A DNA stretch of 62,375 bases, the filler included, from Globobulimina sp. (taxonomy: Eukaryota): the NCBI GenBank assembly GCA_003354225.1. It is 24 parts of 24 records of this genome, joined end to end, with 100 filler letters (N's around TTAATTAATTAA, not from the genome) between each part and the next. Parts side by side here need not be neighbours in the genome. Positions count along the whole stretch, not along the records: positions 33,856 to 36,358 come from PIVH01006295.1; 23 more parts are not named here. The stretch is one strand, 5' to 3'. The translations under genes were made by a program, and so were the position numbers. The notes under the pieces are model-generated. The model did not search any database, was not told the DNA's origin, and saw only the letters and a list, made by a program, of their open reading frames with translations. Shown piece by piece: positions 1 to 62,375 of this stretch. The stretch's first letter is position 1, and each line of letters opens with the position of its first letter.

Positions 1-1425
1 CCATGCATTTTCATCATATTTATAACTATTTATAGCCGCATCCCATCCCGTTTCTGCATACCCGCCAAAAACATGGTTATGATTCGATTGAATAATGCTA
101 AAATTTGGACCTTTAGCATCACATTTTTTATGAAACGCTGAAGTCGTAAATCCATCCCTGCTGCCACGAAATAACAATTTGAATTGACAGACATTTGAAT
201 CAGGGATCCATTGCATTAATTGCGCTTGTTCGGATGCACTAATTATACTCGATTCTATTCTGTTAAACCTTGGTGTTTTTGCAACTAATACATTTGAATA
301 AAAAACATTCGATGATATTGTTACCGAAATGCGAAATTGATACCATGTGGCACCAGTTAATAATCCTGCTTTGCCCTCATCTTCTTTTATATCATCATTT
401 TTCTTCTCCTCCTTCTCATCACCACCGAGTAAGAAAACCTTTGTTTGATTTGGTTTGACGGATTCTAATGTTTTCCATTGGACAGCTTGCTTCTCGTCGT
501 CTTTATTTTCGCCGACTTCTCTGAACTCTAATTCAAACCGAGCCTCTTGAACAACATTTGCTAAATCAGACTTCCATGCAATTATTGCCATATCACTTGT
601 AAACTTTATTTGAGTAAAATTAATGTCCCCATCTAATATATCATCCATAGTGCTTACAAATTGTGCGAAAATTGTAGTGTCCTTTGCCTCGTATTTTAAT
701 TGTGGCCGAGTGGCAAAAACCATATTTTCTTGCAAATATTGTTTATGTTTCACAAGTTGTTGTTGTGAGGAACCAATGTGTTGTGTGATCGCTATTTGTT
801 TTTTGGTTGGTTCTAATTTTTTATCATGAATTATTTGCTTAAATTTGGAATCACTGTCAGCCAAAAATCGCGTGGCATTATTTGCTGCAACATGCTGCTT
901 TTTGACAATGTTTAATTTTCTGGTTTTGGCGGCTTCAACTTTTTGCAATGTACTCTCTTTTTGCTTTGTTAATATATTCATAATTTCGGTGTAATATTTT
1001 TCAATTTCGCAAGTTAATTGTTTTGCATTTTCATGAATTTCAGCTTCTAATTCTTCTAATTTTATGCCATTTTGTTTGGCATATTGTCCGTTTGTCTGTA
1101 AATTTACAAGGAAATTATTTTGTTCTTCTGTGAGAACAACAAATGCCGAGGATTGCGATGCAGGCGTATTGGCGCCAGATTGTGGGATGGTTTTTAATTT
1201 ATTAATGATCAATCTTCTGTGCCATACTTTAATGCCAATGTCCTTGAAAGTTTCGATTAATTCATCTTCTGTCAATTGAAGTAATGTATCATAATCAATC
1301 CCATTATTATCGAATGTGTTTTTTACTTCTGTGACATGGTTAGATGTCTTTAAACAACTAATCGATAATAAATGATGCAATGGATCGCCTTCTGCTTGTG
1401 CTTCAGCGGTTGCCTGCCACGTCAT
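1..1425 (-). CDS. SAM + coiled-coil + FN3-like + TLDc domain protein (3'-partial; absent from the ORF track)
   Basis: Manual translation from ATG 1425 is open to the window edge (475 codons). SAM-like FDNNGIDYDTLLQLTEDELIETFKDIGIKVWHRRLI; coiled coil; FN3-like WYQFRISV; TLDc FKLLFRGSRDGFTTSAFHKKCDAKGPNFSIIQSNHNHVFGGY. Confidence 0.9.
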   Translation of the reverse strand, partial: MTWQATAEAQAEGDPLHHLLSISCLKTSNHVTEVKNTFDNNGIDYDTLLQLTEDELIETFKDIGIKVWHRRLIINKLKTIPQSGANTPASQSSAFVVLTEEQNNFLVNLQTNGQYAKQNGIKLEELEAEIHENAKQLTCEIEKYYTEIMNILTKQKESTLQKVEAAKTRKLNIVKKQHVAANNATRFLADSDSKFKQIIHDKKLEPTKKQIAITQHIGSSQQQLVKHKQYLQENMVFATRPQLKYEAKDTTIFAQFVSTMDDILDGDINFTQIKFTSDMAIIAWKSDLANVVQEARFELEFREVGENKDDEKQAVQWKTLESVKPNQTKVFLLGGDEKEEKKNDDIKEDEGKAGLLTGATWYQFRISVTISSNVFYSNVLVAKTPRFNRIESSIISASEQAQLMQWIPDSNVCQFKLLFRGSRDGFTTSAFHKKCDAKGPNFSIIQSNHNHVFGGYAETGWDAAINSYKYDENAW

Positions 1426-1492
1426 GCTTGTGATGCTACTAAGGTGGAGTTTTCAGTGTGATTGTTTTTGGAAAAGCGCAATTAAATACACT

Positions 1493-2335
1493 ATGGGGAA
1501 TAAGGGTAGCAAAGTGGCGAAAATGGTCAAAATACAGTTTCTACAGCCAATAAAAGACGAACAAAAAGTAGAGTATTCAACACGTAAAGATCGATTTGGT
1601 TTTTTGCAGTATTATGGCAAATTTAAAGTGAATACGATGACACATTTTAATTCGAGATTTGTTGATCCCACGGACAATGTTTCGTATTTTGTTGCCATAG
1701 AAAATGCGATTAAAACACATATCGGAAATAATACAATTATCCCGTTGGTTGTAATGCAAATAATTGTTACATATTCAAACATTGTAACGTTTCCAAGAAC
1801 GTATATATTGAAAAATGCATTAATTCATACTGAATTTGACGAATTTTGTAAAATGATACCAAATGATAAAGAGAGTAAAATAATTATGAATGAATTGTTA
1901 GATGTTTATACATTTGATTCATTCTTAAAGGAAATTGCGTTTTGGAAACCCAGATATGGGAAACGGTATAACTCTGACAATGTAAAATGCAGTTTATACC
2001 AAATTCTTGTATTAAATCAGAATTCTTATTTCAAAAATGGATTACATCCAACTTGGAATAACCAAGAAATTGTCACAAAAATCTATAGAAGTCAAGAACG
2101 TTATCATTGGAGTTTATATTTGATAGCGCCAACAAAATATGAAGGCGGAGAATTAGTTTTATATAATGATAAAGTGGAAAATAAGGAGGAATTGTTTTTT
2201 AGGAGCAATAAATTAGAATGGCAATGGATACTGTTTAAAAAAGGTGCAATGCATAAATGGAAACCAATTATTGGAAATGGATCAAATGTTGTGTTTTATT
2301 TCAATATTTACAACAAATGTGTTTTATTTCAATAA
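1493..2335 (+). CDS. 2OG-Fe(II) oxygenase-fold protein, degenerate, putatively N-myristoylated
   Basis: Likely start MGNKGSK at 1493. Double-stranded beta-helix motifs WSLYLIAPTKYEGGELVLY and ILFKKGAMHKWKPI. The HxD motif reads HPT. Confidence 0.6.
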   Translation: MGNKGSKVAKMVKIQFLQPIKDEQKVEYSTRKDRFGFLQYYGKFKVNTMTHFNSRFVDPTDNVSYFVAIENAIKTHIGNNTIIPLVVMQIIVTYSNIVTFPRTYILKNALIHTEFDEFCKMIPNDKESKIIMNELLDVYTFDSFLKEIAFWKPRYGKRYNSDNVKCSLYQILVLNQNSYFKNGLHPTWNNQEIVTKIYRSQERYHWSLYLIAPTKYEGGELVLYNDKVENKEELFFRSNKLEWQWILFKKGAMHKWKPIIGNGSNVVFYFNIYNKCVLFQ

Positions 2336-2506
2336 CACCTCACCTGGTGATTTTTTGTAACGCATTTGCCTAAATTTTCTGTTGAATTAATGCAGGAATT
2401 AGGGAGTTAGCACTTGAAAAGTCGACGTTTAAAAATATGAATTTTTGCTTTGCAACCTGAATAGCAATTAGTATGAAAGGGCACGGATCGACTCAATGTC
2501 AACTGA

Positions 2507-2606
2507 NNNNNNNNNNNNNNNNNNNNNNNNNNNNNNNNNNNNNNNNNNNNTTAATTAATTAANNNNNNNNNNNNNNNNNNNNNNNNNNNNNNNNNNNNNN
2601 NNNNNN
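2507..2606. other. Artificial contig-joining spacer (N44-TTAATTAATTAA-N44), first of 23
   Basis: Identical 100-bp spacers start at 2507, 5112, 7717, 10321, 12925, 15529, 18133, 20737, 23341, 25945, 28549, 31153, 33756, 36359, 38962, 41564, 44166, 46768, 49370, 51972, 54573, 57174 and 59775. The linker has stops in all six frames. Contig lengths fall monotonically from 2506 to 2501. Confidence 0.99.
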
Positions 2607-4964
2607 TTGGATGGGAACTTCAAGATAGCCAGCCACATCTCCAAGGCATCCAAGTCGAGCATGACAAGGATGACTCAGTTCTGCCGAATGAGAATGATCC
2701 AGTCACTCGGTATTACCCTTCGTGTTTGAAATGGTGCCAGAAAGATAGCGGCTTTTTGATGGTGACGCATAAACACGAAGTGACAAAGGACGATTTCAAC
2801 CATTATTTGAAACAGTATTCCATTGAAAAGAGATTGAAAGAGGAGAAGAGCGGTGATCGCCTGAGTTATAAATGTGAGCATGATGCGTTTTTAATGCATA
2901 TTGCTTGTTTAAAACACACCGTTGGCAACTTATCACAGTCAGATATCTCAAAGTTGGCGTTATTGGCTGATAGCTATATATCCATTTGGCGAGCTGGTAT
3001 GTCATGAAACTGTGTCAAAAGTATATATTAATTTGCGAACTTTGCAACAAACAGTACACATAATCGATGACCCGGAGAGCACAGATTATTGGAGCCGCAT
3101 TGAGATTGACTCGCATTACTTATCGCACAATTGGCCCATCCGCGAACTGGCTGTAAATGGGCGTTCTGACTGTTTTGCCATCGCAGGTTCCACCGGCTTT
3201 GCGCTGTACTTCCGCCAAACTGGCAAATGGCGCATTGTCCGCTCCTTGGACGCAGAAAACATCTTATTTTCTTGCGTCATGTGCTGGTTGACTGTGGATC
3301 TGCTCTTCATTGCCACCTTCGACCCGTCCAAATCGAGCGCAGACTCCAAATGGAACTTATTATGCTTCGATCGCTGGCAAATTGACAATAACTTCCAATC
3401 GCTGTCTGGTATTCCTTCCTCTGCCCACAGCGACATATTCGTGCCGCAGTTGCAATATCCATTAACAAACCACCCCATCGGTATGGAATGCGTCGACGGC
3501 CAGAAACTATTAATCTATTTCGTGGACGGCGTCATTCACATTTATGATATTCTATTATCTGAAAATGGCCTCTCCTTAAAAAACTATTGCGTTTTGGCTC
3601 CATTCCAGACCTTATCGCCCCATCCGGTCAGCATTCGACTGTGGAATTACGGCGTAAACGACGCCGACTTTTGCATTTTGTCGCTGTCCGCCAGCCGCAG
3701 TTTGTACCTCATCACGGTGGAAAACAACGAGTTTGAGCTGGTCGCAGACAACGTGCACGACTTTTATTTGCAGCGCGAGACTCGCGACAAGAGCGACAAA
3801 GTGTACTTGTGGACGTATGGCGTGCGCCAAGTGCGCCGCTGGCATATGGAGGGAAAGCAAGGCCTCAAATCCTTGTTTGTGTCCGGAGTGCAGCCGCATA
3901 TGACTTGCATCGGCATTTGCAACACATTGAACGTGTTGGTTTATGGCCGCCGCATCATCCGCAGTTACAACACCTCGCTGCTATACACGCCGCGCTTTGC
4001 CCTGCATATCGACATTCGCTCCTATTTGCATGTCACCATCGGAGAGAAGTTGAACAGCGTCGGCATCCAACACAGCTTTGATTTCGTATTAAAAGCCATC
4101 GCCGGCGGCGCCTGGCGCTGTTTGAATGCGTTGGAGCATATTTTGCGTTCCTCGCTGCAGAAAAGGTACAAAATCAAAGAGAAGCAGTTGTTGCTGGACA
4201 CGGGTCAGGGTCCCCATTGCAACGGCTCTGACCTTGAGATGAATGATTCCGATGCGGCCTTACCCTTCGACGAAGACGCTTTGTTGTTGCAACCATCGCT
4301 GCGGAGTTCGTACGTCTTTTACGCCAACGACGTGGAGCGAGACTTTTCGAGACAAAATTTGCTCGCCGAACAAGAGCGAACGAAGGAATTGAAAGCGGCG
4401 GACCTTAAGAAAGCAGAAAAGAAACAACAGGATCTGGCGTCGGACAAATCGGACGAGACAAACTCGATCAATTCCGTCAATTCGCCGTTGATGATGATGA
4501 GTTCGCTGACTTTTGACGACAAGTTCAACAAAAAACAATTGGATAAAAAACAGGAATTGGCGCGGAGACAGATCCGGCGCGAAGAGAAGGAGATCGATGT
4601 TGTGATTAAGTTTCTGCGCAAATTCCCAGACTATCCGGGCATTGTCGTGAATGTGGCGCGCAAAACAGAGCCGTCGCAATGGAATGATTTGTATTCGTTG
4701 TGCGGTTCGCCGATAATTTTGATCCAAAAAGCAATTGCGAGGAATCAGTTGGCGACGGCGAGCAAATATTTGTATGTTTTTGAAAAGATTCGGATCGAAT
4801 TGGCGATCCATTTTGCGACGCTGTTAATTGAATTGGCGATGCAATCTTCTTCGCACAACTTGGTTTTGTCATTGCTGCGCTTTTCACACAAATTGAAATT
4901 AATGATTAAGGAATCGCACGAAAATAATATCGAAATACCGCAATTAAATGTTAATATCGAATGA
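2607..4964 (+). CDS. RIC1: RAB6/Ypt6 GEF complex subunit RIC1 (5'-partial)
   Basis: YLSHNWPIRELAVN...FAIAGSTGFALY...KWR and C-terminal IVVNVARKTEPSQWNDLY...GSP...LATASKYL match RIC1. A phase-1 GT-AG intron at 2997-3054 joins ORFs 2726 and 2922. Confidence 0.9.
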
Positions 4965-5211
4965 TTTTACTTGTGCTGTGCCTGCCTTTAGCTCCATTCT
5001 CTAGATCTTGTATTTAATTTTAATTACAATTAATCGCTTTTGCAATGTTTTGTGCGCAGTTCCAACACTTCTTCGTCGATTACTTAAAAGCTTAACGATA
5101 TATTCCAAAAGNNNNNNNNNNNNNNNNNNNNNNNNNNNNNNNNNNNNNNNNNNNNTTAATTAATTAANNNNNNNNNNNNNNNNNNNNNNNNNNNNNNNNN
5201 NNNNNNNNNNN

Positions 5212-5537
5212 GACCAAAAGGAGCTTTCGTAAAAGGAGGCGGCGGTGACCGAGGAGGAGGAGACGGCGGCGGTTATGGCGGCGGAGGAGGAGGAGGATAC
5301 CGCGGTGGCGGTGGTGGTGGTTATCGCGGTGGCGGAGGAGGAGGAGGGTACCGCGGTGGTGGCGGAGGTGGATACAGAGGCGGCGGCGGAGGAGGCGGTT
5401 ATAGAGGAGGAGGAGGTGGAGGATACCGAGGGGGCGGCGGTGGTGGTGGTTACCGTGGAGGCGGCGGAGGGGGTTATCGCGGCGGAGGAGGAGGAGGTGG
5501 TGGTTATAATAATAATTACAACAATGATGGTTATTAA
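5212..5537 (+). CDS. C-terminus of a glycine-rich RNA-binding protein, probably a cold-shock-domain protein (5'-partial)
   Basis: The real frame (not the acidic ORF listed at 5245) reads PKGAFVKGGGGDRGGG followed by about 8 G6-7YR repeats, then NNNYNNDGY* (TAA 5535-5537). (G)PKGAFVKG resembles the VTGPxGxxVxG end of eukaryotic cold-shock domains. Confidence 0.75.
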
Positions 5538-6055
5538 ATAAATTAACTTAAAATATCAGACATTTTTTAACATTTTATTAATTCATCATTTGTTTTACAT
5601 TGGTATCAATTTTGTTACCTTTTGTATGAAACCAAATGGCAAATTATTTTATCTCAAGCTCATATTTGCATATCTTAAATACATTATTTATTTCGAATTC
5701 CGTAATTGTTTTTTTGTATTTGTCTGTATATCAATTATTTTGTTTGTGTATTTCATTACTTGTCGTTTAAAATAATACTTTTTATATCATAGCACAGAAA
5801 TTTCTTATTAATTCTGGTGGTCAACTCGTGTTACATTAATAATGAATTACAATTCATGCATTACAATATTTGCCAATGTGGCAAAACAGATTGTATTATT
5901 TTTAATTTTAAGATCGAGATTGAACAAAACCAACATAGAACAGAACCATTTTTCTAAGTGGACACATTGTCATTGTGCAAACACTACAGATCTCATAGAT
6001 ATGCAACATACACAGAAACAACGTAAAAAAAAAATCAAATCAAGTCAAATTGTCA

Positions 6056-7716
6056 TCAGAGTATTTTAAATTTGCGTTGCCTTTTCATATTTAAATGTGT
6101 TAGTAAAATATTTGAAGAAGCATCTCCTGAATGTTTCTGAATTTCTAGTTTCCAATTCGCTCTCTTAAATACAGATTGTTGTTGCAATAATTCTTTTTTA
6201 GAAAACACTTGTTTAATCCGTTCAATTTTTATTTTTCTTAATTTTGAATGAAAAATATAATTTAATCTTTTCAAAATAGGAACTAAATGTATCAGATATT
6301 CTTTTGTAATATTTCTTGCCGCATCAAATTGATCCATGCATACAATCAAATCTGTGCAAGAATAAAATATCGAGCCAATCACATCAAACAATACTAAATT
6401 TTTAATTTTTTTATCAATAAAAACATCTGAGAAGCCCGGATATGCCCGGTTTAACCAATGCAAATTAATTTTGATTTTCTTCTTAGTGTGCACTAATTGC
6501 GTAAAACAAGAATTCACATAATCTGGGAAATTATTCGAATATATTTCATCATCAATGCCATCAACAACCGATATGGATACTAACTGATGTTTAATTAGCT
6601 TATTAATAATGGCATAATCCATGGATTTTACTTTATTAATACGAATGTGCCGCTTTCCGTCAATGGCTTGATTAAATATTGACAGTGCCCGGATAAACCT
6701 GCGATAATTCAATGGTGGCCCCGCTTGTTTAATGTCGTGCACACTTCGAATATTTAACTCGTGAAAGCCACCAAAAAATAATCTATAATATGTATGAATA
6801 TATAATATAATATTAATGAATATAATGTAATACCTCTCATCTTCATTGGCGTAGCATGACACCAGACTGCAATTGAAATATCGCAAATTATCCGAATATT
6901 TCTCTAATTCTAATATTATGCCGTGCCGCTTTGAAAATATTGTGGCCACTTCTATTTGCGGTGTGGTAGACGTAGGCCCACAAAACCTGCAAACTAAACA
7001 ATTTAATACCATATGAGACACGCCATGATAAAATATTTTTATTTTCGTCTATTTATTAATATTAATACACACAAACACAATGCACAAAACGGGACAAAAG
7101 TGACATACATTTTTCATTTTCTGCCCAAAGCATTCTATTGATTCCCGCAATAATCGCGACCAGTTTGCATAGCTTGAATTTCTTTGTTTCAATGATGTAT
7201 AGGTCTCCGATGGATATTTCTTTCGAAACGTTTTGCTAAATTGATGGCATAATTCATCATAATCTGTATACAGCAACAATGACATCACATGTTCTACGCT
7301 CATCCTCTCATATTTTTGAATTCCATATCGTTCTTCAAAAAACTTTGTATCACATTTGATTGATTTAAATATATCAGCGGTCAGTAACCGTTGCGCTTTT
7401 TGCAAAGCAACTTTATATTTACATCTATCTAATCGATGAATATCATTATATAACAACTCTTCTTTTAAATTATCATATCGAGCCGGAATGTACCACTGAG
7501 AAAAAGTATAGCCATCGTTCCAATGATCTTTTTCCATTTTCCTCCTATAATAGTCCCAATAATAAAATCTGTGGCCGAAACTATACGTATTCACATGAGG
7601 CCGCAACAGCAACTTCTGCGACAAAGTGCTGCTGGAATAGCTATTCGCGGTGGATGCCATACTCACAATGCTCTCCGTGTCGATATCTGCAAAACTAATA
7701 AGACCTGTCGTGTCAT
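6056..7716 (-). CDS. Lineage-specific protein with ADP-ribosyltransferase-like (YHG / STT / ExE) core (5'-partial)
   Basis: Introns 7049-7108 and 6783-6833 give ...LLLYTDY...FSKTFR...IFYHGVS...FCGPTSTTPQIEVATIF...GIILEL...SCYANEDERLFFGG. Confidence 0.6.
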
Positions 7717-7816
7717 NNNNNNNNNNNNNNNNNNNNNNNNNNNNNNNNNNNNNNNNNNNNTTAATTAATTAANNNNNNNNNNNNNNNNNNNNNNNNNNNN
7801 NNNNNNNNNNNNNNNN

Positions 7817-10264
7817 ATCAAATTTTAAATCTTTATTCGCATCGCATTTATCCCCAATAGATTCGATACTGTTCATTCCGCCCCATATGGCATTCAACAA
7901 TGCGGTTAATCTCAGTTGTTCTTCAGTGGCAATGCCGGGCGGTCTGCCTCCATCATTCATGAAGGACTCCCAAAAAATAATATCTTCATTGCGCTGGAAA
8001 CCGTCAATATTAATATCATTGAATGGATATGCAACGGTCTCTGATGAACGTGCGTGAATATGCCATGCCATACTGTCTGTTTTTGGAGGACCACCAACCG
8101 CCACATTACGGATATTAATACCTATAAATTAATTAACAATGGCATATATGTACAGTAGTAACCAAATAAAATATACATTACCTGCACCATCCGCACCAAT
8201 GTCCATCCATAAGCTCCTTAAACGAGCTTGTAATTGCATGGGGAACGTAGAGGCAAATTGGTTGTCGTGGCCTGCAGTGTTGCTGCTGCCGGTAAATGCC
8301 ATTGTAAATACACGACCCGTTAATAAACTGTGTGCTAAGCGGGCACCCAACCACTCCATGGTCTGATCGATATATTTAATATTCAAAACTGGCATCGTCA
8401 GCACTTTCTCGTCAATATGTTCAGATAATATCTCAGACTTCTTATGCTTTAATTCTTTGACTATTGAATCCAAATCGAAATTGTGCGTTGGAAGTGCAGT
8501 GTGTATGGGATATCCAGATTGGAATACACCAGTTGATAATAAATATTTCTTTGCAGCAGCAAGACGTGCAAATGCTTTTGGCGTTGACGGGTTGGCGGTA
8601 TATATACGGATTAAATCGGGATAGGTCGCATCTAGAGTACCAACACCATTATAAAAACTGGTCTTATTCGCCCAACCATATCTTATATTGGATGGGATAC
8701 CATTTGGATTATGGAAATTATCCACTGTTTCACTGTTAAGCAACACAATGCAATGCGTGCAGAAGGCGACATGATCACAGTACAGATTTTTTACTTAAGC
8801 TCAACATTTCCACTGAAAAATGCAAAAACGATTAATATAAATAGAAACGTATATATATACCATGGTGCTTTAAGGCAATACTGTGGTCCATCAATGTCAG
8901 TTCCATCCTTGTTGTCACAATTGACAAACGCCGCGATATTATTCAAAAGCGGTGCATCTTTATCCACCTCTTTCATTTCCCGCGTTCTTTGCTGTACACC
9001 AATACCACAGATACCATCATAGAAAGGTCCTCGACCCCAATGCTTTTTTGACTCATCCACAATATGACATGGCGTATATTCCGACCATTCACAGTCATCA
9101 TATCTTATTTCAACATTGACATCAATCCCGGCAAAAGCCACAGAATCATCTGTTTCCAGCTCAATGCATATGCTTTTAAACGTATTCGACTGTAAATGAT
9201 ACGTAACAGTCTGCGGCAATAACCATGCTTTGTCATTTGGCAGTGTCCCTCTTCCGGCATAGACTACGGGCGGATCCATAAAAGATTGGTTGAAATGGCG
9301 GATTAATATGCGATCAAAGCCCCGTTCCAACGCAAATGCATTAAAACTAACATCAATTTGAGCCGTCGGATAGTCAAATAAATAAAAATTGAAACACCAT
9401 TTCCTATATTCATTATTTGCATATTGCGAGTTTGAAAATGGATATTTGATATTAAATATATGTGCATGTTCAAAGATATATGGCATCTCATATCCATCCA
9501 AAACAAGCTTGCTTAAAATCGATGAGTCGCCTAACAAAACAGAAGGTATTTAAAGTAAATATATTTATACGTAGCATACCCAAATCATATTCGTCATCAA
9601 GTTCAAGTGGAATGTCATTGAAATCTAAGTCATATTTATCCGCATCATGTAATATTTTTTTTATTGCATTGATATCGAAATTCGTGGACACATCATTGTT
9701 GTTGATATTATTTGATTGTGCTGTTGGTTCAAATGCAGGTTTGTTATCAATGGCAGGTTGTGCGGCCACCGTTGGTTCGAATGCAGGTTTTTCGGCGTCT
9801 GGGTTAGCATCGATTGGCTGTATAGGCTCAGCATCGATGTCATGATCATCCGAGGCAAATATATCAATGATGCCAGCTCGTTTCTTTTTATTTTTGTTGT
9901 GATTATGAAAGGGGTCTTTTCGTGTTGGCGATGGTGTGTTATTTATTGTGTGTTTATTGTTATTTTGTGAATGTGTATGCTGTGCTTTTGGTGGGTTTGT
10001 GAGTGGTGTGAATTGAGGCGGTTTTATGTTAAATGATGATCCGAGTGAATAGCCGAGAATACTGCCAACAAAAAGAATAATTAATACTAAAAGTAGGTAG
10101 CAACAATTACAGCCACCACTTTCACTGTTATTGGGTTCATATGGCTGTGGTCTATGTCGGGTGTCTACGTTTTCTTCTTCGTCGTCTGAATCATTGTATA
10201 AATCAGCATTTCTCATATCAAAACCAAGTCCGCCGTCTATATCGTAAATGGCTTGGGTTGCCAT
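7817..10264 (-). CDS. Type II membrane protein: TM + Pro/Asn-rich stalk + CUB + TSP1 + SGNH-hydrolase-like domain (3'-partial)
   Basis: TM CYLLLVLIILFVGSILGY; CUB FNAFALERGFDRI...ETDDSVAFAGI; TSP1 CEWSEYTPC...CGIGVQQRTR; SGNH blocks FTGSSNTAGHD and IRNVAVGG. Predicted introns 9531-9579, 8813-8860, 8733-8794 and 8122-8181 keep the frame open. Confidence 0.75.
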
Positions 10265-10420
10265 GTTGTCACTAAGATGAGTGGGGTGTTATCCACTAAT
10301 GTTTTTTTTTCATTATATTGNNNNNNNNNNNNNNNNNNNNNNNNNNNNNNNNNNNNNNNNNNNNTTAATTAATTAANNNNNNNNNNNNNNNNNNNNNNNN
10401 NNNNNNNNNNNNNNNNNNNN

Positions 10421-12924
10421 GTGTGGTATGATGGTAAAAACCAAGGCGATTAAGCCGAGATTGGCCGCCACCAAAGTAAACAGACGAAATAAGTATAATT
10501 GAATAAACAAATAATAATAACCAGACAACAAATTCGGCGCAATAAAAGTTGAAATTATGCCCGCAAAACTGAACCAAATCAGATATAACTCCGCTTTATG
10601 GATTTCAGACAATGTTCGTTGTTGCCATAAAGTCTGCGGCTTAATCGGTAATAACCTCTGCCAAACCCACTGTTTTTCAGCATGCGATAATTGTAATATT
10701 TGGTCATCAAAATCCGAATCTCTGCGAATGCTGCGTTGAGTGGTCCAATTATACATTGCTTGCTGTACTTTTTTCGGATTTTTGTATTGAATCAATGAAA
10801 AATATCGATTCCTACCAAATGCGTACCATCGCAAATTAATTTCGAGGAAATTTAATATGAAAAAAATATGAATTAGCGCCGAGAGGATGGCATGATTCGT
10901 ATCACCCAAACTGGCCAAACCTCGGAACAATGCCACACAGACACTTGGAATTATTAAATAAACTAAAATATAATGTCGATTTCGAGAACGACGGAAAAAA
11001 TTACATTCCAAAATTGTACGCACATTGTTATGTTGCGTCGTTTCCTCGCAATCTTTGCTGTTAATACCGACTGTAAAAGAAAAGGAGGAGCCATTTATTA
11101 GCGTAGACACAAATTCATACAGCGATATTTCGTCATATTTCTCCGTCTTTGCGCCGGTAACTTCGTCATAATCGTCATAGTCAAAGGCGTCCAACAACAC
11201 AGTTCGTGATATGATGGAGGAATGCACCAATAATTTGAACTCATTTTCAGATATTTTGCCGGTGTCATCCATGTCCAACCATATAAACGCGGCAATTAAT
11301 AAATTAATTTTGGCAGATAATTTCTTACGAGACACGATATTATCATTGGCTTTCCGCGAATGATCGAAAGTCGATTCAAACTTAAATATCATGACCGGGA
11401 TAAAAAAAAACAAGCCCACCACACTCACAATGACAAAAAACAGTAAATTCACCACAGAAACTGTGTTCTGCACCACATTGAACCAAATCACACCACCATC
11501 ATCATCGTCGAAATTCTTATCGATCGCAGAATAGACGATTTCGTTGTAATTCTCGCCGGTACTTACAAAGACAAACGAGGTTATGAGTGCTCGTATGGAG
11601 CTCGCAAATGTGTCCACAGACTCGCTCGGATTTAATATGTCGGCAAACACCGCCGAAGCCAAAATGGAAACGATTAATATCAGCATCATATAACTGATCA
11701 ATATCTCTTTCGCCAATAACGTAGCATGCGCCAATTGGATGGAAAACTGTCGAATTCGCTCCGACCGAATAATTAATAAAATGGGCACCAACGGAACGTA
11801 ATATTCAAAGGGGCCGCTTTTGAGGGTGACCATTAAGATGACATTGATGATAATCAATAATAGCAACGCGATATGAATAATAAACCGACGGTAATAAGCT
11901 CCGCCGAAAAATATCAACCACGCTGTTGAATGGGTCGCCATTTGCTTCACGTATTCGTGTCGCGGACCATATTTTAATTTGGTTACTATTTCTAAAGCGT
12001 GTGCCGACAATGCACCAAATTCAATGTAGCGCGCAATGCCGATCACGATCACATCGATGATTTCAATCACAATCAAAAACACAATGATTGAGAGAGCCCG
12101 CCTACTTTGCCGCTCTTCGAAGCCTTTTTCGGTTAAAAGCTGCGGGTTTTCTGGCAGCCACATGGACGTTGCTAAGTGTATCACAATTATCAAATTCATG
12201 AAATGGTTCCAAGTTTTTGAATAGAGGAAATACAAAATTTTGCCATAGATTTTACGATTATCCTGCAACGAATATAAAAGGAAGGTTAAATCGCCATCTT
12301 TCTGGGTCTCAATGTGTTGATTGGATTGCTTGGCCATAAAATCTGTGGCCATGGACGTGGTAATGAGGTGGTTACCAATTTTACTGTCAAATGTCTCCAC
12401 GAATGCCTTCCAATTTTGTGAGGCAGCGGCTCGTAGCAAAGGCTCCATTTCATGTTTTAATTTATCATATCTGTTTTCGTCAATTACCATTGTATGCGTT
12501 TCAATGTCTCCATCGATATCCAAATCTACTGTATCTTTGCAGGCGGATTCATGGATTTTGCTTTGAATGCGATAGATCGCATAAAAGGTCACAGCTAAGA
12601 TGAAGCCAATAATTTTAGTATCGTCTTCTTCTGAAATTTTAATACTGGAGATATCCATCACAGTCACAACAATCCAATCCAGTTCGACCGGATTGTGGTT
12701 GTGCGGATAAGTCATAATTCTCCCACTGAACGCATCCGGCAAATCCAGCGGTAACCGCAAATGTGTCGGACTGGAGGAAGTATTGATGGCCAATGCGTCG
12801 GAAGCAGTGCCCGTATAAAATAAGCTGATTTCCTGAGACACGACACGCGTAAAATAGTTAGGATGCGTAGTGGCGTTATACGGCAATATATTGGAGATAT
12901 CATAACAAGTTCCTGTGATAGTAA
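10421..12924 (-). CDS. Two-pore-channel (TPC)-like cation channel with EF-hand linker (partial at both ends)
   Basis: Multiple TM helices; pore segment FASSIRALITSFVFVSTGENYNEIVY; S6 LFFVIVSVVGLFFFIPVM; EF-hand DMDDTGKISENEF; then the start of a second transmembrane repeat. Confidence 0.75.
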
Positions 12925-13024
12925 NNNNNNNNNNNNNNNNNNNNNNNNNNNNNNNNNNNNNNNNNNNNTTAATTAATTAANNNNNNNNNNNNNNNNNNNN
13001 NNNNNNNNNNNNNNNNNNNNNNNN

Positions 13025-13330
13025 GAATATGAATATGCGAATAATTGTGTTGGTAAATACACACAAAACGGTTATGATAATTTGGATGAGATTATGTTTA
13101 ATTGGGATATCTTAGAAAGAAATGCACATTTTGGGAAGTTAAAGGATTATGAATGGAATTTCTCGGATTTAGATGTATTTGATAATTTAATTCAGTTTTT
13201 TGAGATTTGTGATTTGAAGTTGGTCAAATTGATTCAAAAATATCCAATTGTTTTGGGTGGATTTGAATTGAAATTATGGACTGAACATCGGAAAGAAGTT
13301 AGACAAAAAATGCTTGACAAAAAATATTAA
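13025..13330 (+). CDS. 3' end of a hypothetical protein
   Basis: Frame is open from the contig edge (EYEYANNC...) to TAA 13330. Confidence 0.55.
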   Translation, partial: EYEYANNCVGKYTQNGYDNLDEIMFNWDILERNAHFGKLKDYEWNFSDLDVFDNLIQFFEICDLKLVKLIQKYPIVLGGFELKLWTEHRKEVRQKMLDKKY

Positions 13331-13593
13331 CAAAATATATTGTTTTATAATTTAAAATGTTATGAATCATTCGTTTGTCATAATATATTATTTTATAAAT
13401 CTATTATCTGTTTTCAATTTCTTTAGCAATGGTAATAAACAAAAAAAAAGTATTAAACTGGGCATCAGAGAGTGTAATCGCAAGATCTGTCTCATCATTT
13501 TCTCGCAAATTGATTTCTTAGAGTTTTGAAGATATTTATGTTGATAAAAGAATTGTGGTTTTTTGTGTAGGTTTTTAAGTTGAGCTGAGCGTG

Positions 13594-14728
13594 ATGTCTG
13601 ATGAGGAACTATTGGAAGAACTGAATGTTATTGATTTAGAGGCAAAAGAACAACAATTAAGATTATTGAATGAACAGTTGGATCAAAGACGAGAACAAAT
13701 TGTGGAAAGAGCAGAAAAATTATTGGTATCACACATATACATATTATATTTGTATGTCGATCTGCATTAACAAATAAAGAACATAAATATATAAGAATAA
13801 ACAAGAGAGTTTGCTTGAACGTTATGTGGAAGATAATGTTAAACAATCTGAAAACAGTGATTCTGAAATCGAGGGTATTCTGCAAATTGATGATGAAGCA
13901 CAATCAAAAGAGAATGATATTGATGAGTTGCCACGAACTCTCATTCCACAAAAACTAATAAAAAAAAGAAATGATACATTTCGGAAATATCAAGAATCGA
14001 AAACACCGGACAACGACACTCCGAATCTAAATGATTTAGAAATGGAATCAGAAATATTGAATGGAACAAGTATCGGAAAAGACGCACAATTAAGACTGGA
14101 AAAAGCGAGATATAAATCGTTAGAGAAAAGTGTTGCGAATTTAGTGGAGATTTCAAATGAGAAAGAAAAGGAAATGAGGGACGCAAATAAAAGGATAAAA
14201 GAGTTGGAGATGAAATTAAAAAAAAGTGAAAAAGAAAAGGAACATTTAAATACAAAATTAGGTATACAAAAGAAAGAAGATTTGGAATTAGTGAAAAAGT
14301 GCAAAAGATTGGAGCATGAATTATATTCAATAAAAATTGATTTGAAGCAATTTAAAAAAGAAGGAAAATTAAAAAAAGATTCAATGAGAAATAGTCATAT
14401 TCGCTTAAATCGGGCGCTTGAAAATGCAGAAAAATATAAAAATCTGTTAACGAAATATAAAAATGAGAATAAAAATTCAAATCAAATACATAGCAAAGAT
14501 TTAATCCATTTAAAAAATGAAAATCGCATTTTAATTAAACAAAAAAATGAGTTATTATCGGCATTCAAGAAACAATTAAAATTGATTGATATTTTAAAAA
14601 AACAAAAGATTCATTTGGAGTCCGCGAAGGTTTTGCAATTAACAGAAAACAAAATGTCAATCAAAACAAATGAAGAAGGCTTTTGTTATGTGGCAACTTT
14701 TTTATTGTATACAGAGTCTATTTTGTGA
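13594..14728 (+). CDS. TEX9: TEX9-like coiled-coil (ciliary/centriolar) protein
   Basis: RLNRALENAEKYK...QKNELLSAFKKQLKLIDILKKQKIHLESAKVLQLTE is the conserved TEX9 C-terminus. ATG 13594; phase-0 intron 13726-13795. The extreme 3' end is uncertain. Confidence 0.85.
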
Positions 14729-15163
14729 GAAAGAATTTCGTAGCAAAATGTGACTCTCTATACTTGGGATACGGAACAACCTATTTTGCGTTTTTAACTT
14801 ATTATTTATGATAGCAATACACCATTGTGCTTGTATATAAACACTGTTTTTTGCACAATATTTTGTTTATGGGTTCAGTGATTGCCATTTAATTTAAAAA
14901 GTAAATAATGTTTTCATTTTACAGTTAATAATGTTTACATTTAGCAAGTAGACACTGCAACAACTGGTAATGCTCTCGTTTGGCTTAATGTTGTAAGAAT
15001 GATTAATATGCATCACAATCAGTAATGCAATACAATAAATTCAACCAAAAAACAACATCAAACACAATCAATTCAGAATTCACGAGGAAGAGAAATTATA
15101 TACAAACAACACAAACTAAAAGAAGAAGAATGGAATGATACATTTTGATTTTAATAATATTAA

Positions 15164-15528
15164 TTATGTATAGTGAATCTTGCTTTTTTGATGTGCGAAT
15201 TGGATTAGTTGTTGCAAGGCTTGCGTCCATTTTGTGTAAACCTCAACCGTTTTACATTCAAGATTCAAATCATAGTCCTTTCCACTTTGATCTTGTGTAA
15301 AAATAGCAAAACACCGCTCGTCTTTGGCCTTTTTCCAGGCCAAACCAGATCGGCGCAGTGTGTACGTACAGGCACCGGTACGCAGTTCGACAATATGGCG
15401 AACATATAATTTTTTGGGTGCTTTCTTTCCGTTGGGATCAACAAATTGAATGTGTTCCAACTCATCGGTCAGTTTAACAATCCGTTTCCTCGGTTCTGCC
15501 GAGGAAGAATATTTTTTCATCACCACGC
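15164..15528 (-). CDS. C-terminal PH domain (PLC/ELMO-type), 5'-partial
   Basis: MKKYSSSAEPRKRIVKL...IVELRTG...RCFAIF...LNLECKTVEVYTKWTQALQQLI. Confidence 0.8.
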
Positions 15529-15628
15529 NNNNNNNNNNNNNNNNNNNNNNNNNNNNNNNNNNNNNNNNNNNNTTAATTAATTAANNNNNNNNNNNNNNNN
15601 NNNNNNNNNNNNNNNNNNNNNNNNNNNN

Positions 15629-18132
15629 TTATTTTTATATATCTCGTTTGCTTCATTATAAGTATCTAATTCCACATTAATTTTAATTAAACGGCCAAAA
15701 TTATCCAACTGTACATTCATAACAATCGGAGCTGGAATAATATTGTCAGTGCCACCTAAATCAATCCCGTCGAAGAAGCCCATCATATCCATATCGTCGC
15801 CATTGTTGTTGCCATTTCTTTCCTGCTGTTCAGGAATCTCAATTATATTATCTTGGTCTAAAAACGCAGCATAATATCTATGACCGTCCTCTTCCGATTC
15901 ATCCTCATCCTCATGATCAGACATCACCTGTTCAATATTTTCCGTATGCTCTGCCAACAAAACAGTATTTTTACCAATGCATTCGAGCATTTTCCCAGAG
16001 GCTGCCCTAAAAAAACAGGGATGGTGAAACAACATCAATTCTTCGTCCTGTTCGAAGCCTAACACACTCATTTTGTCAGTAAACAATTCCAACGCATGCG
16101 CGGAATTCCGGTGGTCCAGAAAACGTTCAATGAGTTTAATGAACTGTTCTACATTCACAATTTGAAAAGCTCTGCCGTCAGAAACCCACATAGCACTACA
16201 ATGAGCACACTCGGCCTGTTCACTCTGTTGCTGATGCTTACATTTACTCAATTCGTGCCATATGACATTTAGCAGAAACTGGTCATTCCAGTAATTATCC
16301 AACAACACACCTTGCAACGTCTGCCGCTCTGTGTTATATTTGTCAATCAGTGCCATTGCGTCGTATAAATGTTCCACCGGCTCCCAAGTGGCCTGCGTCA
16401 AACTGAATGCTTCCCATTTCACTCGATATAAATCAAAGACATCGCCACATTGAGGATCGTCATTGCTGACATGGTCAATGATGGCCTCAATCTCATAGAT
16501 AGCGTCCGGGTCCTCCTTTACATCCATCTCATCATTGTCATATTGCAATGCATGTTTATAATCGTCACAATTATCGCTTTCTAGATTGCAATTTGTCATG
16601 AATTCAATGCAAGAGTTGATGCTTTTGACCGCTTCACTTTCACATAATTCATTGTTGGTTATCTCGCGCGAGATTGAATTTAATGAGTATTGAATGGAAT
16701 TATCAATCAAATCACTCACAATATCATCAATAAGCTGACTAATGTCCTCATTATCTTTCTCTTCCAATGCATTGATATCAATATTATTATTTGCAGCAGG
16801 ATCAGGCGGCGGTAGTTCGACATTATTGTCCTCCATATCTGCCATAAATGGTTGCTGTTCGTGCCATAGATTTTGGTCTAAGAGCTCCCTGCGATCCTCT
16901 CTGGATTTATAATTCCGTAATAAATAAAATTTCAAATGCAGCACATACGCGGACAAATGTAATGTTTGTATGACCAATGCGCGCAATATCGGCTCCCAAA
17001 AAAATAACATTGGCACTATAGAAAATAGCAACACATAATCTTGCAATAACTAGATATATTTTGCCATACAAAAGCATTCTGTAATGATACATCAATGTAC
17101 AAGTACACTTAACTAATGATTTAACGTGGAAAGATTTGATTTTCCCCACAGAGGGCACATTGAGTGGTATGATGTGATTACACTGCGACATAATATATGA
17201 TGGGAGGCCTAAAAAGGCAAATATAGCCACTACGAAATGTAATGTAGTCATACACCATTTTCTCAATTGTGCAGAGGACCGTTCCTTATATGAAACTGTA
17301 TAACAAATGTTTATTGCGCAATATATTCGAATTAAAAAAATGGAGTAACTTAACATGGATGGAGCCAATTTTTGGTCTCAATCACAGATCGAAACAAAAA
17401 AGTAAAGGCAGTGGGACGCATAATTTTTTCTAAAATATCAACAGTGGATAAATAGGTACAGATTACGATGGAAGTCCATAATAACATCAATACAATGTAC
17501 ATGACGGCTGACGTTGTTTTAGCATCCATGCCATTGCCATTTATGCTCTCTTTGTGGAATATAAAGGTCTCATACAATATTCTATAATTATCCACTTTCG
17601 ATGCTTCTCGAATGGGGAAGAAACAACATTCCATCGATAACGTTAAAATCAATGGAAAACATATAAATTTTAAACATAAAAACAAAATTCCTTTAAATAT
17701 GTCCATTTTATCAAATAACCACAAGTATAAATTGAATATAAAAATGCTTGTATTTTGTCGCATGGATAACCGCAAAAAATGTTGAAGCTGTATAAAAAAA
17801 ACGCGTTTTTGAAAATGCAGGTTTTTAAGTAAGTACACTTTGAAAATGCATGGCAACTTAACATCCTTTACGAGCTTTAGCATAATCTTCAACATAACGC
17901 ATTGATAAAGAAAACATGAACAATATCCAACGCACATAACACATAAATTGCGTGCAAAATGAGTGAATATAAATGTTCCATTATTATACTGATTAAAATC
18001 AATTAAATCCATACAATTTGTAGTTATTTTATGATTTGGTAAAAATATATAACATAGAAAATATATCGAATGTAATGTGATCTGTCCAGCAAAATGAGGC
18101 AAAATAAAATGAGAAAAATGATTGTTTATTAG
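15629..18132 (-). CDS. DOA10/MARCH6-like multi-TM protein segment with in-frame chromodomain and HSF-type DNA-binding domain (partial)
   Basis: TM region LKFICFPLILTLSMECC...LEKIMRP...QLRKW...LGLPSYI...SAYVLHLKFYLL aligns by eye to the MARCH6 TD region. Introns 17296-17354 and 17050-17125. Chromodomain about 16333-16497; HSF-like domain about 16000-16280. Confidence 0.65.
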
Positions 18133-18232
18133 NNNNNNNNNNNNNNNNNNNNNNNNNNNNNNNNNNNNNNNNNNNNTTAATTAATTAANNNNNNNNNNNN
18201 NNNNNNNNNNNNNNNNNNNNNNNNNNNNNNNN

Positions 18233-18830
18233 ATTAATACAGTTACAAACTGAATTAAATGCATTATTAGAAGAAAGAAATGAAAATATATTACGCAAAG
18301 AATCGTTTTTTTGCGGATATTTCCGACAAACAAAAAACGTTTTCATGTTGAATATACCAATTGAAATAGTTGATGTTATTAAGTTATTTGCAGAGGATTT
18401 TATGAATCAATATATGACACAATTAATAATACCAAACAAAAACAACATACAGCAATTTCAAATAACCATAAATCCAGACAGTGGATATTGGAAAGATGCA
18501 GCCTATACATTCAATTTTAATGTTCCGCATAATTATCCTTATAAATTGCCCAAAATTAAGTGTGTTGAAAAGATATATCATCCAAATATTGATTACATTG
18601 GAAATATTTGTGATACGCCTCTTAGAGCTGAATGGAGACCAAATTATACTATTCAATATCTGGTCTATTATATTTTATTTCTGTTTTTGGAACCAAATCC
18701 GTCGGACCCCTTAAATCAAAAAGCAGCCCAAGTGTTGAGACAAGATAGCAATGTGTTTAAAGAAAATGTAAACATGTCCATATCAGGAGGATATGTCGGA
18801 GATTCCTATTTTACACCAATGGACTTATAG
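18233..18830 (+). CDS. UBC12: NEDD8-conjugating E2 (UBC12/UBE2M-like), 5'-partial, with an N-terminal insertion
   Basis: ITINPDSGYW...YPYKLPKIKCVEKIYHPNIDYIGNIC...LFLEPNPSDPLNQKAA...SISGGYVG. Catalytic Cys present. Frame open from the contig edge. Confidence 0.85.
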
Positions 18831-18951
18831 AAACCTCAAATATGTCATCATTTGATGCGTTTGAATAATTAAATGTTCGGAATTAAACTGCGAACTTGCC
18901 AGTGAAGAAAAGATTTATTCAGCAAATTTCCATCTTAGCAGTTACTCAAAA

Positions 18952-20344
18952 ATGGGCATTTGTTGTTGCCAAAGTGCGTCCATAAAATTTGAAAATCCAG
19001 CACATACATTCCATGATAAAATACCGGCACAAACACCAAGCAGCGCAACCACTACATCCACGCAATTGACCCAAAAACAGCCAATATTAGCGCTAGCGCC
19101 ATCACATTCTGATGATAAAAGTCAAATATGCCAAATGTCATTATGTGACCATTCCACCTCTCAATTATGTCCAATCTCCGCCAATATAATCGAAGTCTTA
19201 TCCATTTATCATTTATTTATTCAGAACTTCGATCCTCTACAACCTGACAATAACTCCAACATTTCTCAAGTAATTAGCGACAAATTGAATGGCTACGACC
19301 TCACCACATTACATGACGAATATCACCATATCTTATCCTATCATGACACCAACAGCACATTCATGCGTTCATTATGCAGTGAAGTGATGCAGTTAGACAC
19401 AGACAATGACATCCAAAACCTGTTGGAAATAGGCGCAAAATTGAACGATGATCAACAAAAACAGTTATATTTCGGTCATAAACTGGATGAGGACATAGCG
19501 ATGATTCAGGCACTTAATCAAATCCACGAAACCACCGTGAAACATGCAGTTAGTAACAGGTACAGTATGCGATATAATTTTGTATAAATACCTCATTGTA
19601 AACGTTTGCGCGTTTTTGTACTTTCCAAACTGGGACATTTTGTTTACAAATTCCATGCAACCTCCAACCAAACGTTATATATACATTTTTTTTGCAAGTT
19701 TTGGCTCCGAAATTGCTCCAGAAATTGTCGACGATGTCGTCAATGCTAACGGCGCTGAAATTGATATGGATGAAAATAAAAACGATGGCGATGATGATGT
19801 GACTGACCATGCTGAACATGGCAAAATCGGTAAACTCAAAACTAAAATGAAAGCGCACAAAAATGGATATCAGAAAAGCAAAACAAAAGATGTTGATTTT
19901 GAGGATGAGGATGTTGCAGCAAAAAACGAGTTGAATATCGATGTGAAATATGTGAAGGACGAGAAGAAGAAGCGGAAAGTTGGCAGATTAAAAAAGAGAA
20001 AGTCGTCTGGGAAGCAATCGGATGGTAAACATAGAGGGAAACATCAGGAGATATTGGCGGATGATGCTTGGATGGATCAGAAACTACAAAAGAAGAGAAA
20101 ACATGTCGTGAGTGAATCGGTGCAAATGTTGGGGAATACCAGATTGGTAACGATGAGTTCATGGAAAAGTGAGTTGAATGTCGTGGATGAAGATATAAAT
20201 GGATATGATTTGAGTACTATGGATCTTGATATTGATTTGGAAGAGCTTAATACTGAGGAACATGGACGGAAAAGGGTTTCAAAAAAGGTGCGTTCGCCAT
20301 CTGCAAATTCAATGTTTGATGAGAATTATGAAGTTGACAATTGA
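18952..20344 (+). CDS. Hypothetical protein, putatively N-acylated (MGICCC)
   Basis: Two ORFs joined by phase-2 intron 19560-19698. LHDEYHHILSYH motif; charged low-complexity C-terminus. Confidence 0.7.
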
Positions 20345-20604
20345 TAATTGATCAATTGATCAACCATAATAATAGTTTTTTAAATTATGCTTTTAGTTTT
20401 TTTTGTTGATTATATTTTATATATTTCTATTTCTATTTTTTTCTATTTCTATTGATTCTATTCATATTCTATTATAATATTCTTTCGATCGAATAAATTC
20501 AACATTACTTACGAAGTCTGCTTTATTATCATGTGATTGTCCGCTTTATCTCTGATTGATTAGTTGCTTTTGACTTTTTAGGTTTAAACTTCTAAACACT
20601 TCTT

Positions 20605-20736
20605 TTGTGATTGGCAAGGTTTTTGGGTTAGTTAGAGTGGTTTTCAACCTAGTATTCGAAGTTGACCTAGGTTTCGAATCCTAGTATTCAAAGTTGAAAA
20701 CCACTCTAACTAACCCAAAAACCTTGCCAATCACAA
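20605..20736. repeat. Perfect 44-bp inverted repeat with 44-bp spacer at contig end
   Basis: 20605-20648 (TTGTGATTGGCAAGG...GGTTTTCAAC) is the exact reverse complement of 20693-20736. Confidence 0.95.
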
Positions 20737-20836
20737 NNNNNNNNNNNNNNNNNNNNNNNNNNNNNNNNNNNNNNNNNNNNTTAATTAATTAANNNNNNNN
20801 NNNNNNNNNNNNNNNNNNNNNNNNNNNNNNNNNNNN

Positions 20837-21135
20837 CGAAAAAATAAAGGAATAATTAATAAAAAAAGATAAATTTAAATAAAAATATTATAAAAAAAAA
20901 AAAAAAAAAAAACAAATAAAACAATTTAAATTAAAAAAAAAAAATGAAAAGAAAAAAAATTAAAGAAAAAAAAAAAGTATTCAAAAAAGAAAAAGGAGAC
21001 TTTTCTTCACAACTTTAAAAATGAAACGAAAGGTAATACTAAAACAACAAAAAAAACGAAAAAGAAAAAAAAAGCGCATAAAGTAGAAATGAAAAATAAC
21101 TGACAAATTGGATTAAAAAGAAAAAACAAATTAAA
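20837..21135. repeat. A-rich low-complexity tract (U-rich 3' region of the minus-strand gene)
   Basis: Long runs of A, including about 20 consecutive A near 20892. Confidence 0.8.
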
Positions 21136-21177
21136 ATAGCTAACATATATCGTATGAATCAATCCATTGCCGAATTA

Positions 21178-22672
21178 CTATCCCATTGTAACAAAATCGA
21201 ATGGTTTTCTATCCCATAAACGATTGCAACACAAATAGATTGCATTGAAAAAAGTGTCTTTTATCTGTTTATACAATAAAAATACCCCCAAATAATCGCA
21301 CCATTCAACAAAGCAATAACATTTGAAATAGAATGGGAATATTATTTATTGCATTGTTGAATGAAAAGATTATTTGAATTATAATAAAAATAACCTGTTG
21401 CTGTGGTTGAACATAAAATGTTCTGTTTGGAGTACAAATCATGAAACCATTTTGTTTGCCAGTACGTATCCTATCTTTATCCCAAATAATATCAGCATTA
21501 TATAATGAAATATTGCCTTGTGGCACACCAATACCATTTGTTTTCTTATTTATGCGAAAATCGTCTTTGAAATAATATAAAGTGCCATTCAATAACAGCC
21601 ACCATCTCTTCCTCCATGAACGGGCACCGCCACCTTTCTTCGATGCAATTCCTAAAACAAGTCCTTGTTTGACATCGGTTATACGTATTTCCTGAGCAAA
21701 ATGCAAAAATATAAGTTATTTTTATCGCACATTCGCATTTTTATATAAATAAATAACATAAAAACGCAAATGATATCATACGGTGAATGGCTCAGATTGT
21801 TTATTTTCTTTTTGTTCTGAATCATTAATATTGCGATCGTTATTTGACTCATTTAAATATGAATAATATTGTTTAGCTCTTCGCAGCGAATGCGTCCATT
21901 CAATGAGTAGCATGGTATCATTTTGATGGATGGGCCGCAGTCTATAAATGGAATCAGACTCATCGTTATTTTTATATATATTTAACACACAATCTGTGTT
22001 ATCACTGTCTGAATTACATATTGTCGCATCAATACTAGTCACATCAAACTGTTCTGTATCGTATGAATCATGGTTATTTTTAAAATAATATAATGTTCGA
22101 CCTAATAATTGTAAGAATGCTTTTTTTTTGTTATCTTCATGAAAAAATGCACCAATTACAACCGTTTGAGGCATATCGTGAATACCGACATCATCTGTGT
22201 ATAAATTGCGAATTTGCGGCATTTTTGTATATTTTTCCTATATATTTTGTTGAGAGTACGCACCTTTGCGGTCATTTTGGAATAGTTTGTATTCATATTT
22301 TTGTTGTATATAAAATTTTCTGACATCGTCCACATTATCACATTGAGATGGGGTGAGAAAATATTTTGGTTTTCTGTGTTCCAATTTTTTGTTTGCTATT
22401 AAATTTCCACCAATGGCTTTGACAGATTTTAATTCATTGGTGTGCCATTTATCAAATTGGGTGGATTTCACTCTTGAAATATGAACACCAATTTGTCGGT
22501 GAACTCCTGCACATTTAATACAAACAAATATTCCATGATTCCACACACTCCAATTACTATCGGACGAATTCGCTAAACAATCTGCACAAATATTGTTATT
22601 TTGACCACGCGCATCTAGTATTGTGTCGAGTTGTTGTTTCCAATCTGGTGGAGATCTCTTATCCTCCGCCAT
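21178..22672 (-). CDS. ArfGAP with dual PH domains (ADAP/centaurin-alpha-like)
   Basis: ArfGAP zinc finger CADC-x17-CIKCAGVHRQIGVHISRVKS, then two PH domains (WRKRWWLLLNGTLYYFK; GFMICTPNRTFYV). ATG 22672; introns 22195-22263 and 21692-21781. The last exon is unresolved. Confidence 0.85.
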
Positions 22673-22779
22673 TATGATATAATGTGATATGTATGTGTTT
22701 GGGTTATATGGTAGACATTGAGCCAAAACAAACTGAAGTTGAACTTTTCAGTTATTTTCCAGCTATTATAATTGATAAT

Positions 22780-23340
22780 CATGTCAACAATGCCAGCGTG
22801 GGATGAAAAGTTTGGTATATGGAAAATAATAATCTGCCATGGTCATCCACGTTATGGTTATTTGGATACGCATCCGTATGTTGGAAACCATCGTTTCCAT
22901 TTGTTGATAACTGTGATGCATATTTATTTGTTAATAAAATGAATCTAGATTATAGTACGAATTAGTTTGATCTATATGTAGTTGTCACTGTGATGCATAT
23001 ATCAATGGGTTTATACGTCGATTCTGGCAACAAAGTACAGATCACAGAGGCACATCAAACTCCCCTGGTTTAGTCATGACATTGATATCAACATTGGATG
23101 TGAATAAATTGGAAACTAAGCATTCAACCAAATATTTAAAATTTAAAACTGATGACAGAGTTCAGGGCAAAGCGTATAGAATTTGGTGAAGGATTTGGAT
23201 TTTCGAGAAAAGGATACTCGAGGATGATAATAATGAAATAGCAATTGTCAATGGTCTAATCTATGTGGCAAGAATTGATAATCCTCATTCCAGGTATTTA
23301 CCAATGGATGAATGTGCGCCATTATTGCAAAATCAATTGG
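22780..23340 (+). pseudogene. chaC: ChaC-family glutathione-specific gamma-glutamylcyclotransferase, disrupted
   Basis: Fragments [55 protein letters not shown] and GLIYVARIDNP are split by frameshifts and stops; there is also a 63-bp insertion flanked by a 14-bp duplication. Confidence 0.8.
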
Positions 23341-23440
23341 NNNNNNNNNNNNNNNNNNNNNNNNNNNNNNNNNNNNNNNNNNNNTTAATTAATTAANNNN
23401 NNNNNNNNNNNNNNNNNNNNNNNNNNNNNNNNNNNNNNNN

Positions 23441-24167
23441 AATAAAAATGATGATAAAAATTATTTATCAACCAAGCAATTGGATGTTCCTCGAAAATAT
23501 CAAAATGAATGTTGTCATAAATTTGATTTTCAGTTCTTAGATTTGTGATAATTTGTTGTGGGACATTAACGCCGTTTAGTTTTAGTTTATAAATCAAAGT
23601 ACTGCCATCAATTGGTTTTTGTTGGCTTTTTTCGTGATTGATCATGATATCTCGGCATATTTTTAAGGATAACAATGACAGCGGTTCCACCAATAACACT
23701 CTCTGCGAATAGTCGCCCAAATCTTGCAAAATATATTTTATGTCAATCAATGAGATTTGATCTGTGTTCATTGATAATTCAACAACACATTTATCACTGT
23801 TTTTGTTTATTATGTCTTTAAAATCATCGATGATGATATCTTTAATAGATATTGCATGTTTTAGTGGTATTTTAGTGGTATAATTTTCAATCAGATTTAA
23901 CTTTAATGTGCTGTTCGATACATGTTTCATTATAATTCCATATGGGCCATCTTTAAAATAATATGCTTTTAATATCATTCGTAGATTCATAAATTCCTTT
24001 ATTGATATCCATATTGTTGGGATTTGAATATTTAATGTTTTATTAAAATACGTTTCTATGTGAAGACCTCTTCGGGTTTTGACTAACTTTTCGTTGCGTT
24101 CTTTTCTGGCGGATTCAAACGTTTGTTGTTGGTTTATGCAATCCATATTTTCCTCTTTCAATGCCAT
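23441..24167 (-). CDS. Hypothetical protein (3'-partial)
   Basis: 242-codon ATG-initiated ORF open to the contig edge; no family recognised. Confidence 0.6.
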
Positions 24168-24509
24168 TGACAGAATGTCTTCAGATTCATTATCTAGTGA
24201 TTGTTTATAATGTGATGTAGCAACATTATTGGTATTGATACTACGTATTAGAAAGAAGGGATATCGATGCTGTTTTTAGTTTTTATTTGTTTTTTATATG
24301 AAAAATACGGAAATTTTGAATAATTTTAAAATCAATACCTTTGTACGTGATCGAGAACATGATTTGAGAATAAAGTCACATTTACCAATACAATTAGCTT
24401 TCGTGAATTTGATACACGACCTAGTTGGTAACATTGAATTAAAAGATTTTTGTAAATTATTAATAAAGAAAAAACTGGAACTTGTTTGAGTTCTAAAAAC
24501 AATGTCACA

Positions 24510-25558
24510 ATGTCTGTCTTGTATATTAGCAGAATTTGTAGTGGCATGATTCTTATTATTTATACCATTCTCATATATAAGTATTTTTTTATAAACAAAA
24601 ATGCATCGATTGCAATTACGGACATCTACGTATTGGAAGAAAATAAAAGTCCTAAATTTTATGATAAATACAATGGCTCATCGCAATTAAACAGGAATAG
24701 GTTGTATATGAATGGAAAACATAAATTAATCTTTTGCTTCATTCAGAAAAATGCAAATACAATGTTTAGGAATTTATGGTTTGCCGTTGAGGGAAAGGAC
24801 CCATTTATTTATCATATTGATACAAGAAAAAATAAATCAAATCCAAAACTGGCATATCATGATCATTTACATATTTATAATCTGGAAAATCAAGAAATAC
24901 TCAATTTAAAATATAATAATTATCTGCAAAAAGTGGTTGATCCGAATTGGAGCAAAATTGTTATCATTCGAGATCCATTGGAAAGAGTTTTGTTTTTTTA
25001 TTGATTTTATGTTAGTTTTAATTGGTTTTGAATAACAGGATGATTATTATTTTTATATAGTTATTGTCTGCTTTTTTAGATCGTTGTTTATGGATTGTTG
25101 CAACATACGGAGTGACAAAGGAATGTTTTGGAGCGATCGGAGATGATTTCAGTTTTAAAGAGTTTGTGGAAAGAATTGTAAACAAAACAAGACACAAAGA
25201 GTACATAACAAATCCCCATTATTGGCCGCAAAGTTGGTGTTGTAAACTGACTGATTTTCTCAATGAATACCAATTTGTAATCAAATATGAATATGATAAG
25301 ATTGGAAGCAATACATTGCACTTTTTACAAGCTGTGAATTTGAGTGAATATTATTATCATTGGGGAGAACATTTCAATGAAACAATGTTTGAGGACAGCG
25401 TCCATGTCACATATAAAGGAGGCAATAATTTGCAATCCAAAATTCAATTTTATAAACAATATTTTGATCGAGATCTAGCAGTTAAATGTTTGAAATTATA
25501 TCAAGACGATTATGAATTGTTTCATCTGCCATATCCAGAATGGATCAATTATTTATAG
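24510..25558 (+). CDS. Golgi-type carbohydrate sulfotransferase (Sulfotransfer_2 / CHST-like)
   Basis: N-terminal TM; 5'-PSB FCFIQKNANTMFR; 3'-PB IIRDPLERLLSAFLDRC after removing intron 24987-25060; NPHYWPQ; LYQDDYELFHLPYP. Confidence 0.9.
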
Positions 25559-26057
25559 AGAAACGACATTTAATATATTTAAACTTGAATAGTAGCGGCT
25601 GACATGGTTTGATGCCAAAATAAATCACACCAATGCCATGGTACATATATACAGTGATATGAATAAAAGTGTTGAATGGATCTGATTAATAGTCATGGAT
25701 TCATTCAATGGATTAAGTGTGAGTTTGGAGCTGCGCATCTTAATTGTCAATATAATATTAATTGTCAATATACTTTCCCTGTAGATTGGTTCAAAGGGTT
25801 CAGTTTTGAGATTTTCAGATTTTTAAAAGTACTCTCAACAGTAACCGTCTGAAATAAAATCCACCCTTATGAATACTCATCCAAACCCATACAAACGCCA
25901 AATTATACGCGTTTAAAATAAAAACAATCCAAACCATTATAAACNNNNNNNNNNNNNNNNNNNNNNNNNNNNNNNNNNNNNNNNNNNNTTAATTAATTAA
26001 NNNNNNNNNNNNNNNNNNNNNNNNNNNNNNNNNNNNNNNNNNNNTACAAAAAACTAA

Positions 26058-26525
26058 TTACTGTTTTCGTGGCAATGCAAGAGTTGGAATTTGTTCCCCT
26101 TTGACTGTCATGTATGCGAATCCATTCCATTCTTGAACTGTGACCAAAGGTACTCCTCCATTCATTGTAGTGTTTATGGCATCAATTGTTTGCTTTGCAA
26201 CATCAAATAACTTCATATTTTGGAAATCATTTTGTGTAAAATATTGTTGCCATTCATTGCCGTTCATTTGATCAACAACGTACAAAGTTAATATGGGCGT
26301 CTTTTGTTTGGAGTCAAAAGTCCCTCTCATGGAGTAAATATGAGCCTTTCTTCCATCAAATATTTCCTGTTTTGCTTTTGGATGATATTCGTTTTTTGAT
26401 CCGTAAATATGTTGATTGTCATCATTATCATTCTTCTTGTTATTATTATATCGATTCACTTGATTTGGTGGATTTTGTGGTAACTTTTTATTATAATAAT
26501 TGTGATTCTGAGCCATCGATATCAT
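26058..26525 (-). CDS. Hypothetical protein
   Basis: Complete 155-aa ORF with an Asn-rich N-terminus and a globular C-terminal half. Confidence 0.65.
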   Translation of the reverse strand: MISMAQNHNYYNKKLPQNPPNQVNRYNNNKKNDNDDNQHIYGSKNEYHPKAKQEIFDGRKAHIYSMRGTFDSKQKTPILTLYVVDQMNGNEWQQYFTQNDFQNMKLFDVAKQTIDAINTTMNGGVPLVTVQEWNGFAYMTVKGEQIPTLALPRKQ

Positions 26526-26632
26526 AAAATGACTTCAACAAACAGTTTTATACCAAAAACTCAAAATCTATTTAATACATGTGCACCAAACTAAGCACAA
26601 ACCCCAAACTTAGCCACAAGTATCACAACACT

Positions 26633-28548
26633 ATGGACGACCAATCTGGTTTATTGGAACAATTACAAAAGTACCAACACCAAAATAAAAATCTATTAAG
26701 CGAGAATGCAAAGCTTCACGCAAAATCTAAACGGTTAAAAATGGAAAAGAAACGACTTAAACTCAAACTACAAACGCAAATGGTATCACATGCATACATA
26801 CATTTCCATCCTCTACGAATCCGAATTAAAAAATTACCTAAACATAAATAGCAAAACAGCAACAAACACAGCGACACACAACATCAAGACATAAGTATTG
26901 CCACCAAAACATTGGAATTTGTGCATCATCATCACATTGAGATGCAGAGAATGATCGATAACTTAATATCGCATCCTACGATTATCAAATCATCGACACA
27001 TAAAGATTTACAATATATATCCTCCAAATTATCCTACATACAGTCTAAAGTTACCCTATTAACCAATGGCAAAACCTGTATATCCTCGCCGTCAGATCTG
27101 CACTCCCATACACATTCGCATTCCCATTCCCCTGCAAACTATAAATCGTCCACACCTTCCATCAGTGCCTCTGATCACGAAACGGAGTGTAACTTACCAT
27201 CATATACACATACACCAAAAGTTTAGTAATTGCGCATATATTTATATACAATGCGACTGACTGTATACCGGTACATATGACATATGTGTACAACGAAAGA
27301 AACCTATGAAGTATGGCAGTATACGCAACCTGACAGCACGCAGCTCGCCACATAAAACGCGCCAAAGTCTCTCGCAAAGTGCGTGTTCTTTTCTGTGTTT
27401 AAATGTTGCTTAAATTCAAATTTGAAACGTGTTTGCTTTCTACGTAGAAGTGAAGACCGATTATGACGGATACAATGATTTAGATTCACAGTATCATCGA
27501 AGGAACCAATCTCACCCGGATTCGCATACATCGTTACAACACCAACTGCGACAGTTGGATTTGGATAAATATATCAATAAAAACAAAAATAAAAATAGGA
27601 GAAGCACAGAAACTGCGCTGATACACAAAACGCATTCAAGTGCAGTTTCAGAGAATGATAACAATTTATTATTACCAGTACGCAAACAGAGATCGACCAT
27701 CATATCCTCGTCGACTTCCGACTGCATTATGGATAATATTGGGCCCGGTATGTTGTTTTGGACCTATTTCTAAAAAAAAACACTTAATTCCATCATTGAA
27801 TAGATTTGCATATACCGTCATTACCGTCATCGCCCAGTGTATATTATGAAAATACGCGAGAACGGCCTCAAATCAGTCAAATGGCAGCAAAGCGAAGGAC
27901 CAACAAAGCATACAAATCCCGTCGGAGTTTTACGCAGAAAAAAAGTAATACTAAATCAGATTCAGTGACAATATCAGAATCGCCGATATCGACCATAATT
28001 TGCGGCGCATCGAGCGATACCAACAGCACTTTTAGTCCCTCACAGAAACTAATCAGCAAATACAAGGAGAGGACGCAGGAACAAAGCGAGGCTTCTTTCA
28101 GTATCAGTAATGTCAATTTTGTTTATGAATTCAACTCAGAGATAGATGACGCCAATGACGAGAATGACCATGATATGGATAGCAAGCATACGCAAAGCAA
28201 GACGTATCCGCAACATATGCACTTAAACAACAATGAATTATCACATCAAAATGTCAATATCAAAGGATCTGCAAACTCATTCCCATTGACACCAAACACC
28301 GCCCACAGCCTCAACCCATTGACACCGAGTCATAATGCGGTGCATTTACGCGTTGATTTGTCGCAGCTGCAAAATGCGGCCAAGCCCAAAGCAAATATGA
28401 AAAAAAGAAGGCACGCGAAAACATTCACAACTGAGTTGCCGGAAAATGCAGAAAAAATGGCTGGCAAATGGAAGCTGGACAGATCGTATGATTTCCCTTC
28501 GCCCATTTTGATAAAAGCAAACAAAGCGAAAACAATACATTACAAACA
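26633..28548 (+). CDS. Multi-exon hypothetical coiled-coil / Ser-rich protein (3'-partial)
   Basis: Consecutive same-strand ORF segments separated by GT-AG intron-like stretches (e.g. 26783-26851). Exon structure approximate. Confidence 0.6.
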
Positions 28549-28648
28549 NNNNNNNNNNNNNNNNNNNNNNNNNNNNNNNNNNNNNNNNNNNNTTAATTAA
28601 TTAANNNNNNNNNNNNNNNNNNNNNNNNNNNNNNNNNNNNNNNNNNNN

Positions 28649-28870
28649 CGAATGCTAAGTGAACCGTGGATTGATGATATTCCGCCATATCTTTGTATCA
28701 AAACTACAAATCCATCAATATTATCATGCATTGCCCAAAGTTTTGCATTTACAGAGATGACATTTGGTGCTATTATTTTTATCGTTGTTAAATATTTCTC
28801 ATGTTTAAAAAAAGAAGAATCGAATGAAGTCAATGAACAGAGTAAAATAGTCTTAGATACTGAAGCTTAA
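28649..28870 (+). CDS. 3' end of a membrane protein
   Basis: Frame open from the contig edge; hydrophobic segment MTFGAIIFIVVKYF before the stop. Confidence 0.45.
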   Translation, partial: RMLSEPWIDDIPPYLCIKTTNPSILSCIAQSFAFTEMTFGAIIFIVVKYFSCLKKEESNEVNEQSKIVLDTEA

Positions 28871-29164
28871 ACGATTTTATTTATGTTTTTGTAATAAAAT
28901 AAAAATAACAATTATCATTTTCTATGTGGCCATAGCATGGCTACATCGGAAACGCTCGTTCTTACTCACTCACTACGTCTGTTGTCCTCCATTCACTTGA
29001 CACTTCCGTTGTTTTCCATTGACTCGAGTTTGATGGAGAAGTATCCGTGAGTAAGGAACCCATGTTTGGGAAAGATAAAGTTGAAAAGTCCATACAAAAA
29101 AACCAAATGTTAGTAGTCAATTTATTCCTTGAAAAGATTCATCAGTCATGAAAGAAGCACAATT

Positions 29165-30493
29165 TTAGTAGCTATCTTCCTCAGATTCCCCATCTATTTG
29201 TTCATTTAACACATCCATGTAATCTTTCTGTAAAAATCCTAAATCTTCTCTAGCACATGAAAACTCTCCAGATTCCATACCCTCGCCCCAAAGCAAGTAC
29301 GTATGTGCTCGCAGAGGGTACATTGCATCAAATCGTTTACAAACTCTCTGATCGAATAATCTAGACACACATGTATTATTTGCAACCATTGTTACTTGTT
29401 TATCTTCGCAAATATCATCATTAATATATTTAACTGACACTTTGTTGTTGCTCCAATGTGTGAAGCTAGCTTCTCTTTTCGTTATACCTGCTTTCACGCA
29501 TTTATTAATATCATACATATATTCATCAACATTATTTCCGCGATAATTCAACTTTAATGACATGAACCTATCCTGTTCAGCATCAAAATCTTTCGATTGA
29601 ATGAAAAAATGCGTTTTCGTAAAGCAATTATTTGTTAATGTTTCAATCTCATTTTTCGTTTCCATATTGTTAGCTATGATTTGCCCCAAAGAAGTTATCA
29701 AGAAAAGCAAGCGTGGAAATGCTACCATATCACAAGAAAATGAATTTAAACCCTCTTTCAGTCCGAATCGCCATGGCGCAGTGATGTTTGATATTACTTT
29801 GCAGCATAACGAATTATAGTGTTTGAAACGGGGTGTTTTTATTTTGAGCATTTCCCTACAGATTGTATGTAACTGTAAGTTATCCAACAGAATGGATGCA
29901 TCCATATAATTCAATAACTGCGACGTACACAATAAAGTATTGTATATTTGCGTAGGTGACATTGATTTATTTTCATCCAAAAATATGTGAAATCCAACCT
30001 TTGTTTTCTTCCGATAATCAACATACATTCGTTCCAGACACAATGCAGTGAATCCGCTTCCTGTGCCTCCACCGAGAGAGTTATTGATTATTATTCCTTG
30101 AAAGTTATTACATTCCTCAACCATCAATCTCAGCTTTTCATCAAATGTATGAATTAGTTGTCTGCCGACTGTATAATGAGCTCTGCTCCAATGTAATCCA
30201 CCTTCTTTCGCAGCAATAAGATAATCATCAAATACTACATGTTTATATTTGTAGAAATTGTTAATCATATTTATTGAATACTGATTCAAATCAGCAAACA
30301 TTGCTCTTGCTGTGTACTTTCCATTTATTGATTCTCTGAATGATATTGATATGCTATCGTCATATTCTGTTTTACGTTCTTTATTGCCATTTGCTGAGAT
30401 GCCTTGGTCTGCACAATACTGTTTCAAAGTAGATTGGCCAAGGTTGATACCAGCACCTCCAACATTTATTGTGATTATCTCGCGATGTGACAT
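29165..30493 (-). CDS. Highly divergent alpha-tubulin-like protein
   Basis: MSHREIITINVGGAG; ARAMFADL; tubulin signature GGGTGSG; DYRKKTK; FPRL; GEGMESGEFSCAREDLGFLQKDY; acidic tail ending in Tyr. Intron-less, 442 aa. Confidence 0.9.
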   Translation of the reverse strand: MSHREIITINVGGAGINLGQSTLKQYCADQGISANGNKERKTEYDDSISISFRESINGKYTARAMFADLNQYSINMINNFYKYKHVVFDDYLIAAKEGGLHWSRAHYTVGRQLIHTFDEKLRLMVEECNNFQGIIINNSLGGGTGSGFTALCLERMYVDYRKKTKVGFHIFLDENKSMSPTQIYNTLLCTSQLLNYMDASILLDNLQLHTICREMLKIKTPRFKHYNSLCCKVISNITAPWRFGLKEGLNSFSCDMVAFPRLLFLITSLGQIIANNMETKNEIETLTNNCFTKTHFFIQSKDFDAEQDRFMSLKLNYRGNNVDEYMYDINKCVKAGITKREASFTHWSNNKVSVKYINDDICEDKQVTMVANNTCVSRLFDQRVCKRFDAMYPLRAHTYLLWGEGMESGEFSCAREDLGFLQKDYMDVLNEQIDGESEEDSY

Positions 30494-30527
30494 TACTTAA
30501 GTGGAAAATGAAAAAAACGCGTTAAAA

Positions 30528-31152
30528 TTAAAACGAGTGCATCTCATGAAAATGATACAGATTTAAACTTTCAATTACGACATGGCTCTTCTTTTTTGTC
30601 GCAATCAATGTCCGTTCTTTCCCTTTATTGGCGAACAGGTGAATTATTTTTATATTTTCAAAAAACGGACCCATGATATTACTGCAATATTTAATCCGTT
30701 CATTCCTAAGTTGTGCATTTCTGTCGGGCATTTTTAACGTAAATATAAGATATCCATTATCTTTTAAATATGCACATACATTGTTCATAATAAATACAGC
30801 ATCTTTTGGTGCCATATTTGCGTCACATACAATAATATCAAATTGATTATCTTTCCTTGTAAACGGTGCTAAATCACCATCAATTATGCATTTCTCAATT
30901 GTTTTTTGATAATATTTTACAGATCGCATTGTAGTTTCGTCCAGTTTTAGTTTTCCTGGATCCACTGAAACAATTTGCGCTGCTCCTCTACCAATCAAAT
31001 ATTTGCTCCATCCGCCAGGACTTGCGCCAATGTCCAATGCCACGAAATTGCGATTTAATAATTTAAAAAACGAATTATATCTCAAAAAAATCTCACGTAA
31101 TTTATAATAAGCTCTTGATATTGAGGCATCGCCAAATTTCTTACATTGCAAT
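30528..31152 (-). CDS. FtsJ/RlmM-like 2'-O-ribose RNA methyltransferase (5'-partial)
   Basis: SRAYYKLRE; ALDIGASPGGWS; VSVDPG; DIIVCDAN; IFTLK; HLFAN...ERT give a K-D-K-E tetrad. Confidence 0.85.
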
Positions 31153-31252
31153 NNNNNNNNNNNNNNNNNNNNNNNNNNNNNNNNNNNNNNNNNNNNTTAA
31201 TTAATTAANNNNNNNNNNNNNNNNNNNNNNNNNNNNNNNNNNNNNNNNNNNN

Positions 31253-32562
31253 TCAATGACCTCGATCACCGTATCATTTCTATTCCGATTATAACTATTA
31301 AACACATTCTTTTTCTTCAATTCTTGCCCATAATTAACATCCGTCTCCGCCCGCGCTCTCATCTGAAATCCAGGCGAATTTGGTGAAGTAGGCACGTATA
31401 CATTTTTTAATTTTGCTTTTGCAGAAATATTAGCTACATTTGCTGCTACTTTTCCTTCCTTACGCGCTGTTTTTGCGATTGGTTTTCGTTTGTATACGTT
31501 AACGTTTTTCTTATTATTGTTATTATTCGCTGCTCCGTCGTCCTCTGTGGATGAGTCATACGACGAAGACGAACACGACTCGTCATCCGATATAGTATCA
31601 TCCTCATAAAGTTTCAATATGCGTATATGAGCGCGAAATGTTAATTGTTTTATGTTTTTATATTTGGTTTTTAGTTCGGATTGAAGCATGGTACCATTTG
31701 GCCATCCGACATTGGGATATTTATAGGAAAAATCACGCACATTTTCCCATTTAACGTCACATTCATCGCAGGATAATATATATTTCACTTTGCAATTTAC
31801 AATGGAAGGCGGTAAGGCACATAACAATAAATATAATTTTATGTTATTTTTATCATGTTCGCGTTTTCCATTTGGTGCGCAACGCAACGACCAAGATTCA
31901 AAAAAAATATCTGACTCATATTTCTTACCAACATTACATTTCCTGAATTTTTGCAATAATTTCCTATTTATGGTCCATTTAAAAGTAAAAACGGGATGGG
32001 TCGATTTCATTATATTTATATATTCGGTTTTTAATGGAAATTCATATAATATTTCATTGCTATTACCGAGTAATTGCAATATATTTATACGACAACCTAA
32101 GGAGATTCTATTTTTTTTTGATTTCTTTATACTTGTTTTTAAATCGTTTATCATTAAGGTCCCGTCGGTCCAACCGCCACTATTCGATTTTTTTGTATAT
32201 GTTGCAATGCCGGTAAAGGATGAATCGGTTTGCATATTAAATAAACGTAATAAAAAAGTAACACTCTGCCATTTGTCGGGTAAGCCAATGAGCGTGACAT
32301 ATACCATAAAGTTGCCAATATTGTCTTGTCGGTCGCCATTTGGAAAGCATTCTAATATCCATTCAAGTTTCCCTATAGTGAATGGTAAGGATTTTAATCT
32401 CATGCCATTTTTAGCTTGTAAAAATTGTGAGACTTGATCATCAGTTTCGATTTCCCAGTTATATAAACCTGTCGCTTCTTCGCTGTTCAAAGCGGCTTGT
32501 TTGTTTTCTTCAAATGCGCTGAATTGAATGGTTTTGGTGTCTGAGGAGGATATCGATGCCAT
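31253..32562 (-). CDS. Tandem MATH/TRAF domain protein (3'-partial)
   Basis: Two repeats: WILECFPNG...FMVYVTL...GGW and WSLRCAPNG...IKLYLLL...VGW. Confidence 0.85.
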
Positions 32563-32664
32563 TCAAACGGAGTGAACTCTGTTTGGATGATGTAGTTTCA
32601 GTAAAAAAACCTACCCCAAAACGGGATCACGACCAATATTCTGAAGCAAAAATTATATTCATAT

Positions 32665-33755
32665 ATGCATAAACAAATCAAACCCGCAAATAAAGGTAAA
32701 CGATGGAAATACAGCGTTTCAGAATTTATTCAAGGATTCAAGACTCTCACTTGTGATGAAACAACGTTCAATGAATGTATGTGGAGTGCTAATCATAGCA
32801 AAACAAAAGGATGCATGCTACGCAAATCAAATAAATACTTATCAACAACTGGCATCTACACAAATTATGCCATATATTGCATCAATGACGAAGAGTGTGC
32901 AAATGATTTATTTTCAAATATTCTGGAAACATTAGATAAATATAAACAAACTAACGAGAAATTTAAAGTAAAATTTGGTTCGCCATATATAAACAAACCG
33001 ACATGGACAGTGATTGCGACATTTACGCATCCCATTGATAAAAGAACTAAATTTGAACATGACGGCTTTAATAATAATTACATTATAACCTCAATGCCGA
33101 CAGAAAGACAATATTCATATTTATTTAAACGATGGAGCAAATATTCCAAATTGAAGCCTGGAGTCAGAATTACTAAAATTAATAATGACATTGTCATCGA
33201 TACAGCACACCATCACATTCAATCGGTATTAGATGATGTCGAAAACAATGATACTTACACAGTAACATTCGAATATGGCAGACGAAGATGGTATAAATCC
33301 TCTGAATATCGCAGTGCACCAAATTCATTTTCATGCCGACCATCAACCCCAAGCACTCCATGCAGTCCATCAGATCATTGGACTCCGTCCTTACCGCTCT
33401 CCATTCCATGCACTGAATTCATCTCTAATTTGCCCTCATTGTCTGCAGATACATTCAAATATTGCGGCAAAAACATATGTTATAATCATAACCGTTCCAC
33501 TGTTTTTCTGCAAGAAGTAAATGCGGAGAATGACTATGACTGTCAATCACCTTTGCAATTACCGCCGGTGGGTCGCATTCGTACAGCAGTTTCACTTCAC
33601 GAGCTAAAGGATCATAGCGATGAAAGCAATGACAACGAATATGAACCACTGCAACAGTTACAACTATCACTTATTACACGTTCGCTGGGCTCGCATCCAG
33701 ATTCTATGTCGTTTGCAAGTTCAAGGCCGAATCTGTTGAATGAATGTCATAAATA
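32665..33755 (+). CDS. Hypothetical protein with a degenerate PDZ-like segment (3'-partial)
   Basis: LKPGVRITKINNDIVIDTAHHHIQSVL resembles the C-terminal half of a PDZ domain; Ser/Pro-rich tail. Confidence 0.55.
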
Positions 33756-33929
33756 NNNNNNNNNNNNNNNNNNNNNNNNNNNNNNNNNNNNNNNNNNNNT
33801 TAATTAATTAANNNNNNNNNNNNNNNNNNNNNNNNNNNNNNNNNNNNNNNNNNNNAATATATATATTTTTTTTCTTAACTCAATTTAGTTTTTATTTTTA
33901 AAATTTATTATGTATGATATATTAATAAG

Positions 33930-35042
33930 ATGGATATAAACTACGTTAATGTGAAATCACCAAATGCAAATACATTACTTGATACATATATATTATTAAA
34001 TAAATGCGCATATAATGATCTTAATAAACTTAAAACCCGCATATCATCAGTTGATTCATATAAGTGGAGGCTAATTAGAAATATCGTGACAAAATATGAG
34101 TTTATTGGTAATAATAAATATCATAATATTAAGTGCTTAAAAGGCAAAAGAGTTATCAGCAGAGCATACTATAAATTATTAGAGATATTAGTTGATAACG
34201 AAAAAATATTTAAGCTTAAAGAAAATCGTAGAAATAAAATGAATATTGTTTGCTTGGCCGAAGCACCAGGTGGGTTTATACAATGTATATCGGATTATAG
34301 GAAAAACAAGCATGATGTTATAACTGGCATTTCATTAAAAGACGATAAAGATAATAAAATTGATTGGAGTTTGTTTAATAACAATAATATAGATATTGTG
34401 TATGGCGATAAAACAAAAAACCACAATGGTAATTTATGCAATCCAGATATAATTGAATATTTTTGCTCAAAGTTTGACACAAATAAAGCTGACTTTGTTA
34501 CGGCTGATGGTGGGTTATTATTAAGTAATTCGCAAGAAAACTATCGTGGGCAATATCATAGTAATTTATTTTTATGTGAAATATATATTGCATTAAAAAT
34601 ATTAAATCATAATGGCAATTTCGTAATAAAAATATATGATATAAGCAATAAGTTTATTTTAGATATGCTATCGATATTAGAAAAACAATTTAATACTATA
34701 AAAATTGTAAAACCACATACATCTCGCGAAATGAATAATGAGAAATATATTGTATGCAGTGGTTATAAAAGCAATAATGATAATTTTGATTATTTATTCG
34801 GTATTATTAAAAAATTATGGGATAATAAAGATTTGATTATATGTAAATTATTTAAAAACACAACAAGCAGAAAATATAATGCAACATCTCGTAATTCGAT
34901 ATTGTCGCAAAGCAGCGCAATAAAGTACGGTTTATCACACAGGAACTTAACGACCGCTAAATTATATGATATTGTTAATAACGAACACCGATACAAAACG
35001 AAAATGGCATATGAGTGGCTAAGCCATTATAAGATATATTAA
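33930..35042 (+). CDS. NCLDV-type FtsJ-like mRNA cap 2'-O-methyltransferase (CMTR1-like)
   Basis: KYEFI...ISRAYYKLLEI; CLAEAPGGFIQC; FVTADGG; GNFVIKIYD; KPHTSREMNNEKYIVC. Stand-alone, intron-less, very AT-rich. Confidence 0.85.
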   Translation: MDINYVNVKSPNANTLLDTYILLNKCAYNDLNKLKTRISSVDSYKWRLIRNIVTKYEFIGNNKYHNIKCLKGKRVISRAYYKLLEILVDNEKIFKLKENRRNKMNIVCLAEAPGGFIQCISDYRKNKHDVITGISLKDDKDNKIDWSLFNNNNIDIVYGDKTKNHNGNLCNPDIIEYFCSKFDTNKADFVTADGGLLLSNSQENYRGQYHSNLFLCEIYIALKILNHNGNFVIKIYDISNKFILDMLSILEKQFNTIKIVKPHTSREMNNEKYIVCSGYKSNNDNFDYLFGIIKKLWDNKDLIICKLFKNTTSRKYNATSRNSILSQSSAIKYGLSHRNLTTAKLYDIVNNEHRYKTKMAYEWLSHYKIY

Positions 35043-35056
35043 ATGACGTATAACAT

Positions 35057-35085
35057 TTATAAATAACTCAATGATTTATTTATAA
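35057..35085 (+). terminator. AT-rich hairpin 3' of the viral methyltransferase gene
   Basis: TTATAAATAA (35057-35066) / TTATTTATAA (35076-35085): 10-bp perfect stem 14 nt after the stop. Confidence 0.45.
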
Positions 35086-35155
35086 TTATAAATAACTATT
35101 TTATTGGCATAAATTATTTTATATTAAAATAAAAAAGCTATAATAGTATATAACA

Positions 35156-35254
35156 ATGATAAAACAAATATTTAGTGTGTGTAAAAGCATCTTATCCGCG
35201 TGCGCAAACATGATATCCGGTTTAATAGAGGCATTATTTTTAGTATGCGAGTAA
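35156..35254 (+). CDS. Putative 32-aa viral microprotein
   Basis: MIKQIFSVCKSILSACANMISGLIEALFLVCE*. It is more GC-rich than its flanks and shares the 5' motif AGTATATAACA with the next gene. Confidence 0.4.
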   Translation: MIKQIFSVCKSILSACANMISGLIEALFLVCE

Positions 35255-35302
35255 AATAATTTAAATAAACAAAGATATAAATAATATATAACAGTATATA
35301 AC

Positions 35303-36163
35303 ATGAGTAATAAACATAATCAAAGACGAAATAAACGAACATACAAAAACACCATTAAAGTGATAAAATTGGAAGATGCGATAATTGCTGATCAGAAAAC
35401 ATCTGAGCCATTAATTGTATGCTTAAAAATTGATATTGATAAAATTGAAACAAATAATAAAAACTTTGAAAATGAGTTTTTAATCTATAACCCAAAAGTT
35501 GTAGTTGGAGACCCGATTGGGTTTAATATCGAGAATGATGATATTCATGCTATGATGCCAGAAAATATTGATATACATACTGAAGACAAAACTAACCAAA
35601 TGCAATATGTTGTTAGGGATAATGGAAATGATAAAATGATAACAATTAGAGACACTATGGTTGAGTTTAGAAATATTAAAGAGAAGAAGTTTTTTAAAAC
35701 CGATATTTGTTGTTGGCATTGCTGTCACAAGTTTGATAATATGCCAGTTGGCATACCAGAATCATACAAAGACGGATTATTTAGCGTAAAGGGTGTTTTT
35801 TGCGGGTTTAACTGCGCATTAACATATAACTACAATTCTAAATGTTATGAAAATAAAATACAAGAACGCGAGGGTCTATTATATATAATGTAAAAAAAAA
35901 TAAATAAAATTAAGGGTTCAGACTTTGAAATTAAATATGCCCCAGAAAAAGAAACATTAAAAATGTTTGGTGGCAATTTATCAATTTCTTCATTTAGAAA
36001 AAACACCAATACATATTCAATTGCATACCCACCACTATTACCGCTCACACCAAAGCATATCGAAGAACAAAAATACATATGCACGCCTATTCATAAACCA
36101 ACGGTTGATAGGGAAACAATTAATAAGACGCGAATGAGCAAGATGTTTTCATTTAAGAATTAA
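35303..36163 (+). pseudogene. VLTF2: NCLDV late transcription factor VLTF2-like zinc-finger protein with an in-frame TAA at 35891-35893
   Basis: CCWHCCHKFDNMPVGIP...GVFCGFNCALTY; after the TAA the same frame continues KKINKI...IKYAPEKETLKMFGGNLSISSFR, the conserved AP...L..FGG.LSI..FR tail. Confidence 0.75.
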
Positions 36164-36179
36164 AAAAATGCTTTAAATA

Positions 36180-36208
36180 TTTATTATATAATTAAACTAT
36201 ATAATAAA
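36180..36208 (+). terminator. AT-rich hairpin 3' of the VLTF2-like gene
   Basis: TTTATTATATA (36180-36190) / TATATAATAAA (36198-36208): 11-bp perfect stem with a 7-nt loop. Confidence 0.5.
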
Positions 36209-36214
36209 ACAGAT

Positions 36215-36358
36215 ATGGATATTAATAGAAGTGATAGTGATAGTGATAGTGAGTTTGGCCCAATTTCTAATGCCAGTGCATCTGATAACGGTTCCGTACA
36301 AAGCGAAAATTTAGCATACCAGAATAATACGCAAAACCATTATGATAATAAATCAGTT
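36215..36358 (+). CDS. 5' end of a further putative viral ORF
   Basis: ATG-initiated Ser/Asp-rich ORF open to the contig edge. Confidence 0.55.
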
Positions 36359-36725
36359 NNNNNNNNNNNNNNNNNNNNNNNNNNNNNNNNNNNNNNNNNN
36401 NNTTAATTAATTAANNNNNNNNNNNNNNNNNNNNNNNNNNNNNNNNNNNNNNNNNNNNCACACACTAATTTGACCTGGTTTAGTAGTTAGATTTAGTTGT
36501 AGAAACATCACCCCTTCGCTAAACATCATCCCTTCGCCCTTTTAGGACAAAGATCAAAGTCGCCCTTAGAAACAAGAATTGATTTCTTAGTGTTTTGAAG
36601 AAGAAGAAGATACAATAACGTATTAATCCAATTGTGTGCATTTATTTTTCTGTTAAATATTTTCCCCCACAAATAACACAATTAAATCTCAGCTCAAACT
36701 ACAATTAGAAGTTATTTGTCGTAGC

Positions 36726-38961
36726 ATGTCGTCAATAAATATTTTATTAATCAGCTTATTTTTATCGTTATCTACAATCACCACATCACAGAATTTAACC
36801 CAATCGATTGCATTTCTAGCGGATGAACTAAAATCATTATTTTGTAACGATTTGTCTGTTGGTGATTATAAATGCGGTGATGGCAGCTATGGAATCCAAG
36901 ACTTTGTAAATTCATTTAGTGACAACTTCGAAAGTGAGGTTCTTGATATTACGGAAATCACGCAAGCCATTATTGACAATTTGAACAATGAGTTGAATGT
37001 AAGAGCCACCTTCCTGACCACCCTCGCGTACGAACTGGAAGAATCGTGCCTGGCCTATGGTTATGGTGATTTATCCAGCGAAGCAATTCCAGACTTTCAA
37101 TATTTAAAATTTTCTGGCAATGCGGATCGTGCTGCAAATTTGCCAAACGACGTTGCGTACAGTTCAGTTTATGGCAACTCGGTGTCTCTCGGATATACCA
37201 CCTATAAAATACCAAATAACGTCGATTATCAATCTGATAACATCCAAAAAGATGCACAAGTTTGTCAATTTCAAATAACATATTTTTTGTTTTCACCGGA
37301 ATAATTTATATAAACCACATTGTGACAATAATTATTTTGATGAAAACAAAAAACAAACGTTAATTTAAAATTAGATTTCATATCTATTAGAAAGTACTAT
37401 GCTCGATTTACATGACAAACATTGTGTTGATAGCAATGGGAATGAGGAATATTGTGCCATGTACTTCGGGACAGTGAATGGTGTTTTTAGGCAATATCCA
37501 GGCACAGAGAGTACTAAACAAAACAACATTTACTCGAGTTATGACCCACGGTTCCGTCCATGGTATGTTTCAGCTGCCTCCGGGATGAAAGATGTTGTGA
37601 TATTAATCGACAGATCCGGTTCAATGCTGGAACACGAACGAATGGCACTCGCTCAACAGGCGGTTATTTCTGTGTTAACCACTTTGGGTCAATCATCATT
37701 TGTATCTGTTGTCGCATTCAATGATGACGCCACTCTCTCTTGCTTTGGTATTTGCATATTTGTATTTGTAATATTAAATATTACACAAACAACAAAAAGG
37801 AGAGGAACTGGTTGCAGCAACATCAAAAAATGTGGCTGAATTAGTTTCCTTTGTTGAAGGGTTGAGTGCTAAGAGAGGAACAAACTTCGAGGCTGCATTT
37901 AATGCGGCATTTGATATTTTAGAAAACGGAGCGAAAAGCTGTCAAACCTCTATTCTATTTTTAACCGATGGTCAGGCCGATGATGTGTCGGAATTGATTG
38001 AACGTAGAAACACCGATGATATAAATGCTGTAATTTTTTCATACACATTGGGCTCTGACGCAGACACAACAGTCCCTCGCAAAGTGGCTACTTTAACCAA
38101 CGGTATCTACAAACACATTGACGACGATGATTCAAATTTAATTACGGCAATGAGTTCTTATTATTTATACTATGCGTATGGAGCACGTGGTGATGCGTCT
38201 GATAATATTATCGTAACCTCACCATATTTGGACTTCGATACCGGCATTGCAATGATTACGATGGCCATGGCGGTATACGTGAACGTGACCTATTTTGTCG
38301 GCGTGGTTGGCATAGATATCCCGTTATCATTTTTATCCGACGCCATTGGGGACATTACAATTGGTCGGAAATCCTATTCCTTTGTTGTTAACCAAGAGTC
38401 GGAAGCCATTTTACATCCATTAATTGCCGATCCGTTAACTACATTATTCACAACAGGCGATACATACAATGCGGTGTATATTGATGATTTAGAACCGGCA
38501 GAGTTCAATACGACACTAGTAACCATGCGTAAAAGTGGTATGGTCAAAATCACCGCCAATGTGAAACAAGCTGCGGGCAATGTAGCATATAATGGGTATA
38601 TCTATGAAACAGTAGAACTGTTATACATTTATGCCGGTGTTGGGCCCTCTTCCTTATCCATTGGAATAGTGATATACACAGAAAGTGGCATTGCTGCACC
38701 ATATATTAAAGGGTTTGGCTTCTTTGGATCGCTGATTGCCAATGATGAGTGTACCAATGACACATTGCCATTCCAATGCATTGCGCCATTCAATTTACTG
38801 GATGATATCGAGAGAGTCGCCGAGTGTGACAGTTCATGGATGGAGCAAGCCGGCATTGTCTCAGATGGTAACGGCTTGCATGTATCCTATAAATATCCAG
38901 CATGGTTTTTGCACGCCGGTGGTTGGAGCGATTCGATCAATTTTTTAAATATTGAGGCAAC
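36726..38961 (+). CDS. Secreted VWA + Cache domain protein (alpha2delta / CACHD1-like), 3'-partial
   Basis: Signal peptide; MYFGTVNGVFRQYP; YDPRFRPWYVSAASGMKDVVILIDRSGSM (MIDAS); ILFLTDG; TSPYLD; GVVGIDI. Introns 37260-37374 and 37748-37799. Confidence 0.9.
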
Positions 38962-39239
38962 NNNNNNNNNNNNNNNNNNNNNNNNNNNNNNNNNNNNNNN
39001 NNNNNTTAATTAATTAANNNNNNNNNNNNNNNNNNNNNNNNNNNNNNNNNNNNNNNNNNNNCTCGGACAGTTAAGAAAAGTAACGTTTTGCATATCAATA
39101 GCAGGAAATTTAAGCTATTTCTACAATATCTCCGATGAAATATCACATTCGATTCGAATGCATAAGTTTTTCATGAACAAAGTTTATAAATGGCAACAAT
39201 TCACTGGATTGAACACAAAGTTGTGAGTATATCTATTTG

Positions 39240-40063
39240 TTATGGATCTTGTGCAATATATTGATTCTTCTTTGGTACATACTCCCTATATCGCTGTGGG
39301 AATGCAAACGTTGATAATGGTTTAACATCTCCTCGATCCAACCATGGTTTATTTTGCTTCACATATTTATACAATTGCTGTGGAGTCATAATCTCTATAT
39401 CTTCCTCTTCAAACCAATCCGGATGTGACTCTAAGAAATCATTCCTTCTTTTTATCCAATCTTTATATATTCCAATGTCTTTCCACCAAGCCCTCGAATA
39501 CCAATTTGGTCTCCGTAATTCCATTGGTGTCTGAGCCACCAAATTCATATTGCCCGCTCTCCGAATGCATCCAATAAATGGCAACTCGACGCGGCGGCAC
39601 TTATCAAATTTCCTCTCCTCTCTCTCCAAACATTTGCCATACGCAAATAACGCCTCTTCACAGCCTGCCTCTTTGATTTGTAATTGTCTGTTTACGATTT
39701 GTTTATATTTATATATTGTTAATGCGGTCGGTCGCAAATTCGCAATCTTAACTGTTTCCAATGAGCGCGTCTTAATGATTCGCCAACTTCTAAACAGGAA
39801 GAATAACTGTTGACACCTTTTTGTCTCCTACATTTATACCAATCATCGGTGGCATTTTCAAGGTCAACCGTCCATGCTTTGGAGCGTGCCATATCAAGAT
39901 CCATTTCTGGGAATTCAGCTAAATCATCTCTCAAATGATCGACATAATCCCAACCCCAGTATTTATCAATGAGACCACCTTTAGGCGTGAATCCTTGATA
40001 TATATAACCGCCAAAACCTTGTGTACGTTGGGCGGTTGTATCACGGTGTGAGTCATGTGCCAT
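39240..40063 (-). CDS. Mitochondrial complex I subunit NDUFA8-like (CX9C) protein
   Basis: Intron 39688-39752 joins two ORFs to give YKCRRQKG...SCLEVG...IKEAGCEEALFAYGKCLE...FDKCRRVELPFIGCI. Confidence 0.65.
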
Positions 40064-40313
40064 TATTGTTTAATTCACTCAAGTAACCACAGGTTTTCTG
40101 TTGTTTTCTATTATAATTAAAAATTAAAATTAAAAAAACACACAACAACATATCAACTCCAACAGTATAGATGATTATCTTATATTGTATAATCATAATG
40201 TTGTTTTTAAAACACTACCAATGTACCGACGTACGATCGATAGGATTTGGTGACTGATATTGAGATTGTTGAACGTTAACAAATTGATCCAAATGTATTG
40301 TTAAATGTTAATA

Positions 40314-41471
40314 TTATTCCATTTCCATAACAACTTGTCTTGGTGCAATAGGACAAATATCACTGGATCCACCACATTTCCATCCAGATTCTGCATCATA
40401 AACAACTAAACACACAAAGCAAAAATACGTACTACATCTACAAAGCATATGTTTACAAGCCATGGTATGATTGATTGCTGCTTTGCAATTTGGACAACAT
40501 CGAATTGACGGCACATTTGCAACACATCCAATTGTCTTTACATCACAAGTTAATAATATACCCGATATTGAATCGCGTTGAGCAGAATAAGATTGATCAC
40601 AATTTAATCCTTCATGCCATGGCGATGTACAATGAATACACCAACTTTCATTACACGCAAAGCATTCTAATTTACCATTACTGCCAATTCTATCTAATGG
40701 TATTTCATTAAAACATGTTGCTGTTAAACACATTTGATTGCCATAGTAATGCGCAGATAAATTACTTAATAATTTTTTTAAATACATTTTAGAATATTCC
40801 TCTTTGGATAATACACATTGTATATCGTGATATTGACTCAATAATAATGAACATTTAAACTCAGGACATTGTATTTTATGCTTATTTGGCGCAAATTTAA
40901 TATAAATTCTCATGCAGGTTTTACATAATTTGTGTCCGCATTTATGTGTTGTTAATATGTTTTCTTTTTGTTCTAAACAAACTTGACATTTCCCACTGGA
41001 CAAAGCAATCTTTGTTAACCCATTGAAAGGCGCTGATGATAATATTTGTGGTTTAATTGGATGCCATAATTTCGAATTCTTTTTTGGAGCTTGGATGTGC
41101 TTAGAAACAGGTTTATAAACTGTAGTTTTATATTTTTTACAGATTCGTTTTGCTGTTAAAATATTGATGGATGGAATATCAGCGGTTTTATTGGTAAAGG
41201 CGGAAAGTTGAAAGGCTGATGACGGTCTAACACCATTTTTATCCATATATTGCGTCCATATCAAGTATTCATCAATTTTTTCATCCTCGTTTGCTAATGA
41301 TATTGATGGTGAATAACTAGGTGTGATTTTAATTGGTGTTGTTTTTTGTTTTGTGGACCATGTTGCGGCAAATTTGGATTTTATCTTCTGATATTTCACT
41401 ATTTGTGGTGGATTGTTATCCATTTTTGATGCATTTTGAAAAAACGCTAATTTTGAACTGAACGAAGTCAT
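40314..41471 (-). CDS. RBR (RING1-IBR-RING2) E3 ubiquitin ligase
   Basis: CQVC...CGHKLCKTC...CPEFKC; CFACNESWCIHCTSPWHEGLNC; CPNC...ACKHMLCRCSTYFCFVC. Confidence 0.9.
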   Translation of the reverse strand: MTSFSSKLAFFQNASKMDNNPPQIVKYQKIKSKFAATWSTKQKTTPIKITPSYSPSISLANEDEKIDEYLIWTQYMDKNGVRPSSAFQLSAFTNKTADIPSINILTAKRICKKYKTTVYKPVSKHIQAPKKNSKLWHPIKPQILSSAPFNGLTKIALSSGKCQVCLEQKENILTTHKCGHKLCKTCMRIYIKFAPNKHKIQCPEFKCSLLLSQYHDIQCVLSKEEYSKMYLKKLLSNLSAHYYGNQMCLTATCFNEIPLDRIGSNGKLECFACNESWCIHCTSPWHEGLNCDQSYSAQRDSISGILLTCDVKTIGCVANVPSIRCCPNCKAAINHTMACKHMLCRCSTYFCFVCLVVYDAESGWKCGGSSDICPIAPRQVVMEME

Positions 41472-41728
41472 GGTAATGTTGAAGAAATTTAGTATTGTTT
41501 ATGAAAATTATGTATATTTTTGATTCTAAAATTACAACGCATCACACAATCAACACACAAATANNNNNNNNNNNNNNNNNNNNNNNNNNNNNNNNNNNNN
41601 NNNNNNNTTAATTAATTAANNNNNNNNNNNNNNNNNNNNNNNNNNNNNNNNNNNNNNNNNNNNATGAAGAAGAGGCAAATGAAATGATACAATCAAAAAT
41701 AAAAATAAATATAATATATACTTGCTAG

Positions 41729-43872
41729 CTACAAATCAATTTGCACACTGTCACCTAAATTATGAATCCTTTTTGTCTCATTATTATTATTATTATTTGG
41801 TTGTAATTGCAAATGATTGGATTGATCGGCATCCATTGACAAAGAGGCGCTGGTTAACAATGGTAATATTTGTCTGCGTGACACATTCTTGTCACTTTCA
41901 TTTTTATTTTTGTGCTCATTTTCATTTTCTTCATCATTATCACTGGATATCCTCTTATTTGATACATTCATTTGTTGCATAACAGCAATTTGGTCGTCGT
42001 AATAAGTCGACTCTGAGATGTTATTATGTAACGACAATATATTCTCATTATACTCGCGATTTCGTTCATTTTCCTTGTGCTGATTCTCATTCTTCTTCTT
42101 ATTATATTTATCAATCAACTGTTTCAACTTCGGTTTAATTAATCTGTCCCAATGATACTTATCTTCATTTAAATAATTATCATACAAATCGCTCAACGAT
42201 CGCAACTTTTCTTTGGTTTTGTTCAACTTATTCAAGTCCAGCGAACAAATACTAATCAAAGCTTCATTCTCCTTCTTCTTATCAATCAATTCCTGCTTAA
42301 ACAGCGAGAGCTCATTCTTGATGTCCTCGAAACTGGGGCGAAATTCTGCGATTTCCTGCCAACAGCGCTGCATTAAGATCTTTAAAGGCCGAGGAAACCA
42401 CTCCAGCACAAAGGGCCGCGTCTGTTTACTGATCACTTCGACCGCCAAACTCAACACTTTGGTGCATGGATACGGCGGCATTCCGCACAATATCTCCCAC
42501 ATAACCACCCCGAAGGAATACACATCGGTGGAGCTGTTGTAAATTTGCTGCTTGATCGATTCGGGAGACATCCACTTCAATGGTCCAACATGGCTGTTTG
42601 TGAAATTTTTCTCGTCGGGGTTCTGCGTAATGCGCGACAGCCCGAAATCGCACACAATCACGCGACGACTACAACGGCTCTCCTCATAGATCACGTCATT
42701 GATCTGCCGGTCCGAGATGTTGTCGATCAGCAAGTTCCGCGCGGCCGCGTCGCGATGGATTATATTCACAGTATGCAAATGCGAGATGCCCGCCGCGGTG
42801 TCAATGAGCATTTGGACACAATCCCCCATGGTCATGCCGGCCCGAATCGACTTTTCGTGCGTCACAGACACACTTATTTCCACACTGCCGCCGTTCACGT
42901 ATTCTGTCACCAGCGCATAGGGCGAGATGCAAAAGCCGTAAATCTGCAGCACATTGTCGTGCGGCGGTAAATGCGCAGCCACCGCTAATGTAGAGATTGG
43001 GCGTTTGTGTGGGTGCAAGGATGCGGTATATAGAGATTATGGAGGGGCGACATACATATTTCTTTAAGGAAATCTTCAAAGACTTCCTGGTCCACTTCGT
43101 CCTGTTTGAACCATTTGACCGCCACCGTTTTCTGCTGCTTTGTATTGGAATCGGTCCACATGGCTCGGAAGACTTTGCCAAATTTGCCGCGACCCACTTC
43201 GTACTCGAACGAGATGTGATGACTGTCGATTAGCTGCAACTTATTGCGCGCATTGCGCACAATTGCATGCAAGCGATGTTTTTGAGAGATCAATTTGCGA
43301 TGTTGTTCCTGATGGTATTTATTTATGTGCAATGAGCGCGTGATTGGGGACGGCGGCGGGTTGCCGCTCGAAGTGGTCACACTCGCTCCGTTTAGCGCGT
43401 GGTTGATGTGCATGTGGTTGACGTTGCTGTTATTGCCAGATTCGCTCGCTTGGGAACCCGGCGCATAGTTTTCGGGATGAACTAGGAAATTGGCATCGAA
43501 CTTGCTATCGTCCCATTTGGGGATTCCATTTGCATTCACAAAGTCTGACGAATTGGTAGTGTCTTCTTGGGAATATTGGGTAGGACCATTGCCGTCGTCG
43601 TTGTCATGGAGGGCATGGTTATTGTTGCTCGGGTTTGGATTGTCGAGATTGTGCATATTGCTGCTGGTATTTTGCTGGGTATGGTGCGCGTTGCGATTTA
43701 AGTCATGAGTTCCATTCTTGTTTAAGGGCTGTTGTTCCTTTTTTTGTTGACGAATTAATCGTTTATTCTTTTTCCAAAAGTAATATAAACAACAACACGT
43801 TATTACAATTATACAAATAAAAACTCCGCCTATTGCTGATCCGATTATGATCAAAGTATTAATGCTTCCCAT
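41729..43872 (-). CDS. Single-pass membrane protein kinase with tyrosine-kinase-type signatures
   Basis: N-terminal TM; GRGKFG; VAVK; HRDAAARN; DFG; GPLKWMSPES; DVYSFG. Phase-1 intron 42985-43055 joins the ORFs. Confidence 0.9.
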
Positions 43873-44265
43873 TCTCTGTTTTGACAGAGTTGAAGTTTTT
43901 GGTGATATTAGTTTTTGGTAAAATCATAGTTTTCTGATCATTGCGCAAGGATGAATTGCGTCAAATAATAGTGTAAATTTATGTAATTTAATACGCACTT
44001 CAATGGAATGGGGAAATTGAATAAAATTATGTTTTTTTTTTTAGTACAGAAACGAGTCACACGACGGACAAAAAAACAACAATAAAACAATATTATTGCA
44101 TATCAGAAATAAGAGAAATTCACAAAAAATATACAAAATTTCTAGGGAGAAAAAAAAAGCAAAAGNNNNNNNNNNNNNNNNNNNNNNNNNNNNNNNNNNN
44201 NNNNNNNNNTTAATTAATTAANNNNNNNNNNNNNNNNNNNNNNNNNNNNNNNNNNNNNNNNNNNN

Positions 44266-45742
44266 ATATCAAAGAGTCTGACATTTGGGTTGGATTACAA
44301 TTGGCAGAACAACCAAATATAAACAAGCTAGCTTTAATGTTAATTTCCAAACTCTCTCCAGATCGATACAAACGTACATATGCCATGTAAATAAATACAG
44401 GAAACCTCATAGCAAACACAAAAAATTAAAATCCATATCTTACGAATGTTTGAATGCAATATCGTTTCTTGATTATTTCACTGCGAGTTATGGAATATTA
44501 ATACCACGAAAATATGTACATAAAAAAATCAATGCGCATCAAATATTAACTAAATTAACTCAGTTATTCCACACTTTAAAAAGAACACAAAAACGCAACC
44601 TCACTTTGACTAAAAAAGTCAAGCAATTACAATCTGAAATGCAAACAATAAAAAAAGTGAAAAAAACCTCCCAAAAATCATTAGAATCTATCATTTATGA
44701 TCAAAATGGGAATTCTTACCATCATCACCAAAAAATCACACATACCACCACGCATTCATACAAATCCTTTAATAAAAAAAGCGAATCAAAACAAGAGAAA
44801 CCTGATCATCCATCAAAGCATATACATATAGAGGAGGAAGACAATGATAATGACAATGACAATGATTCCACCATAATATCATTACCAACAAAGGCCAGCA
44901 TTGCCAAAAGCAACGATTCCACCGATTCGCGAGACGATGATCCTGATAATGACAACAACAACGACCACGCATCAGACAAAGCAGTTGATGGCGTCAAAGA
45001 TAATCACAGCGACAGAAATATGTCAGACTGTGATGACGATAATGTCATTGTGGACGAGCCGCCATCTTCCACTACAAAGCCACAGCCAACATTAATAACT
45101 CACGCATTTGACCCTGGTCTGCCATTTATATCCTTGCACTCAAAAAAAACCACTTTTTATAACGATATTGATATAGAAAAGGATGTGATCAATGAAGAGG
45201 ATGAAGAGGATTACAATTTGAGTCACGATGTGAATGGTAATCGATTATCGCACGGACGGAGATATTCTGCGCCTTGGGACAATAAGAAATTGTCCACCTC
45301 AGAGTTTGGCACTGATTACGAAAAAATGTACGATCCGTATTGGAAGAATAGCGGCAGCAGAAATGTGATGGTTGACAGTCATATACATAATGATAACGAC
45401 GACGATGATGATGCGCTGTATGATGCTAATAATGACAGTAAACATCATAGGAATGAAAGCAGCACAGAAATAAATATGCTGCCAATGATAAAAGAGGACC
45501 CGACGACGAATAGGATTTACAGACTTTCGCGAGTTCAACAAAACCAGCAAAGTATGAGAGAGGGACATAAAAGATCGATGTCTATGAATATTGTAAAGTT
45601 ATGTTTTATTTCTATTTGTATTAATTCAATGTTTTCGCGTATACAAATGGTACAAAATATAAATATTATATATGTGTACTGTAGATTGCCCAGATATTTT
45701 TTTGAAATCGATAATGAGTTTCCAGATTTACCTGATTTATAA
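44266..45742 (+). CDS. Hypothetical coiled-coil + acidic low-complexity protein (exon boundaries uncertain)
   Basis: 485-codon ORF with a coiled coil (LTKKVKQLQSEMQTIKK) and an Asp/Asn-rich region. Confidence 0.6.
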
Positions 45743-46867
45743 TAATAATTTTATATTGTTCCTCTATGTTAATATCAATCAAAATGCCCTCAGAACAGTA
45801 TTGGATATCTAATCTGTGCGTTTTTATTGATATTTGACTGTTTAATTTATTAACTTATATATATTTCGATGAAAACCAGCTGAAATTATATCTTTTTGTC
45901 CGCACAGGATTGGAAAGTCCGAATATCTGTTAAATAACAGCGTACTTTTGAGTCCTGTGCGGAGAAAAAGATTTATTTAATTAAGCTGGTTTTATCTTAG
46001 TTTCTCGTAAATTCGTTTCTCATTTTTTTATCACTATCGTATTTCTATTGGTTTGTGTTTGTTTGGCCTTTACATTTCGTTTTTTTGTTCCATTCATTTT
46101 TTTTAAATGCTTTCTTGGAGTATTTTATGTTTATTTTATTTATTATTAATAATTTTTGCTATCCCTTCCTTGTTTTTTTTAAGAATATTTTAAGAATAAT
46201 TTTTTTGATTGTTTTTTATACATTTTGTTTGGTACAAATCCAAGTTTATACTGTATGCCGTTCATGTTTTTCTCATTGATTGCACGTAATTAATTATATA
46301 TTTTTTTGTCGTGTACAAGTGTACAATTTTAATTCTTATACGCCACCTTTTTTTATGTCGCAATTTTTCATTATACTTTTTTTTTTATTGTACGCTTTTT
46401 TTTTGTTTTATGATATTGATTAAATTGTTGCATCGAAAGTATTATACGATATAATTTCAACGATGAGTTCCTTCCCATTTCATATTCAAGCATTTAACTG
46501 AATGGTTATCTAACTTTAAGAAAATCTTAGAATCAGGGTTCTCATAGAAGAATTTGAGTGTTTTTATTTATTCTAAAGCAGCTGATAAAAAAAAACAAAA
46601 TTCAAATGTCACTTTTTTTTTCATCTTCATTTAAATTTTACAAATTATTATTCGTGTTTCATTCCATCCAGGATACATTTCAAGAATTTCTTCATCTGTA
46701 TCAAAATAATTTGAATTAAATAATAAGGGTTTCTTAATATATTTTGGCGGATTGGCATCACGAACATNNNNNNNNNNNNNNNNNNNNNNNNNNNNNNNNN
46801 NNNNNNNNNNNTTAATTAATTAANNNNNNNNNNNNNNNNNNNNNNNNNNNNNNNNNNNNNNNNNNNN

Positions 46868-49265
46868 TAATCAAATTGGACGTATATATTCAGTTAATTT
46901 TAAAGAAATTGAACGTTGGTGTTTACGTAAATTATTATTACGAGTTTCGGGTGCTACATCTTTTGCACATCTTCGAACAGTGCCAAAAACAGAAGATATA
47001 AATTTTATTATTCCCCAAGAGGAACAAAAAGAAGGCAAAGAAGAGGATTTAGATGATTTTATTGTCGATGATGAGGAACCGATGGATTTGGATGACGAAT
47101 ATATTCCTGAAGAACCACACAACAATGATAATAATGGCAGTAATAACGCGCGAAGTTCAATGGAAGAAGATGAAGAAAAACAACATATGGCATCAAATAT
47201 AGACCAGACACTAGAAGATATTGTTGATTTTGATGATGAAATGGATGCAGAAGAAGCGCAGGATGAAGGATATTTTGATTTTGATGCGGCAAACGAACAA
47301 TATTATTTAGCAGGAGATATGAAAGAGGAAGAATCCACAGTCTACGCGACATTTAAAGAGGCATGCCAAGCGCGAGGCTTTTTAGATGACGATAGAGAGT
47401 GGGATTTAGCTATAACTGAAGCGAATGCAGCTGGTGCAAGTGCAAACCAATTACGGGAATTTTTTTGTTTAATATTGGTAAATAATACGCCCACCAATTC
47501 GAAGAACATATGGGATAAACATAAAAATAGATTTATGGATGACAGTGAATTTTATAGAGACGGCGATATGGATAAAGCTGAGAATTTAGCCTTATTACAA
47601 ATACAAAGTATATTAGAAACACATAGGTGTACTATGGCTCAATTTAATTTACCTCAACCCGTTCCGGACGAATTATTTGCCAATAACATACCAAAGGATT
47701 TATTAGCAGAAATAAGTTATGACATAAAGGAATGTAAAAAAAAATTGAAATTAGGGTGTCAAAAAATAAGAAGAAATAGAAAACAAAATGAGATATATCA
47801 GGAAATTCGAGCTTTAATTGATTCAGGAAACCCATCAGGTCAATATTTCTTTGTTGATGGACCAGGTGGTACGGGTAAAACACTATTATTTAATACCTTA
47901 CTCAATTATGTACGAGCCAAAGAACCAGCAGCTAATGGTGATAGACATATTGCTGTTGCATGTGCAGCCTCTGGTATCGCTGCATTATTATTATCAGGTG
48001 GTAGAACAGCACATAATAGATATGGTTTAGGTGTGGACATTGGTCCTAGAACAACCTGTAAATATGATAAATTTAGAAACTGTGCTAGAACACAAATATT
48101 AAGACGTGCAGAGATTATTATTTGGGATGAGGCGACAATGTCTTCAAAATATATGTTAAAATCCGTGGATTTATGTTTACGTGATATTATGGATAATGAA
48201 TTACCGTTTGGTGGCAAATTAATTGTATTTGGCGGTGATTTTCGTCAAACATTGGGTGTAGTAGAAGGTGGTAATAGAGCACAAGAAATTGCTATGTGTA
48301 TTAAAAGTTCCCCTTTTTGGAATGATATTAATATCAGAAAACTTACCGATAATATGAGAGTAAAAAGTAATCAAAACGAAGAGAATCGAGAAAGATTAGA
48401 AACGTGGAGTAATTATTTATTATCTGTTGGTGATGGGAAAGAAAGAGTGACTGAAGAAATACAAAAACAATTTGTAGCTGGTATAAATAACACGATTAGA
48501 TTACCAAGAAATATTATATCAAAATCAAAAACAGTTGAAGATTTAATTGATGAAATATATCCAAATTTAGAAGGTGGTATACACAATGATGATATTGAAA
48601 CGACTGCAATATTAACTCCATTAAATAAAGATGTAGACACATTAAATGAACTTGCGATGGCACGGAGTAGAGGCGAACAGTTTGCACCGGTTTATAGTTC
48701 AGATTCTGTGGTTGATGAAGGGGATGGAACATCAGAACGTTATTCAGAGGAATATTTGAACGGATTAAATGTGTCTGGATTGCCTGTACATAAATTAAGG
48801 TTAAAAAAAGGTGTACCGATTATGTTATTACGGAATTTATCACCAATAAATGGATGTTGTAATGGAACACGGTTAAAAGTTCAACATGTGGGTAAATACG
48901 TGATAAGAGGAATGATTCTTACTGGACCTAGGAAAGGATATATATTTTTTATACCACGGATTACGTTAATAACCAAAGAAGGAAAATTTGCAGGATTTCA
49001 ACTCAAACGGAGACAATTTCCAGTCCGACTTGCATATGCTATGACAATTAATAAATCACAAGGACAAACACTTGAAAATGTTGGATTATATTTACCAAAC
49101 GCATGTTTTGGTCATGGACAACTTTATGTTGCCTTATCAAGGGTTGGTGATCCAAATATGATTAAAGTTGTAGTATTACCAACAAAACAACAAGGGACAT
49201 TGAATGATGATACTTACACCAGAAATGTGGTGTATACAGAGGTTCTTGATAATTATTTAGAGTGA
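46868..49265 (+). mobile_element. Helitron Rep/helicase ORF, C-terminal Pif1 helicase part (5'-partial)
   Basis: IGRIY...LRKLLL...ATSFAHLRTV; TFKEACQARGFLDDDREW; DGPGGTGKT; ASGIAALLLSGGRTAH; IIWDE; PFGGK...GDFRQ; LRNL...NGTRL; RRQFPVRLAYAMTINKSQGQT; GHGQLYVALSRV; TRNVVYTEVL. No stops or frameshifts. Confidence 0.92.
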
Positions 49266-49563
49266 CATTATTCTTTTTTATTGTGTTAAATATTCTTTTT
49301 TCTTGCTTTAATTACTAAGTATTATTAAATTCAAAACTCCAAACAATCAGTTCTTCACTCAGTCTTGCTNNNNNNNNNNNNNNNNNNNNNNNNNNNNNNN
49401 NNNNNNNNNNNNNTTAATTAATTAANNNNNNNNNNNNNNNNNNNNNNNNNNNNNNNNNNNNNNNNNNNNTACACTAAAAGCGTTTTTGACAAATGTTTGT
49501 TACTTCAGTTGTTGGATGAGTCATGAATTAATATTAAAATAGCAACAGGTTGCAAGAGGAATA

Positions 49564-51282
49564 TCAAACCCAAGGAGTGTTACAACAATATCGACAATCA
49601 ACTTTCCATTTATTGTCATATTGGATGCTTTGATCAATATTTTTTTGTGTAATACTTATTGCATATTGTTTGAAATCACTATAACATATTTTACCAAAAT
49701 GCTTTAAAGTGCCTGCTCTTTTAACACGAACTCTAAACAACCGATCCAATCCAACCATGGCATGTGACAATTGGATACAAAGCCAACTGTGATCCCTAAC
49801 ATTCCAACTGTATTTAAATTGTATCTTTCCGATTGGATAAGCAATCAAATAATTCATCACCAGATTTTGAATAATATCTGCAAATGGTTTCAATACCGTT
49901 TCGAGAATGGGTTCAATACAGCATTCCGGTTTGACCTTGGAATGGGATGACTTTACATGAAATTTAAGCAACAATGGTCTTTTACAACTATGAGCATAAT
50001 AACATCGAATGGTATTCAACACTTTAACCAATGTCTTAGTAAAATCAGCTAAAATCTCTATTTTTGTTTCACAGAATCTGTCATTTATATTGCCATCATC
50101 TTTTAACACCATTACTAATTGGAATAATTTCAATTTTGTTTCGCAGTGTAATATTGAACTAATTGTTTTTTCAAACTTGGATGTATGGTTTTTATCATCA
50201 TCTGATATGTGAATAACTAAACATAATTTCTCCAAATTTGGTACTAATCTGCGAAGACTATGCAATGGGGAGCTTGCATTTTGACTCATTGATATGGAGA
50301 TGCATAGCTCGGTAACTTTATTTAACGCATTGCTATTATTATTGTTTAAGTATGCGGGCCCATCGAGGCCTTTATCTGAATGCGTATGCAGAGACTCTAA
50401 GTATTGGAATGCTAACAAATTGGATACAATATTTGCTGCTAATATATGACATAAGTTGTGATTACTTTCATTGTTTGGTTCCGCATACACAAATCCTTTT
50501 AAATTCGCCAATGATTGTTTAATTCTGTCAAGATTATTAAATTCATCATCCGTATTTTTACATTCTATGTGCTCCGTTGCGGCTAAATATGTATTTTCCA
50601 ACTTTAACACTTGCAAATTGTTGGGTTGTGATGGTAATATAAAATTGACGATATTTTTATATTGTGAAAATATATGCAGATCGTCATCATAATCGTAAAA
50701 GACTTGCAATGTGTCGGATAAATCACAATCAATAAAAGCAATAGATTTTAACTGATAAATAATGTGATTATAATATGAATGAGGAACACCACCAACATTC
50801 AATTTGTACTGTTTTAAGAAATATAATATATTTTGCAGCATATTCACATTTGTAAATGAAATGGTTTCCAAGAAAGACATTGGTTCGATTGCATTGCAGT
50901 TATTGTACTGATCATGATCGAAATAACATTCATCAAACATATCAAAAAAGGATAAATGCTTCACTTTACGGAATAAATTGAATATCTTTATATTGGTTAA
51001 AGTATTGAAATATTCCAAGTCAATGGATAATGTTTCTATATTTTTAAATCTATGCAGATAATTCATATTTTTCACATTTTTAAATTGATGATGTAAACTG
51101 CGATAACTCCCATCAACAATGTAATCATTGTTTGTCTCACTATATTTATAAGGATCATATCTATGCATTAAATTATTAATTGATGTCGGTGTATGGCATA
51201 TTATTGCTAATTTTCTGTCAGCTCTGGCAAGATTGATAATGGTTGACATTGTGAGAAAATGGCAAATATTGTTACTAATGAT
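49564..51282 (-). CDS. Hypothetical F-box-like / LRR-like protein
   Basis: 561-aa ORF. The in-frame 5' extension IISNNICHFLTMSTIINLARADR resembles an F-box; LRR-like LxxLxL strands recur. Confidence 0.6.
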   Translation of the reverse strand: MISNNICHFLTMSTIINLARADRKLAIICHTPTSINNLMHRYDPYKYSETNNDYIVDGSYRSLHHQFKNVKNMNYLHRFKNIETLSIDLEYFNTLTNIKIFNLFRKVKHLSFFDMFDECYFDHDQYNNCNAIEPMSFLETISFTNVNMLQNILYFLKQYKLNVGGVPHSYYNHIIYQLKSIAFIDCDLSDTLQVFYDYDDDLHIFSQYKNIVNFILPSQPNNLQVLKLENTYLAATEHIECKNTDDEFNNLDRIKQSLANLKGFVYAEPNNESNHNLCHILAANIVSNLLAFQYLESLHTHSDKGLDGPAYLNNNNSNALNKVTELCISISMSQNASSPLHSLRRLVPNLEKLCLVIHISDDDKNHTSKFEKTISSILHCETKLKLFQLVMVLKDDGNINDRFCETKIEILADFTKTLVKVLNTIRCYYAHSCKRPLLLKFHVKSSHSKVKPECCIEPILETVLKPFADIIQNLVMNYLIAYPIGKIQFKYSWNVRDHSWLCIQLSHAMVGLDRLFRVRVKRAGTLKHFGKICYSDFKQYAISITQKNIDQSIQYDNKWKVDCRYCCNTPWV

Positions 51283-51757
51283 TCATTGCATGTAATGGCC
51301 AGGGGTTTAAATGTGCCAATCAAATACGAATTGATTTTAAGGACAGATATTTACAACACTGTAATGATAATAGGGCTAAAAAATGGAACTCTGATCATAC
51401 TCGCGAGTTGTGTGTGAATTGTCGGTCCACATTTAGGTATCGTATATTGTTAAAATGTCTATATATTTCCATACATATTTTAAGAATATATGCAGTTCAT
51501 TTACAAGGAAACATCATTGCAGATTCTGCGGCGACATATTTTGTCATTCATGTTCATCGTTGAGAGTGAGAATGAAGGATCTCTATGAAAACACAAATAG
51601 GTCATTTAGTTACATAGATATGGGGGATAAACTGTACAGAATTTGTAATCAATGTTTTCGGAAAATATTAAAAGTTGATTGTGATATTTGTGAGTTTTCA
51701 TTTTGTTTAATTTGCGGCAATCGCTGGCATGACAAACAATATTGTCCTAAGAAATAA
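51282..51757 (+). CDS. FYVE zinc finger + IBR-like fragment (no clear start; possible pseudogene)
   Basis: WNSDHTRELCVNC (intron about 51437-51494) FTRKHHCRFCGDIFCHSC...RICNQC, then CDICEFSFCLICGNRWH. Confidence 0.7.
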
Positions 51758-52071
51758 ATATTATATATAAGCATTTTGCACATAAATAGCAACAAAACTT
51801 ATGTTAAAAGGTAACCATATTCATTTTTTCAATGTGGCAATATCCATAAACCCAATAGAGTTTGTGCATTTAAGTGAATTGAAAGTAAAATCACTAATCG
51901 AATTAGTTTTCACTCGTCAACTTAACAATGGCGACTCCACCAAACTTGCAAGGCCCACGGGATGAGCCAAANNNNNNNNNNNNNNNNNNNNNNNNNNNNN
52001 NNNNNNNNNNNNNNNTTAATTAATTAANNNNNNNNNNNNNNNNNNNNNNNNNNNNNNNNNNNNNNNNNNNN

Positions 52072-53427
52072 TGAAAAGCGCTGAAATTTTGTGTTGGTAG
52101 AGTTTAATTTTACATCTACAGTTGCTCGCAAATTTTTAGCTATAGCACCATGTAACCATTTATTTGTTTGCAATTCCTTTGCAGAGGGTCTCTGCGAAAC
52201 ATTTTGACAAAAACACTGACATAAAAATTGTTTAAATAAATTTGATATATCTGGCGGAAGAGCTGGATGCATATCGGACATAATTCGAAATAATGCTGGA
52301 AGTGGTAATAAAGTATGATATGGTGGATAGCCAACAAATAATTCGATAGCTGTGGCGCCAACAGCCCATATATCGGATGACATTGTTTTATTTGACATTT
52401 CTATCATTTCTGGAGCCATCCAATAAACAGAGCTCTGTGTCTCTATATCATTATCATTAAAATCAATTTTTAAACCAAAATCCGATAATTTAACACATTC
52501 ACAGTCATCAATCAGCACAGTTTCCTTTGTTGTGGTATATAACAATCAATAGAAGTGACTAATTATTGTCATATAAATGTACTTAACAGCTCTCAGATTG
52601 CCGTGTATTATTCCTCGTTGATGTAAAAAATCCAAACCACATAAAATTTGTGCAATCAATGATGCAACCTTTCTCTCATTAAAGTTGCCAATCAGTTTCA
52701 AAACGGATGCCAATGAACCTCCATTCACAGATTCGAACACAATTCCAAATTCCGATTCGTTTTGAATCATTTCGATGTAGTTTACAATATTTTGATGGGA
52801 AACTGATGCTAATAAAGAGATGTTCGACTCAAGGTTGTGTTGTTCAGATTTAGTTATTATTTCTTTCGAAATTAATTTGATTTCATACACTTCCAATGTT
52901 TGTGTGTTGAGAGCTTTCATGGTTTTATAACGCTGGGAAGCAGAATAACGTGATAATTGTTTCATGATTTTATAATGTGAGAATCGTTGTGTATTTACAG
53001 ACCGTACTTTGCAGTCTCTCCTCGTTTGGAATCCTGGGGCATATTGTAAATCTTTCCAATTATTTCTATCGGCTCTACGGACTCTAGGTTGATCCCCACC
53101 ACATTCACACCATAATGAGAATTCATACTTTATGTCAAATATTTCTCTAATTTTGGATATCATAGAATCCAGCGAATCATCAATAGGACAGTATAATATA
53201 CATTTTATACTCCAGAAATGTAATATTTTCATTTTTAATGGTTTTGCATAATAAAGCAATATAACGTCTGTCACAGTGGGAGGTATAGATAAATGAAATG
53301 ATTGTAAAACAATTGAAATGCCTCTGCAGAATCCTGCAATTAAAATAATATGTTGTGATTTAATATGTAATTTGCTTACGATTGTTTCTGCTTTGCATTC
53401 AATATCAACAAAGTCTTTACAATCCAT
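52072..53427 (-). CDS. Cdc7(S. pombe)/Cdc15/MAP3K-epsilon-like STE-group pseudokinase (3'-partial)
   Basis: Intron 52525-52587 gives HGNLRAET...VKLSDFG...YWMAPEMIEM...SDIWAVGAT..EL..G.PPY...PALFRI. No Gly-rich loop. Confidence 0.8.
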
Positions 53428-53469
53428 GATTAGCTAAAGTTTTTTTTCGCCCTTTAATGTTTTCAGCAC

Positions 53470-54516
53470 ATGGAAGAGGAGACCAAAACCGACGTTAAAT
53501 CAGAATATAAATATCCAGAGATTGATTGGGATAATATACTACCAAAATTACCGATAGATAATGATGGTTATGTTTTCTCATTTGAAATTCTAATCGATTC
53601 AGATGATGAAAAAACGAAACAAAAAAATAAACGTGAAATTCAGGATTTCTTTGATAAATTTGGTGTTGTAGTAATTAACAATATATTGGATGAAAAAGAA
53701 GCAGATTTATCCTGTAATGAATTATTTGATTATATAGAAAAGAATTTTGAAGGATTTGATAGAAACAATGCAAATACATGGCATACAATACAAGGTTTAT
53801 CCGCCAAATTAGGACTGATTACAGATTGGCCAGTTATGTCACCACAAATTGTTAAAAACCGTATTAATAGAAAATTATACACTGCATATTCCTATATCTT
53901 AGATACAGAAATTAATAATATCTACACAAATATTGGTCGAGTGGGTTGGATGCGACCTACCAAAAATATAAAATTTTCAGAGAATCAAATTGAAGATAAA
54001 CCCGAATGGAAAACACAAGACGGTACAAAATGGTTACATTTGGACTATGATCCTTTATCAAACCATTGGACCACATTTGGTTTAATGCCCAGAAATGGGG
54101 TGAAATATGCAAAAATGGATAGATTTAACTATGTGCGGACACAAGCTATATTAGCATTGGATGATTGTGGATTAAGTGATGGTGGCTTTCAATGTGTTGC
54201 CGGCTTTCACAAAATTATGAATGGTGTTTGGATAAAAGAATATGGAAAAGAGTTTGTTGAGAAAGGTGTATTTCAGCATAGATATCAATTTGCATCAAGC
54301 GATCCTTTAATTAAATATATTACAAAATGTCCATTAAAAAAAGGAAGTTTTTTAGTATGGAATTCAAAGTTACCACATAATAATTTTAGCAATAATTCGA
54401 ATCACGGGAGAAAAGTTCAATATATTAAATATGCGCGGTACGTAGTGTTGATCGGTGGTAACAACGCTCATTTGACACATATGTGTTATAACCAAATCAA
54501 AAACACCTTGCAGTGA
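53470..54516 (+). CDS. Phytanoyl-CoA dioxygenase (PhyH)-family 2OG-Fe(II) oxygenase
   Basis: FFDKFGVVVI; WLHLD; GGFQCVAGFH; KGSFLVWNSKLPH; R.VQYI. The 3' end probably continues after an intron. Confidence 0.8.
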   Translation: MEEETKTDVKSEYKYPEIDWDNILPKLPIDNDGYVFSFEILIDSDDEKTKQKNKREIQDFFDKFGVVVINNILDEKEADLSCNELFDYIEKNFEGFDRNNANTWHTIQGLSAKLGLITDWPVMSPQIVKNRINRKLYTAYSYILDTEINNIYTNIGRVGWMRPTKNIKFSENQIEDKPEWKTQDGTKWLHLDYDPLSNHWTTFGLMPRNGVKYAKMDRFNYVRTQAILALDDCGLSDGGFQCVAGFHKIMNGVWIKEYGKEFVEKGVFQHRYQFASSDPLIKYITKCPLKKGSFLVWNSKLPHNNFSNNSNHGRKVQYIKYARYVVLIGGNNAHLTHMCYNQIKNTLQ

Positions 54517-54672
54517 TCACGCATCGTGATAACGAGTGTTTGTTAACTATTTTGTATACACTGTTGTCACCANNNNNNNNNNNNNNNNNNNNNNNNNNNN
54601 NNNNNNNNNNNNNNNNTTAATTAATTAANNNNNNNNNNNNNNNNNNNNNNNNNNNNNNNNNNNNNNNNNNNN

Positions 54673-56924
54673 ATATTATAATAATTTTTTTTGGCTGCAA
54701 AAAATAGACAAGTTTGGCCGAATTCATCTTGCAATGTTAAATCTGGATGACAGTCCAATATGCAACTTATACTTTTTATAGATTCAGATTGCACTGCTAA
54801 CATTAAGGCAGTTAGACCTTGTGAATCTTGATAATTTATATCAATGCTATCCATATATGATAACAATAAGAAGGACACAATCTTGTGATTGCCTAACAAT
54901 GAAGCATACATTAATGCAGTTTTCGACGTTTTATCCGCTTTATTAACATCGAGGTGATTATCAATTAATATTTTCGCAGTCGCATAGGAATCATTTTGGG
55001 CGCAATGTATTAATGAAGTTCTACCATATTCATCTTGCAAATCTATATTCGCATTATATCGCAACAATGTCCTTGCCACTTCACTATGGTTATATATACA
55101 AGAAGTCATCAAAGCGGTTAACTTTGTATCCGAATCATACGATATTTGTAATGTGTCCACATTTTTGATTTTACCAGTTTTTACCATTTCTAATATCCGT
55201 GAATGTTCCCCTTTTGCTGCAGCTTCGAACCATTGCGATGTAATATCATTACGAAAATCCAGTCTCCCTTTTCTTGCGTCGTGCTCTAGCAATGGGCCAA
55301 TGCAGTTTTTACCTTTTTTCTTTGCTCTTTGCAAGGATAAATCAGCGCGTTGTATCCAATCCGCAGGGGACTCGTCCACAAATAACAGCGGAGTCTCTTT
55401 GTTTTTCTTGTCAGATTTGAGCATACTTATTCCCATTGACACAGTCATATAAACGTCGGCTAGTTGCGTCTCCAAATCGTATTCAATGTAACCATATTTC
55501 CGTTTATTATTGTTCTGATTCTGTTCATTTATATATACAGTCTGGTTTTCAGTCAATTTGCCCACTCTCATCGGTATACAATTGCATCGGATTTTGGTTA
55601 AGATTGTACCCGCTAACCGTTGCAAGTCATCATTCGTATCAATGGGTGTCAACAATGCAAATTGATCCGAATCTAAATGAAATACTTTTTGTTCTGAAGA
55701 TGTTACACAGGAATAGATGCTTTGCGATAAATGTCGCAATAAATTGGGAGCAATTTCCTGCTCCTCCTTATTAACAATACTATTTCCATTCTGATTGTGT
55801 GTTAGCTGAGCATCGCATATTGAGACACATTTCTTATTCAATTCATCCGTGATTTTCGCAAAATTATCAACATCAATCAATAATAGGCCCCATTCTAAAT
55901 ATTTTGAATATTGATTCAAATCTAATTCGTGGCTATCATCATTCAAATCTAGTTCGGTCTGTTCTGTCTGTTCAGATAATAAATATTTGCCATAAAATAT
56001 TTGATCCGCAATCTTAATAAATGCATTGTTATTTGGTAAGCCAGTAATAAAGTTCCTGGACACAGTGGTCGCATCCATGGGATCTTTGGTGCGCAGACAG
56101 GTGTCACTGACAATGCGTAATAAATAACGGACTGATGACAAGGTTGAGTCTCTGTTGATGACATTCATTTCAATTTCATCGCATAATACTTCTAAACGGT
56201 CGCGTATTTCTAATAATATCGGCTTCATTTCTGATGGATTGTTATATTGCCGGCTATGAATGGGAGCAGCGCCTAACTCTGCGAATGACATTGGAATTAA
56301 AAAATTGCGAAATTCATTACAATTTACAATGCCTGGATGGTGTTTGATGTCATCCATATATTTTTGCAATTGCACTCGTCTCTGTTGAATAAATCCAGGC
56401 TTAAACCGACCAAAATGTTGTTTTGGTGGTAGCCTGGCGGCTAAATCAGGCACAATTCGCAATAACTGTTTATGTAAAGTTTCAAAGTGATTGTATCTTT
56501 TCCATAATTGCCACTTAAGCGGTATCTTATAGTCACTGTCGGATACCATTAAGTTATAGGCTACGAATGGTTTGCCTTGTTTCTGTTGTGATGGTTCTTT
56601 GCCTGTATCGGATACTTCTATTTGTAAATTAGGGGTGAATTCATGCGCTATTAATTGTTCATCTGTTCCGCTTAATATTAAGCATTGTCGAAATTTTATC
56701 GAGACGGGTAATGATGCATCTCGTAACACTGATATTATTTTAGAAAATTCCCATGTTTCCACTACAATGTCATTGATTTGCGTGATCCACGAGCCAACAT
56801 ACAATGATTTGGCTAGTATTGGGTTTAAAATTGCTTTTACAATGGCGTTTTTATTATGATCATCACCAACAATACGAAATCCATACGGCTTAGTCTCAAA
56901 TTGCAGTTCGTATGAAGCTGTCAT
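54673..56924 (-). CDS. PDZ + PX + degenerate GGDEF + ankyrin-repeat protein (3'-partial)
   Basis: PDZ (KPYGFRI...VGSWITQIND); PX (KRYNHFETLH...LPPK...IQQRRVQLQKY); GGDEF fold (LLLIDVDNF...FHLDSDQFALL...TVSMGIS...IQRADLSLQRAKKKGKN); ankyrin repeats (QDEYGRTSL, QDSQGLTALM). One continuous frame. Confidence 0.85.
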
Positions 56925-57410
56925 GTATTGTGTGCATAGAGGACTAGAAAACAATAGCTTTGGAAACGCTTTGCTTGATATGACTAAATTACTGTCACAT
57001 TGGTAGCACGTAAACGAATACACAGTTTCGATAATTTGACTACAAATAAATGGGTCGTTTTTCAATTTGGGACAGAAAGCCAAAAGGATGACTAGCTTAC
57101 TTCGTGAAAACTTTAATATCAGGGTTATCACCTCATAAACTGCAACGGACGAAAGTTTAGAATATGGGAGATTNNNNNNNNNNNNNNNNNNNNNNNNNNN
57201 NNNNNNNNNNNNNNNNNTTAATTAATTAANNNNNNNNNNNNNNNNNNNNNNNNNNNNNNNNNNNNNNNNNNNNACGGTAATGCAGCCACTATTTATTAAT
57301 ATTTTAGCTGCACAGAATCAAAACTTTTCGTTTTATGCATACAAATAGACGGAGATTTTATATGTAAATAACCGTAATACAATACCTTAATTTAATATCA
57401 ATGTATAAAG

Positions 57411-58282
57411 GTTATGCTGTTTCCGTGGCAGAAAATCGTTATCATACTATGGATCCGTCATTTTCCTAACAGGTAAAATATTAATATTTGTCATGATCAA
57501 ATTATAAAATGCATTTTCAAATAACAGGATCGTGTGTTACTTTGGTAAAGAATTTGTTTTATTTACTTGACGTGCCACTGGCAAACATGGCAGGTGCTGT
57601 TATGTCGTTATTTAGCGGTTGCTGCTATACCATTGGTGGACTGTGCTTTATGTATCCGAATAAATGTTGGATTTGGCGTCCATATAAATTGGCGTGGTGG
57701 AGTGCGTGGTTTTGGGGCATTGGAGGATTTTGTTTTTTGTTGTTTGGGGTTGGTTCGTTTTTCCCGGATAATGCAAAAGTTACTTTGTGGTTAGCTCAAA
57801 TACCCAGCTTATTAGGGATGGTATGCTATTTATCTGCAGATATGATATCTGTATTTATGTGGAAATTGGAGCAATATGGAAATGTATTTTTGCCATTTTT
57901 AAATGAAAATAAGATGAGAAAAAGGAAGAGCGTGTTATATCGGGATCTATTGTTTATATTTGTATATATATTGTCAGCCACTGTATTTTTGATTGGATTA
58001 TGTTATGCTTCGTTATGTCATTGGTTTCAAGATTGGATAAAAGGATATGTGTTAGGTTTAACTGCATCATTTGCTATATTGTTAATGGGCAGTTTTCTTC
58101 ACGCTGAACCAGAGAAAGCACCGTTTTCATATTTATTGTGGTATTTGAGATTTTATTTTGTTTGGATGACTATCAATGCAATAATCGATACATATCATAT
58201 TTCTGGCACGCAATGTCATAAATATGGATCGCCTGGCATGGACTGTTCCGATCTACGCGCTCAATGTGACACTACCACTTGA
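57411..58282 (+). CDS. Multi-pass membrane protein (YrhK-like repeats), 5'-partial
   Basis: Repeated helices SYYGSVIFLTG, AWWSAWFWGIGGFCF, SLLGMVCYL; intron 57473-57527. Confidence 0.6.
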
Positions 58283-58361
58283 ATATATATTACGTAATGT
58301 AAGATTTTGTTCGTTGGATTATAACTTGGATAATACAAATCAACTTGACTAGTTGACTATA

Positions 58362-59774
58362 ATGCTGTTTGGTTGTTTATTTTGGAGTACATTATTTGTG
58401 TCACATTATGCCCAAACACCTCCTCAATTAATTGACAGTGTGGTCAAAACAATATTTGAAAAATATGCTTCAGATTGTCGTATGTAATTTATGATTATGG
58501 ATATGGTTAAGCGCATTTATTTTATTTTTTTTATCGTGCACTATAATTAAATTTGAACTATAATTAGGTGGAGCAATTATATTCGATTCAATGTATAAAG
58601 CTACGGCCCAATTTGGAGCAAATGAAAGAAATTATAATACCACACAGAAATTGGATTATGATGCAAATGTATTACCAATATTAAATACTTATTTATATGA
58701 TGATACCTCCACTCCCGGTTATAAGATAGTACACAATCAAACCATCCCATGGTCCTCAGATCCAAAGATTGGAGACAGTGTTGGATTATTTCCAATCACT
58801 TATTTAGATTCTTTATTATATGAATATAGACAAAGTAATGATGCTCAAGTGTTCAATTTTAGCGGCAGAAATAAAACACAATGGCAATTAATATTTACCA
58901 CAATGGATTACTATATATTACAATTCCCGCGGCATTTACCGGATAAATATGGCACTGTCTCCAGATCGTCAGCTGGTTCCTGGGAGAATGAAGAAAATAA
59001 AAATAATAGTTTTCTGTGGGGAGATGACAATCATATGGGCTTAACTTTGCCTGCTCGCTTAGCTCAAGCATTGACATTTTGTGACAAAAATATTGCTAAT
59101 AATTGCAATGGAGTGAATGTTGAAAATAATGTCAGTGCATATGTTCGATTTGTGTATGAACAGAACATGGGATTTCAACAACATTTGCCGTATCCAAATA
59201 GCAGATATAATGCTTTATATGCACATGGTTATAATTTCGCAAGCAATGACCATTCGTGTTGTCCGTGGGGGAGAGTCAATGCGTGGGTTATGATCGCACA
59301 TATTGAAGCTTTAAAAATGTATAAATATTTAAATGACAGTTCCTATGATGGCGAGAGGAGAGATATTTTAGAATTATATGAAAATCAAGCGAATTAAGTG
59401 GCCAGTTTACAAAATACAGAAAATGGGCGGTGGCATCAAATTATTAATGATAGCTCTACTTTCTTAGAAACAAGTGGTTCCACCGGTTTTCTATATGGTT
59501 TCATCTATGGAAGAATTAATAATTTATTACCAACCAATGTTTATAGTTTAGCTGATTGGGATAATAAGATTGAGTTAGGCTGGAAAGGTTTATTACAAAT
59601 TGTTGATTATAATACAGGGATTATATCTGGTGGCTGCGAAGGAACTGGCATTCAAAATGATGTCCAAGCATATAATTCAAGGTCAACTGCGTATTGCAGT
59701 TGTGGCAATCCTGGCGATCCTGCATTTGTTTTAAATGCAATCACCGGATATCAACAATATCTTAATTTTAAGAA
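58362..59774 (+). pseudogene. Secreted glycoside hydrolase family 105/88 with an in-frame TAA at 59395-59397 (3'-partial)
   Basis: Signal peptide; intron 58480-58567; LWGDDNHMG; LYAHG; WGRVNAW; LQNTENGRWHQI; ETSGS; CEGTG. The frame continues directly after the TAA. Confidence 0.75.
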
Positions 59775-60276
59775 NNNNNNNNNNNNNNNNNNNNNNNNNN
59801 NNNNNNNNNNNNNNNNNNTTAATTAATTAANNNNNNNNNNNNNNNNNNNNNNNNNNNNNNNNNNNNNNNNNNNNCATTTAACATATATTAAACCATTCCA
59901 ATTTGTAAAGTAAGGATCATCAAACACGACATCAAGGTGACTGTTTCCCAAAAGATATAGTTGTGAAACATTAATTGTTTTTGATGCATATGTATCACTC
60001 CAAAACACTTTTTTCTGTCTTAAAATCTTTGCATTTTTATCATTTTATCTTCATCATTCCCTCCATGAATTGCCAGATGACATGCGAAACGCACTAATTC
60101 CATAATTACCAGACAATGCAGTCACAATTTAAAATAACCAACCATTATCATTATTTTCAAAACGAACAATAATTTAAAATTTAAAAGGATGGTGAAAAAA
60201 AAAACTTTTCAAAGAGCGAAAAATGCAGTCTTGTAAACACTAAAAACAAATTAAATTTCAACACACAAAATCACAA

Positions 60277-62146
60277 ATGAGATTGTTACCATTTCTAGCT
60301 GCCACCACAATACATTTACTGATCTGTCGAGGAGGTACGTTTATACTGATCGGATATTAAATAATTTATCAACAAACAACATATAATAATATAATTTTAA
60401 AATATATAGCAACACCACCGTCTGCACATATCATTGTCGATGGTTCTATTTATTCGTTAGTAGATAATTTTGTCACACCGAGTGAATGTACATTTGACAC
60501 TGAACATGTTGGCCTTGAAGAGAATCCGGAGGGAATTAACATCGGTGTTGGCTGTTGTAATGACGATGTCCCTCCGCTTGGTTCACGTCCAGACTGTCTA
60601 TACCCCGCAACATATAAGAAAGCTCTCGCACATTGCCAAAGTCAACACCCCTCATTACGATTATGCACAAAACATGAAATATTAGCTGGGGCTGGCGACA
60701 GTACAGGATGCATGTTTGACCATTTCCATCTGTGGACCAGTACTGAGTGTGTCGCATCGCATTACACTGTGGATGGTAGTTCAGGAAACGCGCCGGTTAT
60801 ACCGGATGAGTGTCACTTTGACAATGAGATAGTAAGTATTTTCCCCGGCATCGTCAATGAAATTGGGGTTACTTGTTGTGATAATGGTGCCCCTGTAACT
60901 GGCTCACGACCAGATTGCCTAAGCGGTGTTACGTATGGTGAAGCTTTCAGACATTGCCAAGATCAGGTTCCCTCGTTACGGTTATGTACCATGGCAGTTT
61001 GGTTAACGTTAATTGTGTTTTTTTAATACGTTTGTATGTGTTTGATGTTTGTTTTTGTGTTTTATACATAAATTAAGGAAATTGAAGCGGGAGCAGGCGT
61101 TGGGTCCGGTTGCCAGTTTGATTCTCGTCATAATTGGGTCATTGATGTATGCGTAGCAACCTATTCTCCCACGGCCGACCCTACAAATTATCCAACATTT
61201 GCGCCCACATTACATGTTTTGTTAATGTTTTCCAATACGTTTGTTGCAGTATACAGTACTAACATTTATATATTTTGTTAAACAGCCAACATTTATTCCA
61301 ACTTCTTATCCAACATCTGACCCAACAATCGATCCAACTTTTGATCCTACAAAAGATCCTACCGCAGATCCAACTTTTGAACCAACTTTCGAACCAACAA
61401 TTGATCCAACAAATGAACCTACTTTTGATCCAACAAAAGACCCAACAATTGATCCAACTTTGGATCCAACTTCAGATCCAACCTCAGATCCAACAATTGA
61501 CCCAACTTTTGATCCTACAAAAGCTCCAACAAAAAATCCAACAAATTCATCAATGAAATCAACTCAAATGTCAATCATAACACATTCAAACCATAAAGTA
61601 ATGGATGAATATAAAGCATTAATTATCATACTATGTATTTCATTGGTGTTGATCTGTTCGATTTGTATTGTTTATTACAAGAAACCAAACCAAATAAAAA
61701 TAAAAACACTCGATTTTGGTGCAGACAACAATAATTATATACAATTGCCAGATATGGTTGTTACTGGAAAACCCGTTGAGAATCGTAAAATATTGAACGC
61801 AAATGTGCATGCACCGCCAATTGATCTCATGAATGATGATGGCACTACGAGTAGAAAAGATACTGACGATGATATATATCAACATGCTTTGCCTAATGAG
61901 GCAGATAATTATAATACGGAATCGAGATCTAATTTAATAACGGCAAAGACGACTGATTATGGAGAACCCGATACTGTTCATACTAAATATGATGGATATC
62001 GATTGATGACAACAGTGCATGCGCCGCCAATTGATCTCATGAATGATGATGACACTCAATTATTTATCAATAAAATTGTTCCCACGAATAGAAAAGATAC
62101 GGACGATGATATATATCAACATGCTTTGCCTAATGAGGCAGTTTAG
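60277..62146 (+). CDS. Type I surface protein: two Cys-rich repeats + PTxD mucin-like stalk + TM + duplicated cytoplasmic motifs
   Basis: Signal peptide MRLLPFLAAT; two CC...GSRPDC...TY..A..HC...LRLCT..EI...G[ST]GC.FD...W repeats; introns 60335-60409, 60997-61077 and 61216-61285; TM ALIIILCISLVLICSICIVYY. Confidence 0.85.
61286..61545 (+). repeat. 12-bp coding tandem repeat (PTxD/E, about 21 units)
   Basis: CCAAC(A/T)nnnGA(T/A) units. Confidence 0.9.
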
Positions 62147-62375
62147 GGGTTCTTATATATGTCCTGCATAAATAATTAAATTGTATACCACCTTAACCTG
62201 CGCGCAGAGGCAGAGCTGTCTATATTAATTACTCTGAATTCGCCTAACAAAATAGAAACTTGTGATCGACACTATCCGTAAACCCAATGCGCAAATCCTG
62301 ATTTTTTATTTATACCGAGTCTGAAAAAGAAGCTACAAAATATGGATCTCTACTCCAAGTAAACAGCATACTTGC

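Follow-up and report, generated by a model that had tools for sequence, protein, structure and literature searches.

VLTF2 acts as an activator of late genes in poxviruses, while the human cap methyltransferase CMTR1 carries G-patch, guanylyltransferase-like and WW domains. Giant-virus fragments are common in protist assemblies, where they are known to give rise to mis-annotated 'host' genes, and most metagenomic giant viruses have no known host. The available part of PMC11253617 places VLTF2 among the core and signature genes of the Nucleocytoviricota (NCVOG1164), in line with a sequence-only reading of the DNA described here, which had used it as a marker of that group. According to PMC6163669, criteria for Mimiviridae and other Imitervirales include the AAAATTGA early-promoter motif upstream of genes and motifs at the 3' ends of genes that form hairpins. 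In Rhizaria, ChlorV is a cultured giant virus, and such viruses were first reported only in 2026, as described in the accessible portion of PMC13196603. Foraminifera have so far appeared only in co-occurrence predictions for giant viruses, according to the part of PMC8546719 at hand, and among the papers listed by our literature search, judged by title, none was about a foraminiferal giant virus.

The contig analysed here (contig 14) occupies positions 33856–36358 of the window, that is, of the whole 62,375-nucleotide stretch of DNA under study, and is flanked by N/TTAATTAATTAA spacers; the boundaries assigned to it by the sequence-only reading were exact. The window is composed of 24 unrelated contigs, each of ~2.5 kb. 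Since these are merely sorted by length, adjacency in the window carries no information about physical linkage. The DNA of the contig is almost certainly of viral derivation. On balance, we consider it a fragment of the genome of an uncultured member of the Nucleocytoviricota, probably of an AT-rich lineage that is Imitervirales-like and has been seen in metagenomes alone, and most likely representing non-integrated viral DNA that was co-sequenced with the protist. Its features are as follows.

33856–33929, + strand: AT-rich 5' flank (GC 9.5%), putative promoter of the methyltransferase gene
33930–35042, + strand: predicted stand-alone CMTR1-like mRNA cap 2'-O-methyltransferase, 370 aa, intact (Pfam FtsJ and CMTR1 matches, K-D-K-E)
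35057–35085, + strand: A/U-rich inverted repeat, 15 nt past the methyltransferase stop codon, possible 3'-end hairpin (weak, z -1.48)
35145–35154, + strand: AGTATATAAC motif, 1 nt upstream of the small-ORF ATG (motif count)
35156–35254, + strand: hydrophobic 32-aa ORF, GC 0.33 (surrounding spacer GC 10–13%)
35293–35302, + strand: second AGTATATAAC motif, abutting the ATG of the VLTF2-like gene (motif count)
35303–36163, + strand: putative VLTF2-like zinc-finger transcription factor gene, by homology, 286 codons with one in-frame stop
35891–35893, + strand: in-frame TAA within the VLTF2-like gene (alignment with 12 homologs)
36180–36208, + strand: 11-bp A/U hairpin, 17 nt past the final stop of the VLTF2-like gene, possible signal for the transcript 3' end (z -3.61)
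36215–36358, + strand: 5' part of a third gene, truncated at the contig end; 48 codons, with an acidic, Ser/Asp/Asn-rich product (ORF scan)

Organization and composition of the contig

The contig contains no intron, as the methyltransferase aligned with its homologs from end to end and the VLTF2-like protein aligned without insertion. The other contigs of the window are eukaryotic and have short introns, for example in the genes for a kinase (52072–53433) and a sulfotransferase (24456–25555). Thus, both the lack of introns and the contrast with the neighbours, on which the sequence-only reading had relied, were confirmed. The same reading had described the intergenic DNA as nearly pure AT, and the four intergenic stretches indeed have GC contents of 9.5%, 13.3%, 10.4% and 9.8%, with 26–34% in the ORFs. 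At 0.264, the GC content of the contig is the lowest among the 24 contigs, and 50-nt windows with a GC content of ≤0.2 make up 29.7% of it, the largest share, as compared to at most 14.6% in the others.

Every plausible ORF detected in the ORF scan lies on the + strand, again as described before. With three to four genes, a one-strand arrangement is no more than expected by chance. The loci of the IMG/VR relatives have genes on both strands.

The sequence-only reading had further proposed a comparison of tetranucleotide profiles. The mean correlation of corrected tetranucleotide usage between the contig and the other contigs was 0.43, below the value of 0.55 among the other contigs themselves, but the correlation with the viral loci was lower still (0.28). 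Tetranucleotide usage does not cleanly separate the contig from the rest of the window.

None of the MCP, PolB, A32 and VLTF3 genes is present in the 2.5 kb of the contig, and their domains were found in none of 47 large ORFs on the other 23 contigs. When 132 ORFs of the other contigs were compared with the fetched virus loci, no match beyond a motif was obtained. Rfam and tRNA scans detected no rRNA, other Rfam family or tRNA in the 62-kb window. The tubulin encoded on contig 12 matches a EukProt entry best, at 48% identity.

A stand-alone CMTR1-like methyltransferase

The first gene product matches the Pfam FtsJ family at 1e-27. By sequence, it matches human CMTR1 (PDB 4n48) with an E-value of 5.6e-21, restricted to residues 104–296, and other FtsJ-type enzymes at 1e-6 or weaker. 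The structure model (pLDDT 92) superposes on 4n48 with a TMq of 0.78 over ~395 columns at ~22% identity, as compared to 0.38–0.47 for FtsJ, Spb1 and Trm7. By these measures, the protein is closer to the cap enzyme than to the rRNA/tRNA FtsJ enzymes. K82, D193, K234 and E271 are invariant across the 34 sequences of the alignment, the best homologs cover 96–100% of the query, and the TAA codon ends the gene where the homologs end. The clusters of 10 homologs bear generic labels only, such as RlmE/FtsJ and KEGG K14590. Judging from homology and the predicted fold, the sequence-only reading was right in seeing gene 1 as a stand-alone cap 2'-O-methyltransferase; the protein is CMTR1-like, has an intact tetrad and a SAM-binding Rossmann fold, and its activity is predicted. 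Using S-adenosylmethionine and the K82-D193-K234-E271 tetrad, the 370-aa enzyme would place a methyl group on the ribose 2'-O of the first nucleotide transcribed in viral mRNAs, turning cap-0 into cap-1.

In IMG/VR, all seven loci encoding relatives of the methyltransferase are on giant-virus contigs (identity 39–45%, residues 1–363). In two of them (L007 and L011), genes for an NCLDV major capsid protein (PF04451/PF16903), Erv1, RNR and DUF5760 lie ~5 kb or less from the homolog (40 ORFs scanned). In the tree of 34 rows, a 24-row clade (support 100/99) includes the methyltransferase of the contig and all five rows with giant-virus context. The top row among its BFVD neighbours is a baculovirus.

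CMTR1-type enzymes are also cellular, and the best solved-structure match is the human protein. Together with a second FtsJ-like gene on another contig of the window (30531–31151), this would suit a non-viral origin, in which the genes are ordinary cellular ones that belong to the protist or to some other eukaryote sampled with it. However, that gene and the methyltransferase have only a 53-residue motif region in common, and all relatives of known context are viral. Moreover, VLTF2 homologs are known only from Nucleocytoviricota, as stated in the available part of PMC11253617, and the contig is intronless among intron-bearing neighbours. We regard a purely cellular origin as extremely improbable.

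The VLTF2-like gene and its in-frame stop codon

Among 320 candidates scored for the second gene product, 26 homologs had E-values of ≤1e-3, the best with 42–55% identity and none informatively named, and a profile search returned 5916 cluster representatives at the same threshold. All six IMG/VR loci with relatives are viral contigs, four of them named GVMAG. The neighbours of the homologs (57 ORFs scanned) include DUF5759, DUF5767, the Pox_A22 resolvase, PCNA, DVNP, a triple-domain capping enzyme and the minor capsid protein P11. The nearest Atlas clusters consist to 98–100% of viruses, most often Nucleocytoviricota. The structure model is poor (pLDDT 44); among its best 23 rows in BFVD, all 17 named ones are nucleocytoviruses and five are annotated as VLTF2 or A1L, with TM values of 0.21–0.29 that rest largely on the zinc-finger core. 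A metagenome scan with the VLTF2 alignment yielded 15 loci, none above 50% identity, four of which duplicate IMG/VR loci.

The Pfam scan gave no match of the protein to the poxvirus VLTF2 model, and weak zf-FCS matches in 8 of 13 members of the family (best E 1.2e-4); no literature joining VLTF-2 with FCS was found. The protein had no tblastn match in the phage collection, and the profile search of the alignment against the PDB returned 0 matches. The identity of gene 2 as a VLTF2-like factor, proposed in the sequence-only reading, holds at the level of homology, and the gene would encode a Cys/His zinc-finger factor of this family.

That reading had made no mention of the TAA codon at 35891–35893. 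The corresponding alignment column is occupied by Tyr in 11 of the 12 homologs and by His in the other. The frame ends after residue 196, just beyond the zinc finger, and ten invariant residues are retained downstream, up to a final TAA located where the homologs end. At the N-terminus, the protein lacks the AT-hook-like segment found in most homologs, and 10 of the 12 have a longer basic region there.

An intron at this position was rejected, because both flanks align to the homologs without a gap. An alternative genetic code was likewise rejected: both the methyltransferase and the VLTF2-like gene end in TAA where their homologs end. Single in-frame stops between long ORFs occur at seven places on other contigs, with TAA, TAG and TGA alike, and in the case checked, that of the kinase gene on contig 21, a short in-frame intron contains the stop.

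A replicating virus would not be expected to have a core gene interrupted by an in-frame stop; the interruption fits an endogenous or defective copy. The TAA may have arisen very recently by a nonsense change in such a copy, or it may be an assembly error due to low coverage.

Spacers, candidate signals and small ORFs

The 50–110-nt spacer of ~10% GC before each gene may serve as its promoter. A candidate element, AGTATATAAC, adjoins two start codons, and these are its only two copies in the 62-kb window, as compared to 0.22 expected. An A/U hairpin probably follows at least one stop codon: for the hairpin at 36180–36208, none of 200 shuffles folds as well, as compared to 16 of 200 for that at 35057–35085. 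In the relatives, 5 of 46 gene 3' ends have z < -2. The four upstream regions of the contig (four genes only) all lack the AAAATTGA promoter motif, whose three copies in the contig are within coding sequence.

The 32-aa ORF is possibly a real small gene, and has no homolog in the fetched virus loci. The third gene may correspond to the DUF5767 gene located after VLTF2 in relatives; its fragment had no tblastn match in the same loci.

Affiliation and state of the viral DNA

The nearest relatives of both proteins are metagenomic (39–55% identity). The IMG/VR relatives are all on giant-virus contigs, each next to a gene for an NCLDV capsid protein, a capping enzyme, PCNA or the A22 resolvase, and none of the fetched loci has the methyltransferase and VLTF2 within 10 kb of each other. 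The named BFVD neighbours of both proteins are at most 28% identical; the best are Imitervirales (Tetraselmis virus, Terrestrivirus, AaV, CroV and Bodo saltans virus), pithovirus-like viruses and the one baculovirus. Of the 'Mimiviridae-like' giant virus in the sequence-only reading, the Nucleocytoviricota origin stands, whereas the assignment to Mimiviridae is only loosely supported, given the absence of AAAATTGA upstream of the genes and the low identity to these neighbours.

Viruses of 35–45 kb also possess VLTF2, as described in the available parts of PMC11253617 and bioRxiv 10.64898/2026.06.19.733378, and the contig bears no size-diagnostic gene. Both points would suit a mriyavirus-like or polinton-like source, a small element related to nucleocytoviruses, in place of a giant virus. 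The contigs with homologs, however, reach 32–145 kb, with a capping enzyme, PCNA, RNR, an SNF2 helicase and NCLDV MCP aboard, and we consider a small element very unlikely.

As for the state of this nucleocytovirus DNA, we lean towards a non-integrated rather than an endogenous form; virions, an infected cell or ingested material, co-sequenced with the protist, would be its source. The contig could instead derive from a giant endogenous viral element that integrated into the nuclear genome of the protist only recently, with the nonsense codon as the first sign of decay. The replacement of a conserved Tyr codon of a core gene by TAA, the shortened N-terminal basic region, the assembly and retention of the contig together with nuclear contigs, and a tetranucleotide usage near that of host contigs are in keeping with such an element. 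Endogenous nucleocytovirus genes are also reported in the rhizarian Bigelowiella natans, according to the accessible part of PMC13196603. Nevertheless, there is a single lesion in 2.5 kb, conserved residues continue beyond it, and the methyltransferase is intact with complete catalytic residues. The spacers still have ~10% GC with a repeated start-proximal motif, and since the GC content is the lowest of all 24 contigs, there is no drift towards host composition. The contig also has no host junction, intron or transposon, and is present in only one of the three runs of the sample. Taken together, we consider recent integration rather unlikely.

One run (X1) contains 0.33 of the sampled contig words and two further runs of the same sample next to none, and no RNA run containing these words was listed. 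Four Logan contigs (167–302 nt, depth 3–4.2), all from one of the three runs, match the contig exactly; they include no junction, and the TAA at 35891–35893 lies outside them. A divergent second VLTF2-like fragment is present in another run of the same sample.

A giant virus infecting, or recently integrated into, the sequenced protist, a foraminifer according to the sequence-only reading, is a distinctly unlikely source. The contig would matter more if the virus were tied to the protist. A nucleocytovirus of the foraminifer host group would then have its first genomic trace here, in a lineage only ~50% identical to anything in public metagenomes, and the divergent fragment in the other run would suggest a family of such elements or a persistent virus population.

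Comparison with known systems

The contig is an ordinary addition to known giant-virus diversity. Because giant-virus fragments cause mis-annotation, flagging it prevents two viral genes from being counted among those of the host.

The methyltransferase shares the whole-length fold, the K-D-K-E tetrad and the SAM-binding loop with human CMTR1 (4n48), but is a stand-alone protein of 370 aa without the additional domains of CMTR1. It also matches ASFV EP424R and the baculovirus (NPV) methyltransferase 1. The VLTF2-like protein has in common with VLTF2/A1L of the Nucleocytoviricota an invariant Cys/His zinc-finger core (CCWHC ... FC..NC), and the neighbours annotated as such in BFVD are from Aureococcus anophagefferens virus, Feldmannia virus and pithovirus-like MAGs. 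It differs from them in its low identity to the named proteins (15–26%), the lack of a Pfam poxvirus match, the in-frame stop and the missing AT-hook-like N-terminus.

By description, ChlorV (Aliimimivirinae) and the endogenous viral genes of Bigelowiella natans offer a precedent for VLTF2-bearing nucleocytoviruses in Rhizaria, as presented in the available part of PMC13196603. The nearest relatives of both genes are on IMG/VR giant-virus contigs such as GVMAG-S-1063917-30, GVMAG-M-3300017986-31 and UViG 3300009103_001445, which are compact, with a GC content of 18–23% and TATATAA-type 7-mers common upstream of their ORFs. The present contig differs from these in that its proteins are only 39–55% identical to theirs and its genes lie on one strand, whereas both strands are used there and the two genes are never neighbours in the fetched loci.

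Layout of contig 14 and its neighbours

The 62,375-base window consists of 24 contigs of 2,501–2,506 bases each, arranged from longest to shortest with N...TTAATTAATTAA...N spacers between them, and is not one locus; therefore, contig 14 (33856–36358) lies "among" protist contigs only in sharing their length class and assembly. The sequence-only reading located and described it correctly. Its GC content (0.264) is the lowest of the 24, and 29.7% of its 50-nt windows have a GC of ≤0.2, as compared to ≤14.6% in any other contig. The plausible ORFs are on the + strand throughout:

33930–35042, + strand, methyltransferase (MTase) ORF, gene 1, 370 aa
35156–35254, + strand, small hydrophobic ORF, 32 aa
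35303–36163, + strand, VLTF2-like frame, gene 2, 286 codons with one internal stop
36215 onwards, + strand, start of a third gene, truncated by the contig end

The spacers have GC contents of 9.5%, 13.3%, 10.4% and 9.8%, as compared to 26–34% in the ORFs, in line with the almost pure AT intergenic DNA described before. The earlier description of contig 14 as free of introns, unlike its neighbours, is also accurate, as some genes of the other contigs are split by short introns, including a sulfotransferase (24456–25001 and 25061–25555) and the contig 21 kinase (52072–52545 and 52549–53433). The single-strand arrangement holds as a description but carries no weight as evidence, because only three to four genes are involved and the loci of the relatives have genes on both strands.

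A scan of 47 ORFs on the other contigs gave eukaryotic domains: tubulin, RIC1, ArfGAP/PH, UBC, RBR ligase, kinases and PIF1. At seven sites on these contigs (7049–7051, 8129–8131, 22238–22240, 26849–26851, 39532–39534, 52546–52548 and 59395–59397), a single in-frame stop codon (TAG, TAA or TGA) stands between long ORFs of the same frame. The one in the contig 21 kinase fits a short in-frame intron of ~60–70 nt, not a variant genetic code. Contig 19 is nearly filled by an intronless PIF1-type helicase ORF (46869–49262, 798 aa) and, of all the contigs, correlates least with the rest in tetranucleotide usage (0.37). It may represent a mobile element, such as a Helitron-like one, or a viral element. 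In contig 15 (37375–38959), a VWA domain is followed by Cache/PDC sensor domains, an order reminiscent of calcium-channel alpha2delta-type proteins. In contig 22 (54675–57173), one 833-aa open frame has a PX domain together with ankyrin repeats and a weak match to GGDEF (4.2e-8), a mix unusual for a eukaryote.

Gene 1 resembles cap 2'-O-methyltransferases

Gene 1 matches the Pfam family FtsJ (1e-27). Sequence comparison with solved structures ranks human CMTR1 first (4n48; E 5.6e-21, residues 104–296) and ASFV EP424R next (1.3e-7), while the rRNA and tRNA FtsJ enzymes match at 1e-6 or weaker. The AlphaFold model, built with 33 homologs, is confident (pLDDT 92.2) and superposes on CMTR1 over the whole length (TMq 0.78), as compared to only 0.38–0.47 for FtsJ, Spb1 and Trm7. 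All 34 aligned sequences share K82, D193, K234 and E271. We read gene 1 as a predicted stand-alone cap-1 (ribose 2'-O) methyltransferase, the activity of which we infer; the earlier assignment as a stand-alone cap 2'-O-methyltransferase agrees with the sequence, the fold and these four intact residues.

Contig 12 (29168–31151) carries a divergent tubulin (best match 48% identity, a EukProt entry) adjoining an FtsJ-like methyltransferase, which has no solved-structure match at E ≤1e-3 and has only a 53-residue motif stretch in common with gene 1.

Gene 2 resembles VLTF2 and contains an in-frame stop codon

Gene 2 was searched as a 286-codon read-through frame with X at the stop. Of 320 candidates scored, 26 were homologs (E ≤1e-3); the best share 42–55% identity and are 305–336 aa long, and none of the 26 has an informative name. 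A profile search reached 5,916 cluster representatives at E ≤1e-3, 511 of them at ≤1e-30. The alignment reveals an invariant zinc-finger core (C136-C137-W138-H139-C140 ... F166-C167 ... C171) and a conserved C-terminal module (A213, P214, L219, F222–G224, F231 and others). No Pfam family matches gene 2 as its own; zf-FCS matches weakly in 8 of 13 family members (best E 1.2e-4). In seven of the 13, an N-terminal basic region bears AT-hooks; the window protein has no such region.

The AlphaFold model of gene 2 is poor (pLDDT 44), with core residues 150–200 reaching 66–74. Foldseek nevertheless returned nine BFVD matches at E ≤1e-3, and of the 23 best rows, the 17 with names all belong to nucleocytoviruses. 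Among these are a "Putative VLTF2-like transcription factor" of Aureococcus anophagefferens virus (AaV), a "Putative VLTF2 transcription factor" of Feldmannia virus, three pithovirus-like "A1L/VLTF-2" entries, a CroV transcription factor and ASFV B175L. Because the TM-scores are only 0.21–0.29, these modelled fold matches support the VLTF2 family but do not prove it. In the ESM Atlas, the homolog P0008 adjoins clusters that are 98–100% viral, most often Nucleocytoviricota. Together with the zinc-finger alignment, these neighbours uphold the VLTF2-like assignment. VLTF2 (NCVOG1164) is a core and signature gene of Nucleocytoviricota according to an excerpt of PMC11253617, consistent with its proposed use as a marker.

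The internal TAA (35891–35893) occupies a position that is Tyr in 11 of 12 aligned homologs and His in the other. The alignment is gapless on both sides, which excludes an intron, and ten invariant residues are retained downstream. A reassigned TAA was rejected, as TAA ends both genes where their homologs end. Reassignment judged from the in-frame stops of the other contigs was likewise rejected, as all three stop codons are used there and the stop checked, in the contig 21 kinase, lies in a short intron. With an intron and a reassigned codon both rejected, the TAA is left as either a very recent nonsense change or an error. The one sequencing run with the contig 14 stretch has it only as four exact Logan contigs (167–302 nt, depth 3–4.2), and the TAA position lies outside all four.

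Relatives of both genes lie on viral contigs

All six IMG/VR loci with VLTF2-like relatives are viral contigs, four of them named GVMAG. Their ORFs encode DUF5759, DUF5767, a Pox_A22 resolvase, PCNA, DVNP, an SNF2 helicase, a triple-domain mRNA capping enzyme and the minor capsid protein P11. The MTase relatives lie in seven IMG/VR loci, all at 39–45% identity over residues 1–363 and with a GC of 18–23%, on contigs of up to 145 kb. In two of these loci, L007 and L011, an NCLDV major capsid gene, which the sequence-only reading had proposed as a check on similar contigs, lies within a few kb of the MTase relative, as do Erv1/Alr, the RNR small subunit, DUF5760 and a cap guanine-N2 methyltransferase. 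In an IQ-TREE phylogeny of 34 MTases, with cellular references absent, the window protein pairs with the homolog P0048 (99/94), within a 24-row clade (100/99) containing all five rows of known giant-virus context. No other window contig matched the fetched viral loci beyond a motif stretch (132 ORFs tested).

Contig 14 is thus almost certainly a real nucleocytovirus fragment, and the giant-virus origin first proposed is well supported by the viral contigs of the VLTF2-like relatives and by the MTase clade. Its genes encode a predicted cap-1 methyltransferase and a VLTF2-like factor interrupted by one nonsense codon. A metagenome scan returned no relative closer than 50% identity, and the lineage of the fragment is ~50% identical to the nearest public sequences.

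Virus group and upstream motifs

The best-scoring BFVD neighbours are of mixed groups: for gene 1, baculovirus methyltransferase 1 (top row), Bodo saltans virus, pithovirus-like MAGs and klosneuviruses, at ≤28% identity; for gene 2, Tetraselmis virus, Terrestrivirus, AaV and CroV. Features marking candidate Mimiviridae members include the AAAATTGA promoter motif and 3' hairpins (PMC6163669). The motif is absent from all four upstream regions of contig 14, its three copies lying within coding sequence. Gene 2 is followed by an 11-bp A/U hairpin (z -3.61, 0/200 shuffles as good) and gene 1 by a weaker one (z -1.48, 16/200); of 46 gene ends in three related loci, only 5 have z below -2. The Mimiviridae-like label is only loosely supported: Imitervirales are among the best neighbours, but these are of mixed groups and the upstream motif is missing. 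An Imitervirales-like virus is no more than our best guess.

AGTATATAAC occurs twice in the window, as compared to 0.22 expected (two copies were reached in 3 of 100 shuffles), directly before the ATG of the 32-aa ORF (35145–35154; ATG at 35156) and of the VLTF2-like gene (35293–35302; ATG at 35303). The element could be a promoter or initiator close to the start codon. Among the 7-mers upstream of ORFs, TATATAA leads in several relatives, for example with 15 of 26 ORFs in L007. In such AT-rich DNA, both signals are only suggestive.

Integrated or free viral DNA

Contig 14 may be an endogenous or defective viral copy, as the nonsense codon and the short N-terminus of gene 2 would suggest. Its corrected tetranucleotide usage also correlates better with the other contigs (mean r 0.43) than with the viral loci (0.28), but the correlation among those other contigs is higher still (0.55). 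Alternatively, it may be non-integrated viral DNA, which is consistent with a single lesion, an intact MTase, spacers still at ~10% GC, the lowest GC of the 24 contigs and no host junction within contig 14.

The contig 14 stretch is present in only one of three runs of the sample. A 246-nt contig of another run (X3, record 7) matches 35944–35985, in the conserved C-terminal part of gene 2, with four mismatches, and then diverges, yet still reads as a VLTF2-like motif. A second related VLTF2-like giant-virus gene therefore seems, from this partial match, to be present, which would suit a mixed virus population as well as several inserted copies.

Giant-virus fragments such as contig 14 are common in protist assemblies. 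Among the titles listed in our literature search on foraminifera and giant viruses, none is about a foraminiferal giant virus, and Foraminifera figure only in co-occurrence predictions (excerpt of PMC8546719). In Rhizaria, giant viruses have been cultured, as represented by ChlorV (excerpt of PMC13196603).

What the first reader, a model, noticed from the sequence alone, without database searches (positions are those of the whole stretch)
54673..56924. Eukaryotic PDZ-PX-GGDEF-ankyrin protein: a diguanylate-cyclase fold wired into a membrane-trafficking scaffold
Seen: one open frame carries PDZ, PX, a complete GGDEF-fold domain (about 55300-55892) and ankyrin repeats. The GGDEF framework is clear (beta1 LLLIDVDNF, TVSMGIS, RADLSLQRAKKKGKN). 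The signature loop reads DSDQF (55659-55673), the N-D..GH..GD guanine-binding helix is replaced, and there are two insertions. Both metal-ligand Asp positions remain. Established: GGDEF/c-di-GMP signalling is essentially bacterial; the well-characterised eukaryotic exception is dictyostelid DgcA. PX domains are eukaryotic phosphoinositide binders, so this is not a bacterial contaminant. Inference: a horizontally acquired GGDEF domain was domesticated as a cyclic-dinucleotide/GTP sensor, an altered-specificity cyclase or a dimerisation module on endosomes/phagosomes. This could be an undescribed protist signalling system, for example sensing c-di-GMP from bacterial prey.
Basis: partly seen in the sequence, partly recalled or inferred. 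Interest (0 to 1): 0.85.

Follow-up and report, generated by a model that had tools for sequence, protein, structure and literature searches.

The report
Degenerate GGDEF domain in protist scaffold
A single-celled eukaryote related to foraminifera encodes a membrane-trafficking-type protein that contains a bacterial-style diguanylate-cyclase (GGDEF) domain which has lost its catalytic motif, so the domain most likely serves as a structural or regulatory module and not as an enzyme.

Summary
A 750-codon intronless ORF lies on the minus strand (ATG at 56924) and runs off the end of a 2.5-kb contig at 54673. It encodes a PDZ-like region (below Pfam's threshold), a PX domain, a helical stalk, a GGDEF-fold domain and ankyrin repeats. 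The GGDEF assignment is solid: Pfam 34.1 bits against a cut-off of 23.8, family profile against PDB E 4.6e-6, and VIA Z 16.1 with all 50 rows GGDEF. DSDQF sits exactly at 55659-55673 and aligns with GGDEF. The gene is not a chimera. An independent 2,843-nt contig from another study covers 54673-56923 without gaps, and a 64%-identical EukProt protein has the same architecture. Of 37 listed differences, 29 are synonymous. The family is small. Its only named members are Reticulomyxa filosa hypothetical proteins, and no bacterial GGDEF reached E<=0.001 among 1.84 billion representatives. Across the family the catalytic and ligand sites are not kept: no Gly-Gly (0/7), no fourth-position Glu (0/7), no guanine-binding Asn (0/9), no RxxD I-site (0/8), and the first metal-binding Asp in only 4/9. 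The best reading is a non-catalytic (pseudoenzyme) GGDEF module in a PX-anchored ankyrin scaffold. A sensor or cyclase role is not excluded, but no canonical site supports it. No paper pairing GGDEF or diguanylate with foraminifera or Reticulomyxa was found.

The parts
54673..56924 (-). Intronless ORF of 750 codons, ATG at 56924, cut off at the contig end (C-terminus missing; the full-length relative P0001 has 884 aa)
   Evidence: The start is shared with P0001. An X1 contig of 1,986 nt and an X6 contig of 2,843 nt are longer than the part that lies on the piece, which reaches this end.
56700..56897 (-). PDZ-like region (residues 10-75; KPYGFRIVG loop at 56865-56891)
   Evidence: Pfam PDZ E 0.094 and E 0.0025 / 18.6 bits alone, both under the 23.2-bit cut-off. 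ESM-Atlas feature hits are mostly PDZ clusters at 0.87-0.92. The AF2 model is too poor to test.
56286..56627 (-). PX domain (residues 100-213), with KRY (56484-56501), PPK (56409-56432) and RR (56367-56387) motifs
   Evidence: Pfam PX E 9.9e-18. The best solved relatives are the SGK3 PX domain, E 7.4e-11, and SNX16, SNX33 and SNX17.
56091..56228 (-). Two conserved helices ('stalk', residues 233-278) leading into the GGDEF domain
   Evidence: AF2 helices 20-38 and 44-64 of the 346-aa segment, pLDDT 73-79. Conserved in P0001, P0002, P0005, P0009-P0011 and P0018.
55290..56087 (-). GGDEF-fold domain (residues 280-545) with four variable insertions (about 55893-55946, 55755-55808, 55497-55565, 55368-55418)
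   Evidence: Pfam PF00990 34.1-37.7 bits. Profile against PDB E 4.6e-6. Foldseek E 7.8e-7. VIA Z 16.1, rmsd 2.0 A over 148 residues. ESM Atlas 30/30 GGDEF.
55659..55673 (-). DSDQF, the degenerate counterpart of the GG(D/E)EF signature
   Evidence: Aligned to GGDEF of MorA. Coordinates. The family pattern is D[SADL]D[QTL]F in 7/7.
54675..55247 (-). Ankyrin repeats (residues 560-750, truncated by the contig end)
   Evidence: Pfam Ank_2 E 1.1e-29 and four other Ank families above cut-off. P0001 has 9 Ank stretches.
54573..54672 (.). Artificial linker (N44-TTAATTAATTAA-N44) joining this contig to an unrelated one. A second linker lies at 57174-57273.

Best explanation
This is a genuine nuclear gene of a foraminifer-like protist. 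It encodes a multidomain scaffold: PDZ-like, PX, helical stalk, degenerate GGDEF, then about 9 ankyrin repeats. Shown: the domains, their order, the fold, the loss of the cyclase and I-site residues, and purifying selection on the coding sequence. Inferred: the PX domain places the protein on PI3P-rich endosomal or phagosomal membranes. The PDZ-like and ankyrin parts bind protein partners, much as the PDZ and PX of a sorting nexin do. The GGDEF domain no longer makes c-di-GMP and acts as a non-catalytic module (a pseudoenzyme). It would hold or orient the membrane-binding and ankyrin halves, probably as a stalk-mediated dimer as in bacterial diguanylate cyclases.
For: Real and eukaryotic. 7 of 10 large ORFs on other pieces of the assembly match Pfam families at E<=1e-5; most are typical of eukaryotes (RIC1, tubulin, chromo, MATH, PIF1, protein kinase) and the seventh is PhyH. 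The PX domain's best solved relatives are SGK3 and sorting nexins. The only named relatives are three Reticulomyxa filosa hypothetical proteins (lineage). Not chimeric. One 2,843-nt contig of run X6 (a different study) covers 54673-56923 with 58 differences, no gaps and no joints. X4 record 14 covers 55393-56854 and X1 record 1 covers 54673-56234. P0001 (EukProt, 884 aa, 64% identity, 100% coverage) has PX+GGDEF+Ank. Under selection. Of the 37 X6 differences listed (of 58), 30 are at third codon positions and 29 are synonymous. At least 5 of the 8 replacements fall in the variable insertions and none touches a quoted conserved motif. GGDEF fold. See (7/10 members hit PF00990). Catalytically degenerate (family alignment; residue correspondence). 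Signature D[SADL]D[QTL]F: Gly-Gly 0/7 and fourth-position Glu 0/7. Lys after DxF 0/9. Guanine-binding Asn 0/9. The Asp of 'GD' is in-column in 5/8 and is Pro in the window protein. The first beta1 Asp is present in 4/9 (S, A or F in the others). The RxxD I-site is present in 0/8. The structural core motifs are conserved: NFxTGLPNNNAF, EWGLLL, TxSxGIS, and ADWIQRADLSLQRAK..KN in 12/12 with a basic residue at both canonical Lys/Arg positions. The N-terminal PDZ-like+PX part is the best conserved (88% identity to P0001 over 215 aa, against 60-62% for stalk+GGDEF).
Against: There is no functional or binding data of any kind. Several residues that touch metal or phosphate in active cyclases are still conserved: the third signature position (Asp 7/7), the second beta1 Asp (8/9), and both basic residues of the C-terminal helix (12/12). 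Some nucleotide or metal binding could therefore survive. The roles I give to individual GGDEF residues are recalled from the PleD/WspR literature and were not measured here. Dimerisation is an analogy only. The PDZ assignment is below threshold. PI3P binding by the PX domain is inferred from motif conservation. Expression was not shown.
Confidence: 0.58

Rival explanations
1. The degenerate GGDEF domain is a ligand sensor. It binds GTP, another nucleotide or a cyclic dinucleotide (for example from ingested bacteria) at a remodelled site, and couples this to the PX/ankyrin scaffold on phagosomes or endosomes.
For: Asp at signature position 3 is invariant (7/7). The second beta1 Asp is kept in 8/9. 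The two basic residues of the last helix are kept in 12/12. Degenerate bacterial GGDEF domains are known to act as GTP or c-di-GMP receptors (recalled: PdeA, PelD, PopA). The PX domain suggests an endosomal or phagosomal location.
Against: The canonical I-site RxxD is absent in 0/8. The guanine-contacting Asn is absent in 0/9, and the Asp of 'GD' is Pro in this protein. Positions 2 and 4 of the signature and the first beta1 Asp vary among members, which is not expected for a conserved ligand pocket.
Confidence: 0.2
2. It is an active nucleotidyl cyclase with altered chemistry or specificity that uses the two retained Asp residues (beta1 and signature position 3) as metal ligands.
For: In the window protein both Asp positions are present. 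The stalk-GGDEF arrangement of active cyclases is kept.
Against: The first Asp is S, A or F in 5 of 9 members. No member has Gly-Gly or the fourth-position Glu (0/7). The Lys after DxF is missing in 0/9. Known active variants of the motif (recalled: GGDEF, GGEEF, AGDEF, SGDEF) are far closer to the consensus than DSDQF.
Confidence: 0.07
3. It is an artefact: a chimeric assembly, or a bacterial contaminant or endosymbiont gene that carries eukaryote-like domains.
For: The contig is only 2,501 bases and stands alone. The window is a concatenation of unrelated contigs, so there is no genomic context. GGDEF is overwhelmingly bacterial.
Against: Contigs from three further runs in other studies cover the joins without joints. 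A 64%-identical protein in EukProt has the same architecture. R. filosa relatives exist in NCBI. No bacterial GGDEF reached E<=0.001 among 1,835,955,588 representatives. G+C of 0.33-0.34 matches the rest of the window. In relatives, the two halves are called as separate ORFs on contigs of equal length (2,524; 1,462; 23,026 nt), breaking after LTPI[DE]G. That fits an intron, but I could not fetch that DNA.
Confidence: 0.03

Closest known systems
Bacterial degenerate (non-catalytic) GGDEF domains, e.g. the FimX GGDEF domain (PDB 3hva); LapD, PelD, CsrD and PdeA are recalled examples
   Same: Same fold (3hva Z 14.9). The GG(D/E)EF signature is lost while the core motifs are kept. The domain sits inside a larger signalling or scaffold protein.
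   Different: Those domains are bacterial and are usually paired with EAL, or bind c-di-GMP through RxxD or GTP through a largely intact A-site. This one has neither site, carries four insertions, and is fused to PX and ankyrin repeats in a eukaryote. By fold score it matches degenerate domains no better than active ones (Z 14-16 for all).
Dictyostelium DgcA, the characterised eukaryotic diguanylate cyclase
   Same: A GGDEF-family domain encoded in a eukaryotic nuclear genome. PMC5055082 (passages read) states that diguanylate cyclases were previously found only in prokaryotes.
   Different: DgcA is an active enzyme that makes secreted c-di-GMP. The present domain lacks the catalytic motif and has a different architecture. 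No direct sequence comparison with DgcA was made here.
Sorting nexin 27 (PDZ-PX-FERM) and other PX scaffolds (SGK3, SNX16, SNX17)
   Same: An N-terminal PDZ-like region followed by a PX domain. The PX is most similar to SGK3 (E 7.4e-11), SNX16, SNX33 and SNX17. The RY, PxxPxK and RR motifs align with SGK3.
   Different: No FERM domain was found. The SNX27 PX itself is only a weak match (E 0.38). The C-terminal half is stalk-GGDEF-ankyrin, which no sorting nexin known to me has (recalled).

Membership tests
GGDEF domain family (Pfam PF00990) | Profile match above the curated gathering score | tested here: met
   34.1 bits in the whole protein and 37.7 bits in the 346-aa segment, against a cut-off of 23.8. 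7 of 10 family sequences match at E<=0.01. With the family profile against PDB, 20 of 24 hits at E<=1 are GGDEF/diguanylate-cyclase chains, 2 are 'ammonium transporter' chains matched in their C-terminal part, and 2 are dynein light chains at E 0.56-0.81.
GGDEF domain family (Pfam PF00990) | GGDEF/palm fold | tested here: met
   AF2 model with mean pLDDT 69 and core blocks at 83-91. In Foldseek all 34 listed rows are GGDEF proteins, best E 7.8e-7, TM to target up to 0.72. VIA Z 16.1, rmsd 2.0 A over 148 of 161 residues, and all 50 rows are GGDEF proteins.
Active diguanylate cyclases | GG(D/E)EF signature with both Gly and the fourth-position Glu | tested here: not met
   DSDQF aligns to GGDEF. 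In the family Gly-Gly is 0/7 and Glu at position 4 is 0/7.
Active diguanylate cyclases | Metal-binding Asp on beta1 (first Asp of DxD) | tested here: inconclusive
   Present in the window protein (IDVDNF aligned to IDLDHF of SadC). Present in only 4 of 9 family members.
Active diguanylate cyclases | Guanine-binding Asn and Asp (ND ... GD) and the Lys after DxF | tested here: not met
   Asn 0/9. Lys 0/9. The Asp of GD is Pro in the window protein and in-column in 5/8 of the family. The residue roles are recalled from PleD.
Active diguanylate cyclases | Synthesis of c-di-GMP from GTP | not testable with these tools
   Needs an enzyme assay.
I-site c-di-GMP receptors (degenerate GGDEF type) | RxxD motif five residues upstream of the signature | tested here: not met
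   The window has SSEQ at that place. 0 of 8 members have R..D. The spacing is recalled from PleD.
PX domain (PF00787) | Profile match above cut-off and conserved phosphoinositide-binding motifs | tested here: met
   64.9 bits against a cut-off of 21.6. KRY, PPK and RR align with RRY, PAK and RR of the SGK3 PX. The role of these residues in PI3P binding is recalled. Lipid binding itself was not tested.
PDZ domain (PF00595) | Profile match above cut-off, or PDZ fold | tested here: inconclusive
   13.5 and 18.6 bits against a cut-off of 23.2. No PDZ hit was listed for P0001 or P0002. The AF2 model has pLDDT 46.9 and is unusable. ESM-Atlas features point to PDZ clusters at 0.87-0.92, which is a lead only.
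Ankyrin repeats (PF12796/PF00023) | Profile match above cut-off | tested here: met
   Ank_2 103.3 bits against a cut-off of 27.3, and four more Ank families.
SNX27-type sorting nexins | PDZ-PX-FERM architecture | tested here: not met
   No FERM family was listed at E<=1 or E<=10. Stalk-GGDEF-ankyrin follows the PX domain.

The most novel reading that the evidence does not exclude
Foraminifera (and close relatives) have domesticated a bacterial GGDEF domain into a phagosome/endosome-anchored sensor. The remodelled pocket (invariant Asp at signature position 3, second beta1 Asp, two conserved basic residues) would bind a nucleotide or cyclic dinucleotide released by ingested or symbiotic bacteria. 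Binding would switch the ankyrin/PDZ scaffold, giving a STING-independent eukaryotic route for detecting bacterial second messengers.
Probability: 0.12. Interest if true: 0.85.

Novelty: new variant of a known kind. Interest (0 to 1): 0.5.

Why it matters
GGDEF domains are the hallmark of bacterial c-di-GMP signalling, and the one characterised eukaryotic case is dictyostelid DgcA. Here a GGDEF-fold domain is fixed, conserved and under purifying selection inside a eukaryotic PX-ankyrin scaffold, in a second and unrelated eukaryotic lineage (relatives in Reticulomyxa filosa). It appears to have become a pseudoenzyme. This gives a concrete, expressible test case for what a nucleotide-cyclase fold is reused for after transfer into a eukaryote: dimerisation hub, conformational switch or ligand sensor. 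It also shows that annotators should not read 'GGDEF' in protist genomes as evidence of c-di-GMP synthesis. I found no paper that pairs GGDEF or diguanylate with foraminifera or Reticulomyxa, and none listed for GGDEF domain with PX domain.

Tried and rejected

Homodimer of stalk+GGDEF (complex prediction): no verdict (score 0.02). This is not evidence either way.

AF2 of the N-terminal 215 aa: mean pLDDT 46.9, too poor for a fold search. The PDZ fold was therefore not tested by structure.

Profile A3 against PDB: the 60 rows shown were all ankyrin-repeat matches driven by P0001, so it was uninformative for PDZ.

Bacterial relatives and donor: phmmer of the 346-aa segment against 1.84 billion representatives gave only 7 hits, all family fragments. 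Profile searches gave 15 family members in the 'near' length range and 1 in the 'longer' range. No bacterial sequence came close enough, so no tree was attempted and HGT remains an inference.

The search for related loci: with alignment A2 in genome contigs the alignment had no stretch conserved enough. With the whole protein in metagenome contigs it returned one locus (L001) that matches only ankyrin residues 636-719 at 33%, which is irrelevant.

Expression: no RNA holder is listed. X6 and X8 are only guessed to be RNA, so nothing is claimed about transcription.

Introns in relatives: these are inferred from split ORF calls.

Inverted repeat near 57087-57170: contig pieces suggested one, but the repeat finder found none.

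Supplementary files of papers were not consulted.
Full report
WHAT THE WINDOW IS. The 62,375-base window is not one stretch of genome. It consists of 24 pieces of 2,501-2,506 bases, joined by N44-TTAATTAATTAA-N44 linkers and ordered by length. The finding lies on the piece 54673-57173. The genes on either side (a PhyH-like ORF at 53470-54516, a membrane-protein-like ORF at 57509-58282) are therefore unrelated contigs and give no context. Of 10 large ORFs from other pieces, 7 match Pfam families at E<=1e-5. Six are typical of eukaryotes (RIC1, chromo, tubulin, MATH, PIF1 helicase, protein kinase) and the seventh is PhyH. The other 3 match nothing. G+C is 0.26-0.45 across the window and 0.33-0.34 at the finding. 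No whole genome is held for the window.

THE OBSERVATION. On the minus strand an ORF starts at ATG 56924 and is still open at 54673, where the contig ends. That gives 750 codons with no interruption. Pfam finds PX (E 9.9e-18), GGDEF (E 2.8e-8; 34.1 bits, cut-off 23.8) and five ankyrin families above their cut-offs. PDZ scores only E 0.094 (13.5 bits, cut-off 23.2). The first 95 residues alone give PDZ E 0.0025 / 18.6 bits, still below threshold, and the relatives P0001 and P0002 list no PDZ hit. An AF2 model of the first 215 residues was too poor to use (pLDDT 46.9). ESM-Atlas feature neighbours of the first 95 residues are mostly PDZ clusters at 0.87-0.92, which is a lead and not a test. I therefore call this part 'PDZ-like, probable but unproven'.

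THE GGDEF DOMAIN IS REAL. Five lines of evidence agree.
- Pfam: the match is above the curated cut-off in the window protein and in 7 of 10 family sequences.
- Family profile (A2, 10 sequences) against all PDB sequences: 24 hits at E<=1. Of these, 20 are GGDEF/diguanylate-cyclase chains (best MorA 4rnh, E 4.6e-6). Two are 'ammonium transporter' chains matched at their C-terminal 492-639. Two are dynein light chains at E 0.56-0.81.
- AF2 model of residues 215-560: mean pLDDT 69, with core blocks at 83-91 and the insertions below 50. In Foldseek against PDB it gave 77 matches at E<=0.001, and the 34 rows listed are all GGDEF proteins (best 7a7e, E 7.8e-7; TM to target up to 0.72).
- VIA-align: Z 16.1 to 4iob (rmsd 2.0 A over 148 of 161 residues, 21% identity). 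All 50 rows are GGDEF proteins. Most say so in their titles; the PleD, WspR/PA3702, ImcA and DosP rows I assign from recall.
- ESM-Atlas features: 30 of 30 neighbours belong to one set, whose listed clusters carry GGDEF (score 0.97).
The domain runs from about residue 280 to 545 (55290-56087). Two conserved helices precede it (residues 233-278), like the stalk of bacterial cyclases.

NOT A CHIMERA, NOT A PSEUDOGENE. Eight runs in four studies hold the stretch or part of it, and I laid four of them.
- A single 2,843-nt contig of X6 (another study, another organism code) covers 54673-56923 with 58 differences, no indels and no joints.
- X4 record 14 covers 55393-56854.
- X1 record 1 covers 54673-56234, and the record is longer than the part laid.
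Independently, a 64%-identical 884-aa EukProt protein (P0001) has PX, GGDEF and about 9 ankyrin repeats in the same order. P0002 and R. filosa RFI_02130 join PX to the stalk/GGDEF start. P0006, P0008 and P0012-P0017 join the GGDEF end to ankyrin repeats.
Of the 37 X6 differences that the tool listed (of 58), 30 are at third codon positions and 29 are synonymous. The 8 replacements lie at residues 324-551, at least 5 of them inside the variable insertions. The coding sequence is under purifying selection, with relaxed loops.

A SMALL, LINEAGE-RESTRICTED FAMILY. phmmer of the 346-aa stalk+GGDEF segment against 1,835,955,588 representatives found only 7 proteins at E<=0.001. All are fragments that align with this family. 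Word-indexed profile searches found 15 members (near lengths) and 1 (longer), the latter being P0001. The only names any source gives are 'hypothetical protein RFI_08500 / RFI_39343 / RFI_02130 [Reticulomyxa filosa]', a foraminifer. These are only 29-31% identical to the window segment by the search's BLASTP figure. The window organism is therefore a relative and not demonstrably that species. No bacterial GGDEF came near. A bacterial origin is a reasonable inference from the distribution of the domain, but nothing here shows it.

WHAT THE SITES SAY. I took residue correspondences from the HMMER alignments to SadC and MorA and tabulated the family.
- Signature: D[SADL]D[QTL]F. Gly-Gly 0/7, Asp at position 3 7/7, Glu at position 4 0/7 (Q, T or L), Phe 7/7.
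- beta1 'DxD': the first Asp is D in 4/9 (including the window), S in 3, A in 1 and F in 1. The second Asp is kept in 8/9.
- Lys after DxF: 0/9.
- Asn of 'ND': 0/9 (T, V or S).
- Asp of 'GD': in-column in 5/8, Pro in the window protein.
- RxxD I-site, five residues upstream of the signature: 0/8 (the window has SSEQ).
- C-terminal helix ADWIQRADLSLQRAK..KN: a basic residue at both canonical Lys/Arg positions in 12/12.
The functional meaning of these positions (metal ligands, guanine contacts, phosphate contacts, I-site) is recalled from the PleD/WspR literature. Sites that vary between orthologues (the first Asp, signature positions 2 and 4) are not behaving like a catalytic or ligand pocket. 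The fold-defining motifs, in contrast, are nearly invariant.

MECHANISM. The most likely reading (about 0.58) is a pseudoenzyme. The PX domain keeps RY, PxxPxK and RR aligned to SGK3, so it would anchor the protein on PI3P membranes. The PDZ-like and ankyrin parts would bind partners. The stalk plus dead GGDEF domain would serve as a rigid connecting or dimerising module. The N-terminal PDZ-like+PX part is the most conserved (88% to P0001, against 60-62% for stalk+GGDEF). This fits a protein whose core job is membrane and cargo binding. The rivals are a remodelled nucleotide or cyclic-dinucleotide sensor (0.2), an unusual active cyclase (0.07) and an artefact or contaminant (0.03). A homodimer prediction gave no verdict and counts for nothing.

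COMPARISON AND NOVELTY. The domain works like the degenerate GGDEF domains of bacterial signalling proteins (the FimX GGDEF domain is among the fold matches, Z 14.9). It lacks both features those domains usually retain, an I-site or a near-intact GTP site. It is a member of the GGDEF family by profile and by fold, but it fails the defining tests for an active diguanylate cyclase. Its N-terminal half resembles SNX27's PDZ-PX order without a FERM domain. A review of Dictyostelium signalling states that diguanylate cyclases were previously found only in prokaryotes (PMC5055082, passages read). A 2026 paper on archaeal GGDEF proteins mentions eukaryotes only in passing (PMC13725321, passages). Full-text searches found no paper with GGDEF+Reticulomyxa, GGDEF+foraminifera or diguanylate+Reticulomyxa. 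No listed paper combines 'GGDEF domain' with 'PX domain' (listing only). The 10 papers holding c-di-GMP+Rhizaria are about other things, judging by title and abstract. The R. filosa relatives are already in public databases as hypothetical proteins, one with a precomputed PF00990 hit. The sequences are therefore not new, but the architecture and its degenerate state appear undescribed. Verdict: a new variant of a known kind, with moderate interest (0.5). The interest would rise sharply if ligand binding were shown.

Noticed in passing
whole window; linkers at e.g. 2507-2606, 54573-54672, 57174-57273: The window is a pseudomolecule of 24 unrelated contigs of 2,501-2,506 bases, sorted by length and joined by N44-TTAATTAATTAA-N44 linkers. 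Any 'neighbourhood' argument across a linker is invalid.
   Followed up: yes
window 29165-30493 (-), 2922-4964 (+), 46980-49265 (+), 41729-43018 (-), 15629-17046 (-): Other pieces carry long intronless ORFs for a tubulin, a RIC1 homologue, a PIF1-type helicase, a protein kinase and a chromodomain protein. Three further large ORFs (10421-12886, 44285-45742, 49564-51249) have no Pfam match at E<=1e-5.
   Followed up: partly
relatives P0003/P0013, P0010/P0014, P0011/P0016: In related organisms the N- and C-terminal halves of the GGDEF domain are called as separate ORFs on contigs of equal length, breaking just after LTPI[DE]G. Several ankyrin-side fragments break after LQDE. This fits introns at conserved positions that the window gene lacks. 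The DNA could not be fetched to check.
   Followed up: no
window 57087-57173: Upstream of the gene, contigs of X6 and X8 match short pieces in both orientations (57087-57141 minus, 57124-57170 plus) and then run on unlike the window. This suggests a repeat or a rearranged 5' flank at the contig end. No inverted repeat was found within the window piece itself.
   Followed up: partly
window 55362-55422: In run X4 several short contigs (30-60 nt) pile up here and the depth doubles in the 55345-55428 bin. An A>T / A>C site lies at 55392. This looks like an assembly bubble from allelic or strain variation inside the lysine-rich insertion of the GGDEF domain.
   Followed up: no
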